DNA from: Blastocystis sp. Blastoise | Taxonomy: Eukaryota > Protista > Bigyra: Opalinata | NCBI GenBank assembly: GCA_039096225.1 | Contig: JBBPEB010000006.1 | Location: forward strand, 1,240,001-1,304,000 | Length of the DNA stretch: 64,000 nt | Direction: 5' to 3' | Shown: one piece after another, positions 1 through 64,000 of the stretch | How the letters are laid out: every line of letters starts with the position of its first letter | Position numbering within the stretch: position 1 is the first letter of the stretch | The notes under the pieces: generated by a model | Databases searched by the model: none | What the model was told of the DNA's origin: nothing | Seen by the model: the letters and a program-made list of their open reading frames with translations, nothing else | Program-made: the position numbers and the translations under genes

Positions 1-1013
1 TTATATATATATAATTCTGCACAATAACTACATTCAGTGCTAATATAATTATTTATATTTGTGATATAGGGTTTCATAAACTATATATTTATAAATATAA
101 ATAATAATTATAATTATAATAAATATAATAATAATAATAAATATAATAATAAATATAAATATAATAATAAATATAAATATAATAAAATAAATATAATAAA
201 TATAAATATAATAATAATAAATATAATAAACATAACAATATATACCTTTTTTATTAGGTTCAAAATTAAATCCAAAATCTCTACTGGCAACTCTCATTCT
301 CCCGCCAGCTCGAGGAGGGGGAAGTGGGGGTAATGCTGATGATGATATATTCAATTTATTATTATTATTATTATTAATATTATTATTATTATTATTATCC
401 TTAAGTAATAATATTATTATGATGAGAAATAGCTATTCTATCTTTATTAGTAGGAGTTAATAATATATTATTAGCACTCTTATTATTATGTATATCATAA
501 GTATAATCAATACAAGTATTAAGATCTGAAGATTGAAACGTTGAATTAATTTGATTGGCTATTGTTGAAGATAGATGTGCGGATAATGGTCTATTCACAT
601 TCTGAGGAATAGTATTTTTATCATTAGTATTATTACTAGTATTATTATTATTATCATTTTCAAATAATCACCATTACTAATACTATTGATTCTCTTTAGA
701 GGAATAGGAGAAGTACTATTCGACAAAGGTGATATTTCTATATCATTATCTGCTTCTTTATATATAGTATCCATATTTAAGAGACAGACTTCAGAGAATG
801 AAGATGAATTTCCTTGTGTAGTAGTAGTATATATTTCATTTCGATCACCATCAAATACTATTTCATTACTATTATTCACTTCATAAGGAGAAATAGATGT
901 AGATGAAGGTATAGGAGTAATAGAAGCTTTTGGAAAATATATTTCTGAATCATATTCTAAAGGATCTAAAGAATTTCTATTCGAACCAGAAAGACTATGA
1001 GAGAAAGAATGTA

Positions 1014-1057
<44 letters not shown>

Positions 1058-1709
1058 GTAGTAGTATCAATATATAATTTATTACTATTGATTAATATAT
1101 TATATGATATAGGAGGAGGGGTAGCCGAATTCGATATAGAACTATCTAAAATAAGTGACGAAACACAATCATTATTTTCATGATAACTACTATTTGAGTT
1201 TTGTTTCATCAGGTGGTGTTGACTATTATATTGTAAATTTGAGAGAGAACGAGGAATAGAAGAAGGTGGAGTTGTTGATAAAGATGGAGGTATATATGTA
1301 GATGTACCTATATGAGTAGAAGGAGTAGATACATGTATTGATGAAGATAAGAATGGCCTAATAATTTATTAGCTGTTATATTATTATTATTATTTATAGA
1401 AGATATAAAAGGCATATTATTATTATTATTATTATGATTATGATTATTAGTATTAATACTATTCATATTAATACCATTAATATTAATTTTCTTTTCTAAG
1501 AATAATTTATGTATTACTTCTGGTTTATAGAAAGGAGTTAATATATAGAAAGCATCAAGTAACGTAGAGGTAAATAATTGCTGTATAATATAAGGATTTG
1601 AAAAAGATGGAGTTAATAAAGAAAAATAAATTTCTATTATCATTTGTATAGATGCAGAATCTATATAATAATAATAATAATTAGATATTATAAATATTAA
1701 AAAAGAATG

Positions 1710-1774
<65 letters not shown>

Positions 1775-2016
1775 ATGACATATATTGGCTAATATATATA
1801 TATCTCTTTTCCACCTCTGTAGCATCTTAATATATATTTCATCCGATATATGGTCATCCACCAAATTATCTAAATCCTTACCTATATATATATATTATAT
1901 AAATATATATATATATATATATTATATAATAAATATATATACTTCTTTTAATATCTAAAGATAATGTGTTAAATAACCAGCTAATTTATCTTGATCATCT
2001 CTCTCTCTCTATATAT

Positions 2017-2088
<72 letters not shown>

Positions 2089-2621
2089 TATAGACATACC
2101 ATTTAATTTGAAAGAATATTAACCAACAATCGGATTTGTAAATGGGAAAGAAAAATTCATATTCTATATATAATATAATAAGATTAGCATAAAATAATAT
2201 AATATTAAAATAAATAAAAATTAAATAAATATTTAATATAGGAAAATAAAAAAAAAGAAAAATGTTAATGCAAACGAAAAAAAATATATATGATATTTAT
2301 ATACTTTTGATAACATATTTGGTTGTTGTTTGACAGTGTTTTGAGTTAGTAGAACCGAAAAGAACCTAAAAAAAAAATAAAAAGAAATGGAAAAATATAC
2401 CTTACCAAATAGATAAATAGCAACAATTCTTTTTGACAAACACTTCTAATAGTGACTGAAGAGACTGTTTGAACGCATACGGGAAGCCAGAATGAAGAAC
2501 CTAAAAGAATCAGATAAAAAAATAGGAAATATTCAATAAATAAATTATGATATAATATATACCTGTATAGAAAACACCTAAGATATGCATAGCAGTCACT
2601 AGATCTGCTTGTATACAACAA
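1..2621 (-). pseudogene. Multi-exon gene with long Ser/Pro/Asn-rich exon, broken by several frameshifts (pseudogene or consensus errors); 3' end probably runs off the window
   Basis: GT-AG exons give ...YEFFFPIYKSDCWLIFFQIK..., KDLDNLVDDHISDEIYIKMLQRWKRD..., DSASIQMIIEIYFSLL.... ORFs 1308-1643, 595-1209, 401-598 and 49-354 join into one low-complexity reading only with frame changes near 1365, 660 and 415. There is also an in-frame TAG or shift near 1955-1985. Confidence 0.55.
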
Positions 2622-4201
2622 ATTAAAAATAAAGATAAATTCATATTTAAAGTCAATTTTTTAGTCAAATACTAAAAATTTTCATAAAAATCCTTTTTTT
2701 ATTTTTTTTTAAATTTTTATGACTCAATACTAAAATAACAAGTTTTAACAATTATATATTACACTATTGACACAACATTATTGTATCCCACTACTTTCAG
2801 GTTTTAAAAAAATACTCATTTTTGTTGACTCTCTGATCTGTTTATATTCTGTTCTAAAAACTATTGATTATAACTTGAAACGTTTTTATAATACATAATT
2901 AACTCTCAAAACAACTCTTTAAAAGACTTTTCTTTGATTCTGAGGAAAAGTAGTTTTTTTATAAGTTTTGACATACTCTTTGTATGCGGAACTTTAAGTC
3001 ATGATAGAATAAAATGAAAAAAGTCTTTTAAAACTCTTATGTCGTCTGATATATAATAAAATATAAATAGACTCACTTTTAAACAATAAAAATATTCCCG
3101 TAAATATTTTAAAAATTCAAAACTCTGGTCTGATTGCCCATGGAACAAATAGGCTCGGTTCAATTTTTCAGTGTAAAAAAAATATAATTTTTTGACTTTT
3201 TGACTGAATTTTGGTTTTGTCCCATAGAGGTCAGCTGATTGACTTTTAATTACATTTATGACTCCAAGAGGGTCTAAACTTTAAACAGAGCAACAAAAGG
3301 TTTTAAAATATTGACCCCAATATTTGTCGGAATTGCGACTTTAAAATAAATAAAAACGTTTTTGATATTGTGTGACCCACTGATATAAAAAAATAATGTT
3401 AATTCTTTAATAAAATTTGTCTAACAGGGTCTTTGTGTCTAAATCAACAGTCGACTTATAAATTTTGTGAAAATTTTCATTTTTTTGCCTAAGTCTTTTT
3501 TTTATTCAAATTTTATTGGCTGAATAAGTTCTGAACGAAAATTAGCCAATCAAGAAGCTTTAAAAATTAAAAAGTGCCTCATAGTGTTTAAAAAGCGTTT
3601 TTTATATAAAAAACTCAATTTTTCAGAGAATCATATCAAATTCAATAATAAAAAGACTTTGTGATTTTCAATACCATGAGTCAAAATTTAAACTATCATA
3701 AAAACGATTATACATAGTTAGTCTTATACTAATTGAAGAGAATCATGATTATAAAGACATACTATTCCTATCAAAACGTTATCAATAATATGTGAATGCT
3801 ATTTCTAATAACTTGGTTATCTTAAAACAAACTTATTCAATAAGATTAACGTATTAAATAAGAAAAAGAAAATCAAACTTGAAAAAGAAAAAAAATTGGA
3901 AAAAAATAGTGTTTTGTAGAAATAATTCCAGTTTCTCTAAAAAAAAATCGTTTTCACCCCGTTCCAAAAAAAAATTGTTGAAAATGGTGAAAATATTTTT
4001 GGCTAATATATTTTGATTGGTCCTAATTAAAAAATAAGAATTATAGAAATAAAGGTATTTTTTCTTTTGATTTGGGTGGCATAAAAACAAAATTGATATT
4101 CTAAACTTCATCTTTTCTATCCATGGAGTAATTTTTTTCTTACTTTTCATATTTTTATTTATAGCTAGTTAGCCCCTAGGGTAGTATTCCAAACTTATAA
4201 A

Positions 4202-5076
4202 ATGGACGATCAAAATTCTCATAATGATGTATATTTTAATTAACAAGAATTAATAAAAAATGTTTAGGTGAACTATAATAATCTAACTGTACACTCACCA
4301 AGTATGACTTGACTTGTTTATATTTTACATATAAAATTTTGTCTTTGTAGTTGATGATATGGTAGAAAATCATCATATGAACTCGGTAAATCACGTATAT
4401 AATAAAATTTAAACGAATGACCTATGTTATAGATTCCTGTTGTACAAAGTCATAATTTAATGGCTCTTCCTCATGCTCAGCAAGTTATTTTACCTAGTTT
4501 GGTATGTTTTAAATCATTCGTTTTGATAATTGATTCATTTATTTTATTTATAATGGAGATATTATACTTTATATATATAGAGTAGTGGTTTAGAACCTGT
4601 TTCTATGCAAAATAATAATCAATTAAATGATTATACTACTTCATTACATCCAGAAAGTGTTCAAAATTTATTATTAGGGTATAGTGGTGCTGATATGAAT
4701 GAAGAAAATAATAGAGTTACTGTTAATGAACAAACTTTAGATATGGATACAACACAACTTATTCAACAGATACAAGATGAAGGAAGAAGAAAAGCTCAAA
4801 ATACTCTTGTTGGAAGATTAGCTGATTTTATGAGCATATATATGTATTATTTATTTGCTCTGTTTTTAATTAATGTTATTTATAGTTTTTATTTGTTTTT
4901 AAATATTTATTATTTGTTTTAAATAATTATTATTTTATTTTTAAATAGTTATTATTTGTTTTAAAATATTTATTATTATATAATATAGGGCAGATGGATC
5001 GTCCAGTAACTTTAGAAGAGTGTATTAATGCCATTGGTGATAATTTTACAGAATTAAGAAAAGCGGATGGTACAAA

Positions 5077-5120
<44 letters not shown>

Positions 5121-5238
5121 ATATAATATGTATAATAATAATATAATATATATATATATATATATATATAGATATAAAGGTGATCATTTTAAAGCAATTA
5201 ATGGTGCTTTATTTTCTACAGGAGTATTTAAACGAACA

Positions 5239-5281
<43 letters not shown>

Positions 5282-6216
5282 TAAACTAATTATTATTCTA
5301 TATTTATGATTATATATATATATATATATATGATAATCGTTGGGTATTGCGATCAGGGGAGATTGATGCATATGAAGAAAGAATGCAAAAGAAATTCGAA
5401 GAACGATGTAGAAAACGAAAAAGTGCTCCAGAAGAACCAAGTATATATAATATTATATATATATTATTATAAAAATATTATTGTAAATATTAGGATAGTA
5501 TTTAAGAAACATAAAAACACTATATATATATATATATTATTATAAAAATATTATTGTAAATATTAAGATAATATTTAAGAAACATATATATATATATATA
5601 TATATATATAGTTCCTATGCATATGTCTCAACCTAAGAAGCGTAAATATACATGTCGACGTAATAAGAGAGAGAGCATTATACATATGTTACAGAATATC
5701 ACAGATAATTACAGACAACAACCACAAAATAATCAATCATATCTTAAAAACCCTTTTAAAGTATAATTATATTATTATATTATATTATATATATATTATA
5801 CAATCAAATAAAAAATATTCTAAATTATAAATATAATATAATAAATATAAATAATATAATAAATATAAATAATATAATAAATATAAATAATATAAATAAT
5901 ATATATATATATATATATATAGGGTTTAACAGGTGATGAAGATATTCCTCGTTTACGAAAGAGATTAGGAGAAGAAAAATATGAGTTTTTATTACAAATA
6001 TATAGTTTTTTTGAGGATAAATTATTATTTCCTGCGAATGCGAATATTACATCATTAAGTATGATGGACGGAGGTAGTGATTATATGCGTAATATAAAGA
6101 ATGAAGGATTATATATGCAACGTGATATAGAAGAAATGAAGAAGCAAATCGTTGAATTAAAAGAACGTGTAGCTTGTTTAGAAAAATATAGTGTTATTCA
6201 AAGTGGACTTATATAA
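4202..6216 (+). CDS. Spliced hypothetical protein with putative winged-helix-like domain and C-terminal coiled coil
   Basis: ATG at 4202. Exons join to ...LVGRLADFMRQMDRPVTLEECINAIGDNFTELRKADGTKYKGDHFKAINGALFSTGVFKRTDDNRWVLR...DIEEMKKQIVELKERVACLEKY; stop TAA at 6214-6216. The model needs one GC donor (~4834) and one non-AG acceptor (~5331). The wHTH call is from pattern only. Confidence 0.7.
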
Positions 6217-6217
6217 G

Positions 6218-6420
6218 ATATTTATATATATATATATTATATAGTATTCTTTTTTCTTTTTTATAATATATTATATATATATATTATATAGTATTCTATT
6301 TACTTTTTTATAATATATTATATATATATATTATAGTATTCTATTTACATTTTTATAATATATTATATATATATATATTATAGTATTCTATTTATTTTTT
6401 TATAATATATTATACATATA
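6218..6420. repeat. ~40-bp minisatellite (ATATTATATATATATATTATAGTATTCTATTTA..TTTTTATA) x ~5 immediately after the stop codon
   Basis: The unit containing TATAGTATTCT recurs at ~6240, 6287, 6332 and 6379, with a degenerate fifth copy. Confidence 0.8.
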
Positions 6421-7166
6421 TAAATTCTATTTCTTTTTCTTTTCATTCTTTTTTTTTTGAAATTTTATTATTATGTAGTTTTATTTCTTATCCTAGGAAA
6501 TATATACTTTTATTCACTATCTTTTTCAATGTATAAAAAAGAACATATATTTTCTTTTTTTTTTAGTCAGTAAACGCTATTTACTTATTTACTTTTCCTC
6601 TTTTTTTATATTTTTGTACATACATATATATGCATATCATTTTATTATTGTAGTTTGAGTTCTTTTTTCAATTGAGTTCACATTATTTATTAATATATAA
6701 ATAATAATAAACATTTATACTTGTTGAAATGAATTTTTGTTTGTTTTTTTGTTTGTTTAGTTATAAATAATTAATTATGTTTTTTTTTATATAGTATTCA
6801 AAAAGAAATTAATAATAATAAAAAGAAAACAAATAATTTTATAGCCATCAAACAATTATTATAGTATACATTTAAATTAAGACATACCATGTTATGTAAT
6901 ATATATACATATATATATATATCTATATATATAATAGCAATTAAAAAAAGAAGTAGAAAAATAAGAAGAGGTAATTATGTAAATATAAACATATTATATA
7001 TATATATATATAAACAAACATAAGCGATAACAAATATTAACAATAATATACAAAATAAGTGTATATAGATATACAAGAAAGCAGATTCAAATATATATAT
7101 TATTTTATAAATATTAAAAAAAAATAAAAAAAAATAAGAAATACAGGAATAATATTTATTACGAAT

Positions 7167-8899
7167 TTATTGAGTATTTGTTTGTGTATATATGGGTAGA
7201 GGAGAAGTAGAAGGTTGAGGTATATATATATTAAGTGGTGTACTAGGTCTAGAAGTAGATATATATATAGGTCCATTACCATTAGGTACTTGTAGTTTTG
7301 GTTGTTGTAGTTGCATATTTGAAGTAAGAATAAGAGGTGTTGAAGGACGTGAATTATTCGTAGGGGTAGTTGATAAATATATAGGACTTCCTGTAGGCAT
7401 AGCATTAGTAGGATAAGGGAATAAATGTTGAGTAGGTTGAAGAGTAGGAGAAGCTACAAAAACAGGTGTTGTAGAAGGAGAGATATAGGAAGGAACTATA
7501 GAATAACCAGGATAAGGCTGATATATATAATATCCAGCTGGAGGCTGAGTAGCTATAGATGCTTCTATAGGGAATGAATATGAGTTATATATAGATATAT
7601 ATATTATTTTAATTAATATATTATTTATGTGTAAAAATAATAATAAATATTAAAAGAAAATATTAATAAATATATATTTTATATTAAAAAAAAAATTAAA
7701 AAAAAGAAGCATACCTGGACTACTTGGAATTGTATTTGCGTTTAAATTGGAGGGACTTCCTGGAATAGTGAGGGATGGCGGAATACTATTCGATGCGTTA
7801 TTCATATTACTTAACGAACTATGAACAATTTTATTTTTATGATTTAAATATTGAGTTACACGATCTTGATACACTATATAATATTTATAATAAATAATAA
7901 TAAATAATAAATAAATAATAAATAATAAATAAATAATAAATAATAAATAAAAATAATAATATAAATATATTATTTACTTCTATTAGATTGTTGTTGTTGT
8001 CTATTATCATTGTTATTCATATTATTATTCATATTATTACTATTCATATTATTATTCATATTATTGTTATTAAAATTATTACCATAATTAGAAGCATCTA
8101 TAGAATAATATAAAAATATATATATTTTTTTATGATAATAAAAATAAATTAAAAAATAAAATTACTATTATTCACAGGTGAATTGATATTATTATTAGTA
8201 TTCATATTCATATTATTATTATTATTATTAATTGTATTTATATCATTAATTCCATTCATAGTATTCATATTTATATCTTGTTTTAATACAGGTCTCGATA
8301 ATATTTTCTTTGGTATCATTACATAAGGATCTAATGAACGATATTTATCACATATTTCTGTTATATAGGGAACAGGTATACACATATTATCAGTCTTCTC
8401 AATAAATACATGATCCGTATTCTATATAATAATAATAATAAATAATAATAATATATAATAATAAACAGAGACAAAAAAAAAAAGAAGAAAAACCTAGAAA
8501 CACAAAACAAACCACTATATAACAACAATAATATATACATACAATAGTATTGTGACTCATATTGAAACGACTAGCGATTCTATGTAATAACAAACGTTTA
8601 AATGAATCATAAGAGCCAGATTCTTTAGCATATGAGTTTGTATCGTTGATTAGACCAATACACTCATGCTCCATGCTTATCATAAATGCACGATTTTTTT
8701 CTTCTTTCATAGCTTTGTCGCAAACATCATCTATAGGAACGTTGACATGAGGAAGATCAATATGAACTGTTTCAAACTGTAAGGGTAATTGTTGAACTGA
8801 CTTCATAGGTTCTTCAGGAGGATTTTCTATAGTTGTCGTAGGCTGTTCTATTTCATCGAATTCAGTATTCTTCATATCAAAATTTGGTTGATTATCCAT
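7167..8899 (-). CDS. R3H-domain RNA-binding protein (R3HDM/encore-like) with Pro/Ser/Thr-rich tail
   Basis: Exon 1 has NRAFMISMEHECIGLI...YDSFKRLLLHRIASRFNMSH (RxxxH R3H signature). It splices to NTDHVFIEKTD...PKKILSRP (SUZ-like) and ends at TAA 7167. Confidence 0.8.
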
Positions 8900-9327
8900 T
8901 ATTGGAAATCAACAAATGCAGTACGTAAATATAATTCTTATAAATCAATGAAAATATAAAAATTTTCTTAACAATTTCTTTTGCTTATTTTTTGATTGGA
9001 AGAACGAAATTTTATTGAATAATTGATTGATTAAGAACACAAATATACTAGTTCAACGAATAAAATTACTGATTCAATTCCGTAAATTTTCACTTGTTTA
9101 AAATTTCTTTACAAAGTATTCAAATCAAATGTAATATTTTGTTAGGTAGGTATTTGAAATACTTTTTTTTTTACGATTTAAATGAATCACGAATATTATG
9201 AAATATTAGTTGATCTTCATACTAGTTTCATGATTTTCAAAAAAAATAATCATATTCTTTGTTTTAACTCTTATTTTTCTTATTATTTCTATTAATATTA
9301 TTGAAATATCATCAAATATATAGAAAC
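8900..9327. promoter_or_regulatory. Short bidirectional promoter region between the R3H gene and MFAP1, with GAATCACGA motif and ATTGG (CCAAT) box
   Basis: Divergent ATGs are 428 bp apart. GAATCACGAAT at 9184 and GATTGG at ~8995. Confidence 0.5.
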
Positions 9328-11087
9328 ATGAGTTCAGATTTAATTTCACAAATGTTCAATTTTGGTAGTGACCAAATTGAAGAAAAGCGAAAAGAAACAG
9401 ATAATCAAAAGAAATCAGGATTACCTAAAAATACACAAGAAGAAAAACAAAGAGTTCAAAGATCAAGAAATGTTGGCCGTTATTGGAGTGGATCTGTATA
9501 TATATTTGTGTTAGTTAATTAACTGAATCATTTTGAATTTGAATTATGTGTCTGATATTGTTTATTTTGTTTTTTTTAATTGATTGTATTTAATTTTTGA
9601 ATATTATATATATATGCTATTTTATTAGGTTCCTCAATGGAAAAAAACTGAAGAGACAAATACTGAATCAAATAATAAGACTATATTTGATAAGAAAGAG
9701 TCAAAATTTGTTGAAAAACAAGTATTTTGTTAATGTTTTTATTATTATTATTAGTTTATTATTATTTTATAAAAATATTTTTGTTATTTTATATAATTAT
9801 ATTTTTATAATATTTTAATAATAATATATATAGGATAAACGTTTGGCTCGAGTTAAGAATGTTGATACTAAAGATAAAGAACGTAATTTGGAGGAAAGAA
9901 ATAGAAGAATAGAAGATGAGTTAGAAGAATATAATCGTATAAAATTGAATAATAAAGGAGATAATGATGAAGAAGAAATGGGATTTAGTGAAGAAGAAGA
10001 AGAAAAAGAAGAAGAAGAAAAAGAAAAAGAAAAAATGGTATATATATTACTATAGATTATGATTCTTTATATATGCATTATATATTGATGATTATTATTA
10101 TGTTTATTGTATTTTGTGTGTGTTTTATTAATTGATTATTCTCTATGTTATTATGAATTATATATTAAATAAAAGAATTATTGAATTATATATATATATA
10201 TATATATATAGAATGATATTGATTTAAGACGTCATAACGTTGAAGTGATGCAAAAATATAAAAAAACGAAGGAAGAAGAAGAAGAAGAAGAGGAAGTATA
10301 TATACTGATATATATATACAGATAATAAAAATAACATTTATTCTTTGTTTTTTAATATAGTGATTATAATAATTATAATATGAATATAATAAATAATAGT
10401 ATATATATATATATATATATAGGAATGGGGTAAAGAAGGAAAAGAAGAAGGAAATGATGATGATGAATATGAATATGATACTGAATCTGAAAGTGAAGAA
10501 GATGAAGAAGAAAAGAAAATTATTCGACCTTTATTTAAATTAAAAGTTCAACGAAATACAATAAAAACAGAAGAACAAATTAAAAAAGAACAAGAAGAAG
10601 AAGAAAAGAAGAAAAAAGAAGCAATTGAACGTCGAAAACTTGAAGTATATTTATGTTTATTATTTTTTTTATTATTTTTTTTATGTTTATTATTTTTTTT
10701 TATTATAATATTTATTATTATATTTATTATTTTTTTTATATTTATTATTATATTTATTATAATATTTATTATAATATTATTATAATATTTATAATATTAT
10801 TATAATATTTTATTATATAATATCATCATATATAGAGTCAGAAAGTGATTATTCAATATAATTTAGATCAAGATGAATCAACAAAAGAGAAAGAAGATCA
10901 AGAAATTATAAAGAATTCAAATATAGATGAAGATAAAGAAAGTGAAGATGAAATTGAATTTAGTAAATGGAGAGAAAGAGAAATAATCAGATTAAGAAGA
11001 GAAAGAAATAAAGAAATAGAAAGACAACTTGTATATTATTATTATTATTATTATTTAAATATAATAAATAATTATATCATTTAATTT

Positions 11088-11172
<85 letters not shown>

Positions 11173-11401
11173 TATATATATATATATATAGGAAGAGAAA
11201 GAGAAAGATCGTCGTCAGAAATTAACAGATAGTGAACTTTACCGTGAGAATTTATTATCGAATGAAAATATATATAATCGTAAAAAAGGTCATTTATTTA
11301 CCTTTAAACAGAAATATTATCATAAAGGTGCTTTTTATGTTGATGAAGATAGTATTAAGAATAAGGAAGATGTTAGACTAAGAGATTATCAACAACCCAC
11401 C

Positions 11402-11496
<95 letters not shown>

Positions 11497-11920
11497 ATTT
11501 ATATTATAATAATTATTTTTTTATGTTTGATATTTTTAATATTAATAATAATAATAATAATAATAAACATATAATAATATTAATAATAATAAACATATTA
11601 ATAATAATAAACATAATAATAATATATAAATAGAATCAGAGAATGTGCATGAAGATGGTTTCTTAGATATACAAAAAGTAAAAGATTTTGGTAAACGAAG
11701 TCGATCTAAATGGACAAATATATCGAATGAAGATACTACCAATGATGGAGATTGGCTTACTCAAGCACGTAATAAGTATATACTTTTATTCTCATTTATT
11801 TTTATTATTTACTATGTTTATATATTTTCTTCGTTATATTTATATATTTTATATATTATTTATTTATATCTAATATATATATATACTTTTTATAGGACAT
11901 TTAATGCAAAAAGAAGATAA
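9328..11920 (+). CDS. MFAP1: Microfibrillar-associated protein 1 / Spp381-like spliceosomal B-complex protein
   Basis: Spliced motifs GRYWSGSVPQW, RPLFKLKVQRNTI, EIEFSKWREREIIRLRRER, FKQKYYHKGAFY, DYQQPT and KVKDFGKRSRSKWTNISNEDTT match the conserved MFAP1 C-terminal blocks. Confidence 0.9.
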
Positions 11921-12455
11921 ATATTATAATTGTTTTGAAAGACTTTCTATTGATATTAATATTAAGCTAGTTCATTTATATACTATTCTATTTTGTTTAA
12001 TATATATATATTTAATTTAAAATATAATTTTATTATTTCTTGGCAAATAAAAAACAACAATCAATTTTTATGTAGGAGAGTATTTATTTATATACAACAA
12101 AATATTTGACAAATATATTTTTCTTTTAATTAATAATATTATAAAAATGAATATATTATTCGCCATGAAAACTCTCTTGCAGTTCAAAAATATCCCAAAA
12201 AGCTCTTTTAGGAATTCTTTTTGACTTTTAAGGTATTCAAAAAAACTTTCTTGGTATATATACCGTGTTCAAAGTCTTGTTTGCCGATAATTGGCGTCAT
12301 AATTTTGTAAAAGAAATTCTAGTATTTCATTTTCTTGTTAATCAGTAATTTATCAACTTTTTAAAAATGTTGTTCTAAAAACGGCATTAAAGGATATTTT
12401 CTAATATTTATAAATTGCTAACGTGATTAATAACTTGAATATCAACGAGAAACAC

Positions 12456-12893
12456 ATGATACAAGCATTAATTCGAATCATTTTGATTCTCGATTTTTTC
12501 TGCATCCTTTTGTTGTATATAAAATTAAATTTTCTATTATATTTCTAGCCTAGGTGCATTAAAGGAAATGAAAACTCCTTCATTTCTTAGTGTTTTTATT
12601 GTTTCAAATCAAAATATGGTGCCAAATAAAAATGTTATTGTTTCGAATAAAGTACATACTCTAAAAAAAGAAAAGAAAACATATCAATGTGGGAATAGGA
12701 CTCAATATTGGAAATCTTATAATTAGTATTTTTTTATTATTAAAAATTAATATTTATATAGTTATGAAAAATCAATGGAATATATGAATGAATTCAAAAA
12801 CAAGAAACCAAAGTATATTGATGTGAAAATACTTTTATTATTATTATTTTTTTATAGAAAAATAAGTAATAAAGTTATTGGTGATATGTCCAA

Positions 12894-12979
<86 letters not shown>

Positions 12980-14582
12980 GTAGAGAAGTTTATTCTTATT
13001 ATCAAATCTATATGCCTAAATATCATCAAGGTCTTCGATATGCATATATGTCGAATATATGTTTAAATACACAAAATAACGAAATTTTATATTATTATCG
13101 ACCAAATGATAAAAGTTATAGAAGAATTACAGAAATTATGAAAAAACAAAGTATATATATATTATATATATATTTATATATTAATTTTTTTTATAATAGC
13201 TGAGCATTATCGTTTTGGTTTTCAGTTTCAAGAAATAGCTGGCTTATTTCCAAGTTTTAAACATACAGTTATTCGTAAAAAGCATATAGCTTTGAGTTTT
13301 GCTGCTTGGATAAGACATATTGGGCATATTTTAGAAACTGCTTTTACTGTTCTCAACTTAGTTGATAATCCTAATTATTATCAAGGACCTGTATATATAT
13401 ATATATATATATATATATCATTTGTTTTCTATTTATTTCAACATAGTATATATATTTTAATATGTATACTATTTTAATTTCTATTAATATATGATTCTTT
13501 TTACAAAATATAATATTTATATATATAGATAGATTATTTTATATATCCTAATATAAAAGATGAATTAGCATATAATCTTGAAATGATGGAAGTTATTAAA
13601 CAATTTGCTGATTTATATGATTGTAAAGTTTTTTTTAATGATTCATTCTTTAGAGAATTCAATATTAGTTTAATAGAAGATCCTATTGTTTGTTTTGACC
13701 AAATTGTATGCTCTATATTATTATATTCTATTATAATAAATTAAAAAAAAGATTTATAATTATTTCATATATAAAATAGAAAAATAATACATATTTTTTT
13801 CTATAGGTTATTGTAGATAGAAATGAAGATGTATGTTTAGGAGGTATTCTTACAAATAGTTTTACAACTGATCTTTTAAGAGCAAATATTTATCGAAGAT
13901 TTCACTTTTTATATCAACGATATAATAAAAATAAATATGATACCTTAGTTATTAATAGATTAGGAAGAAGAAAATTCTCTAATATTGACGAAATTGAGGA
14001 TATATTACAGAATAGTTTCTCAGATGTATGTAAAAATATGTTTTTATGCTTTATTTTAATAATATTGTTGTTTTATATTATTATTTCTATATATATATTT
14101 TTATATTATTTTCATATTATTTTATATATATATATATATAGTTTTTAAATTATTCTATTGCATATTTTGATCATGAATCCTTTGAATATCAAGTAAAAGC
14201 AGTTTATAATAATGATATTATATTTATTTCTCATGGTCAAGGAGAAATGACATTATTATTTGCAAAACCTTATACTGTTTGTATTGAAGGTAATACACCT
14301 TATTTCTATGAAAGATTTGGACATATATTAAGTATATTATATCGACTTTATATAATACATCCAAATAATCAATATTCTCTCCGAATTTCTAAAAGTCATT
14401 TTAAACCCTGTTTAAATGATACTTTACTTGTTACTTATGGAGGTGATTGCAAAATATCTACTTATACTGGTAATATTCTTTTATATAAAGAATATATTAT
14501 AACAGCATTTCAAGAAGCAATTGATTATCTTAATGGAATTGACTTTGATTGCTATCTTCCTGATAAATCATTCATTTTCTAA
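12456..14582 (+). CDS. Type II membrane glycosyltransferase, GT61/DUF563-like
   Basis: N-terminal signal anchor (MIQALIRIILILDFFCILL), then HIGHILE, LVINRLGRRKFSNIDE and QVKAVYNNDIIFISHGQGEMTLLFAKPYTVCIE (compare GT61 DVLVGxHGAGLTNxxF..P...VIE). All introns are GT-AG. Confidence 0.75.
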
Positions 14583-15292
14583 TATTATTTATATCATGTT
14601 ATTCAATGTTTATAGTTAATTATATATATATATTATTTTAGATGTTTTATTATATATATATTTTTTTTTTGATATTTTATTAATACTATAGGTTATATAT
14701 ATATATGCTTATCATATGCTTAAACGATGCAATTTTATATATATATATATATTATTGATATTCAATACATTTCTTTCATTATCTTTCTATACTGTATAAT
14801 ATATTCTAAAAGAATTGTTATACACTGTTAAGCTATCTATTATTGTTTTAATAAAAATTACTATTTTAAAGAAATATTATAATTAAAAAAATATTTTTAT
14901 CGTTATTTTTGTTTTGTTTAGAAAAATATAGATCATTATCAGTGTCGTGCCATGTTACTGGATATAAATACCACATGAAAAATGTAACAAATTTTTGTTA
15001 CAAAGAATTTATTTAATATTATAGTTTTATTATTTTTTTAACCCATTCAATTTAAAATTTGACAGAAAGTGTCAGTCTGTTATCTTTATAGCTACTATCT
15101 CAAAAATGAGAGAAAACTCTGTGTTTCTATTAGAATTTTTTATTAGAATATTGTCTTAATATATTATTTTAAGAATATAAAAAGAATTAAAATTATATAA
15201 TACTTTTTTATATTATAAAAAAGTAACAAACAATATTAAAACAGCTAAAAAATAAAATATAATTATATAAATAAAAAACAACAATTCTAACT

Positions 15293-18200
15293 TTACTCTT
15301 TATTTTCATTTTCGTCGATAGTTGAAATAGAAGAAATAGAACCATCTTTCTCTATACCTTCTTTATATTTCTTTATATCATTTTGTAAATGAGGAATAAA
15401 TAGAGGAGGACTATAAGCTTTGTTGTCAAGTTCCTGTTGAATATCAAGATCCGAAGGAATAACAGTTCGACTAATACGATTTATAGGAGATATACTAGTA
15501 TTTCTATTAGAACTTGTTAATAAAGTATTCTTATTTTTTTGTTTCTTTGATTTTTCTTTATGATTTATTTTTTTTGTTTTTTTGTTCATTTTTTCATCAT
15601 TATTAGTTATATTTTCATTATTATGTTTATTATTTTCAATAATATTTTCATTATTATTAGTATGAGACAAAGAAATAGGATATATTAATGGATTAGGAGA
15701 GGATAATGGGTTTTGAGATGAATATCCTGAAGAAGAAATAGAAGAAGTTCGATGTCCAGAATAATAGCCAAAAGAAGAATTTCGATGAGAAGGAGAGACA
15801 AGAGAAGGAGAACCATTTGAACTATATCTATTTGATGAATTATTATTCCATAAAGGAAGAGGAGATTGACTGAAATCTAATCGATAATTATTATTTGTAT
15901 ATATAGGTATATGAGATAATGTATTATTAGAAGAAATAGGAATTTGATTTGATATATTGATTGATGAATCATTCAATAGTTTAGATGGATCTATAGTAGA
16001 TACTATAGGCACAGGTATATTTGAATTATTAAGAATAGGTGAATGACCATTAGTATAAGAATGAATACCTGATCGAGTAGGAGATATAGTTGAATTAGAT
16101 ATAGGATGAGGAGATGAAGAAGAATTATTATTATTATGATTATTTAATATGATTTGAGGAGTAGATAGATTATTATTATTATTTTCTTGATTTATAGATT
16201 GATTATTAATAGAAGATTGAGGAAGAATAACCATAGATTTCACACGATTTGTATTATTATTATTATTCTTATCCTTATTATTAATTTGATTCATTTTTGA
16301 TGCATTTAGAGCATCTATATTAAGAGATCTTCTTGTTAATAATGATTTACGATCTAATATTATAGTATCCTGTAATTCATTATTTTCTTCAGAATTCTTA
16401 GTTATAGTTGATGAATCGATTGGATCATGAGGAGATTTAGAATTATTATTATTGCTATTATCATTTATAATCTTTGAATCTTCTTCTATTGGACTTTTAG
16501 ATCCTTTTTTAACTTTACGAATAATAATTTTCTTTACTTTTTTCTTATTCTTATTATCTTCATTTAAATTATTATTATTATCATCATCTTTTCTATCTTC
16601 AATAGTTTCAGAAACAGGAGAATTACTGTTTTTCTTAACAATCTTCTTTACTATACGTTTCTTAATAATCTTTTTTACTTTACGTTTAGGTTTCTCTTCT
16701 GTTGATTCTATAGGTGTATTTGATTCATTATTCTCATTATTTTCTTTATGAATAATATCAATATTATTTTCATTATTATTAATTATAATATTATTTTTCT
16801 TGGATTTATAAGAATCTAAACTACTATGTTTTGATGAAGAATTCGAATTAGAATTCGATTTTGAATTTGATATAGAAACACTTGAATTCATGGATTGATG
16901 TTTAGAATCTACTATAGGTTCATGAGATATATTTAATATAGACATAGAAGCTCTAAAAGGATGATTCTGTTTTGGTGAAGATAGTATATTCATAGAAGAT
17001 CTCATATTTCTTATTGTAGAAGGATCTATAGTTTTTGATAAAAATTCTCTTCTAGAATTTAAACTAAAAGTATTCTTTGAATTATTTTCTTGCATATCTT
17101 CATTATTATAATTATTATTCTTTCTTTGATTCATATTCAATAGAGTTCCTCCACGTAAGAAATTAGGATTTCCTACAACAGAATCTGCTGTGATTATCAT
17201 CTTTTTATTATTATTATTAGAAAATGAATTATTATGACTATTATTACGACTATTATAAAGATGAGAACTATCTCCACTTCCATCAATATCTAATCCCATA
17301 GATAAATCTTCAGTATCATTACTATATAAATGATATCGATCTCTATCTTGATCTCTAGGATTGATCTTATGATCAAAACCATTACTATTCTTATGATGAT
17401 ATTGTGAATAGGATAAATATAAAGAAGGTCTATGAATAGAATCTTGATCATAAGTACTACAAGTACTACTCGTACGATGGAAATTATTCATTGAATAAGA
17501 TCGAGTTATATTTGCATTATAATATTCATTAAATGATATTGTATGAATACTATGACTAAATAATGAATGTTCTAAATTCATATTCATAGTTGCTTGTAAT
17601 AAAGGTAATAAACGTTCTTTATCATTATTATCTGTTGATTTTAAAATAGGAGATGTAGATCCTATTGTTGATGAAGGAATACTATGAGAATCAACATTAT
17701 TTATATCTATTCCTTCAGGTATATTCATATCTGTATTACTATTAATAGAAGAAGAACGTTCATTATGAATAGAAGAAGAATCACTTGAAGGAAATTGTAA
17801 GGATATATATCCAGGAGAACTAAATGAACGAGTTATTGAATGAGGTTGTAATTGTAATTGTTGTAAATAAGTATAATATAACTATAAAAAGGATTTTTTA
17901 AATAATTTAAAGTAATATAATAATAATAATAATAAACAATAAATATATACCTGTAAAGCTTTTATACGTTTAATTCTTCGTTTAATTTCTTGTTCATTTT
18001 TATTTACTATAATAGATTTTTCTTTCCATATTTCATCTTGTTTCATTTTCTGTTGAGTTTCAAAAGCATATTGATTTTCTGTTAATCGATATTTACCTCG
18101 ATCTCTTAAATCAATACCACTATTGATCCATTCTTGTGTTTCACTATGCCATTGATCTTCAATTCGATCACTTTCTTTTGTTGTCTCTAATTTCACAAAG

Positions 18201-21200
18201 GTCTTATTCATAAAATCCCATCGAAATTTATATCGTAAGAACATAAATAATAAATATCTATAGAAATAGATATATTAAAATATAATAATAATAAATAAAA
18301 AAATAATAAATAAATAAAAAAATATATATAATAATAAAAATAAAAAAACAACTTACAATAAAATAATAAAACAAGGAAGATAAACAAAGCAAATAATCAT
18401 TGTAATTGTATTAATTTGGAAATTTTGATTTGTATATATATAAGGATAAGATCCTTTTGATAATTTGGGTCTTATAATAATACCATAAACACCACTTTCT
18501 TTGATATTACATAGAATCATACTTTTTTCAAATCGATATTGAATTTCATCTAAACATTCAAATTCATTTCGTTTCTCATTTAATTTAGCAATACAATGTT
18601 CATCTTCTGTAATATCTAATGGATGACGATAATAAGTATTATTCTGAAGGACACGAGGTAATAACCATACTTTACGAGGGAACATTAAATCGATCTCTAT
18701 TGCATTGATTAACGATTCTACACGTTTATTATAAATATCTATAAAAGTTAAATTTAATATTAATCCATGTTGAATTACAGGTAAATGTAAAGATAATAAA
18801 GAAGAATCATATCGAGGAGGTTCATATATAGCTATAGGTTTTCCTGAAATAAAACGTAATTCTTGAAGACGTGTATAATTATTAGCTTTATATGTATATT
18901 GATTTAATTGTGAAGATGATAATGTTGTTATGGATAAAAATATTGGTAAATTTGTAGAATGTAATTGAGCTATATAAATAATATATTTTATTCATTAATT
19001 AATTAATATATATATATACCATGAGGTGTATGTATATAACCATAAAAATCATTCGTTTGAGTATATAGAATAATTTGTTTTGATTCTTGACCTAATAAAG
19101 TAATACGATAATCATAAGGAAGTATATCTCTTGGATTTAAATATAAACATTCTGATATAGAATAATGGCAACTACCATCAAAACATCTATAAATGATTTA
19201 TTGTTATTGTTATTATTATAAAATAATTAATATAAATTAAATAAAAATAAATAAAAAAAAATTAAAAAACAACAACCTACCTATACATATTATTTGGACA
19301 ATTATACAATCCTTTACATGATAATGTAGATTCTGTTTCTGAATTGAAAGATATACATGTAGAATCAGGACATCTTAATTGATTCTTCATACATCCATAA
19401 GTAATAGGACATGTTAATCTACAAATACCATCTGAACATAATTGATATGTAGATATAAAACAACTATATGTATTATTATTTGAATATAGAATAGGAATAA
19501 AAATAGATAATGTAGTAGAATCATAATGAATATTAATTTGATTTGATTTTTCTTTAGAATAAATAGAATAATCATAATAATGATAAGGTGAATAAATAGA
19601 TCTTCCTACTTGTTGTCCTGATGGTGATATAAATATAGAATTACAATCGATATTGATATCTACACAAATACCATTAGGACATCTTTTAGGAGATGTAGTA
19701 GGACAAGGAGGAATAGGAGGACAAAGAGAAATATCACGAAAAGATCCATCAGGACATAATGTAATAGATGAAAGAGGAGAAGGAGAAGGAAGAGAAGAAA
19801 ATAATGTTATATTTAATGTTTCACAATAAAGAGGAGAAGATACACATAAATCATTATAACAATGATAAGGAAGATTCTCAGGACAATTTGATAGTAATGG
19901 ACAATCACCTTCATTTAATACACATGTACCTATAAAATATTATTATTATATAATTATTATTATTATATATATACCATCAGGACATTCTACAGGTAAATGT
20001 GAAGGACAAAAAGGAAGTTTTTCTGGATCTTGCTATATATATTATATTATATTATTATATCAATAAAAATAAAAAAATAAAAATAAAATAAAAATAAAAA
20101 TAACATAAACATCACCTACATACATTACAATTTATACATGGTTTACATAAATGATAATGAGCTACACAACTCATATCATCACATAGAAAAGGAATATCTT
20201 TTGGACAAATAGGTCTTTTTGGACAACTTCTATATATAAAACTAATTTCTTGATCTGTTTCTTTTCCTTGTATTAATGTATAATTTTCTATAGAATTATA
20301 AGGATTATCAGATTGATCTTCATTTATAATATTTAAAGATAATAAAATAGGTGAATATCGTTGACCATGTAAAGGAATACAATCTCCAGAAGCACATGCT
20401 TGAGAATGATATATAGAACATCTATTTAATAATAAACATTGTGAAGGATGAGAAACACATTGACCATTTGGACATATATAAGATTGATTAATAGGACAAG
20501 AATATGTATTAGAATTTAGAATAGAAGAACATTCATTTCTTGTAGAAACACAAGTACCATTAGAACATAATATAGGATGAAGAGGAGAACAACCATTAAT
20601 AAATGTACATTCATTAGCATTCCTTACACATTCTCCTCGAATACATTTATAAGGTCTTTCATGAGGACAAGAATGATAGGTATATTCAGTTGTACAATTA
20701 TAAGAATATTTCACACAACGACCTGTTGGACATTTATAAGGAGATGATAATGGACAACCTATATATATTATTATTTTATTATTTATTTATTAATATAATA
20801 TAATATAATAATAAAAAAACATACCATTATCACTAAGACAATCTTCTTCTTTTTCAACACATAATCCATTATATAATCCTGTTTTACACATATAATTATA
20901 AGGAGATGTACATATAGTTCGATCAGTACATAAAGAAGAAGAAGCACGACAACTACCATCAGAACAACGAATATAATTTGTATTATAATTACTTGTATTA
21001 CAAGGCGTAATCAAAGGACAATCTGTATACGATTTCACACATATACCTATAGCACATCGAATTGGTTTATCTTCACTACATAATGAAGGAAGACTAGAAA
21101 AATAAGAATATAAATATTGACGATCTACAAAATAAACTAAAGGAGATTCAAAGAGTTCTGAAGAAAATAAGGATAGCTTATTATTATTATTATTTATTAA

Positions 21201-24200
21201 TGTATGTTCATATTCATTTAATAAAGGAGATTTCTGAAGATTATTTTCTGTAAAGAAAGATTTATCCATATATTTCATAAAAGAATCGATTATTGTATTA
21301 TATAGAGTATTTATTATAGATTTTATATTATTCATTATTTTATTAATATAACTATTATTATTATTTATATCTGTATTCAATAATGAATTAACAAATAAAG
21401 AAGGAGAAGGAGATGTATCTTCAGGAATAAATGAATAAGAAGAATAAGGACAATAAAAAGTAGATATCATACATAAACCATTCTCACATTGTTTATATGG
21501 AGCAACACATAAAGCTAGATAATATTTATTTATTATTATAAATATAAATATTATTATTATAAATATAAATATTATTATTATAAATATAAATATTATTATT
21601 AAATAAAATAATAAAATAAAAAAAAAAAATAAACAAACATACGACTACATTCTTCATCTTCTTTAATACATTCACCATTATAACATGATTTAGGTTTAGA
21701 AGAAGAGCAACCATTCGAAAGAGGACAATCTTCTATAGATTGACGACATGTACCATCTAAACAACGTATATATCCATTAGTATTACAAGTCCAATCACAA
21801 GAAGAATGATAAATATCTATATTATTCTTTGAACTATCTTTTGAATAACATATTAATGTATTATGACACCATCCACTAAATTGATCATTATTACAATTAT
21901 CATTCGATGTACATTCTTCTTTTGAAGATACACATAATCCTGAAATACATTTATAAGGTTTAAACATAGGACATAAAGGTTCAGAACATAAAGAAGAATC
22001 ACGAACACATGTACCATCAGAACATAAATATTTATCATAACTACAAAAACCAGTCACATAATGATCACTTTCCATTGAATATTTATCTAAAAAAGATATT
22101 TATTATATTATAAAAAGATATATATTATAAAATAAAATAAAATAATAAAAAAAAAAAATACAAATAATAAAAAAAAACATACTATAATAACCTTCATATC
22201 CATTAATACAATCACTTCGATCTTTAACATATTCTCCATGAATACTACAGAAACTAGTAAATTTAGTAACTTGTCTTGCTCCAGTAGTAATACATTTTCC
22301 ATTAAGACAATTTGAAGGTACATAAGGAGGTATAGGTGGACAATCATCTTCAGAAACATGACATGATTGATCCCAACATAATATAGGATTTGTAGTTGGA
22401 CAATATAATAATGGACATTTCTTTGTTATAAATACACAACTACCATCATTACATAATTTATAATTAATAGGACAATGAATAGTATTAAGACATTGATTCT
22501 GATGATAATGACATAATCCATCACTACATAAAATAGGTTTATTTCTTGGACATATACGATAAGAAGGACATTGTTCACTTTGAGATATACAACTACCATC
22601 AATACATCGTTTACTACCTTTAGGACAAAGAGGAGGAGGAATAGAATTCGATAAGATATTCGATTGAAAGGATGTATCTGTAGATAATGGATCCCAATAA
22701 TATTTATTTATAGAAGTTAAAGATCCTTCTATAGAAGCAATAGGATCTCCTGTAGGTATAAAATAGGGAGATATACTATATATATAATAACTATCATCAC
22801 TATAATGTATATTATATCTTCTACAAGGATAAAATTGATAATTACGTGAACATAAATGTTGATATCGATCTTTTATTTTATTTATACAATTATTTATATC
22901 TTCTTTATTATTATATATATTACATACATCGATATACATTTCTAAATATTTACTAACACATTGTTCTATTGTATGTTTTATATTTAAATCTGATTTATCA
23001 TGATATTCTGTTATATCTAAATATTCTTCATTATATTCTTGTAAAGAATTATAGATATAAGGGAATATATTCGTAACACCATAAGTACTATCTTCAATCA
23101 TATAACAACCTCCATCTTCACATCTCATTTCATTATCTCTACATACAGATATAGTAGGACATAAATAAGAATGTTCTACACATATTTTTTGATAATCACA
23201 CATATAGAATCCTAATGGACAATGATAATTAGATTCATCAGTACATAATGAATAAGAAGATACACAATAACCAGTATCACATAATATAGGACTCGTAGTA
23301 GGACAAATAACAGGACTTGAACATAATAAACTATTTCGTACACATGTTTTACTAGAAGAACAATAATATGGATAAGCAGAAGGACAATGAGAAGTTAATA
23401 ATATTGAAGAAGAAGGAATAGTTATATTTGTAGTTGTATCTAAAGATTTATTTTATTATAGTTTATTGTTTATTATTATTATTATTATAATATATATAAT
23501 ATATACTTCCTTGTTGATTTCTTTCAATAAAATGAATTTGTGAATAACAATCTTTAGTATTTTCAACACAAGTACCATTATCACAAAGAATAGGTTTTTC
23601 AAAAGTACATAAGATACTAGGTCTACATTGTTGATAGAATAAAGCACATCCTCCATTAGGACAATTTATATAAGGAGATCGACAAAGAGGTGTTTGAGAA
23701 CAATAAAAAGATGAAGGTTTACATGTATTATCAGGACATAATACAAGAGGAGAAGGACATGTAAATTTATTAAAGAAAATAAATAAATATATAAATATAA
23801 ATATAAATAAATATTATAAATATATAAAGGATATGAAACATGTGTTGGACATTCAAGCATAGAAACAACACAAGTATTATCATTACATTTATAAAAGTTT
23901 TTTGGACAATTTGTATAGATATTAATGATTGTAGATTCATTTAAAGATTTTTCATAAATAATATTATTATAAGCATCTTTATGATAGAGAGGATAAGGAA
24001 ATAAAGTAGTTTCTTCATTATTATTATTATTAATAGTTTTAATAGAAGAAATAGTTTGAATATTATTATTAAGAATAGAAGAAGATGAATATAAATTCAT
24101 ATTTTTTGATCTTGTAGTAGGTGCACTTTCAGATAAATTTAAATATAAGAATTTATTATCATATTGATAATTATAAGTTTCACCAAAAATAAATATAGAA

Positions 24201-27200
24201 TCCGAAATACACTGATTTGAAGGAGATAAATGATAATATCTTGGACATGTAATTGAAGAAGGACATAAAGTAGCATTCTTAACACAATATCCTTGAGGAC
24301 ATCGATAAGGATAGGTTAATGGACATGTTGTATATATACATTCAGATATACTATAATTATAATTATTATTATTATTATTATAATATAATATAATATATAT
24401 ATACTTATGTGTACACATTCCATCAGGACATAAAATAAGTGGTTTAGGACAAAAACGAAGAGAAGGACATTCAATTGGATCAATAACACAACTTTTCTAT
24501 TTATATATATATATTTATTAATATAATAATAATAATAATAAAAAAATACTTTATCCCAACATAAAATAGGAGCATAAGAAGGACATTGAATAGAGTTTTT
24601 ATATTGATTACATTCTTCTATAGATACTGCACAAGTAACTAGATCTCCACAAGTAATTGTAGAAGGTGGACAATGAACTTGTTGAGGACACATTTGCTTA
24701 TTTATAGCTATTGTTCCATCAACACATATTACTTTATTTGTATCATGTATAGGAAAAGAAGGACATCTAAAAATATATTATATTATATTATATTAATTAT
24801 AAAAATAAAATCAGTCTATATACTTCATATAATTATCAACACAAGCTCCATTTTCACATATATATCCATGACAAGTACAATTATGAATATCTTGTTGACA
24901 ACCTATATGAATATCTTCAGATTCACGATTCATACAAGCTTCCATTCCTAGAGGACAAGTAAGACTATTATGACAATCATTCCAATCAGAAACACAATGA
25001 ATAGTTTGTCCATTATCAACGAATTCTATAGGATTCTTTATGTAATCACCATTCATATTATTATAACACATATAAGGACTAAGAGAAGAATGTTGTTTAC
25101 ATAAAGAAGGAAGGAAAACAAGATTTGGTTGAGTACCTAATAATATCTTTGTATAGATTTCTGTATTTGTAAGATCATCCCAAGTAATATCTGTTAAATA
25201 AAAATCTATAGATCCATAACCATATAAAGGAGATAATATAGTTAAACTATGTATATAAGGAGTCTGAGATTTGAAAGGAATAGTCAATCGAAGCTATATA
25301 GAGAGATATTTATATATATAATTATTAAATATATATAAAAACATACAGATCTTTGTTTTCCACTTGAATCAAGAGTAATAATAGCAAATAGAGTTTTATT
25401 AGATGTATTAATATCTAATAAATTCCCTAATGCATCACGAATCTTAATAATCATAGTCACATCTGTATATAGAGAAGTACTCTCTGAAATAAATGATATA
25501 TATGTATTTGTATATTCAGGTTCTAATGGAGAAAGAGAAGTAAGTATATTAAGAAATAGTATAGAAATATATTTTTATAATTATATTATATATAATATAA
25601 AGGATATAGATAATGATATTGAAGATATTGATGATTATTAATAATAGGATAATATATATAATCGCCAGAATAGATTAATTTGTATTCACACGTATAGGAA
25701 TCCTTTATAAATATACAAGGGAATAGTTCAGTATGAAGAATAGGATTTCCATCACCCTCTATATCCAGTGATACATCCATTTCAATAGAAATAGAATAGG
25801 CATCAAATTCTATTGGACGTTCATATATATCATAAAGATATACATATATAGAACAAGTTGAATTCACACGTTCACATTCATCATTCTTAAGGACTATATT
25901 TATATTCATTTATTTATATAGATTAATAAGAATAATACTTGTAGATTGATATCTGATTTGTGCCGGATAGAGTTGAATCTTTAATAATGGAAAAGGAGAA
26001 GTTGAATTATAATATAATTGAAGTGTATATTCAGTTAGTATATTCATTAAAGAAAATAATTTTTTATTTTTTAAATAAATATTTATAAATAAATATAGGA
26101 TATAATTTCCAGGATGAGTAGAAGTTAAATCATTATAGATTATTAAATATTGACCTATATATAAATATTATATTTTATTATATTATTATATATATACCAA
26201 GTTCTTTATCATATAATTGAACAGTCAAATGAGGTGGAATAAACATTGTATTCGACTATATAGAATAATAATAATAATAATAATAATAATATATATATAA
26301 ATATACAGAAGATGTAATAGCCATAGAGAATAGATTTGTGTCAAAATAGGTATATACAGGATTCCCATATATATCTACAGTAGATAATAAGAATGATCCT
26401 TTTGTCTATTAATATATAATATAATATATAAATATATACATTTTCTCTTAATCCATGTATACTACATAATTCATCAGGTAACTTATTTTCATTCTCTAAG
26501 GGAGAACAGGAATATATATAGGAAGTAGCTTCTGATGGTTTTATAATAGCTTGTATTGGAGAATTCTATTCATATATATATAGAATATAATAATATAATA
26601 AATATACTAATAAAGCTATTCCAGATCGTTTTACATATATATCATAGTTTCCAATTGTATATAAATATAACGAAAATACATATACATTTCCATAAATTAA
26701 TATTGCATAACTATATAGATATATAATAAAATAATAAAAATATATATACCTATCTGTTTCTATACGAGTTTCATTCTTATATATTTCTATATATAATTCT
26801 TTTGATATATCTTCTTCTATTGTATTATTAAAGGAGTGATTATTAAGAAAATATTTATATAATAATATATAATACTATAATGTAAAAGATATATCAAAGA
26901 GATGAACATGAATGAAAATTTGATTACCAGCTATATAAGCTATATATATAAATAATAATTATAATAAATATATATATATACTTTTATTAATTCCTTCATC
27001 ATCTAATAATTCTATATATATAATAAAAATACATATAATAAATACCATTTTTTCCATAATCTTCATAATTAGGAACAGGAATAGGATTATTATTCGAAGG
27101 GAAATGAATAAATGATTGTTGAGGGTCCATAATTGATGGAGAAATAATCAATTGAAATTGTTGTTCATAATGAACTTGTTCAAGAGAAAATGTTATAGTA

Positions 27201-30200
27201 TATGTATCAGCATCAATATAATACATTCTATATAATATAATAATAATAATAATAATACATACATACTTTGTATAAATAGTATCATGATCAAAAATAAAGA
27301 TAGCTGGTTTATTCCCTGTACAATAAGGTAAATCACATACATTGAGATTATTACCCTTAGAATCAATCACTTTATAATAATAATAGTAATAATAAAAATA
27401 AATAAATATATATACATGTTGATTTTAAGAATGGTTGAATATAAGTAGGATTAATATCATTACCATAAATATCTCGTGGATGAAATGTACAATTGAATTC
27501 TATTCCTGTAGTTAATTCATCAGGACAAAGTAAATAAGAAGGAGATCCAAGAAGATCTATATAATAATATTATTATTATATATTATATATATATATACTC
27601 ATATTAGGATAAGCATAAGTAGTAGTAGTAAGTATTTCTATATAGGGTTTATCTTCAAAGGATGTAGAAATAGTAATAGTATATAGATCTCGATAAGAAG
27701 AAAGATGAAGAGGAGAATCTATTAGAAACTATATAAATATTATAAATTATATATGATTATATATATACATGAATATGATTATTATTGAGAGTATAAGAAT
27801 AGAGAAGAGGAGGAGAAGAAGTTAAATTGAATTGTTGATTTATAGGAATAGGACTATATAATAATAAATAGTATATAAAAACAATATACATTTCATTATT
27901 ATGAATATCTTTAACAATAACATCTAATTCTCTTCTTATTTCAGGTACAAATCCCATACTGAATGTTCCTGAATAGGTTGATGATAAAGAATACTTTAAG
28001 CATGTGAATGTAGTAATTGTCACTGATGTATCCAATATAGGCATATTATTATATAATAATATAAACGTATAATTACGAGCAGTAGGAAGATGAGGTATAG
28101 TTGTATATAGATTAAAGAAAATAATAGTATTTAATTATTATTATTAATATATATATATTTTTAAAAGGATATTTATAAGTACCAGGTGATGTAGTTTCAA
28201 CTATATACATGATTCCATCATAATAATCTTCATCTATATTTATCCTATATAAATATATATTTATATAATAATAATAGAATACCATTTAAGATTAGATTGT
28301 TGACTCGTAATAATATGTTGATTTTCATCAAATATTTGAAATGAAAAGAATGGATCAGTTTCTAAATTGACATTTAATATCGATGATACATGAAATTTAA
28401 GAGGAGATGTTAATCTATAAATATATATAAAATAATTAAAAATTATAATAATAATATACATGAATAGAGAATAAGGAAGAGAAGATAGAGTAACAGGAAT
28501 ATCTTTAGAGAATAGATTATCTTGTTTATTTTGAAAGAATAGACGTATATATAAATAAGGATATTCTGATTCAGTAAGACCAATAATAGAAGACATTTCA
28601 ACAATATAATGAATATGAATACTATAAATAAAGAATAAATAATAAATAATAATATTAAATATACGTATTATTGAGTATATGTTTATCTACAGTAAAAGGA
28701 GTATCTTCTAAAGTATCAGCTCGTCGAATATCTATATCAATATATTCTCCTTCATGATTATATATAGAAAAAGAAGGATCTTCTTTTGAATATCCACCTT
28801 CTTCAATATAATATGTAGCATTCAATGAATTAAAATATTCATCCTATTATAAATATATAATAATAATAATAATTAATAAATACTTTTAAATTCATATAGA
28901 TATCTCCACAAATAGAAATATTAGTAGAATCACAATAAGAAACAAATTCAATTCCAGTCCCATGAATATCAGTATGAACAATATAAAGAGTACCAGGAAC
29001 AACAGCTATTATAGATATTATATATATTATATAAATAAAAATATATTTACTTAGATAAGAATCATAGATATTTCCAGAAACTAATGTAATCAATGAAATC
29101 TTATGGAATCCTGATACTTTAGCAGGTATAGAACATGTACTAAGAAGACTTATTGAATCTGGATTCATAACATCATAATAAGTATTTCGATCTATATAAA
29201 ATTATATTCAAATTATATATATATAGATTTATATATATACCTTCTACATAACTATAATCACATATTTTATACACACTTTGTAAATTAATTACTGAATTAT
29301 TATATCTATAAATTATATATATATGAATAAAAAGAATAATAATTAATTACATATCAAAGAATTTGATGTTTATAGGAATAATATCACCAGCAGTATAAAG
29401 AGAATCATGAGTTACTTTTATTGTAGATATACTATATATATATATAAGAGAATAATAAAATAAATAATATACATTTCAGTAGAAGGTATAGTAGTGATAT
29501 TCCATTCTAAAGAGGACCAAATATTATCTTCAGATAAACAATCTATTTTCACAGTTATATTTCTAACTTTTGAAGGTAATTGAATAAATGTATAAAGAGG
29601 ACAAATAGAAGTATATTGATATTCTTGTGTATATATATCAAGAGAAGGAGATGTTGAAAATGAATAAAAGGATTTCTGAGTATACTATATAATAATAATA
29701 TATTATAATATAAATATATAAATATACATCTCCATCACCTTTAATATACACTTTATATTTATCTCTTCGATTATCTAAACAATATCCATCATCATATATA
29801 TCTCTTGTATATATATACATATACGTTAATGTACCTGCAAAACTAATAGGACTGTAAAAAGTAGAATTAAGAAAAATATATAATATTATTATTGAGAGAA
29901 TATAATATAAAAATATAATATAATAATAAAAGGATATATAGATTTCAGTTTTCGAGCAATCATTAGGACTAATTCTACTTTGAATAGTACAATATATATA
30001 AGAATTAATCTTATCAATATCTTCTTCTTCTTTATTGAGAAGACGTACATATAAATGACCATTAGAAATCTCACGAAAGAAACGAATGGATAATGTATAT
30101 TGTGAAGTAGAATCCATAGTGATTCTATAACTAAAGAATTGATCGGATTCCCCTGGAAATAAAGGAATATCAAATCCTTCTGAAGATGTTACATATAATT

Positions 30201-30268
30201 TTATTATAAAATTATTCTGATTCACTAAATTATAATAACGATCTCTTACTATTAATGTAAACTATATA

Positions 30269-30305
<37 letters not shown>

Positions 30306-33300
30306 CAACACTTCTATATAAAGGAATAATTGAATAGATAGTAGAGATAGAAGAGTAGAGATAAGAAGGAACATCACTATATACTGATAATTGGAATGGC
30401 GTATTAATCACAGATAAACCATTCACACTATAGAAAATAGTATTATTATTATTTATATAAATATTTATATATATATACATCCATCTAAAATAAACAGATT
30501 CTGAAGTATAAGAAACAAATTGATATATTAATTTTTCATGTAATGGATCTATATAATAATAAATAATAATAAATATATAAATACCTTCTTTTGAAGTAAA
30601 GAAATAAGATTGATCTGTATTTAATAGAATTGTTCCTGTAAATAATGTTGTAGGAACTGTATTATTATATTCATCACGAAAATATATTTCAAAATCATCT
30701 ATATATATATGTTATTATTAAATAAATATAAAATAAATATATACGAATAATACCAACAATAGTAGTTTTATTTGGTGGTATAAAAATAGTATTTGAAGGA
30801 AGAAGAGAACCATGAGTTACTGTCCATGCAGATAAGAATGGAGAATAATGAATAGGAATACCATCTACTGTTATATAAATATCATATATAGCTACATAGA
30901 TAGCTTTTAAATATAAATAAAGAGAAGAAGAAGAAAGATAGGAGAAGGTATATGTAGGAAGAGATGGAACTATATATATATATAGAATAATAATAATAAA
31001 TAAATAAAATAAATACCCTTTCGATCACTAATAAAAGTGACTTTAATTCGTTGTTCGAGATCAATATCTATAGGTATTTGTCCACATCGACTATTAAGGA
31101 ATAATTGAAGTGGATATATAGATCCTGCAGTACTCGTGAAGAAGAGAGGATATTCAGAAGGAGTAATAGTAGTAGAAGTCAAAGGAATCGTTGATACTGT
31201 AGGAGATATCAATTGGATACCCTATTCAATATAATTATATTATTATTATTAATATATACATTTTCTGGTGAAATAATTTCTAAATAATATCCTGATGATA
31301 AATGAGAGACAGAATCCTATAAATATAATAATAATAATAATATATAGAATGATACAAGATTGATATTGAGAGTATGTTTATTAGAGAGATAGAGATGAAG
31401 TTGATTATATCTAGAGATCAATTGTAGAGTTAATTGTCTATTATTATAGAAGGAATAGGATACTGAAGTGATTATAGAAGGAGATTTAATGGTAGGAGGA
31501 GTATCACCAGGTAAATATACTTGAAGAACTATATATTTATTAATATTATTAATTATTATATTTATATACTATTTTCATTAAAGAAGAATATATAAGAATT
31601 AGTTTGAGAGAAACATCGAGATTGAAGTATATTATTATAAGGAATATCAGGGTTTATTACAGGAGTAGAAGAAGAGTATTGTATATAAGGATGAAGAAGA
31701 ATACAAAATGGAGATATGGATTCTATATATATATAATATATATTTAGTATATATATACCTAAATAGATATTTGATTTAAATTGAAGTATTTCATACATAT
31801 AAATATGATATCCAAATATTGATGTTTTATTAAGAGATACAGTCTAAATATATATATAAAAATAATAAATATATAAATATACTTGTTGTTGAATAAGAAT
31901 ATTTTTGAAATCTCTTGTACAATAATAAGGATTTTCTCCTTCACTGTTTAAAGTACTACTATAACTATTTCCAGAGAGATTAATACTATTATTCATATTC
32001 GGTATAGTTGTAGTATCTTCTTTATCAATAATCATAGAAACTACTTTAGAGAGAAGAGGAGCATCACAGAGAAATGTCAAATTCGTTTGAGTTATAAAAC
32101 GAGATATAGAATCTATAGAATAATATTATTTTATTTTTATTATTATTATGTATACTTGATTGAGTTCCACATGTTCTAGAAGCAAAGAATATAGATATAG
32201 AATAGGTGATTCCAGGAATAAGACCTAATTTATCTGCATAATTCGTTATATTAATATGAGAACCAACTGGAGTATTATAACTATATATAATAATAATAAT
32301 ATATAATATATAATATATATATATATACCCTCCATAATCTAAGAATAAATGTTTATTAATAAAAACCCATAATCCATTATTGGTTTCAAAATCTATAAAT
32401 TGATCTGTTCTATTCTCATATCTATATATATAATAAATAATATTATATAAATATAAAATAATAATATACAAGAAGAATAGATTTGTTTTCATAGTAAACC
32501 AGCATTTCTTACCAATATATTCTTCTATTGGACTTAATGCATATCCTCCTTTTACATCTGTTAAAGGAAAATAAGTAGGACTAGAAGATATAAAATATAT
32601 ATAAAATATATATATACTAGTTAAGAGTAAGAAGGTTTTTGGTACCCATAATACCAATAAGAGGAAAAGAGAAAGAATAAGAATTATTACTTTCTGTAAA
32701 CCATGTATTGAATGTAGAATATGTAGAATTCATAGATGTACTATAAAAAAGAAGAATAATAAAAAAATATAATATATATATACACAGGAAGATCATAATC
32801 ATTGAGTTCTGATTCCACGAATCCAGTTTCTTTAGAACTTCCCCATTTCTGAAAGTCAGTATTCCCTTGGGGATCTAAACAGCATAATCGAGAAATCACT
32901 TCATTATTATGGAAATCATCAGTAATATCCTCTACGAAACAACATCCATCTCCTGCAGCAGTATAATCATAATAGGTACTCATTGTATATATTATAGCTA
33001 TATAGAATTATATTCATTATATATATATATATATATATACGAGAAATAGCAACAAAAATTCGAATATTATTATCAGCATAATCATTCACTTTATCACATA
33101 CTGTTTCTACTCTATCTTCTTTTGAATATAAATTTGAATATATATATCTATACTTATAATATAATAGAATAAATATAATATATAATATACTTTGGATAAT
33201 TTGAAGGTTGTTTTGTAATAAAATTATCTGTATAATGAATAATACAATCACGAATACCAAATCCTTTTTCATCAACATATAATGCATATACTCTATATAA

Positions 33301-34091
33301 ATAAATAATAATAATTATAATTATATATATACTTATAAGTGACTGATTTTGTTTGTATTTCAATATATTCACCTCCAGGAAGTGATTGACAAGAATCATA
33401 AGGCCATTGATTTGTTATGAATTCATTAAATGTAGAATACTTTTGAAAAGTCATTATGAAATATTCATCATCAGACCAACCATTTATATTCAATATTAAC
33501 AACTTTAACGAGGTTCCTGGCAATAACGAAATAGGAAGGGAACCTATAGAAATATATTTAATTTATAATTAATTTTTATAGATAAATATGATGAGTATAA
33601 TCATAAATTTCATATTTATAGAAATAAAATAAATTATAAAAATCATACCAATTACGTCGTAATCTCTGAATGAATTATTCTCTATGTTCTTAAATCCTGT
33701 AGGATCCGATATATGTTCTATATAACTTCGTTTATCTGTTATAGAGTCATTATTGGTATTCGAATAAAACATTTCCCACATTTGACCTTGAAAATGATAA
33801 CAATAAGTCTAAATAAATTTATAAATGATTCTAGAATTCTATTCATATATCATTACATACAAGATAAACTTCATTACGATCTTTTCCTATCCAAACATAC
33901 TCAGAATCAAAATAATAATCACCTCCTTGTTTTATCATACAATCTTGTACAGGCAATTCTCTTGATTTACCTATTCAATTATGTGGAATATTATGGAATT
34001 AAGAGAATAGAAAAAAATTACCTAATTTCTTTTCAGAATTCACTGCTAAACATGTAGTATAGATGAATAAGAGTAGATAAAATATTCTCAT
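15293..34091 (-). CDS. Giant multi-exon type I surface protein: signal peptide, fibro-slime/PA14 domain, Ig/filamin-like repeats, many CPxxxPxxCxDGxC repeats, TM helix, >800-aa low-complexity cytoplasmic tail
   Basis: ATG at 34091 (MRIFYLLLFIYTTCLA). PA14/fibro-slime motif YFPL..WFTMKT..FETNNGLWVFINKHLFLDYGG..LGLIPGITYSISIFFASR at 32150-32580. AG...D..xN repeats at ~25300-31500; Cys repeats at 19150-25100; TM TMIICFVYLPCFIIL at ~18360. Exons splice in phase into the 811-aa terminal ORF. Roughly 60 exons. Confidence 0.85.
23761..23834 (-). other. U12-type AT-AC intron 1 (74 nt)
   Basis: 5' ATATCCTTT, branch TTTTCTTTAAT, 3' AC. Removal gives ECPTHVS-CPSPLVLCPDNTC and restores the Cys repeat. 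Confidence 0.92.
25540..25607 (-). other. U12-type AT-AC intron 2 (68 nt)
   Basis: 5' ATATCCTTT, branch TTTCTTAAT, 3' ...CTTAC. Removal gives QYHYL-SLSPLEPEYT in frame. Confidence 0.9.
26038..26103 (-). other. U12-type AT-AC intron 3 (66 nt)
   Basis: 5' ATATCCTAT, branch TTTTCTTTAAT, 3' ATAC. Removal gives THPGNL-TEYTLQLYY. Confidence 0.88.
26836..26892 (-). other. U12-type AT-AC intron 4 (57 nt)
   Basis: 5' ATATCTTTT, branch TTTTCTTAAT, 3' TCAC. It contains an in-frame TAG. Removal gives AGNQIFIHVHLFD-SFNN, the repeat's D.xN motif. Confidence 0.85.
28103..28172 (-). other. U12-type AT-AC intron 5 (70 nt)
   Basis: 5' ATATCCTTT, branch TTTTCTTTAAT, 3' ATAC. Removal gives SPGTYK-TIPHLPTARNY. 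Confidence 0.9.
29854..29937 (-). other. U12-type AT-AC intron 6 (84 nt)
   Basis: 5' ATATCCTTT, branch TTTTTCTTAAT, 3' TTTAC. Removal gives CSKTEIY-SPISFAG. The intron is in frame and stop-free but has intron-like composition. Confidence 0.82.
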
Positions 34092-35965
34092 TACACTAAA
34101 TATGAATTATAGGATGAAGTATCAGAAAAAAACAAAAGTGTTTTGAAAACAAGAAGATTCTCTTAATTATTTGTTAGAATCTCAGTGAAAAAATGGTTTG
34201 TGTTGTTTAAAATGTGTTTGGTTGAATTTTGTTTGATTTCTTTGTTGTTGTAGAGGTTGTGTGTTATTTATAGTGTTAGAAGATTTTATATTTGAATGAT
34301 TCTGTTATTTGTTGCTTATTATATGAATTTAAAAATTATTTATTTAATTTTGAAATAATTCGTTTAATATTTTAGTTAGATGAGTATTGTGATGAGTATG
34401 TGAAAGTATATGTGATAAATTAGATAGTATTGTATTAGTTAAATAAGAGAAAAGTCTTTTAAGTCAATTTTGCTTTAGAATTGTTTGTTTTATTGAATTA
34501 TTCTTGATTTATTGGGTTATTTATAACATTTTGTATATTATTTGAAATCAATTAATTTATTTCATTGATAATTATTGCTATGAAAACTGAATGATTATCA
34601 TAAATCTGAATCATATGAATAGTATAGCATCTATACATTTTATAGTTTACTAAAAAGCCATTCAATACTTTATAATTCATCTTATCACATTAAAAAATGA
34701 AGAAAACAATAGAATCGTTTTTTCCCATAATTGTACTACTCTTCTCCATAACTTGCAATATAATGTTTTTGGGTATTTCTACCAATTTTTCTTTTTTTTT
34801 TCCTTTATCGTTTCTTTCCATCATATAGCATAAGGATACTAACAAACAGCTGATATCATGAAATGGTTGACTTTAATCAAGAAAGAAACACAATTATTAG
34901 AATGTCTATATAGAATATCAATGAATAGAAACTCTCGTATTTTACCACCATTTCTCTTGTATTATACATAAATTGACTGATTGTAAAAAAGTTGCTAATT
35001 CAACTGTTTTGATAATAGTATAAAAATCGTTATAGCTATACCATCGGTATTTCCCAAGAAATCAGTAAAAGTGATCTTATTCGTCAAGAGAGAATTCTAC
35101 AGTGTCTACAGTCAAGTCTAAAAACAATGAAAACCTATTGGAGTCAATAAACAAAGAATTCTTCTAAGAATTCCTCGCTATTTACCTAGTTTTTAAATAA
35201 GATGTTCTTTATAAGCTATGTTATCAAAACGAGTCATAAAAAATAGTAACATTTGTTTTATTTTTCTATATAAAAAGATTGTTATCTTATGTCAATACGA
35301 CTTTTCCCATGAATCAGCAAACGATATTCAGAAACTCTTCATTCATTTGTATTCGTTGCTTTTTGCAAAATACTTTGGCTATCCTTTTTTATTTTTCATT
35401 TTATTCTATGAATATGGAATATAATTATATAATTTATTATTTCCTAATGAGTATTTTATGTGTATTCTTCATTAGTAGATTTTAAAATACATAATAAAGA
35501 CAATTATAGTGATTCCATTTTAATAATGTTGTCAATTTTGAGTATAAATTGTTATATAATGTTTATCAATATTAAAGATATACATAAATGAATTTTATAG
35601 TATTAAAAGAGGAAATTATAAAAATAATAGTTTGTAAAATTGTTTTAAAAACATTATATAAATATTTCTTAAGACTTTTCTTCTAAAAATTTATTTTTCT
35701 TTTATTTTTGAATGATAAACGTATTAAATCATTTATAAATGTATTATTCTATTCTATCTACTTATTAACTTGTTTACTTGATTAAAATAAATACATGAAA
35801 ACACTGATTCTCAAAGATGAGTATATTTTTCTTATTAATAAGTTAAAAATAAATGTTATTCACAATGTATTGAATATATATAATAAGAAATAATAAAGAA
35901 TAACGATGAAAAAACATCAAAATTGATTATTTATAAAAATATATTTGAAAAGTCTTTACATATCA

Positions 35966-38106
35966 ATATCTACAATTAACGCGTTTTTGTCTCGATTATG
36001 ACGCGTTTTTGGTTATTTTTATTTTTTATATATCTTCTCATAAAGAAGGTTTTCTCTTAAGATATATAGCATTTCTTTTAATAAAGCCATTATATAGGAA
36101 ATATTTACTATTTTTGATATTAATAAGACATAATGATTATCGACCAGACACATTAATTTATAAATATACTATGTCAATCGTATTTTAGTCAATATTAAAT
36201 TAATTGTTGGATAGTTAGAAGTTACTTTTAAGCTTCTTTAGCACAATAAATGTAGCAATTGTTGTCTTATGTAGCTTATTTTACATATCTAGCTTATTTA
36301 ATTTGATTATTTTGTCATAATATCTAACTGTATATATAAATAAAGTTTTTTCTATGTAAAGTTAAACATTATTACAAACACGATTAACTAGTAAATTTGC
36401 TTAGAAAAGCATTCAATATTCAGAATATATATATCATTTTACTTATTATGCTTACCTGATAATGAATTAAACAAGAATAGGTGTTTTAAAAGTGTCATCT
36501 CATGTATAGACTCTAATAAAGAAATTATAACTAAATATTTTATAAAAATGTTGTATTACAATTCTATTAGTAATTCTGTTTTTTATGGCTTAAAAACATT
36601 AGCAAACTCATAAACTACTTATATAAGACATATAAATATATTTATAACTCAGTATTATGTTTTGGTGACGGTATTTAATTTAAAAAAAGAAATATCTATG
36701 AAATGTTCTATATATAAAACATTGATTAGTATACAAGTACGAAATATGTTTAATTTTGCTTTCCCGTTTTTTATTTTTGTTTATTCTCTCACACTTTATA
36801 TAAATTATGTAAATAGTACTACGTGATATGTATTAATATAATAGTAATAAATAAAATAAATTATAAAATAAAAATTATTTCTTTAAATAACTATTATTTC
36901 AATATAATAAATAATATCATAAGAATTTTTATATTTAAAGATATGTATTTAATGAATTGTGAACATAAATGTGAATTATAAAGATAAAAACTGGCAACTA
37001 TAACAACTAAAATAAAAACAAATAAATATAATAAGTAATAAATATTTAAAATATTTTTTAACGTTCTTTTAAATAAAAGATCATTTTTATAATCAATTTC
37101 ACTTGTAATAAATATATAAGCATCTTTAGAATAATTATTAACTTGATTTTATTTAAATAATAGAAAAATAACATTAAAATTTTTTTCTTATTATGTTATA
37201 AGTATAAAAGTGTGACACTAATTTCTTTTATATATAGAAACCATATATTTACCATATAAGATAGAAAAAGTATTTGTAATTATTTTTTATTGTTTATTAT
37301 AATTCAGAAGTTCACAATTTATACATATTTATATATATATATTTCAAAAATTAATTCTGATATATACATATACTATTATATATATACCTATATAAGTTCT
37401 ATAACAATATTTTTCTTAAATAGATATTTTACATTTTTAATATCATGAAAATAAATTAGAATACTATTTCAATAAGATACAGCTATTTATTTATCTTCAA
37501 CTTCTCATTTTGACCATTTATTACATGATCAACTAGATTTTACTATTAAAAAATGGTTTATGTTATTTTTCTTTCTATAATTATTTTTATCATTTATTTT
37601 TAATGCCACTATTATATAACATATATTATTAAGCTGTTAAGATATACAGAAGAAAGCAAATCGCTTAAAATGGAAAATAATCAATGCAATCATGTATTAG
37701 AAAACATCATTAAAACTCCTTTTTTCTTTATATAACATCATTTTAGCATCAATGAATTTTTTCTATCAATTCTAATATGTAAGAAATTGTCAATCTTAAC
37801 AACATTATGAGTTATCATTCTTTTCTAATTAATCTATGTTTCAGATTTCTTATTTTTATTATTTTATTTATCTTTTTAAGCACGAAAAATGTTTTATAAA
37901 CAATAAAAATTATAACATTAAGAGTTCAACAAAAGACATCAAAGATGTTCTTCGTTATATTTAAGTACAATAAGAGTGGTGAACTCTGTAGAAAGTATGC
38001 ATAAAATATTTAACATTATATAACCATATGTTGCCTTAAAATAGTGAAAAAAAGTTATACCAAAAACGCGTCATAATCGAGACAAAAACGCGTTAATTGT
38101 AGATAT
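35966..38106. mobile_element. Non-autonomous DNA transposon-like element (2.14 kb) with perfect 48-bp terminal inverted repeats
   Basis: 35966-36013 ATATCTACAATTAACGCGTTTTTGTCTCGATTATGACGCGTTTTTGGT is the exact reverse complement of 38059-38106. No internal ORF of 60 aa or more in the ORF track. Confidence 0.8.
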
Positions 38107-39199
38107 CAGCGTCATAAAGAAATATAAACTCATAGATTTAGATTTATAAATGATTTATTATATGAATAGGATCTTTATGTATTTAATAATGTCAACTATT
38201 TCTTCAAAATACTTTATACAATAAAGAGTAGCAATGAAATGCTTGTAGAGAATTCAGTAGATGAATCAGTTTCATACTCTTTAACTGTTCTCAATCTATG
38301 TATATGAACAGATTCTTGATAAACATTAATTTATATATAATATAATAACTACATAAATAGCATGAATATCATGAAATAAAGATGAATTGTTTGTTTCAAT
38401 TGGTATACATAAGGTATATTCATGTTATAATTTATTATAATTTGATAGAATAGAGTTTTGTAACTTTATGGAATATAATATTGCTATTATTTCAAAAACA
38501 AGAAGAGAATCACTGTTAATTTCTTCTATCTTGTTGAATTTCCAGTAAAGATTAAATAATTAATATTTCATGACATCATAAATCATCATAGACTTCTTAA
38601 ACAGCTGCTCATGAAAATCAATATAGGATTTTGAAAATAATTTGTTGAAGAATTGCGAATATTTGACTTTTATTTGAAATATACTTTGTTAACATTTGAT
38701 TAAAGCAGCCAATAATACATTCTTTTATGTTTATTTAGTAATTTTGATTCTTGTATTTCTTTTTTTGATCATAAAAATAAATTCTTTGAGTATATCCATG
38801 TTCTCTAAGTGTTTTAACAAGCATATTCAACTATATTGAATTGAATAAGTTATTTTAACGATATAAAATGAATAAATAAAATTTAAAAAAAATAATATTT
38901 TTCACTTTTCAATTTTCTCGCTATAAAAAAATATATAATCGTGATTCTTTTTTGATACTTGTTCATTCACTTTGAAATGCTATATAATTACCCTTAATAT
39001 CAATGAGTAACTAAGAGTAATTCCATATATATCTTTTCTAAAAATTTGCAAGTTTTAATTTTTCTTGCTTTCATTGATTCATTGTTTTTATTCTAGAATA
39101 CAACTATTTTCAAAGTATTTTTTTGATATAATATATAGAAATGCATTTCCGGAACATAATACTTTATAATTATGTTATTTTTATAGTTGAATTCAAGTG

Positions 39200-40460
39200 A
39201 TGTCAGAAAATAAGTCAATATTAACAGAAGATAAATGCATGTGAGTATGATTACAAATGATTTATATGTTTTTAGATTTGTTTACATTTCAAGATGAGAC
39301 GCAATTATGGATTTCTGGAGAATTTATTGAAAAATATCCTCAATTACCCTTTTACGATATTATTCAACACTCTGAACAATTTAAGGATGGTAGCTATTAT
39401 ATCAATATGCTTCCATTTCATATAGAAAAAGTTATTTCTTTGTTTAATGATAAAAATAAAGACATTTCTTCTTTAAATCTACGAGACACTTATGATATAT
39501 ATAAAACACTTCATGAATATTCAGTTACACTTGATAATGAAATTCAAAGTGATTTATTCTTTCATATTAAAAAATTATTTGCAGAGTATCTGAAAGAGAA
39601 TGATTATGAGATATTTATAGGTTATGACAATAGAAACCTGTTGGATGATGATTATCCTATTGAATTATTTGATTCAGATTGGAAAAAAATAAGTATAAAA
39701 GGTATATTTATATTATTATTTACAAATAATATGTATAGGCTTATTTACACAACAACGAAGAGAAGAATTATTCTATTACTCATTACTTATTAAACTGATG
39801 AATATTATTATAGTTGAAATTGAATGTAAATAGATATTAAAATAATAAATAAATATATATAGATGAATATTCTTCAACTATTCCATTAGAATATATATGT
39901 CCATCAAGTATTCAAGATATATTCCCTTCATTAAACGAATTAACAATAAATGGTATATATATACATTTGTTTTACTATATATATAGTAACTACAAGTAGT
40001 AAACAAACTGAATTAATATTGAATCCAAATAGTGATGAATATATAATGGAATATGCTCGCCTATTCTATAGTGATGACTATGAAATAAGTAAACGTAAAA
40101 AATATGAGTATTACACCGAATCAGAAATGAATGAATATAATAAGATTTCTTCTTTAGATACTAAAAATATTTATTATTCTCGTGATTTGATTGTTTCTTG
40201 TAATAAAAAAAGAAAACAAAATCAGTTACCAAAAATATTTAAAAATAGTATTAATGAAGTTATATATACAAATGATTATTCAGAAATCAAAAATAGTTAA
40301 ATGATTTGTAATAATATGCTTAAAGATACGGTTAGAATTACATTTGATAGTATATATATATAGAATTAAAACTTTTCATTTATAATCCTTATAATATATA
40401 ATCAAGCATTTTTTAATAATCCTTATATATAGACCACAAAAACAATAAAAAATTGTGGTA

Positions 40461-40497
<37 letters not shown>

Positions 40498-42989
40498 CAT
40501 TAATTTATTCTTATATATATATACTAATTAGTATTGATAAAATATCTTCAAAATGGGGTATGTCTCAATTATTACAACTTTGTCCTTATTTATCTATTTC
40601 AGAAATATGGTTTAATACATGTAAATAAATACACTATAAACATAATATCAAACACTAGTACATTCCTATTCAAAATATGAGGCTATGATTATTATAAAAT
40701 CATTAGAAGGTGTGTTTGATTCTTTAAAAACATTAAATATTAGGTGGATTATGTGTTTCTAGTTATTATTGTCAATATTACTACTCTATATTATTGTTTA
40801 ATATAGTTAAAGAATTAGCTGATAAAATTAATAATAAATTGTTTATAAAAATAATGACAACTCATGTATTTCCAAATGTTACTGAAATTATATATGATGA
40901 TGGTATAGATATATATTATATAAAGTATATATGATATATAGAATCTTTCAGATTGTCTTCAATAAAAAAAGAATGCTTCCCTAAATTACATATTATCAAT
41001 TACAATGTTACAATAAGTAATTTCATATAATACATAACTATTATTTTTATTCTAGCTACTAGTAATTTTGAATTCCTTTTTCCTATGGATTTAATGTCAA
41101 TAATTGATACTATTAGAATAAATAGAATTGATATCAACAATAACAAGGAAATAGCTACTCTTTTAGATAACCTAGTTTATAGTCATTCAATTCATATTGA
41201 TGAAATTAATCCATTACTTTGTAGTATATATATTTGATAGTATTACACTCTCTATACAATTACATTTCTTTGTTTTTATATAGATGGATTGATTTATTGT
41301 TTTCCACATTTAAAAGAATTATTGGAGAAAAATCTTATTTCCTTTGATAAAATTTATAGTATAATATATATATATATATATATTAAAAAAATATTATTTT
41401 ATATGCTATATATTATTTTTAATCATATAAAGTTGATACTTCTGATTCTATAAATGTCAAAAAATTGGATTATTTTGAAAAGTATAAACATAATATTGAT
41501 TTCTTAGATATTACATTCAATGGTATTCATTTAATATATTGTTAATATATAGTATTAATATTCATGTATAGATAATATGGAAGATGATATAAGAAATTCT
41601 TTAGAAGGATTTTTAAAGAGTAGTGTATTAGAACATTTGAATGAATTAAATATTTCATGTATATTCTTTATTATATATTATTATGTTTTGTATAACGTCT
41701 ATAGTTGAAGAAAATATAAGTTTGGAATATTTAAAATGGATATCAAGTGCTTTTAATGATAATAAGATTAAAGTTATTAAAAAATTAACGATTAATTGTA
41801 TATTATATTATAAATATATGATAATACATAGTACGCTATATCAAGGAAGACTCATTCTCTGAATATTTCACAATATTAGAAAACATAATGAATATACTGA
41901 TTCCTATCGCTTCTATTGTTTTTATTTATGGTAATTATATATATATATGATGATTATGTTCAATAATAATTATTTAATTAATTTAAATATAATTATAAAG
42001 GAAATATGGCAGATATAAATAGATTGATTCTTAAAGGTTGTTTCCATAATATAACTGAATTCTCTTTATGTATATATATATTCTGCAAACAAAACGTTTC
42101 AATAGAAAACATGACATATCTGATCTTATTTTAATATTTGTATTATTATAGACCCTGATGATATACCTGATGAACACTTTTGTGAACTATATACTACAGA
42201 TAGTTTCCCTAAGTTGAAATTGATCAAGTTTCGTATATATTTATAGTAACAATAAGATATATATTATAAATCATGAATTTTTGTGTATTATTTCTTTATT
42301 ATATAATATTATTTTATTCAATATTATATATATTAATAGGAACATTTAGAGACAATGATTGGTGGAATGGTTTTATCCAAAAATTATGCACATATATGAA
42401 TCATAACAACTTTCCATTATCAACTAGTATTCAATTAATTGGTATGTCAATCCAAATAATACACTATTATTCATTAATGTTATTAATTCTATAGGTGGTT
42501 CTTCTTATACGTATATTTATGATCCTAATACTTCTATTCTTCGATGTAAACAGGATACTCATTCACTTATGGATACAATTAAATGTACAGAAGATATATA
42601 TATGTAACTAATATGTATTATATAATATGTAGATAAAACGATAAATGAATATGAAATAGAGACATTATTTGATTGTATAAATGAAAATAAGACGAAAAGT
42701 TTAAAAAGTTTAGAAATATGTATACATATATATAAATATTTTAAATTATACTTTTTTATAGATATTTATAATGAGGAACACTTATTAGAATTGATCAATT
42801 TTATAACTGTAAGAAGAATTCCTAAATTGAAAGAATTTATAATTCATATCGGTATATTTACAGATATATATATCTATAATGTTTTGTATAGATGAATATA
42901 TTCCAGATGAACACATTAATTCATATAAACAACAATTGATTGATTCTATGTTTATTCAAGAAAATCATGTGTATTATAAATTCGATTAA
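39200..42989 (+). CDS. Intron-rich lineage-specific protein, degenerate BTB-like N-terminus plus LRR-like (FPxLxxI) repeats
   Basis: ATG at 39200. Exons FTFQDETQLWISGEFIEKYPQLPFYDIIQH..GSYYINM, IFPSLNELTI, VFPNVTEII, CFPKLHII, SFPKLKLI, IPKLKEFII; stop TAA at 42987-42989. An in-frame TAA at 40298 is either a lesion or lies inside a 30-nt intron. Confidence 0.7.
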
Positions 42990-44807
42990 ATTAGGTAAAT
43001 TATTTTATTTTTGTTTTTTTTTGTTGCTTTATATATAATTTATTTTTTTTTAATAAGAAAAAGAATATTTATTTAAATTTCTATTAATTATATATATATA
43101 AATTTATTATTTTATTTGAAAATAATGGAATAAAAATAATCAGTATATATGTCAGCTGTTGTTTTCAGTATTTGATATTTTTAAAATAACATATTATTGT
43201 TGTTATGAATTCATTGTTTTATTGTGCTTATTAGGTATTCTTAAAGAAGAATAAATACTTGAATACATATATTTTTATTATAATAACTACAAATAATGAT
43301 TAGTAAAAATGTTTAATAACTGTTAACTACTATATATGAAGTATTAAAAAGAAAAAAGACTGTTTTGAATCTACTTTTTATGTTCTAAAAGAATTACAAA
43401 TTCAAAATATATAAAAAATTATTTGTTTTAGGGTTTCTTATGTGTTATAATATGTTTGTTTAACAGTTTATAAAAGTAGTTTCAAAGAAAGCTGTAGAAG
43501 AATAGAGTAAATGTGTTGTTTATATAAGAATCTCTTTTTATGCTTAATATATAAAATACCAAATAGTTTTTTGTATATATATAATTAAATATCATATAGA
43601 GACTTTGATATAAATAGATTAATAGTATAGTATACCATCAAATAGAATTATACATGTTTATAAATATTGAAAAAATATATTTTTATGATTCATTATAAAT
43701 GTAAAATATATTTAAAAAATACAGTTATTAAATGTATATATGAATTGTTATACTTGAAATCATTTTATATGCTATTATATCATAATTTAATTATTTATTA
43801 TATAATTGGTATTGTTTAAATAAGATAATGAATAAGAAACGTTCTGTACTGGGAGCTAGTCATATTTGGCCTATAGATGAATATGGTAAATGTATATAAG
43901 TTAAGTATCTTAGATAATAATTTGTTGTTGAATAGTATACAAAAAAGTGATAATCATTGTTTGGAAGGAAATAATATACTCATTTACATGATGATTATAA
44001 GGAGTATAAGATATATTAGGATTAATTATTTTAAAGAATAAAAATAGAAAAAAATAATGATTTTTTAATTAACTAGAAGGATATTGAAATTGAAAGAAAT
44101 AAAATAATTTGAATGGGTAGAGAATTATATTATGAATGTAATAAATATATAAAAATATTAAATCGAGGATAGAATTGGAATGATTAGCTAAAAAAACATC
44201 ATAATTATAATTTAGATCAGTGATTTATGTGAATTATGATTATTTAAATAACATAGAATATGAATTGAAGCTCAAATAGATCCTATGAAGAAGATAAAAA
44301 CCAAAATGTGAATAAAAGTAGAAATTCAAAAGTAATTAATGAAAATTATTAATATTCAGAACATTCTGATTAAAAATTAATATAAAATTGACTTGTTACC
44401 GTAGCTAATTGAACAAAGAATGATAATTATTTGTTTATTTTGATCTATTTTAATGTTATTCTTGTAGATTACATGATTTATAAATAAAAAAATCAAATAT
44501 TTTTCTTTATAAATGCAATTTTATTGAATAATAAAGAAATTTAAAAAATGAATAAAAAAATTTGTAAATAATCTATATTTATTTTAAAATAAAAGTCAAT
44601 GAATCAAAAATAATCGTGAATTGGTGAAAACCTAGTTTTTCATAAATATTTACGATTATTATTAAGTTTTAAGGCATAAAAAAAAATTTATTTTCATTCA
44701 GTTTATTAACTAGAATTCTGAATTAGAGAAACAAGTTTCTCTTTATAGGATAGAAAAAGAGTTTTTAAAAAGTTTTCACTTTTATTTTATTTCTTTTATT
44801 GTTAGGA

Positions 44808-46298
44808 ATGGTGAAAGAGAAGGTAGAATTTGATGCGAATAAGATTGGTGATATTCAGAAGGATGTAATTCATTTTGAAAGACTGATTGGTGATTTGATT
44901 GGTATTTTAAGTAAGTCAATAAGTTTCTGTATTCATTCAGGTGAGTCCGTGAATGAATTAGTGAATCGATTAACAAGAAATTGTGAAGGAATGAATGATA
45001 AGAATGGCGATGATCCACACATAATTATCAAAGAATCTTCTTTTCTGAATGAATATGATGCTACTATGAATAATAATGATAACGGAATTGATTATATTCG
45101 ATTTACCAGTAATGGTCCAGTTTATTCTCTTCCTAAAAGAGTAACAAATAGTTTAGTAGGTAGTCTTCTGTATGAATATTCTCAAGAAAATCAAAGAGCT
45201 AATGATGGAAGTATTTATTTGGATTATCGTGGTGATGAAACACTTTTTCCTTTATTAATTGATTCTTTAATGAATAAGAAAGTGAATATTGATAAATTGA
45301 AATTAAGAGATCAAATTGATTTATTAAAAATGTTTGAATATTGTAATTTACCTATTCCTGAAGAATTAATGAAAGTTTATTACCAAAGAGATCATAAAAT
45401 GAAACAATATAAAGAAAGTGATGATGTTATTCTTTATATAAATGATAAGAAAGATGATATATTAAGAGATTATTGGAAGAAGAATGAATTATGGAATAAG
45501 ATTGTTAATGAATATTGTTATGGATATGTAGATTATGATGAAAAGAATAATGAAATGTATTTGAAGAAGGATTATACATATATTGATCATATTGATGAAT
45601 ATATTCAATATAATTGTATTTATATTTCTGAAGAAGAAACAAAGAATATAAATAGAGAATTATTAGAGAATAAAATGTATAGTTTATTTGGTGATAAAGG
45701 AAAAGAAACTGTTAAAGAAGGAATGATAACTCCTCAATGTTTTGTTGGCACAAAAATAATAATAAACTATTCAATGGAAATACCTTTAATGAATTGGCTT
45801 GGTAAAGAAAAGAAATGGAAATTATTATTTAGAGCAAGTGATCATGACTGGAAAGCAAGTGAATTCCATAATTATTGTGATAATAAAGGAGAGACAATAG
45901 TGTTAATAAAACATATAGGTCAAAATAATCATATTAATATATTTGGAGGATACACAGATCAAAATTGGGATAGTTCAGGAAGCTATAAATCTTATTCTAA
46001 AGAATTTCTATTTACATTAAGTAATGAACATGGTATTCCACCTACTAAATATGATAATACTAATAGTGATAGACGTTATGCGATATATTGTAAATCTTCT
46101 TATGGTCCAACATTTGGAGGTGGTTATGATATCAAAATATCTAATCAATGCCATAATAATACTAATTCTTATTGTAATGCACATTCTTATTCTGAAGTGA
46201 ATACTCCTCAAAAACATTCATTATTTGTAAATACTAATGATGCTAATTCTGGTAACAGTTTTACAGTAGAAGATTATGAAGTATGGGGAAGAGCATAA
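44808..46298 (+). CDS. Intronless BTB/POZ-like + TLDc domain protein
   Basis: BTB-like YIRFTSNGPVYSLPK..DGSIYLDYRGDETLFPLLIDSL. TLDc WKLLFRASDHDWKASEFHNYCDNKGETIVLIK..IFGGYT..FLFTL..GPTFGGG.DIKI..FTVEDYEVW. Confidence 0.92.
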   Translation: MVKEKVEFDANKIGDIQKDVIHFERLIGDLIGILSKSISFCIHSGESVNELVNRLTRNCEGMNDKNGDDPHIIIKESSFLNEYDATMNNNDNGIDYIRFTSNGPVYSLPKRVTNSLVGSLLYEYSQENQRANDGSIYLDYRGDETLFPLLIDSLMNKKVNIDKLKLRDQIDLLKMFEYCNLPIPEELMKVYYQRDHKMKQYKESDDVILYINDKKDDILRDYWKKNELWNKIVNEYCYGYVDYDEKNNEMYLKKDYTYIDHIDEYIQYNCIYISEEETKNINRELLENKMYSLFGDKGKETVKEGMITPQCFVGTKIIINYSMEIPLMNWLGKEKKWKLLFRASDHDWKASEFHNYCDNKGETIVLIKHIGQNNHINIFGGYTDQNWDSSGSYKSYSKEFLFTLSNEHGIPPTKYDNTNSDRRYAIYCKSSYGPTFGGGYDIKISNQCHNNTNSYCNAHSYSEVNTPQKHSLFVNTNDANSGNSFTVEDYEVWGRA

Positions 46299-47339
46299 AA
46301 AGAATAATAAATTATATTTTTTTTGTTTTCTCATTTTTATATATGTTGTTTTCTTTTCTTTATTGAGAAAAGTTTTTTCAATATATATATTATTTTTAAT
46401 AAAATATAAAAAGTAGTTTTGTTAATTGTCTTCTAACTGTAATTATAATGTTAAAAGTTTATTAATAATAATTAGTATATAATATTTTCAAGAATAAATT
46501 AATGGTTTTTCATAAAGAATTTTTTATATAAATAAATTTATTTTATAGATATATAACAAAGGATAATATATAAACCCTAAGAATAAAATTAATAAAATAT
46601 ATGTAGGATAGGAATTCTATGATAATAATAAACATCAATATATTTTGTTTATTTAAATAATTAAAAACAATACTTATTGAAAGTTTAAAACAATATAGAG
46701 TTATCTATAATAGAAAATGAAAAATGTTTTTATTCTTTTATTTATTAAAAATTTAATATTTTTTATAAACTATAATAATAGGAATATTATATATATGAAT
46801 ATATATTTATATAATATATATATAATTATATCATTGTTGAAAAAAAATAAATATAAAAATGAGTAAAATAAATGTATAGAATGAATAGTATTTAAATAAA
46901 TGAACAAATACAATTAAATATTAATAATAAAATTAAATAAAGTTTTTAAATATAATAAAAAAATAATTCTTATAAACAAGAATAAGTTGAGAGTAGTATA
47001 GAATTCATGAATAGTATACAATTTACAAAAGTAGCCAAATGAACATTATTATATTATTTATAACTATTATAAAATGAGAATGATTATGAGAATAGTTTTT
47101 ATTAAGATGAAGAGTATAAATATAGATGAATAATAGAATAATATAGAAAATTTGAATAAATAATAAACAAGATAGATTTGATGAGATATATAAAAAATAA
47201 TATCGGTGTCTTGCCAATATTTTGTGGTACTTGTTGTGACTATCACAGAAAGACATTTAAATCAAATTTAATACAGTTGAATAAAAATTATTTTACATTG
47301 TTAAAAATAACAAAGGTGTCACTTTTTTTATGAAAATTG

Positions 47340-51640
<4,301 letters not shown>

Positions 51641-51785
51641 TTTATTTATTATTCTTGCAAATAATTTTATAATTAAATTGTATTATATATATTTATATTT
51701 ATTTAAAGTCAACAAAATTATATATAAGAAATAGTAATTATAAATATATTTATTAAAAATATCATATATATATATATAAAATAAT

Positions 51786-52040
51786 TTATTTTTCTTTATT
51801 TAGGTGATATAAAAAGAATTTATTAACGTTTAATTGTTCAAGATCTAAATCTATATTATCATAATCAAAATTCCTATATATATATATAAAAGAAACTATT
51901 GTATATATACATTTTATTTATTTTTTTAATATTTTTTTGAAACATATTATATTCTTTGATAAATTGTTGAATCATTCCAAATATAAGAATTGCATTGTTA
52001 TTATCATAAGATTTATCACACTTTATATATAATATTTATT

Positions 52041-52100
<60 letters not shown>

Positions 52101-52508
52101 TTTTTTATATTGAACAATAATTTTTGATGTATTAATTTTAAATAATCTATATATATATATATATAGATAATTATATCAGAATAATTAAATATACTTTTTC
52201 ATTTGATTTATAATTTGATTAAGATATTTATCATTTCCATTTTCAAATTCAAAAAAAATATATATATTAATTGTAAGCGTTTTCTTTTTATCACCATTTG
52301 ATAATTTATTAATTATTAAATAATATCTATCTTTATTTCTATACAATAATAATAATAGTAATAATAATAATATTAATATATATATATATATATAGATTAA
52401 TACTTTAAATAGATTGTAAATATAAAAAATATTGGTGAATTGGAATTAAAATGAATCTGAATTTCATCAGATATATTATATAACTATATATATATTATTG
52501 TTAATAAT

Positions 52509-52543
<35 letters not shown>

Positions 52544-54830
52544 AGAATCATTAATAAAATCATTATAATTATAGTAGTTATGAATGAATAAATTTATATT
52601 ATTGGTTGTTACAATTTGGTTATAAACATTCAAATATAAATATATATCAAATAATTCACTTGGAAAAGATCCTTCATGTAAGAATGTATACTATATATAT
52701 TATATTATATTATATTATATTATATTATATTATATACATATTGTTTTTCATTAACTATTATCTCATTATCTATATATATATATATATATTATATTATATT
52801 ATATTATATAATACTAATTAGATTATATGTTTGTTTATTATTTATTTGTATAGGATCATTTTCATATTGACTATTTTGACTATTATTATAACAACTAGCT
52901 GTATATATATATATATATAAATATTATATTATTATATTATATACATTATATATATATATATTATATTATATTATATTATATATATATATACAAATATTAA
53001 TATTATCATTTGAATAATTTATAGATAAATTTGATGATTGATTATGAATTTCTTTGCTTATATCATTATTTTCAGATAATGAAGTATAATCATATACATC
53101 AGTAGGTATTATATTATCAGCATTAATATTATCAATATTATATTTAATAGATGATTGTATATTAGAATTATTAGCTGAAATTATATTAGCTGAAGATTGG
53201 TTATTATTTTGAATAACTTTAGATGCATATTCATTAGTATTTTGAAGTTTTTGGAAAGAAATATTATTACTATTACTAATTATTGGATTAGCCAAATTAT
53301 TATTGATATTATTTAATAAGATATTAGGAGATGAAGAAATTATATTATCATTACTACTAATTATTGGATTTAATGAATTATTGTAATTGATTGATGAATT
53401 AAGATAGTTATTATTATTTATTAATGGATTTGAAGAACTGTTATGATTAATGAATGAATTAGAAGAATTATTATTATTTTGATTATTAATATTGATTGAT
53501 GAATTAAGATAATTATTATTATTGATTGATGAATTAAGATTGTTGTTATTATTGATTGATGAACTAAGATAATTGATATTATTGATTGATGGATTAGAAG
53601 AATTGTTATAATTGATTGATGTACTAGATAAATTATGATTATTATTTACTATTGGATTAGATAAATTATGATTATTATTTGATATTGGATAAGAAGAATT
53701 GTTACAATTGATTGATGTATTAGATAAATTATGATTATTATTTGATATTGGATAAGAAGAATTGTTATAATTGATTGATGTATTAGATAAATTATGATTA
53801 TTAGTTGATATTGGATAAGAAGAATTGTTATAATTGATTGATGCATTAGATAAATTATGATTATTATTTACTATTGGATTAGATAAATTATGATTATTAT
53901 TTGATATTGGATAAGAAGAATTATTAATGAATGAATTAGAAGAATTATTATTATTTTGATTATTATTGTTGATTAATGGATTAGATAAATTATTTATTAT
54001 TTGCTTAGAAGAATTATCATTGATAGAATTATCACTATTGGAAATGATAGAAATATTAAACTGATCAATATCTTCAACAGAATTATGAATACTTGGAATT
54101 GGAGAATAATAATTATTTAATATATTATTATTATTTAGATTATATTGATTATTTAATGAATCATTTATACTATAATTATTATCATTGTTATTAGAATTAA
54201 ATGAAGGAAGAAGAAGAGGAGAAATAAGTTCTATACTTTTTTTATTTTCATCATCATTCATACTATTGAACTTTATAATGGGAGATATAATTATAGGAGA
54301 TATTTGTTGATCTGATAATTTAATATATTTATTTTCATTGTTACAATTATTTATTTTAGCACTATCTTTTGATTCCATCTATGGGATATATATGATAATA
54401 TGAATATACATGAATAATATGAATATGAATATATATGGATAATATGAATATGTATATGAATATGAATAATATGAATATGAATATGAATATGAATATGAAT
54501 ATGAATATGAATATGAATATGAATATGAATATGAATATGAATATGAATATGAATATGAATACATATGGATAATATGAATATACATGAATAATATGAATAT
54601 GAATATATATGGATAATATGAATATGAATATGAATATGAATATGAATATGAATATATATGGATAATATGAATATACATGAATAATATAAATAATATCGAT
54701 AATAAAAATAATATGGATAATATTGATAATATGAATACTTTAGATGATATATCTTCTTTTGATTCAATATAACGATTTATATCATAATTGAATGTACACT
54801 TTCTAACCAGTAATTCATATGAGCAAGTTA

Positions 54831-54892
<62 letters not shown>

Positions 54893-56239
54893 GATATCTA
54901 CATACTAGAGCTTCATGAATGGTTATTAGGTTACCATCAATATCTCTTTCTGGGACAAAATAATTCATTTCTTTAGCGAATTGTTTATCCAGGACATAAT
55001 CAATGAATACTTTTATACCAAGCTCAGAAGTACATAAATCATTTAATTTAAAATCATTATTATTATATATAGTTCTATATTTTAAATTAAGATTATAGTA
55101 TTTGTCATGAACATCATTTGTATGATGGCAACTTCTGATGAAACTTTGGCAATAAAGAGGATTAACACAATTTGTTCTTCCAAACCAAGTGGCAAAACAA
55201 TGTCTATAGGAATAACCTGAGTGATCTTTAGGTATGTTACTAAATAATTTTTTTAATTGATGTTTACAACTATATAGGTATATAAGTTAATATATATATA
55301 TATATATATATATATAGATTTAGATAAATATATATATATAGGTATACATAGTGGGATAGGTACTATATGTGAATTGGGATGCTACATAATTACTATTAGT
55401 ATTTGGTTTTCGTATATATAGGAATAAATTTGTTGTATATTCAATATCATTATCTTTTAAATATTCACATATTTGATTTCTTATAATTATATATTTATCA
55501 TATATCTTTTGAAATTTTTCGCATAAAATATATATATCAGGAAATTTTTTGCCGTCAGAATAAGGAATATTTCCATTCTTAGATCCTGTATGTATTATAT
55601 ATATATATTCTTTTTTAGTATTTTCATTTCTATATTTCTTTAAGTTTTCAAATAATTTCAAATTATATATATCATTATTTCTAAGTGGACAGCCTGTGCA
55701 AGTCTGAAGGAGATACATCATAAGAATCGTAATAGTATGAAATTTTTTTATATATATATCATTAATATTTTTCTTATTATTAATTTCTTCTATATATATA
55801 TTAATTTTTTCAAATAATGTTCTAATTATATTGTAGTAATCTTGTAAAGAGATAAGAGCTTCCATTTTCTTTTTCTTATTCAAATCCTCAAAAGCTTTAC
55901 TATCATTTTTACTAATGAAATTGTTATCTGTAATCATAACTGAAGACTTGTGAGTAATATATGTTAGTGTTTCTTTTATTATATCTTTCATTTTATTATC
56001 TATATATACATTTTTTCTTTCTATATAGGTAATTATAGATCTTATCTCTTGTATTCTATTATGAAGGGTTTTTGGACAATTTGATCTGGGCAGAATATTT
56101 AGAGTAACGTATTTATATATAAAATCAGGAAATAGTAAAATATTCAAACCATAATGATCAAGTTCTTCCTGATATAATACAAAAGCAAAATTGATTATAT
56201 CACAAATACTAAGCATAATTTCATAACTATATATATATA

Positions 56240-56276
<37 letters not shown>

Positions 56277-56593
56277 TACAAAATTTGTTTCTCAGATAGA
56301 GAATATATAGATATATCCGGTATTTTATCCTCAACCCCGTTTTCATAGAAGTCTCCAGTAATCACAGATTTAATTAAAGGTAAAGCATATTTTATAAATA
56401 TTTTTGTATTTGTATCCATTAGTAGAATTCTTTTTCTACTACACTTTCTTTGATATTTCCAATATTTTATTATATTATATAGGCGACTAATATCATCATC
56501 ACTTAATCGTTCTGGTAAAAAGCAACCAAGAAGATTTTTATTTATTTCTAATGATTTCTCACCAAGATTTATTCTTTCATTTAATTTTACAGG

Positions 56594-56644
<51 letters not shown>

Positions 56645-56947
56645 TTCTTAATTCTTGAATTGTATTTAATGATTCTTCATTATTTTTATTTTTCTTAATT
56701 ATCTAGAATTATTATATTTATTAAATGTATATACATATAATATATATATAGATACATATCCTAATTGCAGATATATATAGGTTTGAAGATCCAAATCTTT
56801 TACAAGTAGTGGGTTAGTAATAATCTATAAATTAAAATTAAAATAAATATGATTATTATTTAAATATATACATGTTTAGTATAGTTTGTATCCGAGTTCA
56901 AAATTAAATTACACAAATTATTCATAAAATCCTGTATATATATATTA

Positions 56948-57007
<60 letters not shown>

Positions 57008-57374
57008 GATTTTAAATATACTTCATTATCATCAAGATTTATTTTGTATTGCTTCAAAAAATTATATATTTCTGATCTTATCTATTGAGTATATATATAT
57101 ATAAATCAAAAAATATTATTTTAAAATATATTTATACTTCTTCATCTATTTCATTATTATTCTTAATTATATTTTGAATATCTATATATCGTATGAATTA
57201 TAATAATAATAATGCATTTAATATATAAACAATTATTACTTGATAATGTATATAGAAATGTTTTGAGTTCTTCTGAACTTATTAGAATTTCTTCATCATC
57301 TTCTTCTTCATTATTTTTAATTGCTAGTGGTATATAGTCTATTTTATTCTTATTTGATATAATTTTCCCATTAT

Positions 57375-57460
<86 letters not shown>

Positions 57461-58328
57461 GTGAGTCTATATCAATTACATTATCTTGAATTTCGTCATT
57501 ATTCTTGTTAGAATTGAATTTATAAGATTGATTATTATTTATCTTAATAGAATCATATTCTTTATTATCTATAGATTTCTTTTTTATTTTTATATTTTTA
57601 TGTAGAATCGGTGAAAGAAATGATGCTTCAATAGGAAATTCATGACAAGCAGGTAATTGTTTATTTGTAGAATTGCGATTACATTGATTATTTAAATTAT
57701 TATTAGATATAGAAGATTTAATAGAATTATTAGAAATTAATATAGGTGGAGAAGGAGATGAATGAAAATTATTGATAGATGAATTATTATTATGATTATT
57801 ATTAAAAATTGATATAGGTGGAGAAGGAAATGAATGAAATTTATTGATAGATAAATCATTATTATTATTATTAGAAATTGATATAGGTGGAGATAGAGAT
57901 GAATGAGATTTATTGATAGATGAATTATGATTATGATTATTATTAAAAATTGATATAGGTGGAGAAGGAGATGTATGAAATTGATTAATAGATGAATTAT
58001 TATTATTATGATTATTATTAAAAATTGATATAGGTGGAGAAGGAGATGATATAGAAGATGGAGATGAATTAAATTTATTGATACATGAATTATTATTATT
58101 ATGATTATTATTAAAAATTGATATAGGTGGAGAAGGAGATGAATGAAAATTATTGATAGATGAATTATTATTATGATTATTATTAAAAATTGATATAGGT
58201 GGAGAAGGAGATGATATAGAAGGAGATGAATTAAATTGAATAGAATGAATAGAAGGAGATGAATGAAAATTATTGATAGATGAATTATTATTACGATTAG
58301 GGTTAGGGTTAGGGAAAAAAAAATATAA
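51786..58328 (-). CDS. Spliced tyrosine recombinase (lambda-integrase fold) protein with Asn/Ser repeat regions; candidate Crypton-like transposase
   Basis: Box I YLLQTCTGCPLRNNDIYNLK (R at ~55680) and HTGSKNG (K). After intron 55270-55347, Box II DHSGYSYRHCFATW...RSCHHTNDVHDKYY (H-x-x-R position read as YSYR, then H and Y nucleophile). About 20 exons join in phase to TAA 51786. First in-frame ATG is only at 56925; the acceptor near 54800-54835 is ambiguous. Confidence 0.8.
53395..53975 (-). repeat. In-frame ~60-bp tandem repeat (NNHNLSNTSINYNNSSYPIS) in the recombinase gene
   Basis: Visible in the 470-aa ORF 52966-54378 and in DNA (GATATTGGATAAGAAGAATT recurring). Confidence 0.9.
54400..54740. 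repeat. (GAATAT)n hexamer satellite inside an intron of the recombinase gene
   Basis: Long ATGAAT runs with higher-order GGATAATATGAATATACATGAATA units, bounded by GT at ~54738 and AG at 54379. Confidence 0.9.
57735..58295 (-). repeat. In-frame ~63-bp tandem repeat (SSINNFHSSPSPPISIFNNNH) x ~8 in the first exon of the recombinase gene
   Basis: ATAGGTGGAGAAGGAGATG recurs with ~60-80 bp spacing on the plus strand; the frame stays open throughout. Confidence 0.9.
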
Positions 58329-58990
58329 TTAGAGAGTAAGTTAATTAATGTTATAAAAATATATTATATTATAAATATAATTGGATAAAAAAAGATATTA
58401 TTGATTTAATTGGTAGTCTAGAATTCTAGAATTCTAGAATCTAGGATTGTAGAATTGTAGAATGAAATAAACCAATAGAATGAATTAAAAAAAATGTGAA
58501 ATAAAATTGTATTAGGGTAAAAAAGTGAATAAAAATAGTATTAGGGTAAAAAAATGGTTGAAAAAAGTGGTAATGTTTTAAAAGAAGTGTTCTGAAAATT
58601 TTATTAGGGTGAAAATAATTAATTTAATTGGTTAAAATGAATAGAATAAAATAATTGGGTATTGTAGAATTGTAGAAAAATAAAATAATTGGATAATAAA
58701 AGATATATTAAATATAATTGGTAGTCTAGAATTCTAGAATTCTAGAATCTAGGATTGTAGAATTGTAGAGTATAAAATATAAGATAATGAATTTGATTGG
58801 TAGTGTAGGATTCTAGAATTCTAGATTCTGGAATTGTAGAATTGTAGGATAATGAAAATGATTGGTAGTTTACAATTCTAGAATTCCAGAATCTAGAATT
58901 GTAGAATTGTAGGATGAAATAAGCCAATAGAATGAATTAAAATAAAAAAGTCAACCAAAATGTTATTAGGGTAAAAAAGTGGTTGACCTT
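58297..58990. repeat. Structured repeat block: (TTAGGG)3, four ATTAGGGT boxes, and four ~55-bp ATTGGTAG(TCTAGAAT/TGTAGAAT)n units
   Basis: TTAGGG at 58297-58314 (x3), 58512, 58541, 58604 and 58966. Units start at 58409, 58717, 58796 and 58861. Confidence 0.9.
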
Positions 58991-59134
58991 TTTGAGAGGC
59001 TTTAATATTTTACTTTACTTTTTTTGTTTCTTTTTATAGTTATAATGGTAATTCTTTTATTTTTATTTATTTAATGAATTCTATATATTTATTTTTATTT
59101 TTATAATGAAATATTATTTATATTAAATAATAAA

Positions 59135-59780
59135 TAGACGCCATTCTTGTCTTGAGTTTGAATGTGTAGCTATTTATAGTGTTAGGATACTTGTGGTCTG
59201 TTGAAATGTGGTGTTATTCATGGATCTGTTTGAATTACTACGTTTGAAAAGGTTTAAGGTAAGAATGGGAAGATTTTAATTATGGTATATATTTTATTTT
59301 TATATTATATCATACTATATTATTGATTGTCTTATTATATAGTTGAAAGTGATGTTTATGAATGAAAATTCATAACATCACTTTTTCCCATTGTCTTTGT
59401 AGTGTCGGTTTTGGTACTTATGATGATAAACTATGTTCTAAGTTGATTTTGGATCATTTATGTTGTCTTAGTATCATTGAAATACTTTTTAAGGTATATA
59501 TTATATTAGACAATTGTGGTGATTATGTATAAATATTTTATATTATATAGTTATTTTTATATAGAAAGTATATATAGGATGAGTTGAGTGTGATTAATGA
59601 AGTATTAAGTCTTTTTTGTAAGTATTAGGTATAGAAATGATTAAAATAGGTAAAAAAAAATATAACAAAAATTCAAAAATTTCTAAACTATTCTTTCAAC
59701 TAGAGGGTGTTTCACCCATCAAATAGGTATATATTATTTATTTTATTCTATATTATTATTATATAGGTTGTGTGTGTATT
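59135..59780 (+). pseudogene. Decayed exon fragments
   Basis: AG/GT-bounded, GC-richer blocks reading DTCGLLKCGVIHGSV*ITTFEKV*GK and MKIHNITFSHCLCSVGFGTYDDKLC, with stops and shifts. No start exon is visible. Confidence 0.45.
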
Positions 59781-61250
59781 GGATATATATATAATATATA
59801 ATATTAATAAAAAAAACATAATAAAAAAAGAAAAATTGATTGAATATCTTTTTTATTTTTTATTTTAAATTTAATTTTTTTATATCATAAAATAGTTTTT
59901 ATCGTATAATATGAATACAATCAATATGAATTAACATATAGATACTATTTAAATAAATAAAAGTTTAGTTCAAAGACATTTTGTAAAAAACTATGAATTC
60001 ACTCATGTTGACTTGAATAAACAAAAATGACTTTTATGAAGTTATTATAGACTAATAAACATATGTGTATGATAATAACTTGTTTTATAAACAAAATAGT
60101 TTAATAATGTTAAGAATTGTGTGTATAAAAGAATATTTTAAAAATAATTGTGACAGGGTATTGATAATTGAATGTTATATTCATTAAAAAGTTGAGTCAT
60201 GAACAGTTTGAAGATAGTTGAATGAGAGACTTTGACAAGATTTGTTTTAAATATTTTATAAAAACATGTTAAATGAATTTATAAAGTTTATTATTAATAA
60301 TAATTAAACATAATAATAACTTTAAGAAAATAATTAATAAGAATGAGAAGATAATGTTTTAGTAAAGTATAAAATAAAAAATATATATGATGACTAGAGA
60401 TCTTAATAGATATAAAAATGAATAAATAATGAATATTAGGAGTATCTAAATAATAAATAAATAAAAAGAAGAAGTTTGAAAAGAAAGATAAAGTTCTTAT
60501 TATAATTTTTCTTTTTATTCTCATTTTATCATTTTTAAATAACATATATTATTCTTTTGAATTAAAATTGATACTATTCATTGAATAATAGTCTATAGTA
60601 TACACTAGTATGACTAAAAGTTGAAAAATAGACTAAAATATTTTTTAAGAATGGATGAATTGTGTGTAAACATAGTTATGTAGTATGCTTACAGTAGTTA
60701 ACAATGTTATAGTGAATATTTATAATTGAAAACATATAATAAATTAGTTTATTTTATATAATAATTTTATAATTACAAAAGTAAAAGTGTAAATATTGAG
60801 ATATCAAGATGATATTTGTAATAAGAATTGAAAATAACTAAAGAAAATATTATAAATATTAATTAGAAGACTATATTACTATTTGAATATTTGTTTACAA
60901 TTTTTATAAAAACCAATTAGATACTTGATGATAAACTAACTGAATATGTCTATATATATATATAATAATAAAATATATTTGATTATTTTGAGCTGATAGA
61001 TAGTTCAATTCTATATATAGAATAATAATTATATATTAAAAGAATATAATAATTTAAGTCAGGAATTGAACCTGATATAAATATATATTCTATCCATTTA
61101 TAGAACTTAAATATTTAAATAATAATATATTTTAATATATTGAATTCATCTTCTATATATATATATATATAAAATAGAATTACAATACAAAAATTAATTA
61201 TAAAAAAACTATAAATAAAATATAAAATATAATATAATAAAATGAAAGAT

Positions 61251-61268
61251 TTAAGCCAGGAGTTGAAC

Positions 61269-61328
<60 letters not shown>

Positions 61329-61889
61329 ATCCATTATGGAGCTTAAATACGATAAATAAGAGTATTTATAAGTGAATAGCAGAATATATATATATAGAAT
61401 AATATAAAATATATATATATACAGAATAATATAAAAAATATATATATATATATGAATAATACACAATATATATATAGAATAATACACAATATATATAAAC
61501 AGAAAAATATACAATATATATAAACAAAAATATATAGCCAATATGATTAAGAAGAATCCCAAAGCAGTCAATACAGACTGAAAAGACACACATATAGAGG
61601 GAATCATTATAATTAAAAAAGAGTAGGAAAACACTATAATATATATATAGATAGAAATATTAATATAATATAATATAGTAAATAAACTAGTAAGCTAAAT
61701 TATTATTATTAACAAATATATATATATATATACGAAAAAAAAATCAAATAATAATCCAAAAGAACAAAACAACCACAACTAGAGGCATTAAACCTATATA
61801 TATATATATAAATTAAAAATAAAATAGTGATTATCTATAAAGTAGTATAATATACTACATAAATATAAACATATAAATATATATAAATG

Positions 61890-61922
<33 letters not shown>

Positions 61923-62625
61923 TTGAATCATAATAAGACATATATAATAAAAAAAAAATAAAAATATAATATATATATACTTAGAAAACACAGAAAATAA
62001 CTCAACTCAATTTCCAGCAGCATCAAGATACTCTCAATTATACAAAAAAGCCAAAAAGACCCCAAAGAAGAAAAGTTGCAAGACAATGGAGACACTGATT
62101 GTCTCTTTGTTTATCAATACTATAGAAATAATATATATACATATAAGATGATAATAAATATATATATATTGATTTTAAAGTAAATAAGAATAAAAAAATG
62201 ATTAAAAAAAAGAAAAAAAAAATAAATAAAAATATACAGAAAAAAGGATATTTTTTAAGAAAGAAGAGATCATTGAGTGAACACAGAAAGTTGAAAAAGG
62301 ACATCACACCAGTTTGAGTACATTTAAACCAAAGGAAAAAGGAAACAACGAACCCATCATGGGTGAATTAGCCTTTAGACTATATAAAATAATAATAAAA
62401 TTAATGGAATAAATATATAAATACCTTGCAGATTGTTTGAACATACTAACATCAACAAGAAAGGAAATGAACACAGAGAATACCCATCAGGGTTACTAAC
62501 AAGACATTCTAAATAATAATGGTATATTAAATAGATAAATAATATAGAATATATACCATTTGAAATCTTTAACTAACGACAAAAGGAATAGAGATTTTGA
62601 AGAATGGAACAACTTGAAGACCTAA
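61251..62625 (-). pseudogene. Decayed multi-exon multi-pass membrane protein gene
   Basis: Hydrophobic exons (CLHCLATFLLWGLFGFFV*, LMPLVVVVLFFWIIFDFF, FSYSFLIIMIPSICVSFQSVLTALGFFLIILAIYFC) with canonical splice ends but several in-frame stops. Confidence 0.5.
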
Positions 62626-64000
62626 GAATGAAACAACTAGGAGATATAGAGATAATGAATAGATAAAATACAGAAATAAATCAAAAAGAAAACCTTTGAA
62701 AGGTTTATAAGATAAATAAATAATGAAATTCAAATAATTATTAATAGGGACAAAAGAAAAGTGTCATTATAAATATGAATCACGATTTTATGAATGGATC
62801 TTGTTATAATTTGAATAAATTTTATGTTTTTTTTAAAACTTGTTTTTTAAAAATAGTTTTTCTTTAGATAATGTGTTTTTAAAGGTATGTATGTGTTTTT
62901 GAATGTTTATAATGAGTTAAAATGTAAACATTATTAGTAAATTTATTTTAATGAATTATTTTATAGATAAAAAAATAGTGATCTGTCACAAAGAGCTTTA
63001 ATTAAGAGTATTTATCATGGATTATGAACTTATAGAGATATTCAAAATGAAAATGAATTCAAATATCGTTTAATTATTGGTATTAGGAGATAAAAAGGTG
63101 ATGTTTATAATTGTATTTCAAATGAGTTAATAGAGTTGATATTGAGTTGATAGAGCTTATACTTGATAGAATAGAGTTGATTTTGATTTATTTATTTTTA
63201 AACAGTGAATGGATTGACAATGTTGACTTTTTATTGATTAAAGTGTTGTAAATTGTGTTTAAAATAGTATATAAAGATATAATATAAAGAAGTAAATTTC
63301 ATTATAATTATATTAATAAAAGAATATTTAAAATGTAAAACACAGATCGTTGTTTTATTCGTTTACGGTAAAAGTCAAATGAATCAGAAAAATTTTATTA
63401 AATTTCTTGATTAAAATTTTAATTTTAAAACTTTCTCTTTTATTTGTTTGCTTTAAACTACTATGTTGTTGTAATGTTTTAATCAGTTAAATATATTGAA
63501 TTTAATTAAGTGAGGATGTCCCTCTTTAATATTTAGTATATATTTTTTATATTATTTTACTTAATTGCGTTTTTTTTTTAGGAATCAGTGTTTTGAAAGA
63601 ATAAGCAAGTTACTCTAACATAAAATGACAATCCAGAACATCAAACATAAAAAGAATTATATAGTAAATACTTTTAGTATATAATTCTTTTCTAAATTAG
63701 TTTTCTTTATTTTCTTTAAATTTATTTTATAGTATTCAAATAATCACATTGACTTCAAAGTCGTTACTATGATTACTATGCGATTTATTATTATATTTTG
63801 ATGAATTGACTGTAATTCTATATTCTTTTAAATTTTTTTATATTTATATTATTATTTCATTTGTTGTTTTATAGCTATTTATTAAAGTAATTATTTATTA
63901 ATTAATTCGTATATTATAATTATCTTATTATAAGTATTTTATCTTTTGTATTTGTAATAAAATTATTTATATATATGTATTGTTTATTATTTATTATATT

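What the first reader, a model, noticed from the sequence alone, without database searches (positions are those of the whole stretch)
23761..29937. Six U12-type AT-AC minor introns clustered in 6.2 kb of one lineage-specific surface-protein gene
Seen: six 57-84 nt introns start ATATCC/ATATCT, carry a TTTCTT(T)AAT branch site and end in AC. Each removal gives an in-frame join, and in two cases restores a recognisable repeat motif (HVS-CPSP, LFD-SFNN). Established: RTATCCTT, TTCCTTAAC and AC define minor-spliceosome introns. These are normally rare, about one per gene, mostly GT-AG, and found in ancient conserved genes; large-scale gain is known from few lineages such as Physarum polycephalum. 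Inference: about a tenth of the introns of this repeat-built gene are AT-AC, in mixed phases (2,2,1,0,2,0) and apparently non-equivalent repeat positions. That suggests recent de novo minor-intron creation, or a minor-spliceosome throttle on a surface antigen. Standard GT-AG gene predictors would fragment this gene.
Basis: partly seen in the sequence, partly recalled or inferred. Interest (0 to 1): 0.9.

Follow-up and report, generated by a model that had tools for sequence, protein, structure and literature searches.

The report
Old minor-intron cluster in Blastocystis gene
A giant, multi-copy membrane-protein gene of a tortoise gut protist (Blastocystis) carries six real rare-type (U12, AT-AC) introns, far more than a gene usually has, but at least three are shared with distant human-gut relatives, so the cluster is old rather than newly created.

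Summary
Observation confirmed: six AT-AC introns on the minus strand, with the stated coordinates and phases. They lie in a 60-intron, ~5,156-aa fibro-slime/filamin-Ig/Cys-repeat membrane-protein gene of tortoise Blastocystis (probably Rus-B/"Blastoise"). U11 and U6atac pass Rfam cut-offs; U12 is full-length below cut-off; U4atac is weak. Across 5-14 gene copies, five introns keep their ends while varying in length out of frame. 'Recent de novo gain in a lineage-specific gene' is mostly wrong. Introns at 29937, 26892 and 26103 have U12 counterparts at the same position and phase in human-type orthologues (~24% identity), including the RNA-curated ST1 model. The protein family also occurs in rhizarians, a ciliate and Rhodelphis. 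The other three are absent from the orthologues, but so are ~70% of the gene's ordinary introns, so loss versus gain is unresolved. The positions are not repeat-equivalent. Minor introns and their AT-AC bias are known in Blastocystis; six in one gene (~10% versus ~1% in ST1) is unusual. No RNA reads could be laid. The scan flagged paralogous copies before.

The parts
15293..34091 (-). Host gene, ~5,156 aa, 60 modelled introns (54 GT-AG, 6 AT-AC): putative signal peptide, fibro-slime/PA14-like region, filamin/Ig-like repeats, Cys-rich repeats, one TM helix (~aa 4178-4196), long low-complexity tail. Some GT-AG boundaries in the 5' third are uncertain.
   Evidence: Gene model; public Blastoise models 88-99% identical; domains inferred from homologues
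29854..29937 (-). U12 AT-AC intron A, 84 nt, phase 0; ancestral to Blastocystis
   Evidence: Same position and phase, AT-AC, in L035, L036, L040 and ST1 AV274_0648; paralogue lengths 75/77/80/84; exactly spliced in public model WA158_004419
28103..28172 (-). U12 AT-AC intron B, 70 nt, phase 2; seen only in the tortoise lineage
   Evidence: Retention gives frameshift and stop; 14 copies of 65/66/68/70 nt with fixed ends; absent from four human-type orthologues
26836..26892 (-). U12 AT-AC intron C, 57 nt, phase 0, ATATCTT donor; splits the D-x-F-x-N motif of a filamin-like repeat; ancestral to Blastocystis
   Evidence: In-frame stop if retained; 13 copies of 57-65 nt; same site AT-AG in ST1 and L036, AT-AC in L040, absent in L035
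26038..26103 (-). U12 AT-AC intron D, 66 nt, phase 1; ancestral to Blastocystis
   Evidence: Stop-free if retained, but same site and phase is AT-AG in the curated ST1 model and L036; in L040 an AT-AC intron of ~165 nt, read by eye.
25540..25607 (-). U12 AT-AC intron E, 68 nt, phase 2; seen only in the tortoise lineage
   Evidence: Frameshift and stops if retained; copies of 65/68/70/72 nt; absent from human-type orthologues
23761..23834 (-). U12 AT-AC intron F, 74 nt, phase 2, inside a Cys repeat; seen only in the tortoise lineage
   Evidence: Frameshift if retained; removal restores the repeat spacing seen in all aligned homologues; copies of 68/74/78/81 nt; lies in a half of the gene that is intron-free in human-type orthologues

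Best explanation
All six are genuine minor-spliceosome introns. U11/U12 read the ATATC(C/T)T donor and a branch site that pairs with the U12 snRNA through one G-U wobble, and the intron is cut at AC (pairing shown on sequence; splicing inferred). The cluster is old. A, C and D were present before tortoise and human-type Blastocystis split (shown). B, E and F most likely belonged to the same ancestral cluster and were lost in human-type lineages together with most ordinary introns of this gene (inferred). Recent duplication of the whole gene (six full-length copies and several partial ones, 93-97% identical) then multiplied the cluster to at least 50 U12 introns genome-wide (shown). No regulatory role is needed to explain the pattern.
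For: Minor snRNAs: U11 62.9 bits, U6atac 63.8, U12 46.8 full-length, U4atac 29.7 weak. All six branch sites pair 8-9 of 9 with this genome's U12. Paralogue introns have fixed ends and out-of-frame length changes. The RNA-curated ST1 model splices U12 introns at A, C and D (PMC5608401). Human-type lineages hold different subsets, as loss would give (L035 lacks C and D; among them only L040 has the intron at 27415). Only 12 exact (15-16 with near matches) of 53 GT-AG positions are shared, against 3 of 6 U12. The Cys-rich half has no introns in human types but 12 GT-AG plus F here. U12 enrichment holds in the shared set (ST1 3 of 23, P=0.0014) and the unshared set (3 of ~40, P=0.007, background 1%), so one old origin explains both.
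Against: No outgroup settles B, E and F. Two rhizarian homologues show no shared U12 position, and Amorphochlora shares 0 of 59 positions (mapped to aa 2773 of 3853), so they are uninformative. Massive intron gain in the AT-rich tortoise lineage would give the same presence/absence pattern. No RNA reads from this organism were seen.
Confidence: 0.6

Rival explanations
1. Two-step gain: A, C and D are ancestral, while B, E and F were created de novo in the tortoise lineage, perhaps by spread of a resident U12 intron to new sites of the same transcript (reverse splicing followed by reverse transcription).
For: B, E and F are absent from four human-type orthologues. B and F share a long identical branch region. 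Other U12 introns sampled in this genome are mostly phase 0 (11 of 16 candidates, a few of them doubtful), the signature Larue and Roy took as a hint of gain in ST1 (PMC10639083). Unchecked scan notes report U12 introns in bacterial-type genes.
Against: About 70% of the GT-AG introns are also missing from those orthologues. Three independent U12 gains among ~40 unshared introns is unlikely at background rate (P about 0.007) unless gain is locally biased. Intron interiors are low-complexity AT, so shared ancestry cannot be shown.
Confidence: 0.3
2. The cluster is kept by selection as a minor-spliceosome throttle on the expression of a multi-copy surface protein.
For: Three positions have persisted across a deep split while most GT-AG introns were lost; the gene is amplified.
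Against: No expression data. L035 has lost two of the three. The literature finds U12 excision not meaningfully slower (PMC7367187), and in Physarum it is as efficient as U2 (10.1101/2020.10.12.336362).
Confidence: 0.1
3. Exon or repeat duplication copied one U12 intron six times.
For: Five of the six lie in the filamin/Ig-like repeat region.
Against: On a repeat profile they fall at column 29 phase 0 (A, mapped through orthologues), 48 phase 0 (C), 85 phase 2 (B) and 93-94 phase 1 (D). E did not map and has a different context; F is in a different repeat type.
Confidence: 0.02
4. They are chance motifs in AT-rich DNA, or are spliced as GT-AG introns.
For: A and D are stop-free multiples of three; the public annotation reads through or avoids them in nearly all copies.
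Against: Five contain no GT or AG at all; shuffles give 0.02 per gene; ends are conserved in paralogues and orthologues; with B forbidden the model found no GT-AG path.
Confidence: 0.02

Closest known systems
Blastocystis ST1 U12-type introns (Gentekaki 2017, PMC5608401; Larue and Roy 2023, PMC10639083)
   Same: Same genus, AT-AC bias, short introns, four minor snRNAs; the ST1 orthologue AV274_0648 carries three of these very introns.
   Different: ST1 has 346 in 319 genes (about one per gene). Here there are six in one gene, longer (57-84 nt), all AT-AC where ST1 has AT-AG at C and D, and multiplied by gene duplication.
Non-random clustering of U12 introns in genes (Moyer 2020, PMC7367187)
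   Same: More minor introns per gene than a binomial expectation (P about 3e-5 for 6 of 60 at 1%).
   Different: Known minor-intron genes usually have one or two (PMC6865273); six is an extreme case.
Physarum polycephalum minor-intron expansion (10.1101/2020.10.12.336362)
   Same: Locally high U12 density and a relaxed branch site.
   Different: No genome-wide explosion here: a strict pattern gives 92 hits against 23 for a swapped-order control, about a third of them in this family. I saw no transposon-like inverted ends on the six introns.
Fibro-slime/PA14 + filamin-Ig (PF00630, PF23616) + Cys-repeat giant membrane proteins of protists
   Same: Same domain order and size as homologues in Lotharella, Bigelowiella, Amorphochlora, Rhodelphis and metagenomes.
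   Different: The tortoise copy is divergent (no Pfam domain called on single exons), has an ~860-aa low-complexity tail and is amplified. The family's function is not established here.

Membership tests
U12-type (minor) intron | 5' splice site RTATCCT | tested here: met
   Five ATATCCT, one ATATCTT
U12-type (minor) intron | Extended branch site near the 3' end, complementary to U12 snRNA | tested here: met
   8-14 nt from the end; pairs with this genome's U12 with one G-U wobble
U12-type (minor) intron | AC or AG 3' terminus giving an in-frame join | tested here: met
   joins agree with orthologue alignments
U12-type (minor) intron | Minor snRNAs U11, U12, U6atac in the genome | tested here: met
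   U11 and U6atac over cut-off; U12 full-length, E 6e-7, under cut-off
U12-type (minor) intron | U4atac snRNA in the genome | tested here: inconclusive
   Full-length candidate, 29.7 bits, E 0.045; one control genome also rings
U12-type (minor) intron | Spliced at these junctions in RNA of this organism | tested here: inconclusive
Indirect only: one public paralogue model splices A exactly; the curated ST1 model splices A, C and D
U12-type (minor) intron | Splicing depends on the minor spliceosome | not testable with these tools
   Needs knock-down or inhibition
Recently gained (lineage-specific) intron | Absent at the homologous position in orthologues: introns A, C, D | tested here: not met
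   Present in human-type orthologues
Recently gained (lineage-specific) intron | Absent in orthologues and in an informative outgroup: introns B, E, F | tested here: inconclusive
   Absent in four orthologues that lack most introns; rhizarian homologues share no positions
Introns copied by repeat duplication | Same repeat position and phase | tested here: not met
Lineage-specific (orphan) gene | No homologues outside the lineage | tested here: not met

The most novel reading that the evidence does not exclude
Blastocystis is a second lineage, after Physarum, that creates minor introns de novo, and gain is biased towards genes that already carry one: A, C and D arose on the Blastocystis stem and B, E and F later in the tortoise branch. 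This gene would then be a dated, within-gene record of U12 intron spread.
Probability: 0.3. Interest if true: 0.72.

Novelty: new variant of a known kind. Interest (0 to 1): 0.42.

Why it matters
Why minor introns cluster in some genes, and whether they are ever gained, are open questions; Larue and Roy asked for exactly this comparison inside Blastocystis. This gene gives six non-equivalent sites with a partial history (three shared, an AT-AC/AT-AG difference at two sites, two lineage losses) and 5-14 paralogous copies per site, so one outgroup genome would decide gain versus loss. Practically, the public annotation breaks this whole gene family at the AT-AC introns and hides a ~5,100-aa membrane protein present in six full copies.

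Tried and rejected
The spliced model was never sent to a search tool: remote searches used single exons by reference or protein ids, and the joined-protein search was left out; the joined model was used only in local scripts. The tool's backwards-pattern control is inflated (it reads as a common TATAG acceptor on the other strand), so a swapped-order control was used. Pfam called no domain on single exons (one weak, unrelated hit). Cercozoa M6MM (30 introns) and Amorphochlora (76 mapped) homologues have no U12 introns at these positions. A search with the ST1 protein found no stramenopile outgroup. Rejected: repeat duplication, chance motif, orphan gene, Physarum-scale genome-wide expansion, recent origin of all six.

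Full report
Organism. The window is G000:C14:1240001-1304000 of a 33.34-Mb, 34-contig genome; the window is about 21% GC. This fits the tortoise Blastocystis isolate Rus-B (33.3 Mb, 33 scaffolds, 23.1% GC; PMC10690189 Table 1). Near-identical proteins are deposited as 'Blastocystis sp. Blastoise'. The identification is an inference.

Observation. A self-trained gene model of the minus strand gives one open reading frame from 34091 to 15293, with 60 introns and about 5,156 aa. Six introns are AT-AC: A 29937-29854, B 28172-28103, C 26892-26836, D 26103-26038, E 25607-25540, F 23834-23761, in phases 0, 2, 0, 1, 2, 2. They are longer than the GT-AG introns (57-84 nt against a median of 45). A U12 pattern finds only these six in the whole window; local shuffles give 0.02 on average. 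Retention breaks the frame or adds a stop for B, C, E and F; A and D would read through. Five of the six contain no GT or AG.

Machinery. U11 (62.9 bits) and U6atac (63.8) pass Rfam cut-offs, U12 is full-length at 46.8 bits (E 6e-7), and U4atac is a weak full-length candidate. Both branch-site variants pair with the branch-binding stretch of this U12 through a single G-U wobble. Minor introns and the minor spliceosome are already known in Blastocystis: 346 in 319 genes in ST1 (PMC5608401), 77% AT-AC and 49% phase 0 (PMC10639083).

Paralogues. The gene has six full-length copies (C14, C13, C30, C31, C26, C8) and several partial ones at 93-97% identity. In them the introns keep donor, branch site and AC but change length out of frame: A 75/77/80/84, B 65/66/68/70 (14 copies), C 57-65 (13 copies), E 65/68/70/72, F 68/74/78/81. 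This is how introns behave, not coding DNA. The family holds at least 50 U12 introns. With a strict pattern the genome gives 92 hits (about 86 distinct) against 23 for a swapped-order control, and 28 belong to this family. My rough extrapolation is a few hundred AT-AC introns genome-wide, similar to ST1; I could not count them properly. Public Blastoise models break or read through at these introns; one paralogue model (WA158_004419) joins A exactly.

Age. Orthologues from four human-type Blastocystis were modelled or mapped: L035, L036 and L040 (metagenome contigs, subtypes not verified) and the RNA-curated ST1 gene AV274_0648 (L043). They are 24-26% identical to the tortoise protein. Intron A is AT-AC at the same position and phase in all four. 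C is AT-AG in ST1 and L036, AT-AC in L040 and missing in L035. D is AT-AG in ST1 and L036, apparently a ~165-nt AT-AC intron in L040 (read by eye) and missing in L035. So at least three of the six predate the tortoise/human-type split, and ST1 itself has 3 U12 introns among 23. B, E and F are absent from all four. But only 12 exact (15-16 with near matches) of 53 GT-AG positions are shared, and the Cys-rich half, with 12 GT-AG introns and F here, is a single 5.4-6.1-kb reading frame in human types. Loss or gain therefore cannot be decided for B, E and F. I favour ancestry plus loss, because the excess of U12 introns appears in both the shared and the unshared set and the human-type lineages hold different subsets. 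Two rhizarian homologues carry no U12 intron at these sites, and Amorphochlora shares none of 59 positions, so nothing dates the cluster beyond Blastocystis.

Repeat positions. On a profile of the filamin/Ig-like repeat built from non-Blastocystis homologues, A, C, B and D map to columns 29, 48, 85 and 93-94 with phases 0, 0, 2 and 1. E did not map and has a different context, and F is in a Cys repeat. Repeat duplication is rejected.

The gene. It is not lineage-specific. An exon search gave 149 relatives at E<1e-10, many of 3,700-4,600 aa, from Rhodelphis, a ciliate, chlorarachniophytes, a cercozoan and metagenomes, named 'fibro-slime domain-containing' and carrying Filamin, Ig_GEX2_N and PA14 hits. 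The model has a putative signal peptide, a fibro-slime-like region (aa 306-491 matches such a protein at E 2e-8), Ig-like repeats, Cys repeats, one TM helix near aa 4178 and a long tail. A surface location is inferred; 'antigen' is untested.

Mechanism: shown and inferred. Shown: signals, snRNA complementarity, frame logic, paralogue behaviour, conservation of three sites, gene amplification. Inferred: splicing by the minor spliceosome in this isolate, ancestry of B, E and F, and absence of a regulatory role. Clustering of U12 introns is a known general tendency (PMC7367187), usually one or two per gene (PMC6865273); six of 60 has P about 3e-5 at the ST1 background of 1%.

Limits. Genome fetching was closed. 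The joined protein was not searched; exons were searched by reference, and the joined model stayed in local scripts. Some GT-AG boundaries of my model are uncertain, which affects the shared-intron counts by a few.

Verdict. Real and unusual in count, but an extreme, at least partly ancestral case of a known feature of Blastocystis; it is not evidence by itself of recent minor-intron creation. Interest 0.42; 0.72 if an outgroup shows B, E and F to be gains (probability 0.3).

Noticed in passing
L002:1501-1617 (-), U6atac: The 5'-splice-site-binding box reads GCCGAGA instead of the consensus AAGGAGA. From my own knowledge of the human pairing, this removes the pair with intron position +6, which may explain the many ATATCT donors in this genome.
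   Followed up: partly
G000 C8, C13, C14, C26, C30, C31 and others: The 19-kb gene is present in six full-length copies at 95-97%; the C26 copy has a ~2-kb insertion. One partial block (from about window 31220 down) recurs at six loci, and window ~33330-32150 recurs at over a dozen more.
   Followed up: partly
L036:8688 and 9329; L043:8095 and 8736: AT-AG U12 introns in ST1 and a relative at sites that are AT-AC in the tortoise isolate and in L040: terminal-dinucleotide switching at conserved positions.
   Followed up: partly
L008-L034: Other U12 AT-AC candidates sit in ordinary genes recognised by eye (RAD51/DMC1-like, KDEL receptor, zinc transporter, glycogen phosphorylase, glycerol-3-phosphate dehydrogenase, NAGLU-like, ISWI-like), mostly in phase 0.
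   Followed up: partly
L005-L007, L010, L016-L018, L031: A dispersed ~57-nt repeated sequence matches the loose U12 pattern at many loci; probably a repeat-family false positive.
   Followed up: no
G000:C16:655071-655139: A U12-like candidate with a doubled donor-plus-branch unit, as if tandemly duplicated inside itself.
   Followed up: no
window 35966 and 38106: Identical ~48-nt CpG-rich inverted ends flank a 2.1-kb non-coding stretch upstream of the gene (also noted by the scan).
   Followed up: no
L035, L036, L040, L043: In human-type Blastocystis the orthologue lies next to a radical SAM gene upstream (all four); downstream lies a FYVE-domain gene (Pfam in L043, by eye in L035).
   Followed up: no

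What the first reader, a model, noticed from the sequence alone, without database searches (positions are those of the whole stretch)
51786..58990. Intron-rich eukaryotic tyrosine-recombinase gene: candidate new Crypton-like mobile element
Seen: splicing 55348 to 55269 joins Box I (TGCPLR) and the K loop (GSKNG) to Box II (YSYRHCFAT...CHH...DKYY), a nearly complete R-K-HxxR-H-Y set with Tyr at the first His. The Box II exon is absent from the ORF track. No reverse transcriptase, DDE transposase, polymerase or capsid gene is nearby. Established: eukaryotic YRs occur in Cryptons, DIRS-type retroelements, ciliate Tec elements, fungal Starships and some endogenous viruses; YR-only, intron-containing elements are Crypton-like. 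Inference: the ~20 in-phase exons, very large repeat-padded protein, structured upstream repeat block and dead-gene surroundings suggest an intact or recently active element, or a domesticated recombinase, of a family that may be undescribed.
Basis: partly seen in the sequence, partly recalled or inferred. Interest (0 to 1): 0.88.

Follow-up and report, generated by a model that had tools for sequence, protein, structure and literature searches.

The report
Young telomere-linked recombinase element in Blastocystis
A gut protist carries several nearly identical copies of a 20-exon gene that likely encodes a DNA cut-and-join enzyme (tyrosine recombinase) followed by a probably dead protease domain; this copy is cut short at telomere repeats and its sisters appear to lie near chromosome ends, so it is likely a young mobile element that may home to telomeres.

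Summary
The gene is real: 20 minus-strand exons stay in frame from 58,298 to 51,786, and the 78-nt intron 55,347-55,270 joins Box I to Box II. Five proteins named Blastocystis sp. Blastoise, on at least three contigs, match the 451-aa core at 99.3-99.6%. It is therefore a young multicopy family, with no other relative among 1.84 billion representatives. The recombinase call rests on ordered motifs and ESM Atlas features; Pfam, PHROGs, NCBIfam and AlphaFold gave nothing. New here: (1) the C-terminus resembles a Ulp1/C48 peptidase, the partner gene of oomycete Cryptons; (2) this copy lacks the first ~156 codons and starts at (CCCTAA)3, inside a block holding 7 telomere hexamers (0.07 expected); (3) locus tags suggest sister copies near contig ends; (4) the only RNA seen is spliced on the antisense strand and has no ORF. 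Best reading: a Crypton-like element family at chromosome ends, with copies recombining and probably repressed. Ends, empty sites and circles could not be tested, so passive subtelomeric duplication remains a rival. New variant of a known kind; interest 0.62.

The parts
58943..58992 (-). Outer hairpin of the upstream block: 14-bp inverted arms (1 mismatch) around a 22-nt spacer that holds ACCCTAA; candidate left end / recombination site (inferred)
   Evidence: DNA fold -8.5 kcal/mol; function untested
58324..58942 (-). Upstream repeat block: 4-5 units of CTACAATT/CTAGAATT octamers flanked by ATTGG..CCAAT, a ~40-bp-arm palindrome (58,810-58,907), T-run-ACCCTAA motifs
   Evidence: (D18); with the junction it holds 7 TTAGGG in 720 bp against 6 in the other 63,280 bp
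58297..58323 (-). T9-(CCCTAA)3 junction at which the gene is 5'-truncated; joins into codon 157 of full-length paralogue P0003
57459..58298 (-). Truncated first exon: Asn/Ser/Pro-rich ~72-nt repeats (7 copies), no ATG
   Evidence: (D7)
56280..57378 (-). Seven exons (57378-57240, 57181-57138, 57081-57022, 56931-56872, 56824-56756, 56702-56643, 56596-56280); first in-frame Met at 56,925
   Evidence: NCBI models skip two of the short exons
55348..56226 (-). YR exon 1: helical N-terminal part, Box I (TGCPLRNND) and Lys loop (GSKNG)
55270..55347 (-). 78-nt GT-AG intron between Box I/K loop and Box II, with in-frame stops
   Evidence: same join in 5 of 5 NCBI models; not seen in RNA contigs
54906..55269 (-). 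YR exon 2: Box II YxxRH, His pair, candidate nucleophile Tyr pair
54379..54905 (-). Linker: intron 54,905-54,799, 60-nt exon, 360-nt (ATTCAT)n intron; alternatively the gap between two separate genes, since ATG follows at 54,378
52691..54378 (-). Asn/Ser-rich spacer exons with 30-33-nt repeats
   Evidence: (D5)
51786..52690 (-). Six exons encoding a ~205-aa Ulp1/C48-peptidase-like domain, catalytic His/Cys apparently lost (read by eye against a recalled motif); stop at 51,786
   Evidence: 24 of 30 Atlas hits PF02902, 0.94, 176 shared features; Pfam itself no hit
51705..51713 (-). GTTGACTTT, also present in the outer hairpin arm (58,955); weak candidate right end
   Evidence: 4 occurrences in the window on both strands, so weak
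54909..56090 (+). Antisense spliced RNA from a near-identical copy: introns 55030-55091, 55412-55540, 55588-55643, 55735-55836, 55950-56028, and inferred 55232-55341; no ORF

Best explanation
This is a 5'-truncated copy of a young, multicopy, intron-rich gene family in a Blastocystis genome that likely encodes a tyrosine recombinase plus a probably inactive C48-peptidase-like domain, and that likely behaves as a Crypton-like DNA element concentrated near chromosome ends. Shown: gene structure, near-identical copies on at least three contigs, mosaic haplotypes, the telomere-repeat junction, antisense spliced RNA. Inferred: the recombinase (R818-K852-Y948xxR951-H977/978-Y986/987 in P0001) binds short inverted arms such as the 58,992-58,943 hairpin, excises the unit as a circle and re-inserts it at sites sharing a short core. 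The ACCCTAA spacer would favour telomeric or telomere-like repeats and give tandem subtelomeric copies, which then exchange segments. This copy lost its start, by deletion or by breakage and telomere healing, but keeps the whole catalytic core behind an internal Met. Antisense transcription would keep the family largely repressed.
For: Five Blastoise proteins are 100% identical over exon 1 by BLASTP rounding, on contigs of 1,317,030, 1,048,365 and 1,380,664 bp, in clusters totalling 13 member sequences. The six versions of the 451-aa core differ at 0-3 residues. Core allele T/I211 occurs with both C-terminal haplotypes (P0001, P0003, P0004, P0005), which implies recombination. Atlas: best hits 0.97 to unnamed, mostly Preplasmiviricota clusters; 11 of 30 hits PF00589 (0.96); 1 ResT/TelK (0.94). 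C-terminus: 24 of 30 hits PF02902. YR plus C48 is the content of some CryptonS and oomycete CryptonF elements (PMC3212892 sections 6 and 7). Both listed RNA-versus-window differences, and a third read from a loose end, are synonymous in the YR frame, where 18% of random changes would be. TTAGGG enrichment: 7 against 0.07 expected; TTAGGG/CCCTAA is given as the Blastocystis telomere repeat (PMC5608401 supplement title; PMC8287931 table). Tags 006557 and 006559 are listed with different contig lengths, and 006559-006855 span 297 tags against ~338 genes expected for 1.317 Mb. That strain has 36 integrase-like genes against 5-7 in two other tortoise isolates (PMC10690189 supplement file 7).
Against: No profile library recognises the YR: Pfam 0 families at E<=10, PHROGs, NCBIfam and PDB only noise. 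My own 80-sequence profile scored 11.4 bits, above all 1,000 shuffles, but only through the RHxFATW motif used to pick that family. Its Box I part did not align to TGCPLR and its tail part did not score. Box I has a 2-residue insertion. Element ends, target duplications, empty sites and circles are untested: no genome is held. The 36-gene count is not shown to include this family (10 genes there carry IPR002104, while this protein has no Pfam integrase hit), and the other two tortoise assemblies are fragmented (229 and 258 scaffolds). This copy has at least 5.7 kb of non-telomeric DNA beyond the repeats. No sense RNA was seen.
Confidence: 0.55

Rival explanations
1. A recombinase-derived gene (domesticated or stranded) that does not move itself but was multiplied by ordinary subtelomeric duplication and gene conversion.
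For: Near-identity, mosaic haplotypes, adjacent tags 006854/006855, 19 host-style introns and decayed flanks are all typical of subtelomeric families. Synonymous-only differences fit a host function as well.
Against: No orthologue among 1.84 billion representatives, including none from human Blastocystis subtypes. Runs X2 and X3 of the same organism label gave no laid contig (no proof of absence). Full catalytic set kept, unlike domesticated DUF3504 genes (PMC3212892 abstract). A structured block with an att-like hairpin abuts the gene.
Confidence: 0.25
2. The integrase of a Polinton-like virus or virophage, left behind and intronised; copies spread as part of larger viral or subtelomeric blocks.
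For: The two best Atlas clusters are viral, commonest Preplasmiviricota. Such viruses occur in Blastocystis (PMC8502044 passage) and near telomeres in another stramenopile (bioRxiv 10.64898/2026.07.28.741278 passages). C48-like Atlas hits include a Nucleocytoviricota cluster.
Against: No capsid, ATPase or polymerase among 41 window ORFs, no relative in viral contigs, same GC as the host. Atlas taxa rest on few members.
Confidence: 0.08
3. A telomere-resolvase-like enzyme that cuts the palindromic block and makes hairpin ends, for a linear element or as a back-up chromosome end.
For: The pentad reads R-K-Y-R-H-Y, as in Borrelia ResT (K..Y293-R296-H324-Y335 read from the record). One Atlas hit is ResT/TelK. 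A long palindrome lies next to telomere repeats.
Against: Tyr at that position is not diagnostic: 57 of 76 scored reference integrases have it (a set picked for that motif), and TelN has Lys. No PF16684 hit. Blastocystis has telomerase genes by supplement title.
Confidence: 0.05
4. Not a recombinase: the motifs are chance and the gene is an unknown multicopy subtelomeric protein.
For: All profile and fold tests were negative or inconclusive.
Against: Atlas scores of 0.95 or more arise for about 1 in 100 shuffled proteins, though this was not measured for protein parts. The ordered six-residue pattern matched 0 of 20,000 shuffles, but the pattern was written with the query in view. The C48 partner is the known companion of stramenopile Cryptons.
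Confidence: 0.07

Closest known systems
CryptonS and oomycete CryptonF-2_PS (Kojima and Jurka 2011, PMC3212892; sections 3, 5, 6, 7 and passages read)
   Same: Stramenopile host; YR without RT, DDE transposase or polymerase; C48/Ulp1-type second module; no TIRs or LTRs seen
   Different: No detectable sequence similarity; C48 domain annotated as fused and apparently catalytically dead; ~1,700-aa repeat-padded protein with 19 introns; no GCR1_C; telomere-repeat association; termini unknown (CryptonS mostly TATGG)
CryptonV (PMC8869645, passage read; original Repbase report not seen)
   Same: YR-only DNA transposons, some families inserting specifically in microsatellites: a precedent for targeting a simple repeat
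   Different: Described from cnidarians by the cited title; telomere targeting here is inferred; no sequence comparison possible
Glomhopper / CryptonA with DUF3504 (PMC13465315, passages read)
   Same: Intron-rich YR copies (up to about 20 introns), many truncated
   Different: No DUF3504 hit; copies here are >99% identical in the core
Telomere resolvases ResT and TelN
   Same: Same superfamily; ResT has Tyr at the first-His position; palindromic neighbour
   Different: Eukaryotic, intron-rich, no PF16684 match, no hairpin end shown
Yeast Y' elements and Drosophila HeT-A/TART arrays (recalled, no call)
   Same: Tandem subtelomeric units next to telomere repeats, 5'-truncated copies, exchange between ends
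   Different: Those encode a helicase or a reverse transcriptase, not a recombinase

Membership tests
Tyrosine recombinase superfamily | Ordered R-K-HxxR-H/W-Y residues at family-like spacing | tested here: met
   R818, K852, Y948xxR951, H977/978, Y986/987; R-to-Y 35-36 against 31-32 in lambda Int and Cre; His-to-Tyr 9; pattern in 0 of 20,000 shuffles but post hoc, and in only 15 of 80 references
Tyrosine recombinase superfamily | Integrase catalytic fold or profile match | tested here: inconclusive
   Atlas 0.96-0.97; Pfam, PHROGs, NCBIfam, PDB negative; AlphaFold pLDDT 36 and 41 without alignment, so fold searches are meaningless
Crypton | YR as the only transposition enzyme (no RT, DDE, polymerase) | tested here: met
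   None among 41 window ORFs or in the 5 full-length proteins; Pfam sensitivity on short AT-rich exons is limited
Crypton | Multiple similar copies at different loci | tested here: met
   5 protein clusters on at least 3 contig lengths plus a distinct window variant
Crypton | No TIRs or long direct repeats; 4-6-bp direct repeats at both termini | tested here: inconclusive
   No long terminal repeat in 44-64 kb; one 9-bp direct match at 58,955 and 51,713; true ends need other copies' DNA
Crypton | Excision as a circle; empty sites | not testable with these tools
   No genome held; only contigs of guessed-RNA runs offered
CryptonS | C48 peptidase in some members | tested here: inconclusive
   Atlas 24 of 30 hits PF02902 at 0.94; Pfam, PDB and homologue search negative
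CryptonS | YR phylogeny with CryptonS; TATGG termini; conserved C-terminal region | not testable with these tools
   No Crypton sequence was retrievable as a relative; termini unknown
CryptonF | C-terminal GCR1_C domain | tested here: not met
   No Pfam family at E<=1 in 5 full-length proteins
DIRS / Ngaro / VIPER | Reverse transcriptase-RNase H with ITRs or split direct repeats | tested here: not met
Starship | DUF3435 captain with cargo, fungal host | tested here: not met
   No DUF3435 hit; stramenopile host
Polinton-like virus / virophage | Capsid, packaging ATPase, replication gene, TIRs | tested here: not met
   None in this window; other copies not examined
Telomere resolvase | Makes hairpin telomeres at a palindromic site | not testable with these tools
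   Only motif likeness to ResT

The most novel reading that the evidence does not exclude
A telomere-homing tyrosine-recombinase element: its att site is a hairpin whose spacer carries the host telomere hexamer, so circles integrate into TTAGGG tracts and build tandem subtelomeric arrays on many chromosome ends, while a multiply spliced antisense RNA from the element keeps it in check. It would be a DNA-recombinase counterpart of telomeric retroelements and Y' elements, in a culturable protist.
Probability: 0.3. Interest if true: 0.82.

Novelty: new variant of a known kind. Interest (0 to 1): 0.62.

Why it matters
Crypton mobility is still described as a tentative model (PMC13465315 passage), and boundaries are hard to define (PMC3212892). 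A family whose cores are over 99% identical, in a cultured organism with a near-chromosome-scale assembly, makes ends, target site and circles directly testable. Target specificity is rare among eukaryotic DNA transposons (PMC8869645), so telomere homing by a recombinase would be a new use of that enzyme. The protein has no relative in 1.84 billion representatives and is annotated as hypothetical. The genome paper's main text never mentions integrase or recombinase.

Tried and rejected
AlphaFold on single sequences (398 aa, pLDDT 36; 201 aa, pLDDT 41); Foldseek and VIA searches on the second model gave no meaningful match, which is no evidence on the fold. Pfam, PHROGs, NCBIfam and PDB sequence searches were negative. 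Relatives: none at 132-420 aa; none for the C-terminal domain at 30-986 aa; none in metagenome or viral contigs; one chance phage hit; block motif absent from metagenome contigs; proteins of 421-511 aa and above 2,000 aa were covered only. Lambda Int and Cre scans returned near-identical copies and were not used for profiles; pairwise BLAST to lambda Int gave nothing. Of 2 motif-picked viral loci, L004 was not an integrase and was dropped; L005 seeded the reference set. No run on record as RNA was listed; X2 and X3 laid nothing. No Rfam match in 46-64 kb. Cluster members could not be listed, so copy number is a lower bound. Read-level data outside 54,906-56,226, including the telomere junction, were not obtained. 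Considered and rejected: that the plus-strand RNA is the real gene (stops in all three frames); that Tyr at the first His marks a telomere resolvase; that the octamer block is a heat-shock element (spacing does not fit; motif recalled). Literature: Blastocystis + tyrosine recombinase gave 2 listings, both of the adintovirus paper; no paper describing this family came up; most subscription papers and Repbase are not searched. Supplements: only PMC10690189 files were searched (files 4 and 7 seen in part); the Crypton lists of PMC3212892 and the telomere table of PMC5608401 were not opened.
Full report
Observation. The window is about 20% GC with TA-rich GT-AG introns. On the minus strand, exons 56,226-55,348 and 55,269-54,906 join across a 78-nt intron into a stop-free 414-aa frame with TGCPLR, GSKNG, YSYRHCFATW, CHH and DKYY. 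Ten exons from 58,298 to 54,906 give 944 aa. Two further canonical introns can fuse this to nine exons ending at 51,786, 20 exons in all. A separate second gene starting at ATG 54,378 is equally possible. The longest ORF in 2,000 shuffles of the 292-codon exon was 124 aa. My splice-path script recovered this gene but no ORF above 136 aa in 46.4-51.8 or 59-64 kb, so the flanks look decayed.

A young family. The exon-1 search (proteins of 512-2,000 aa, 2,395 candidates) returned 5 proteins, all named hypothetical proteins of Blastocystis sp. Blastoise: WA158_006854, 006855, 006557, 006559 and 003003, with three contig lengths and 13 member sequences in total. Over the 451-aa core the five and the window differ at 0-3 residues, and the window is a sixth variant. 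The C-terminal domain has two haplotypes about 5-8% apart, and core allele T/I211 occurs with both, which implies exchange between copies (P0004 is compared over 80 residues only). phmmer against 1,835,955,588 representatives found only P0003. The genome paper (PMC10690189; passages, tables, supplement rows) lists 36 genes with IPR011010 and IPR013762 in strain Rus-B (= Blastoise), against 6/5 and 7/6 in two other, more fragmented tortoise assemblies and 0-4 in human subtypes. Whether this family is among the 36 is not shown.

Is it a recombinase? In P0001 the residues are R818, K852, Y948xxR951, H977/978 and Y986/987. Spacing is close to lambda Int, Cre and TelN read from records, with small insertions. 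The ESM Atlas placed residues 755-1000 with unnamed viral and bacterial clusters (18 of 30 hits, 0.96-0.97), PF00589 clusters (11 of 30, 0.96) and ResT/TelK (1 of 30, 0.94). Against this: Pfam, PHROGs, NCBIfam and PDB found nothing. AlphaFold failed without an alignment. A profile from 80 bacterial integrases ranked the query above 1,000 shuffles (11.4 bits against a best of 3.6), but through the motif I had used to pick that family, and its Box I and tail parts gave no independent support. I put the YR call near 0.9. The two listed differences between RNA contig and window, plus one read from a loose end, are synonymous in the YR frame: a small sign that this frame is under selection.

Second domain. 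The last ~205 residues looked like a Ulp1 peptidase by eye (recalled motif). The Atlas then gave PF02902 for 24 of 30 hits, 0.94, 176 shared features; Pfam and PDB did not. The catalytic His and Cys appear absent (by eye, untested). Kojima and Jurka (PMC3212892, sections 6 and 7) report C48 peptidases with CryptonS and oomycete CryptonF YRs. This is the best link to a named group.

Telomere link. The window lacks the paralogues' N-terminus. The frame begins right after T9-(CCCTAA)3 at 58,323-58,297 and enters P0003 at residue 157. The 720 bp from there hold 7 TTAGGG, all on one strand, against 6 in the other 63,280 bp (0.07 expected). The block also has octamer repeats, a long palindrome (-25.5 kcal/mol for the 151-nt stretch) and an outer hairpin with 14-bp arms whose 22-nt spacer holds ACCCTAA. 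Typical YR sites have 11-13-bp arms and a 6-8-bp spacer (PMC3212892), so the spacer is atypical. TTAGGG is named as the telomere repeat for ST1 (supplement title only) and CCCTAA for B. hominis (table passage). Tags 006557 and 006559 come with different contig lengths, so both would lie within two genes of a contig boundary; 006854/006855 lie 295-296 tags further on the 1.317-Mb contig, for which about 338 genes are expected. This suggests copies near both ends of one contig and at one end of another, but it is indirect. I cannot tell whether the block is the element's own 5' end with an internal deletion, or subtelomeric DNA joined after breakage and healing.

RNA. Run X1 (guessed RNA, contigs) held the locus; X2 and X3 laid nothing. 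Its main contig skips AT-rich segments; 4 of 5 listed joints read GT..AG on the plus strand and the fifth GT..AA. Piece lengths imply a sixth plus-strand intron, 55,232-55,341, and rule out the sense splice for that contig. The 644-nt product has stops in all three plus frames. The visible transcript is therefore antisense and non-coding, from a near-identical copy. Contigs show presence only, so rare sense mRNA is not excluded; one joint in the repeat-skipped intron region was dropped by the tool.

Mechanism and verdict. Most likely (0.55) a Crypton-like element: YR-mediated excision to a circle and re-insertion (model from PMC3212892; inferred here), biased to telomere-like sites as some CryptonV families are to microsatellites (PMC8869645 passage), followed by exchange among subtelomeric copies and antisense repression. 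Rivals: passive subtelomeric family 0.25, viral relic 0.08, not a YR 0.07, hairpin resolvase 0.05. It works like a Crypton; membership in Crypton or CryptonS is not established, because ends and phylogeny could not be tested. Notes from this scan on other genomes describe telomere-associated YR elements; they are unchecked leads and not support. New variant of a known kind, interest 0.62.

Noticed in passing
window 35,966-38,106: Perfect 48-bp terminal inverted repeats around 2.1 kb with no ORF of 95 aa or more; MITE-like; no obvious target-site duplication
   Followed up: partly
window 44,769-46,298 (+): Intronless 509-aa ORF with a TLDc domain (PF07534, E 1e-25) in an otherwise intron-rich region
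   Followed up: no
window ~18,300-33,300 (-): Very large multi-exon gene with many Cys-rich CxDGxC repeats and an upstream run of beta-rich exons; no Pfam family; likely a surface protein
   Followed up: no
window 15,293-17,881 (-): 862-aa low-complexity Ser/Asn-rich ORF, possibly the last exon of the Cys-rich gene
   Followed up: no
window 13,807-14,582 (+): Two ORFs with weak Glyco_transf_61 matches, below cut-off
   Followed up: no
window 47,300-51,700 (+): Decayed gene with stops and plus-strand introns running up to the YR 3' end; a possible source of the antisense transcript
   Followed up: partly
window 61,000-62,600: TA-rich GT-AG intron-like segments on the minus strand while the coding-like Lys/Glu-rich frame lies, broken, on the plus strand
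   Followed up: no
window 54,379-54,738: 360-nt intron or spacer made of (ATTCAT)n, much longer than the gene's other introns (37-107 nt)
   Followed up: no
PMC10690189 supplement file 7: Cafeteria burkhardae has 38 IPR011010 genes and Rus-B has 10 genes with IPR002104, so other integrase families may exist in that strain
   Followed up: no
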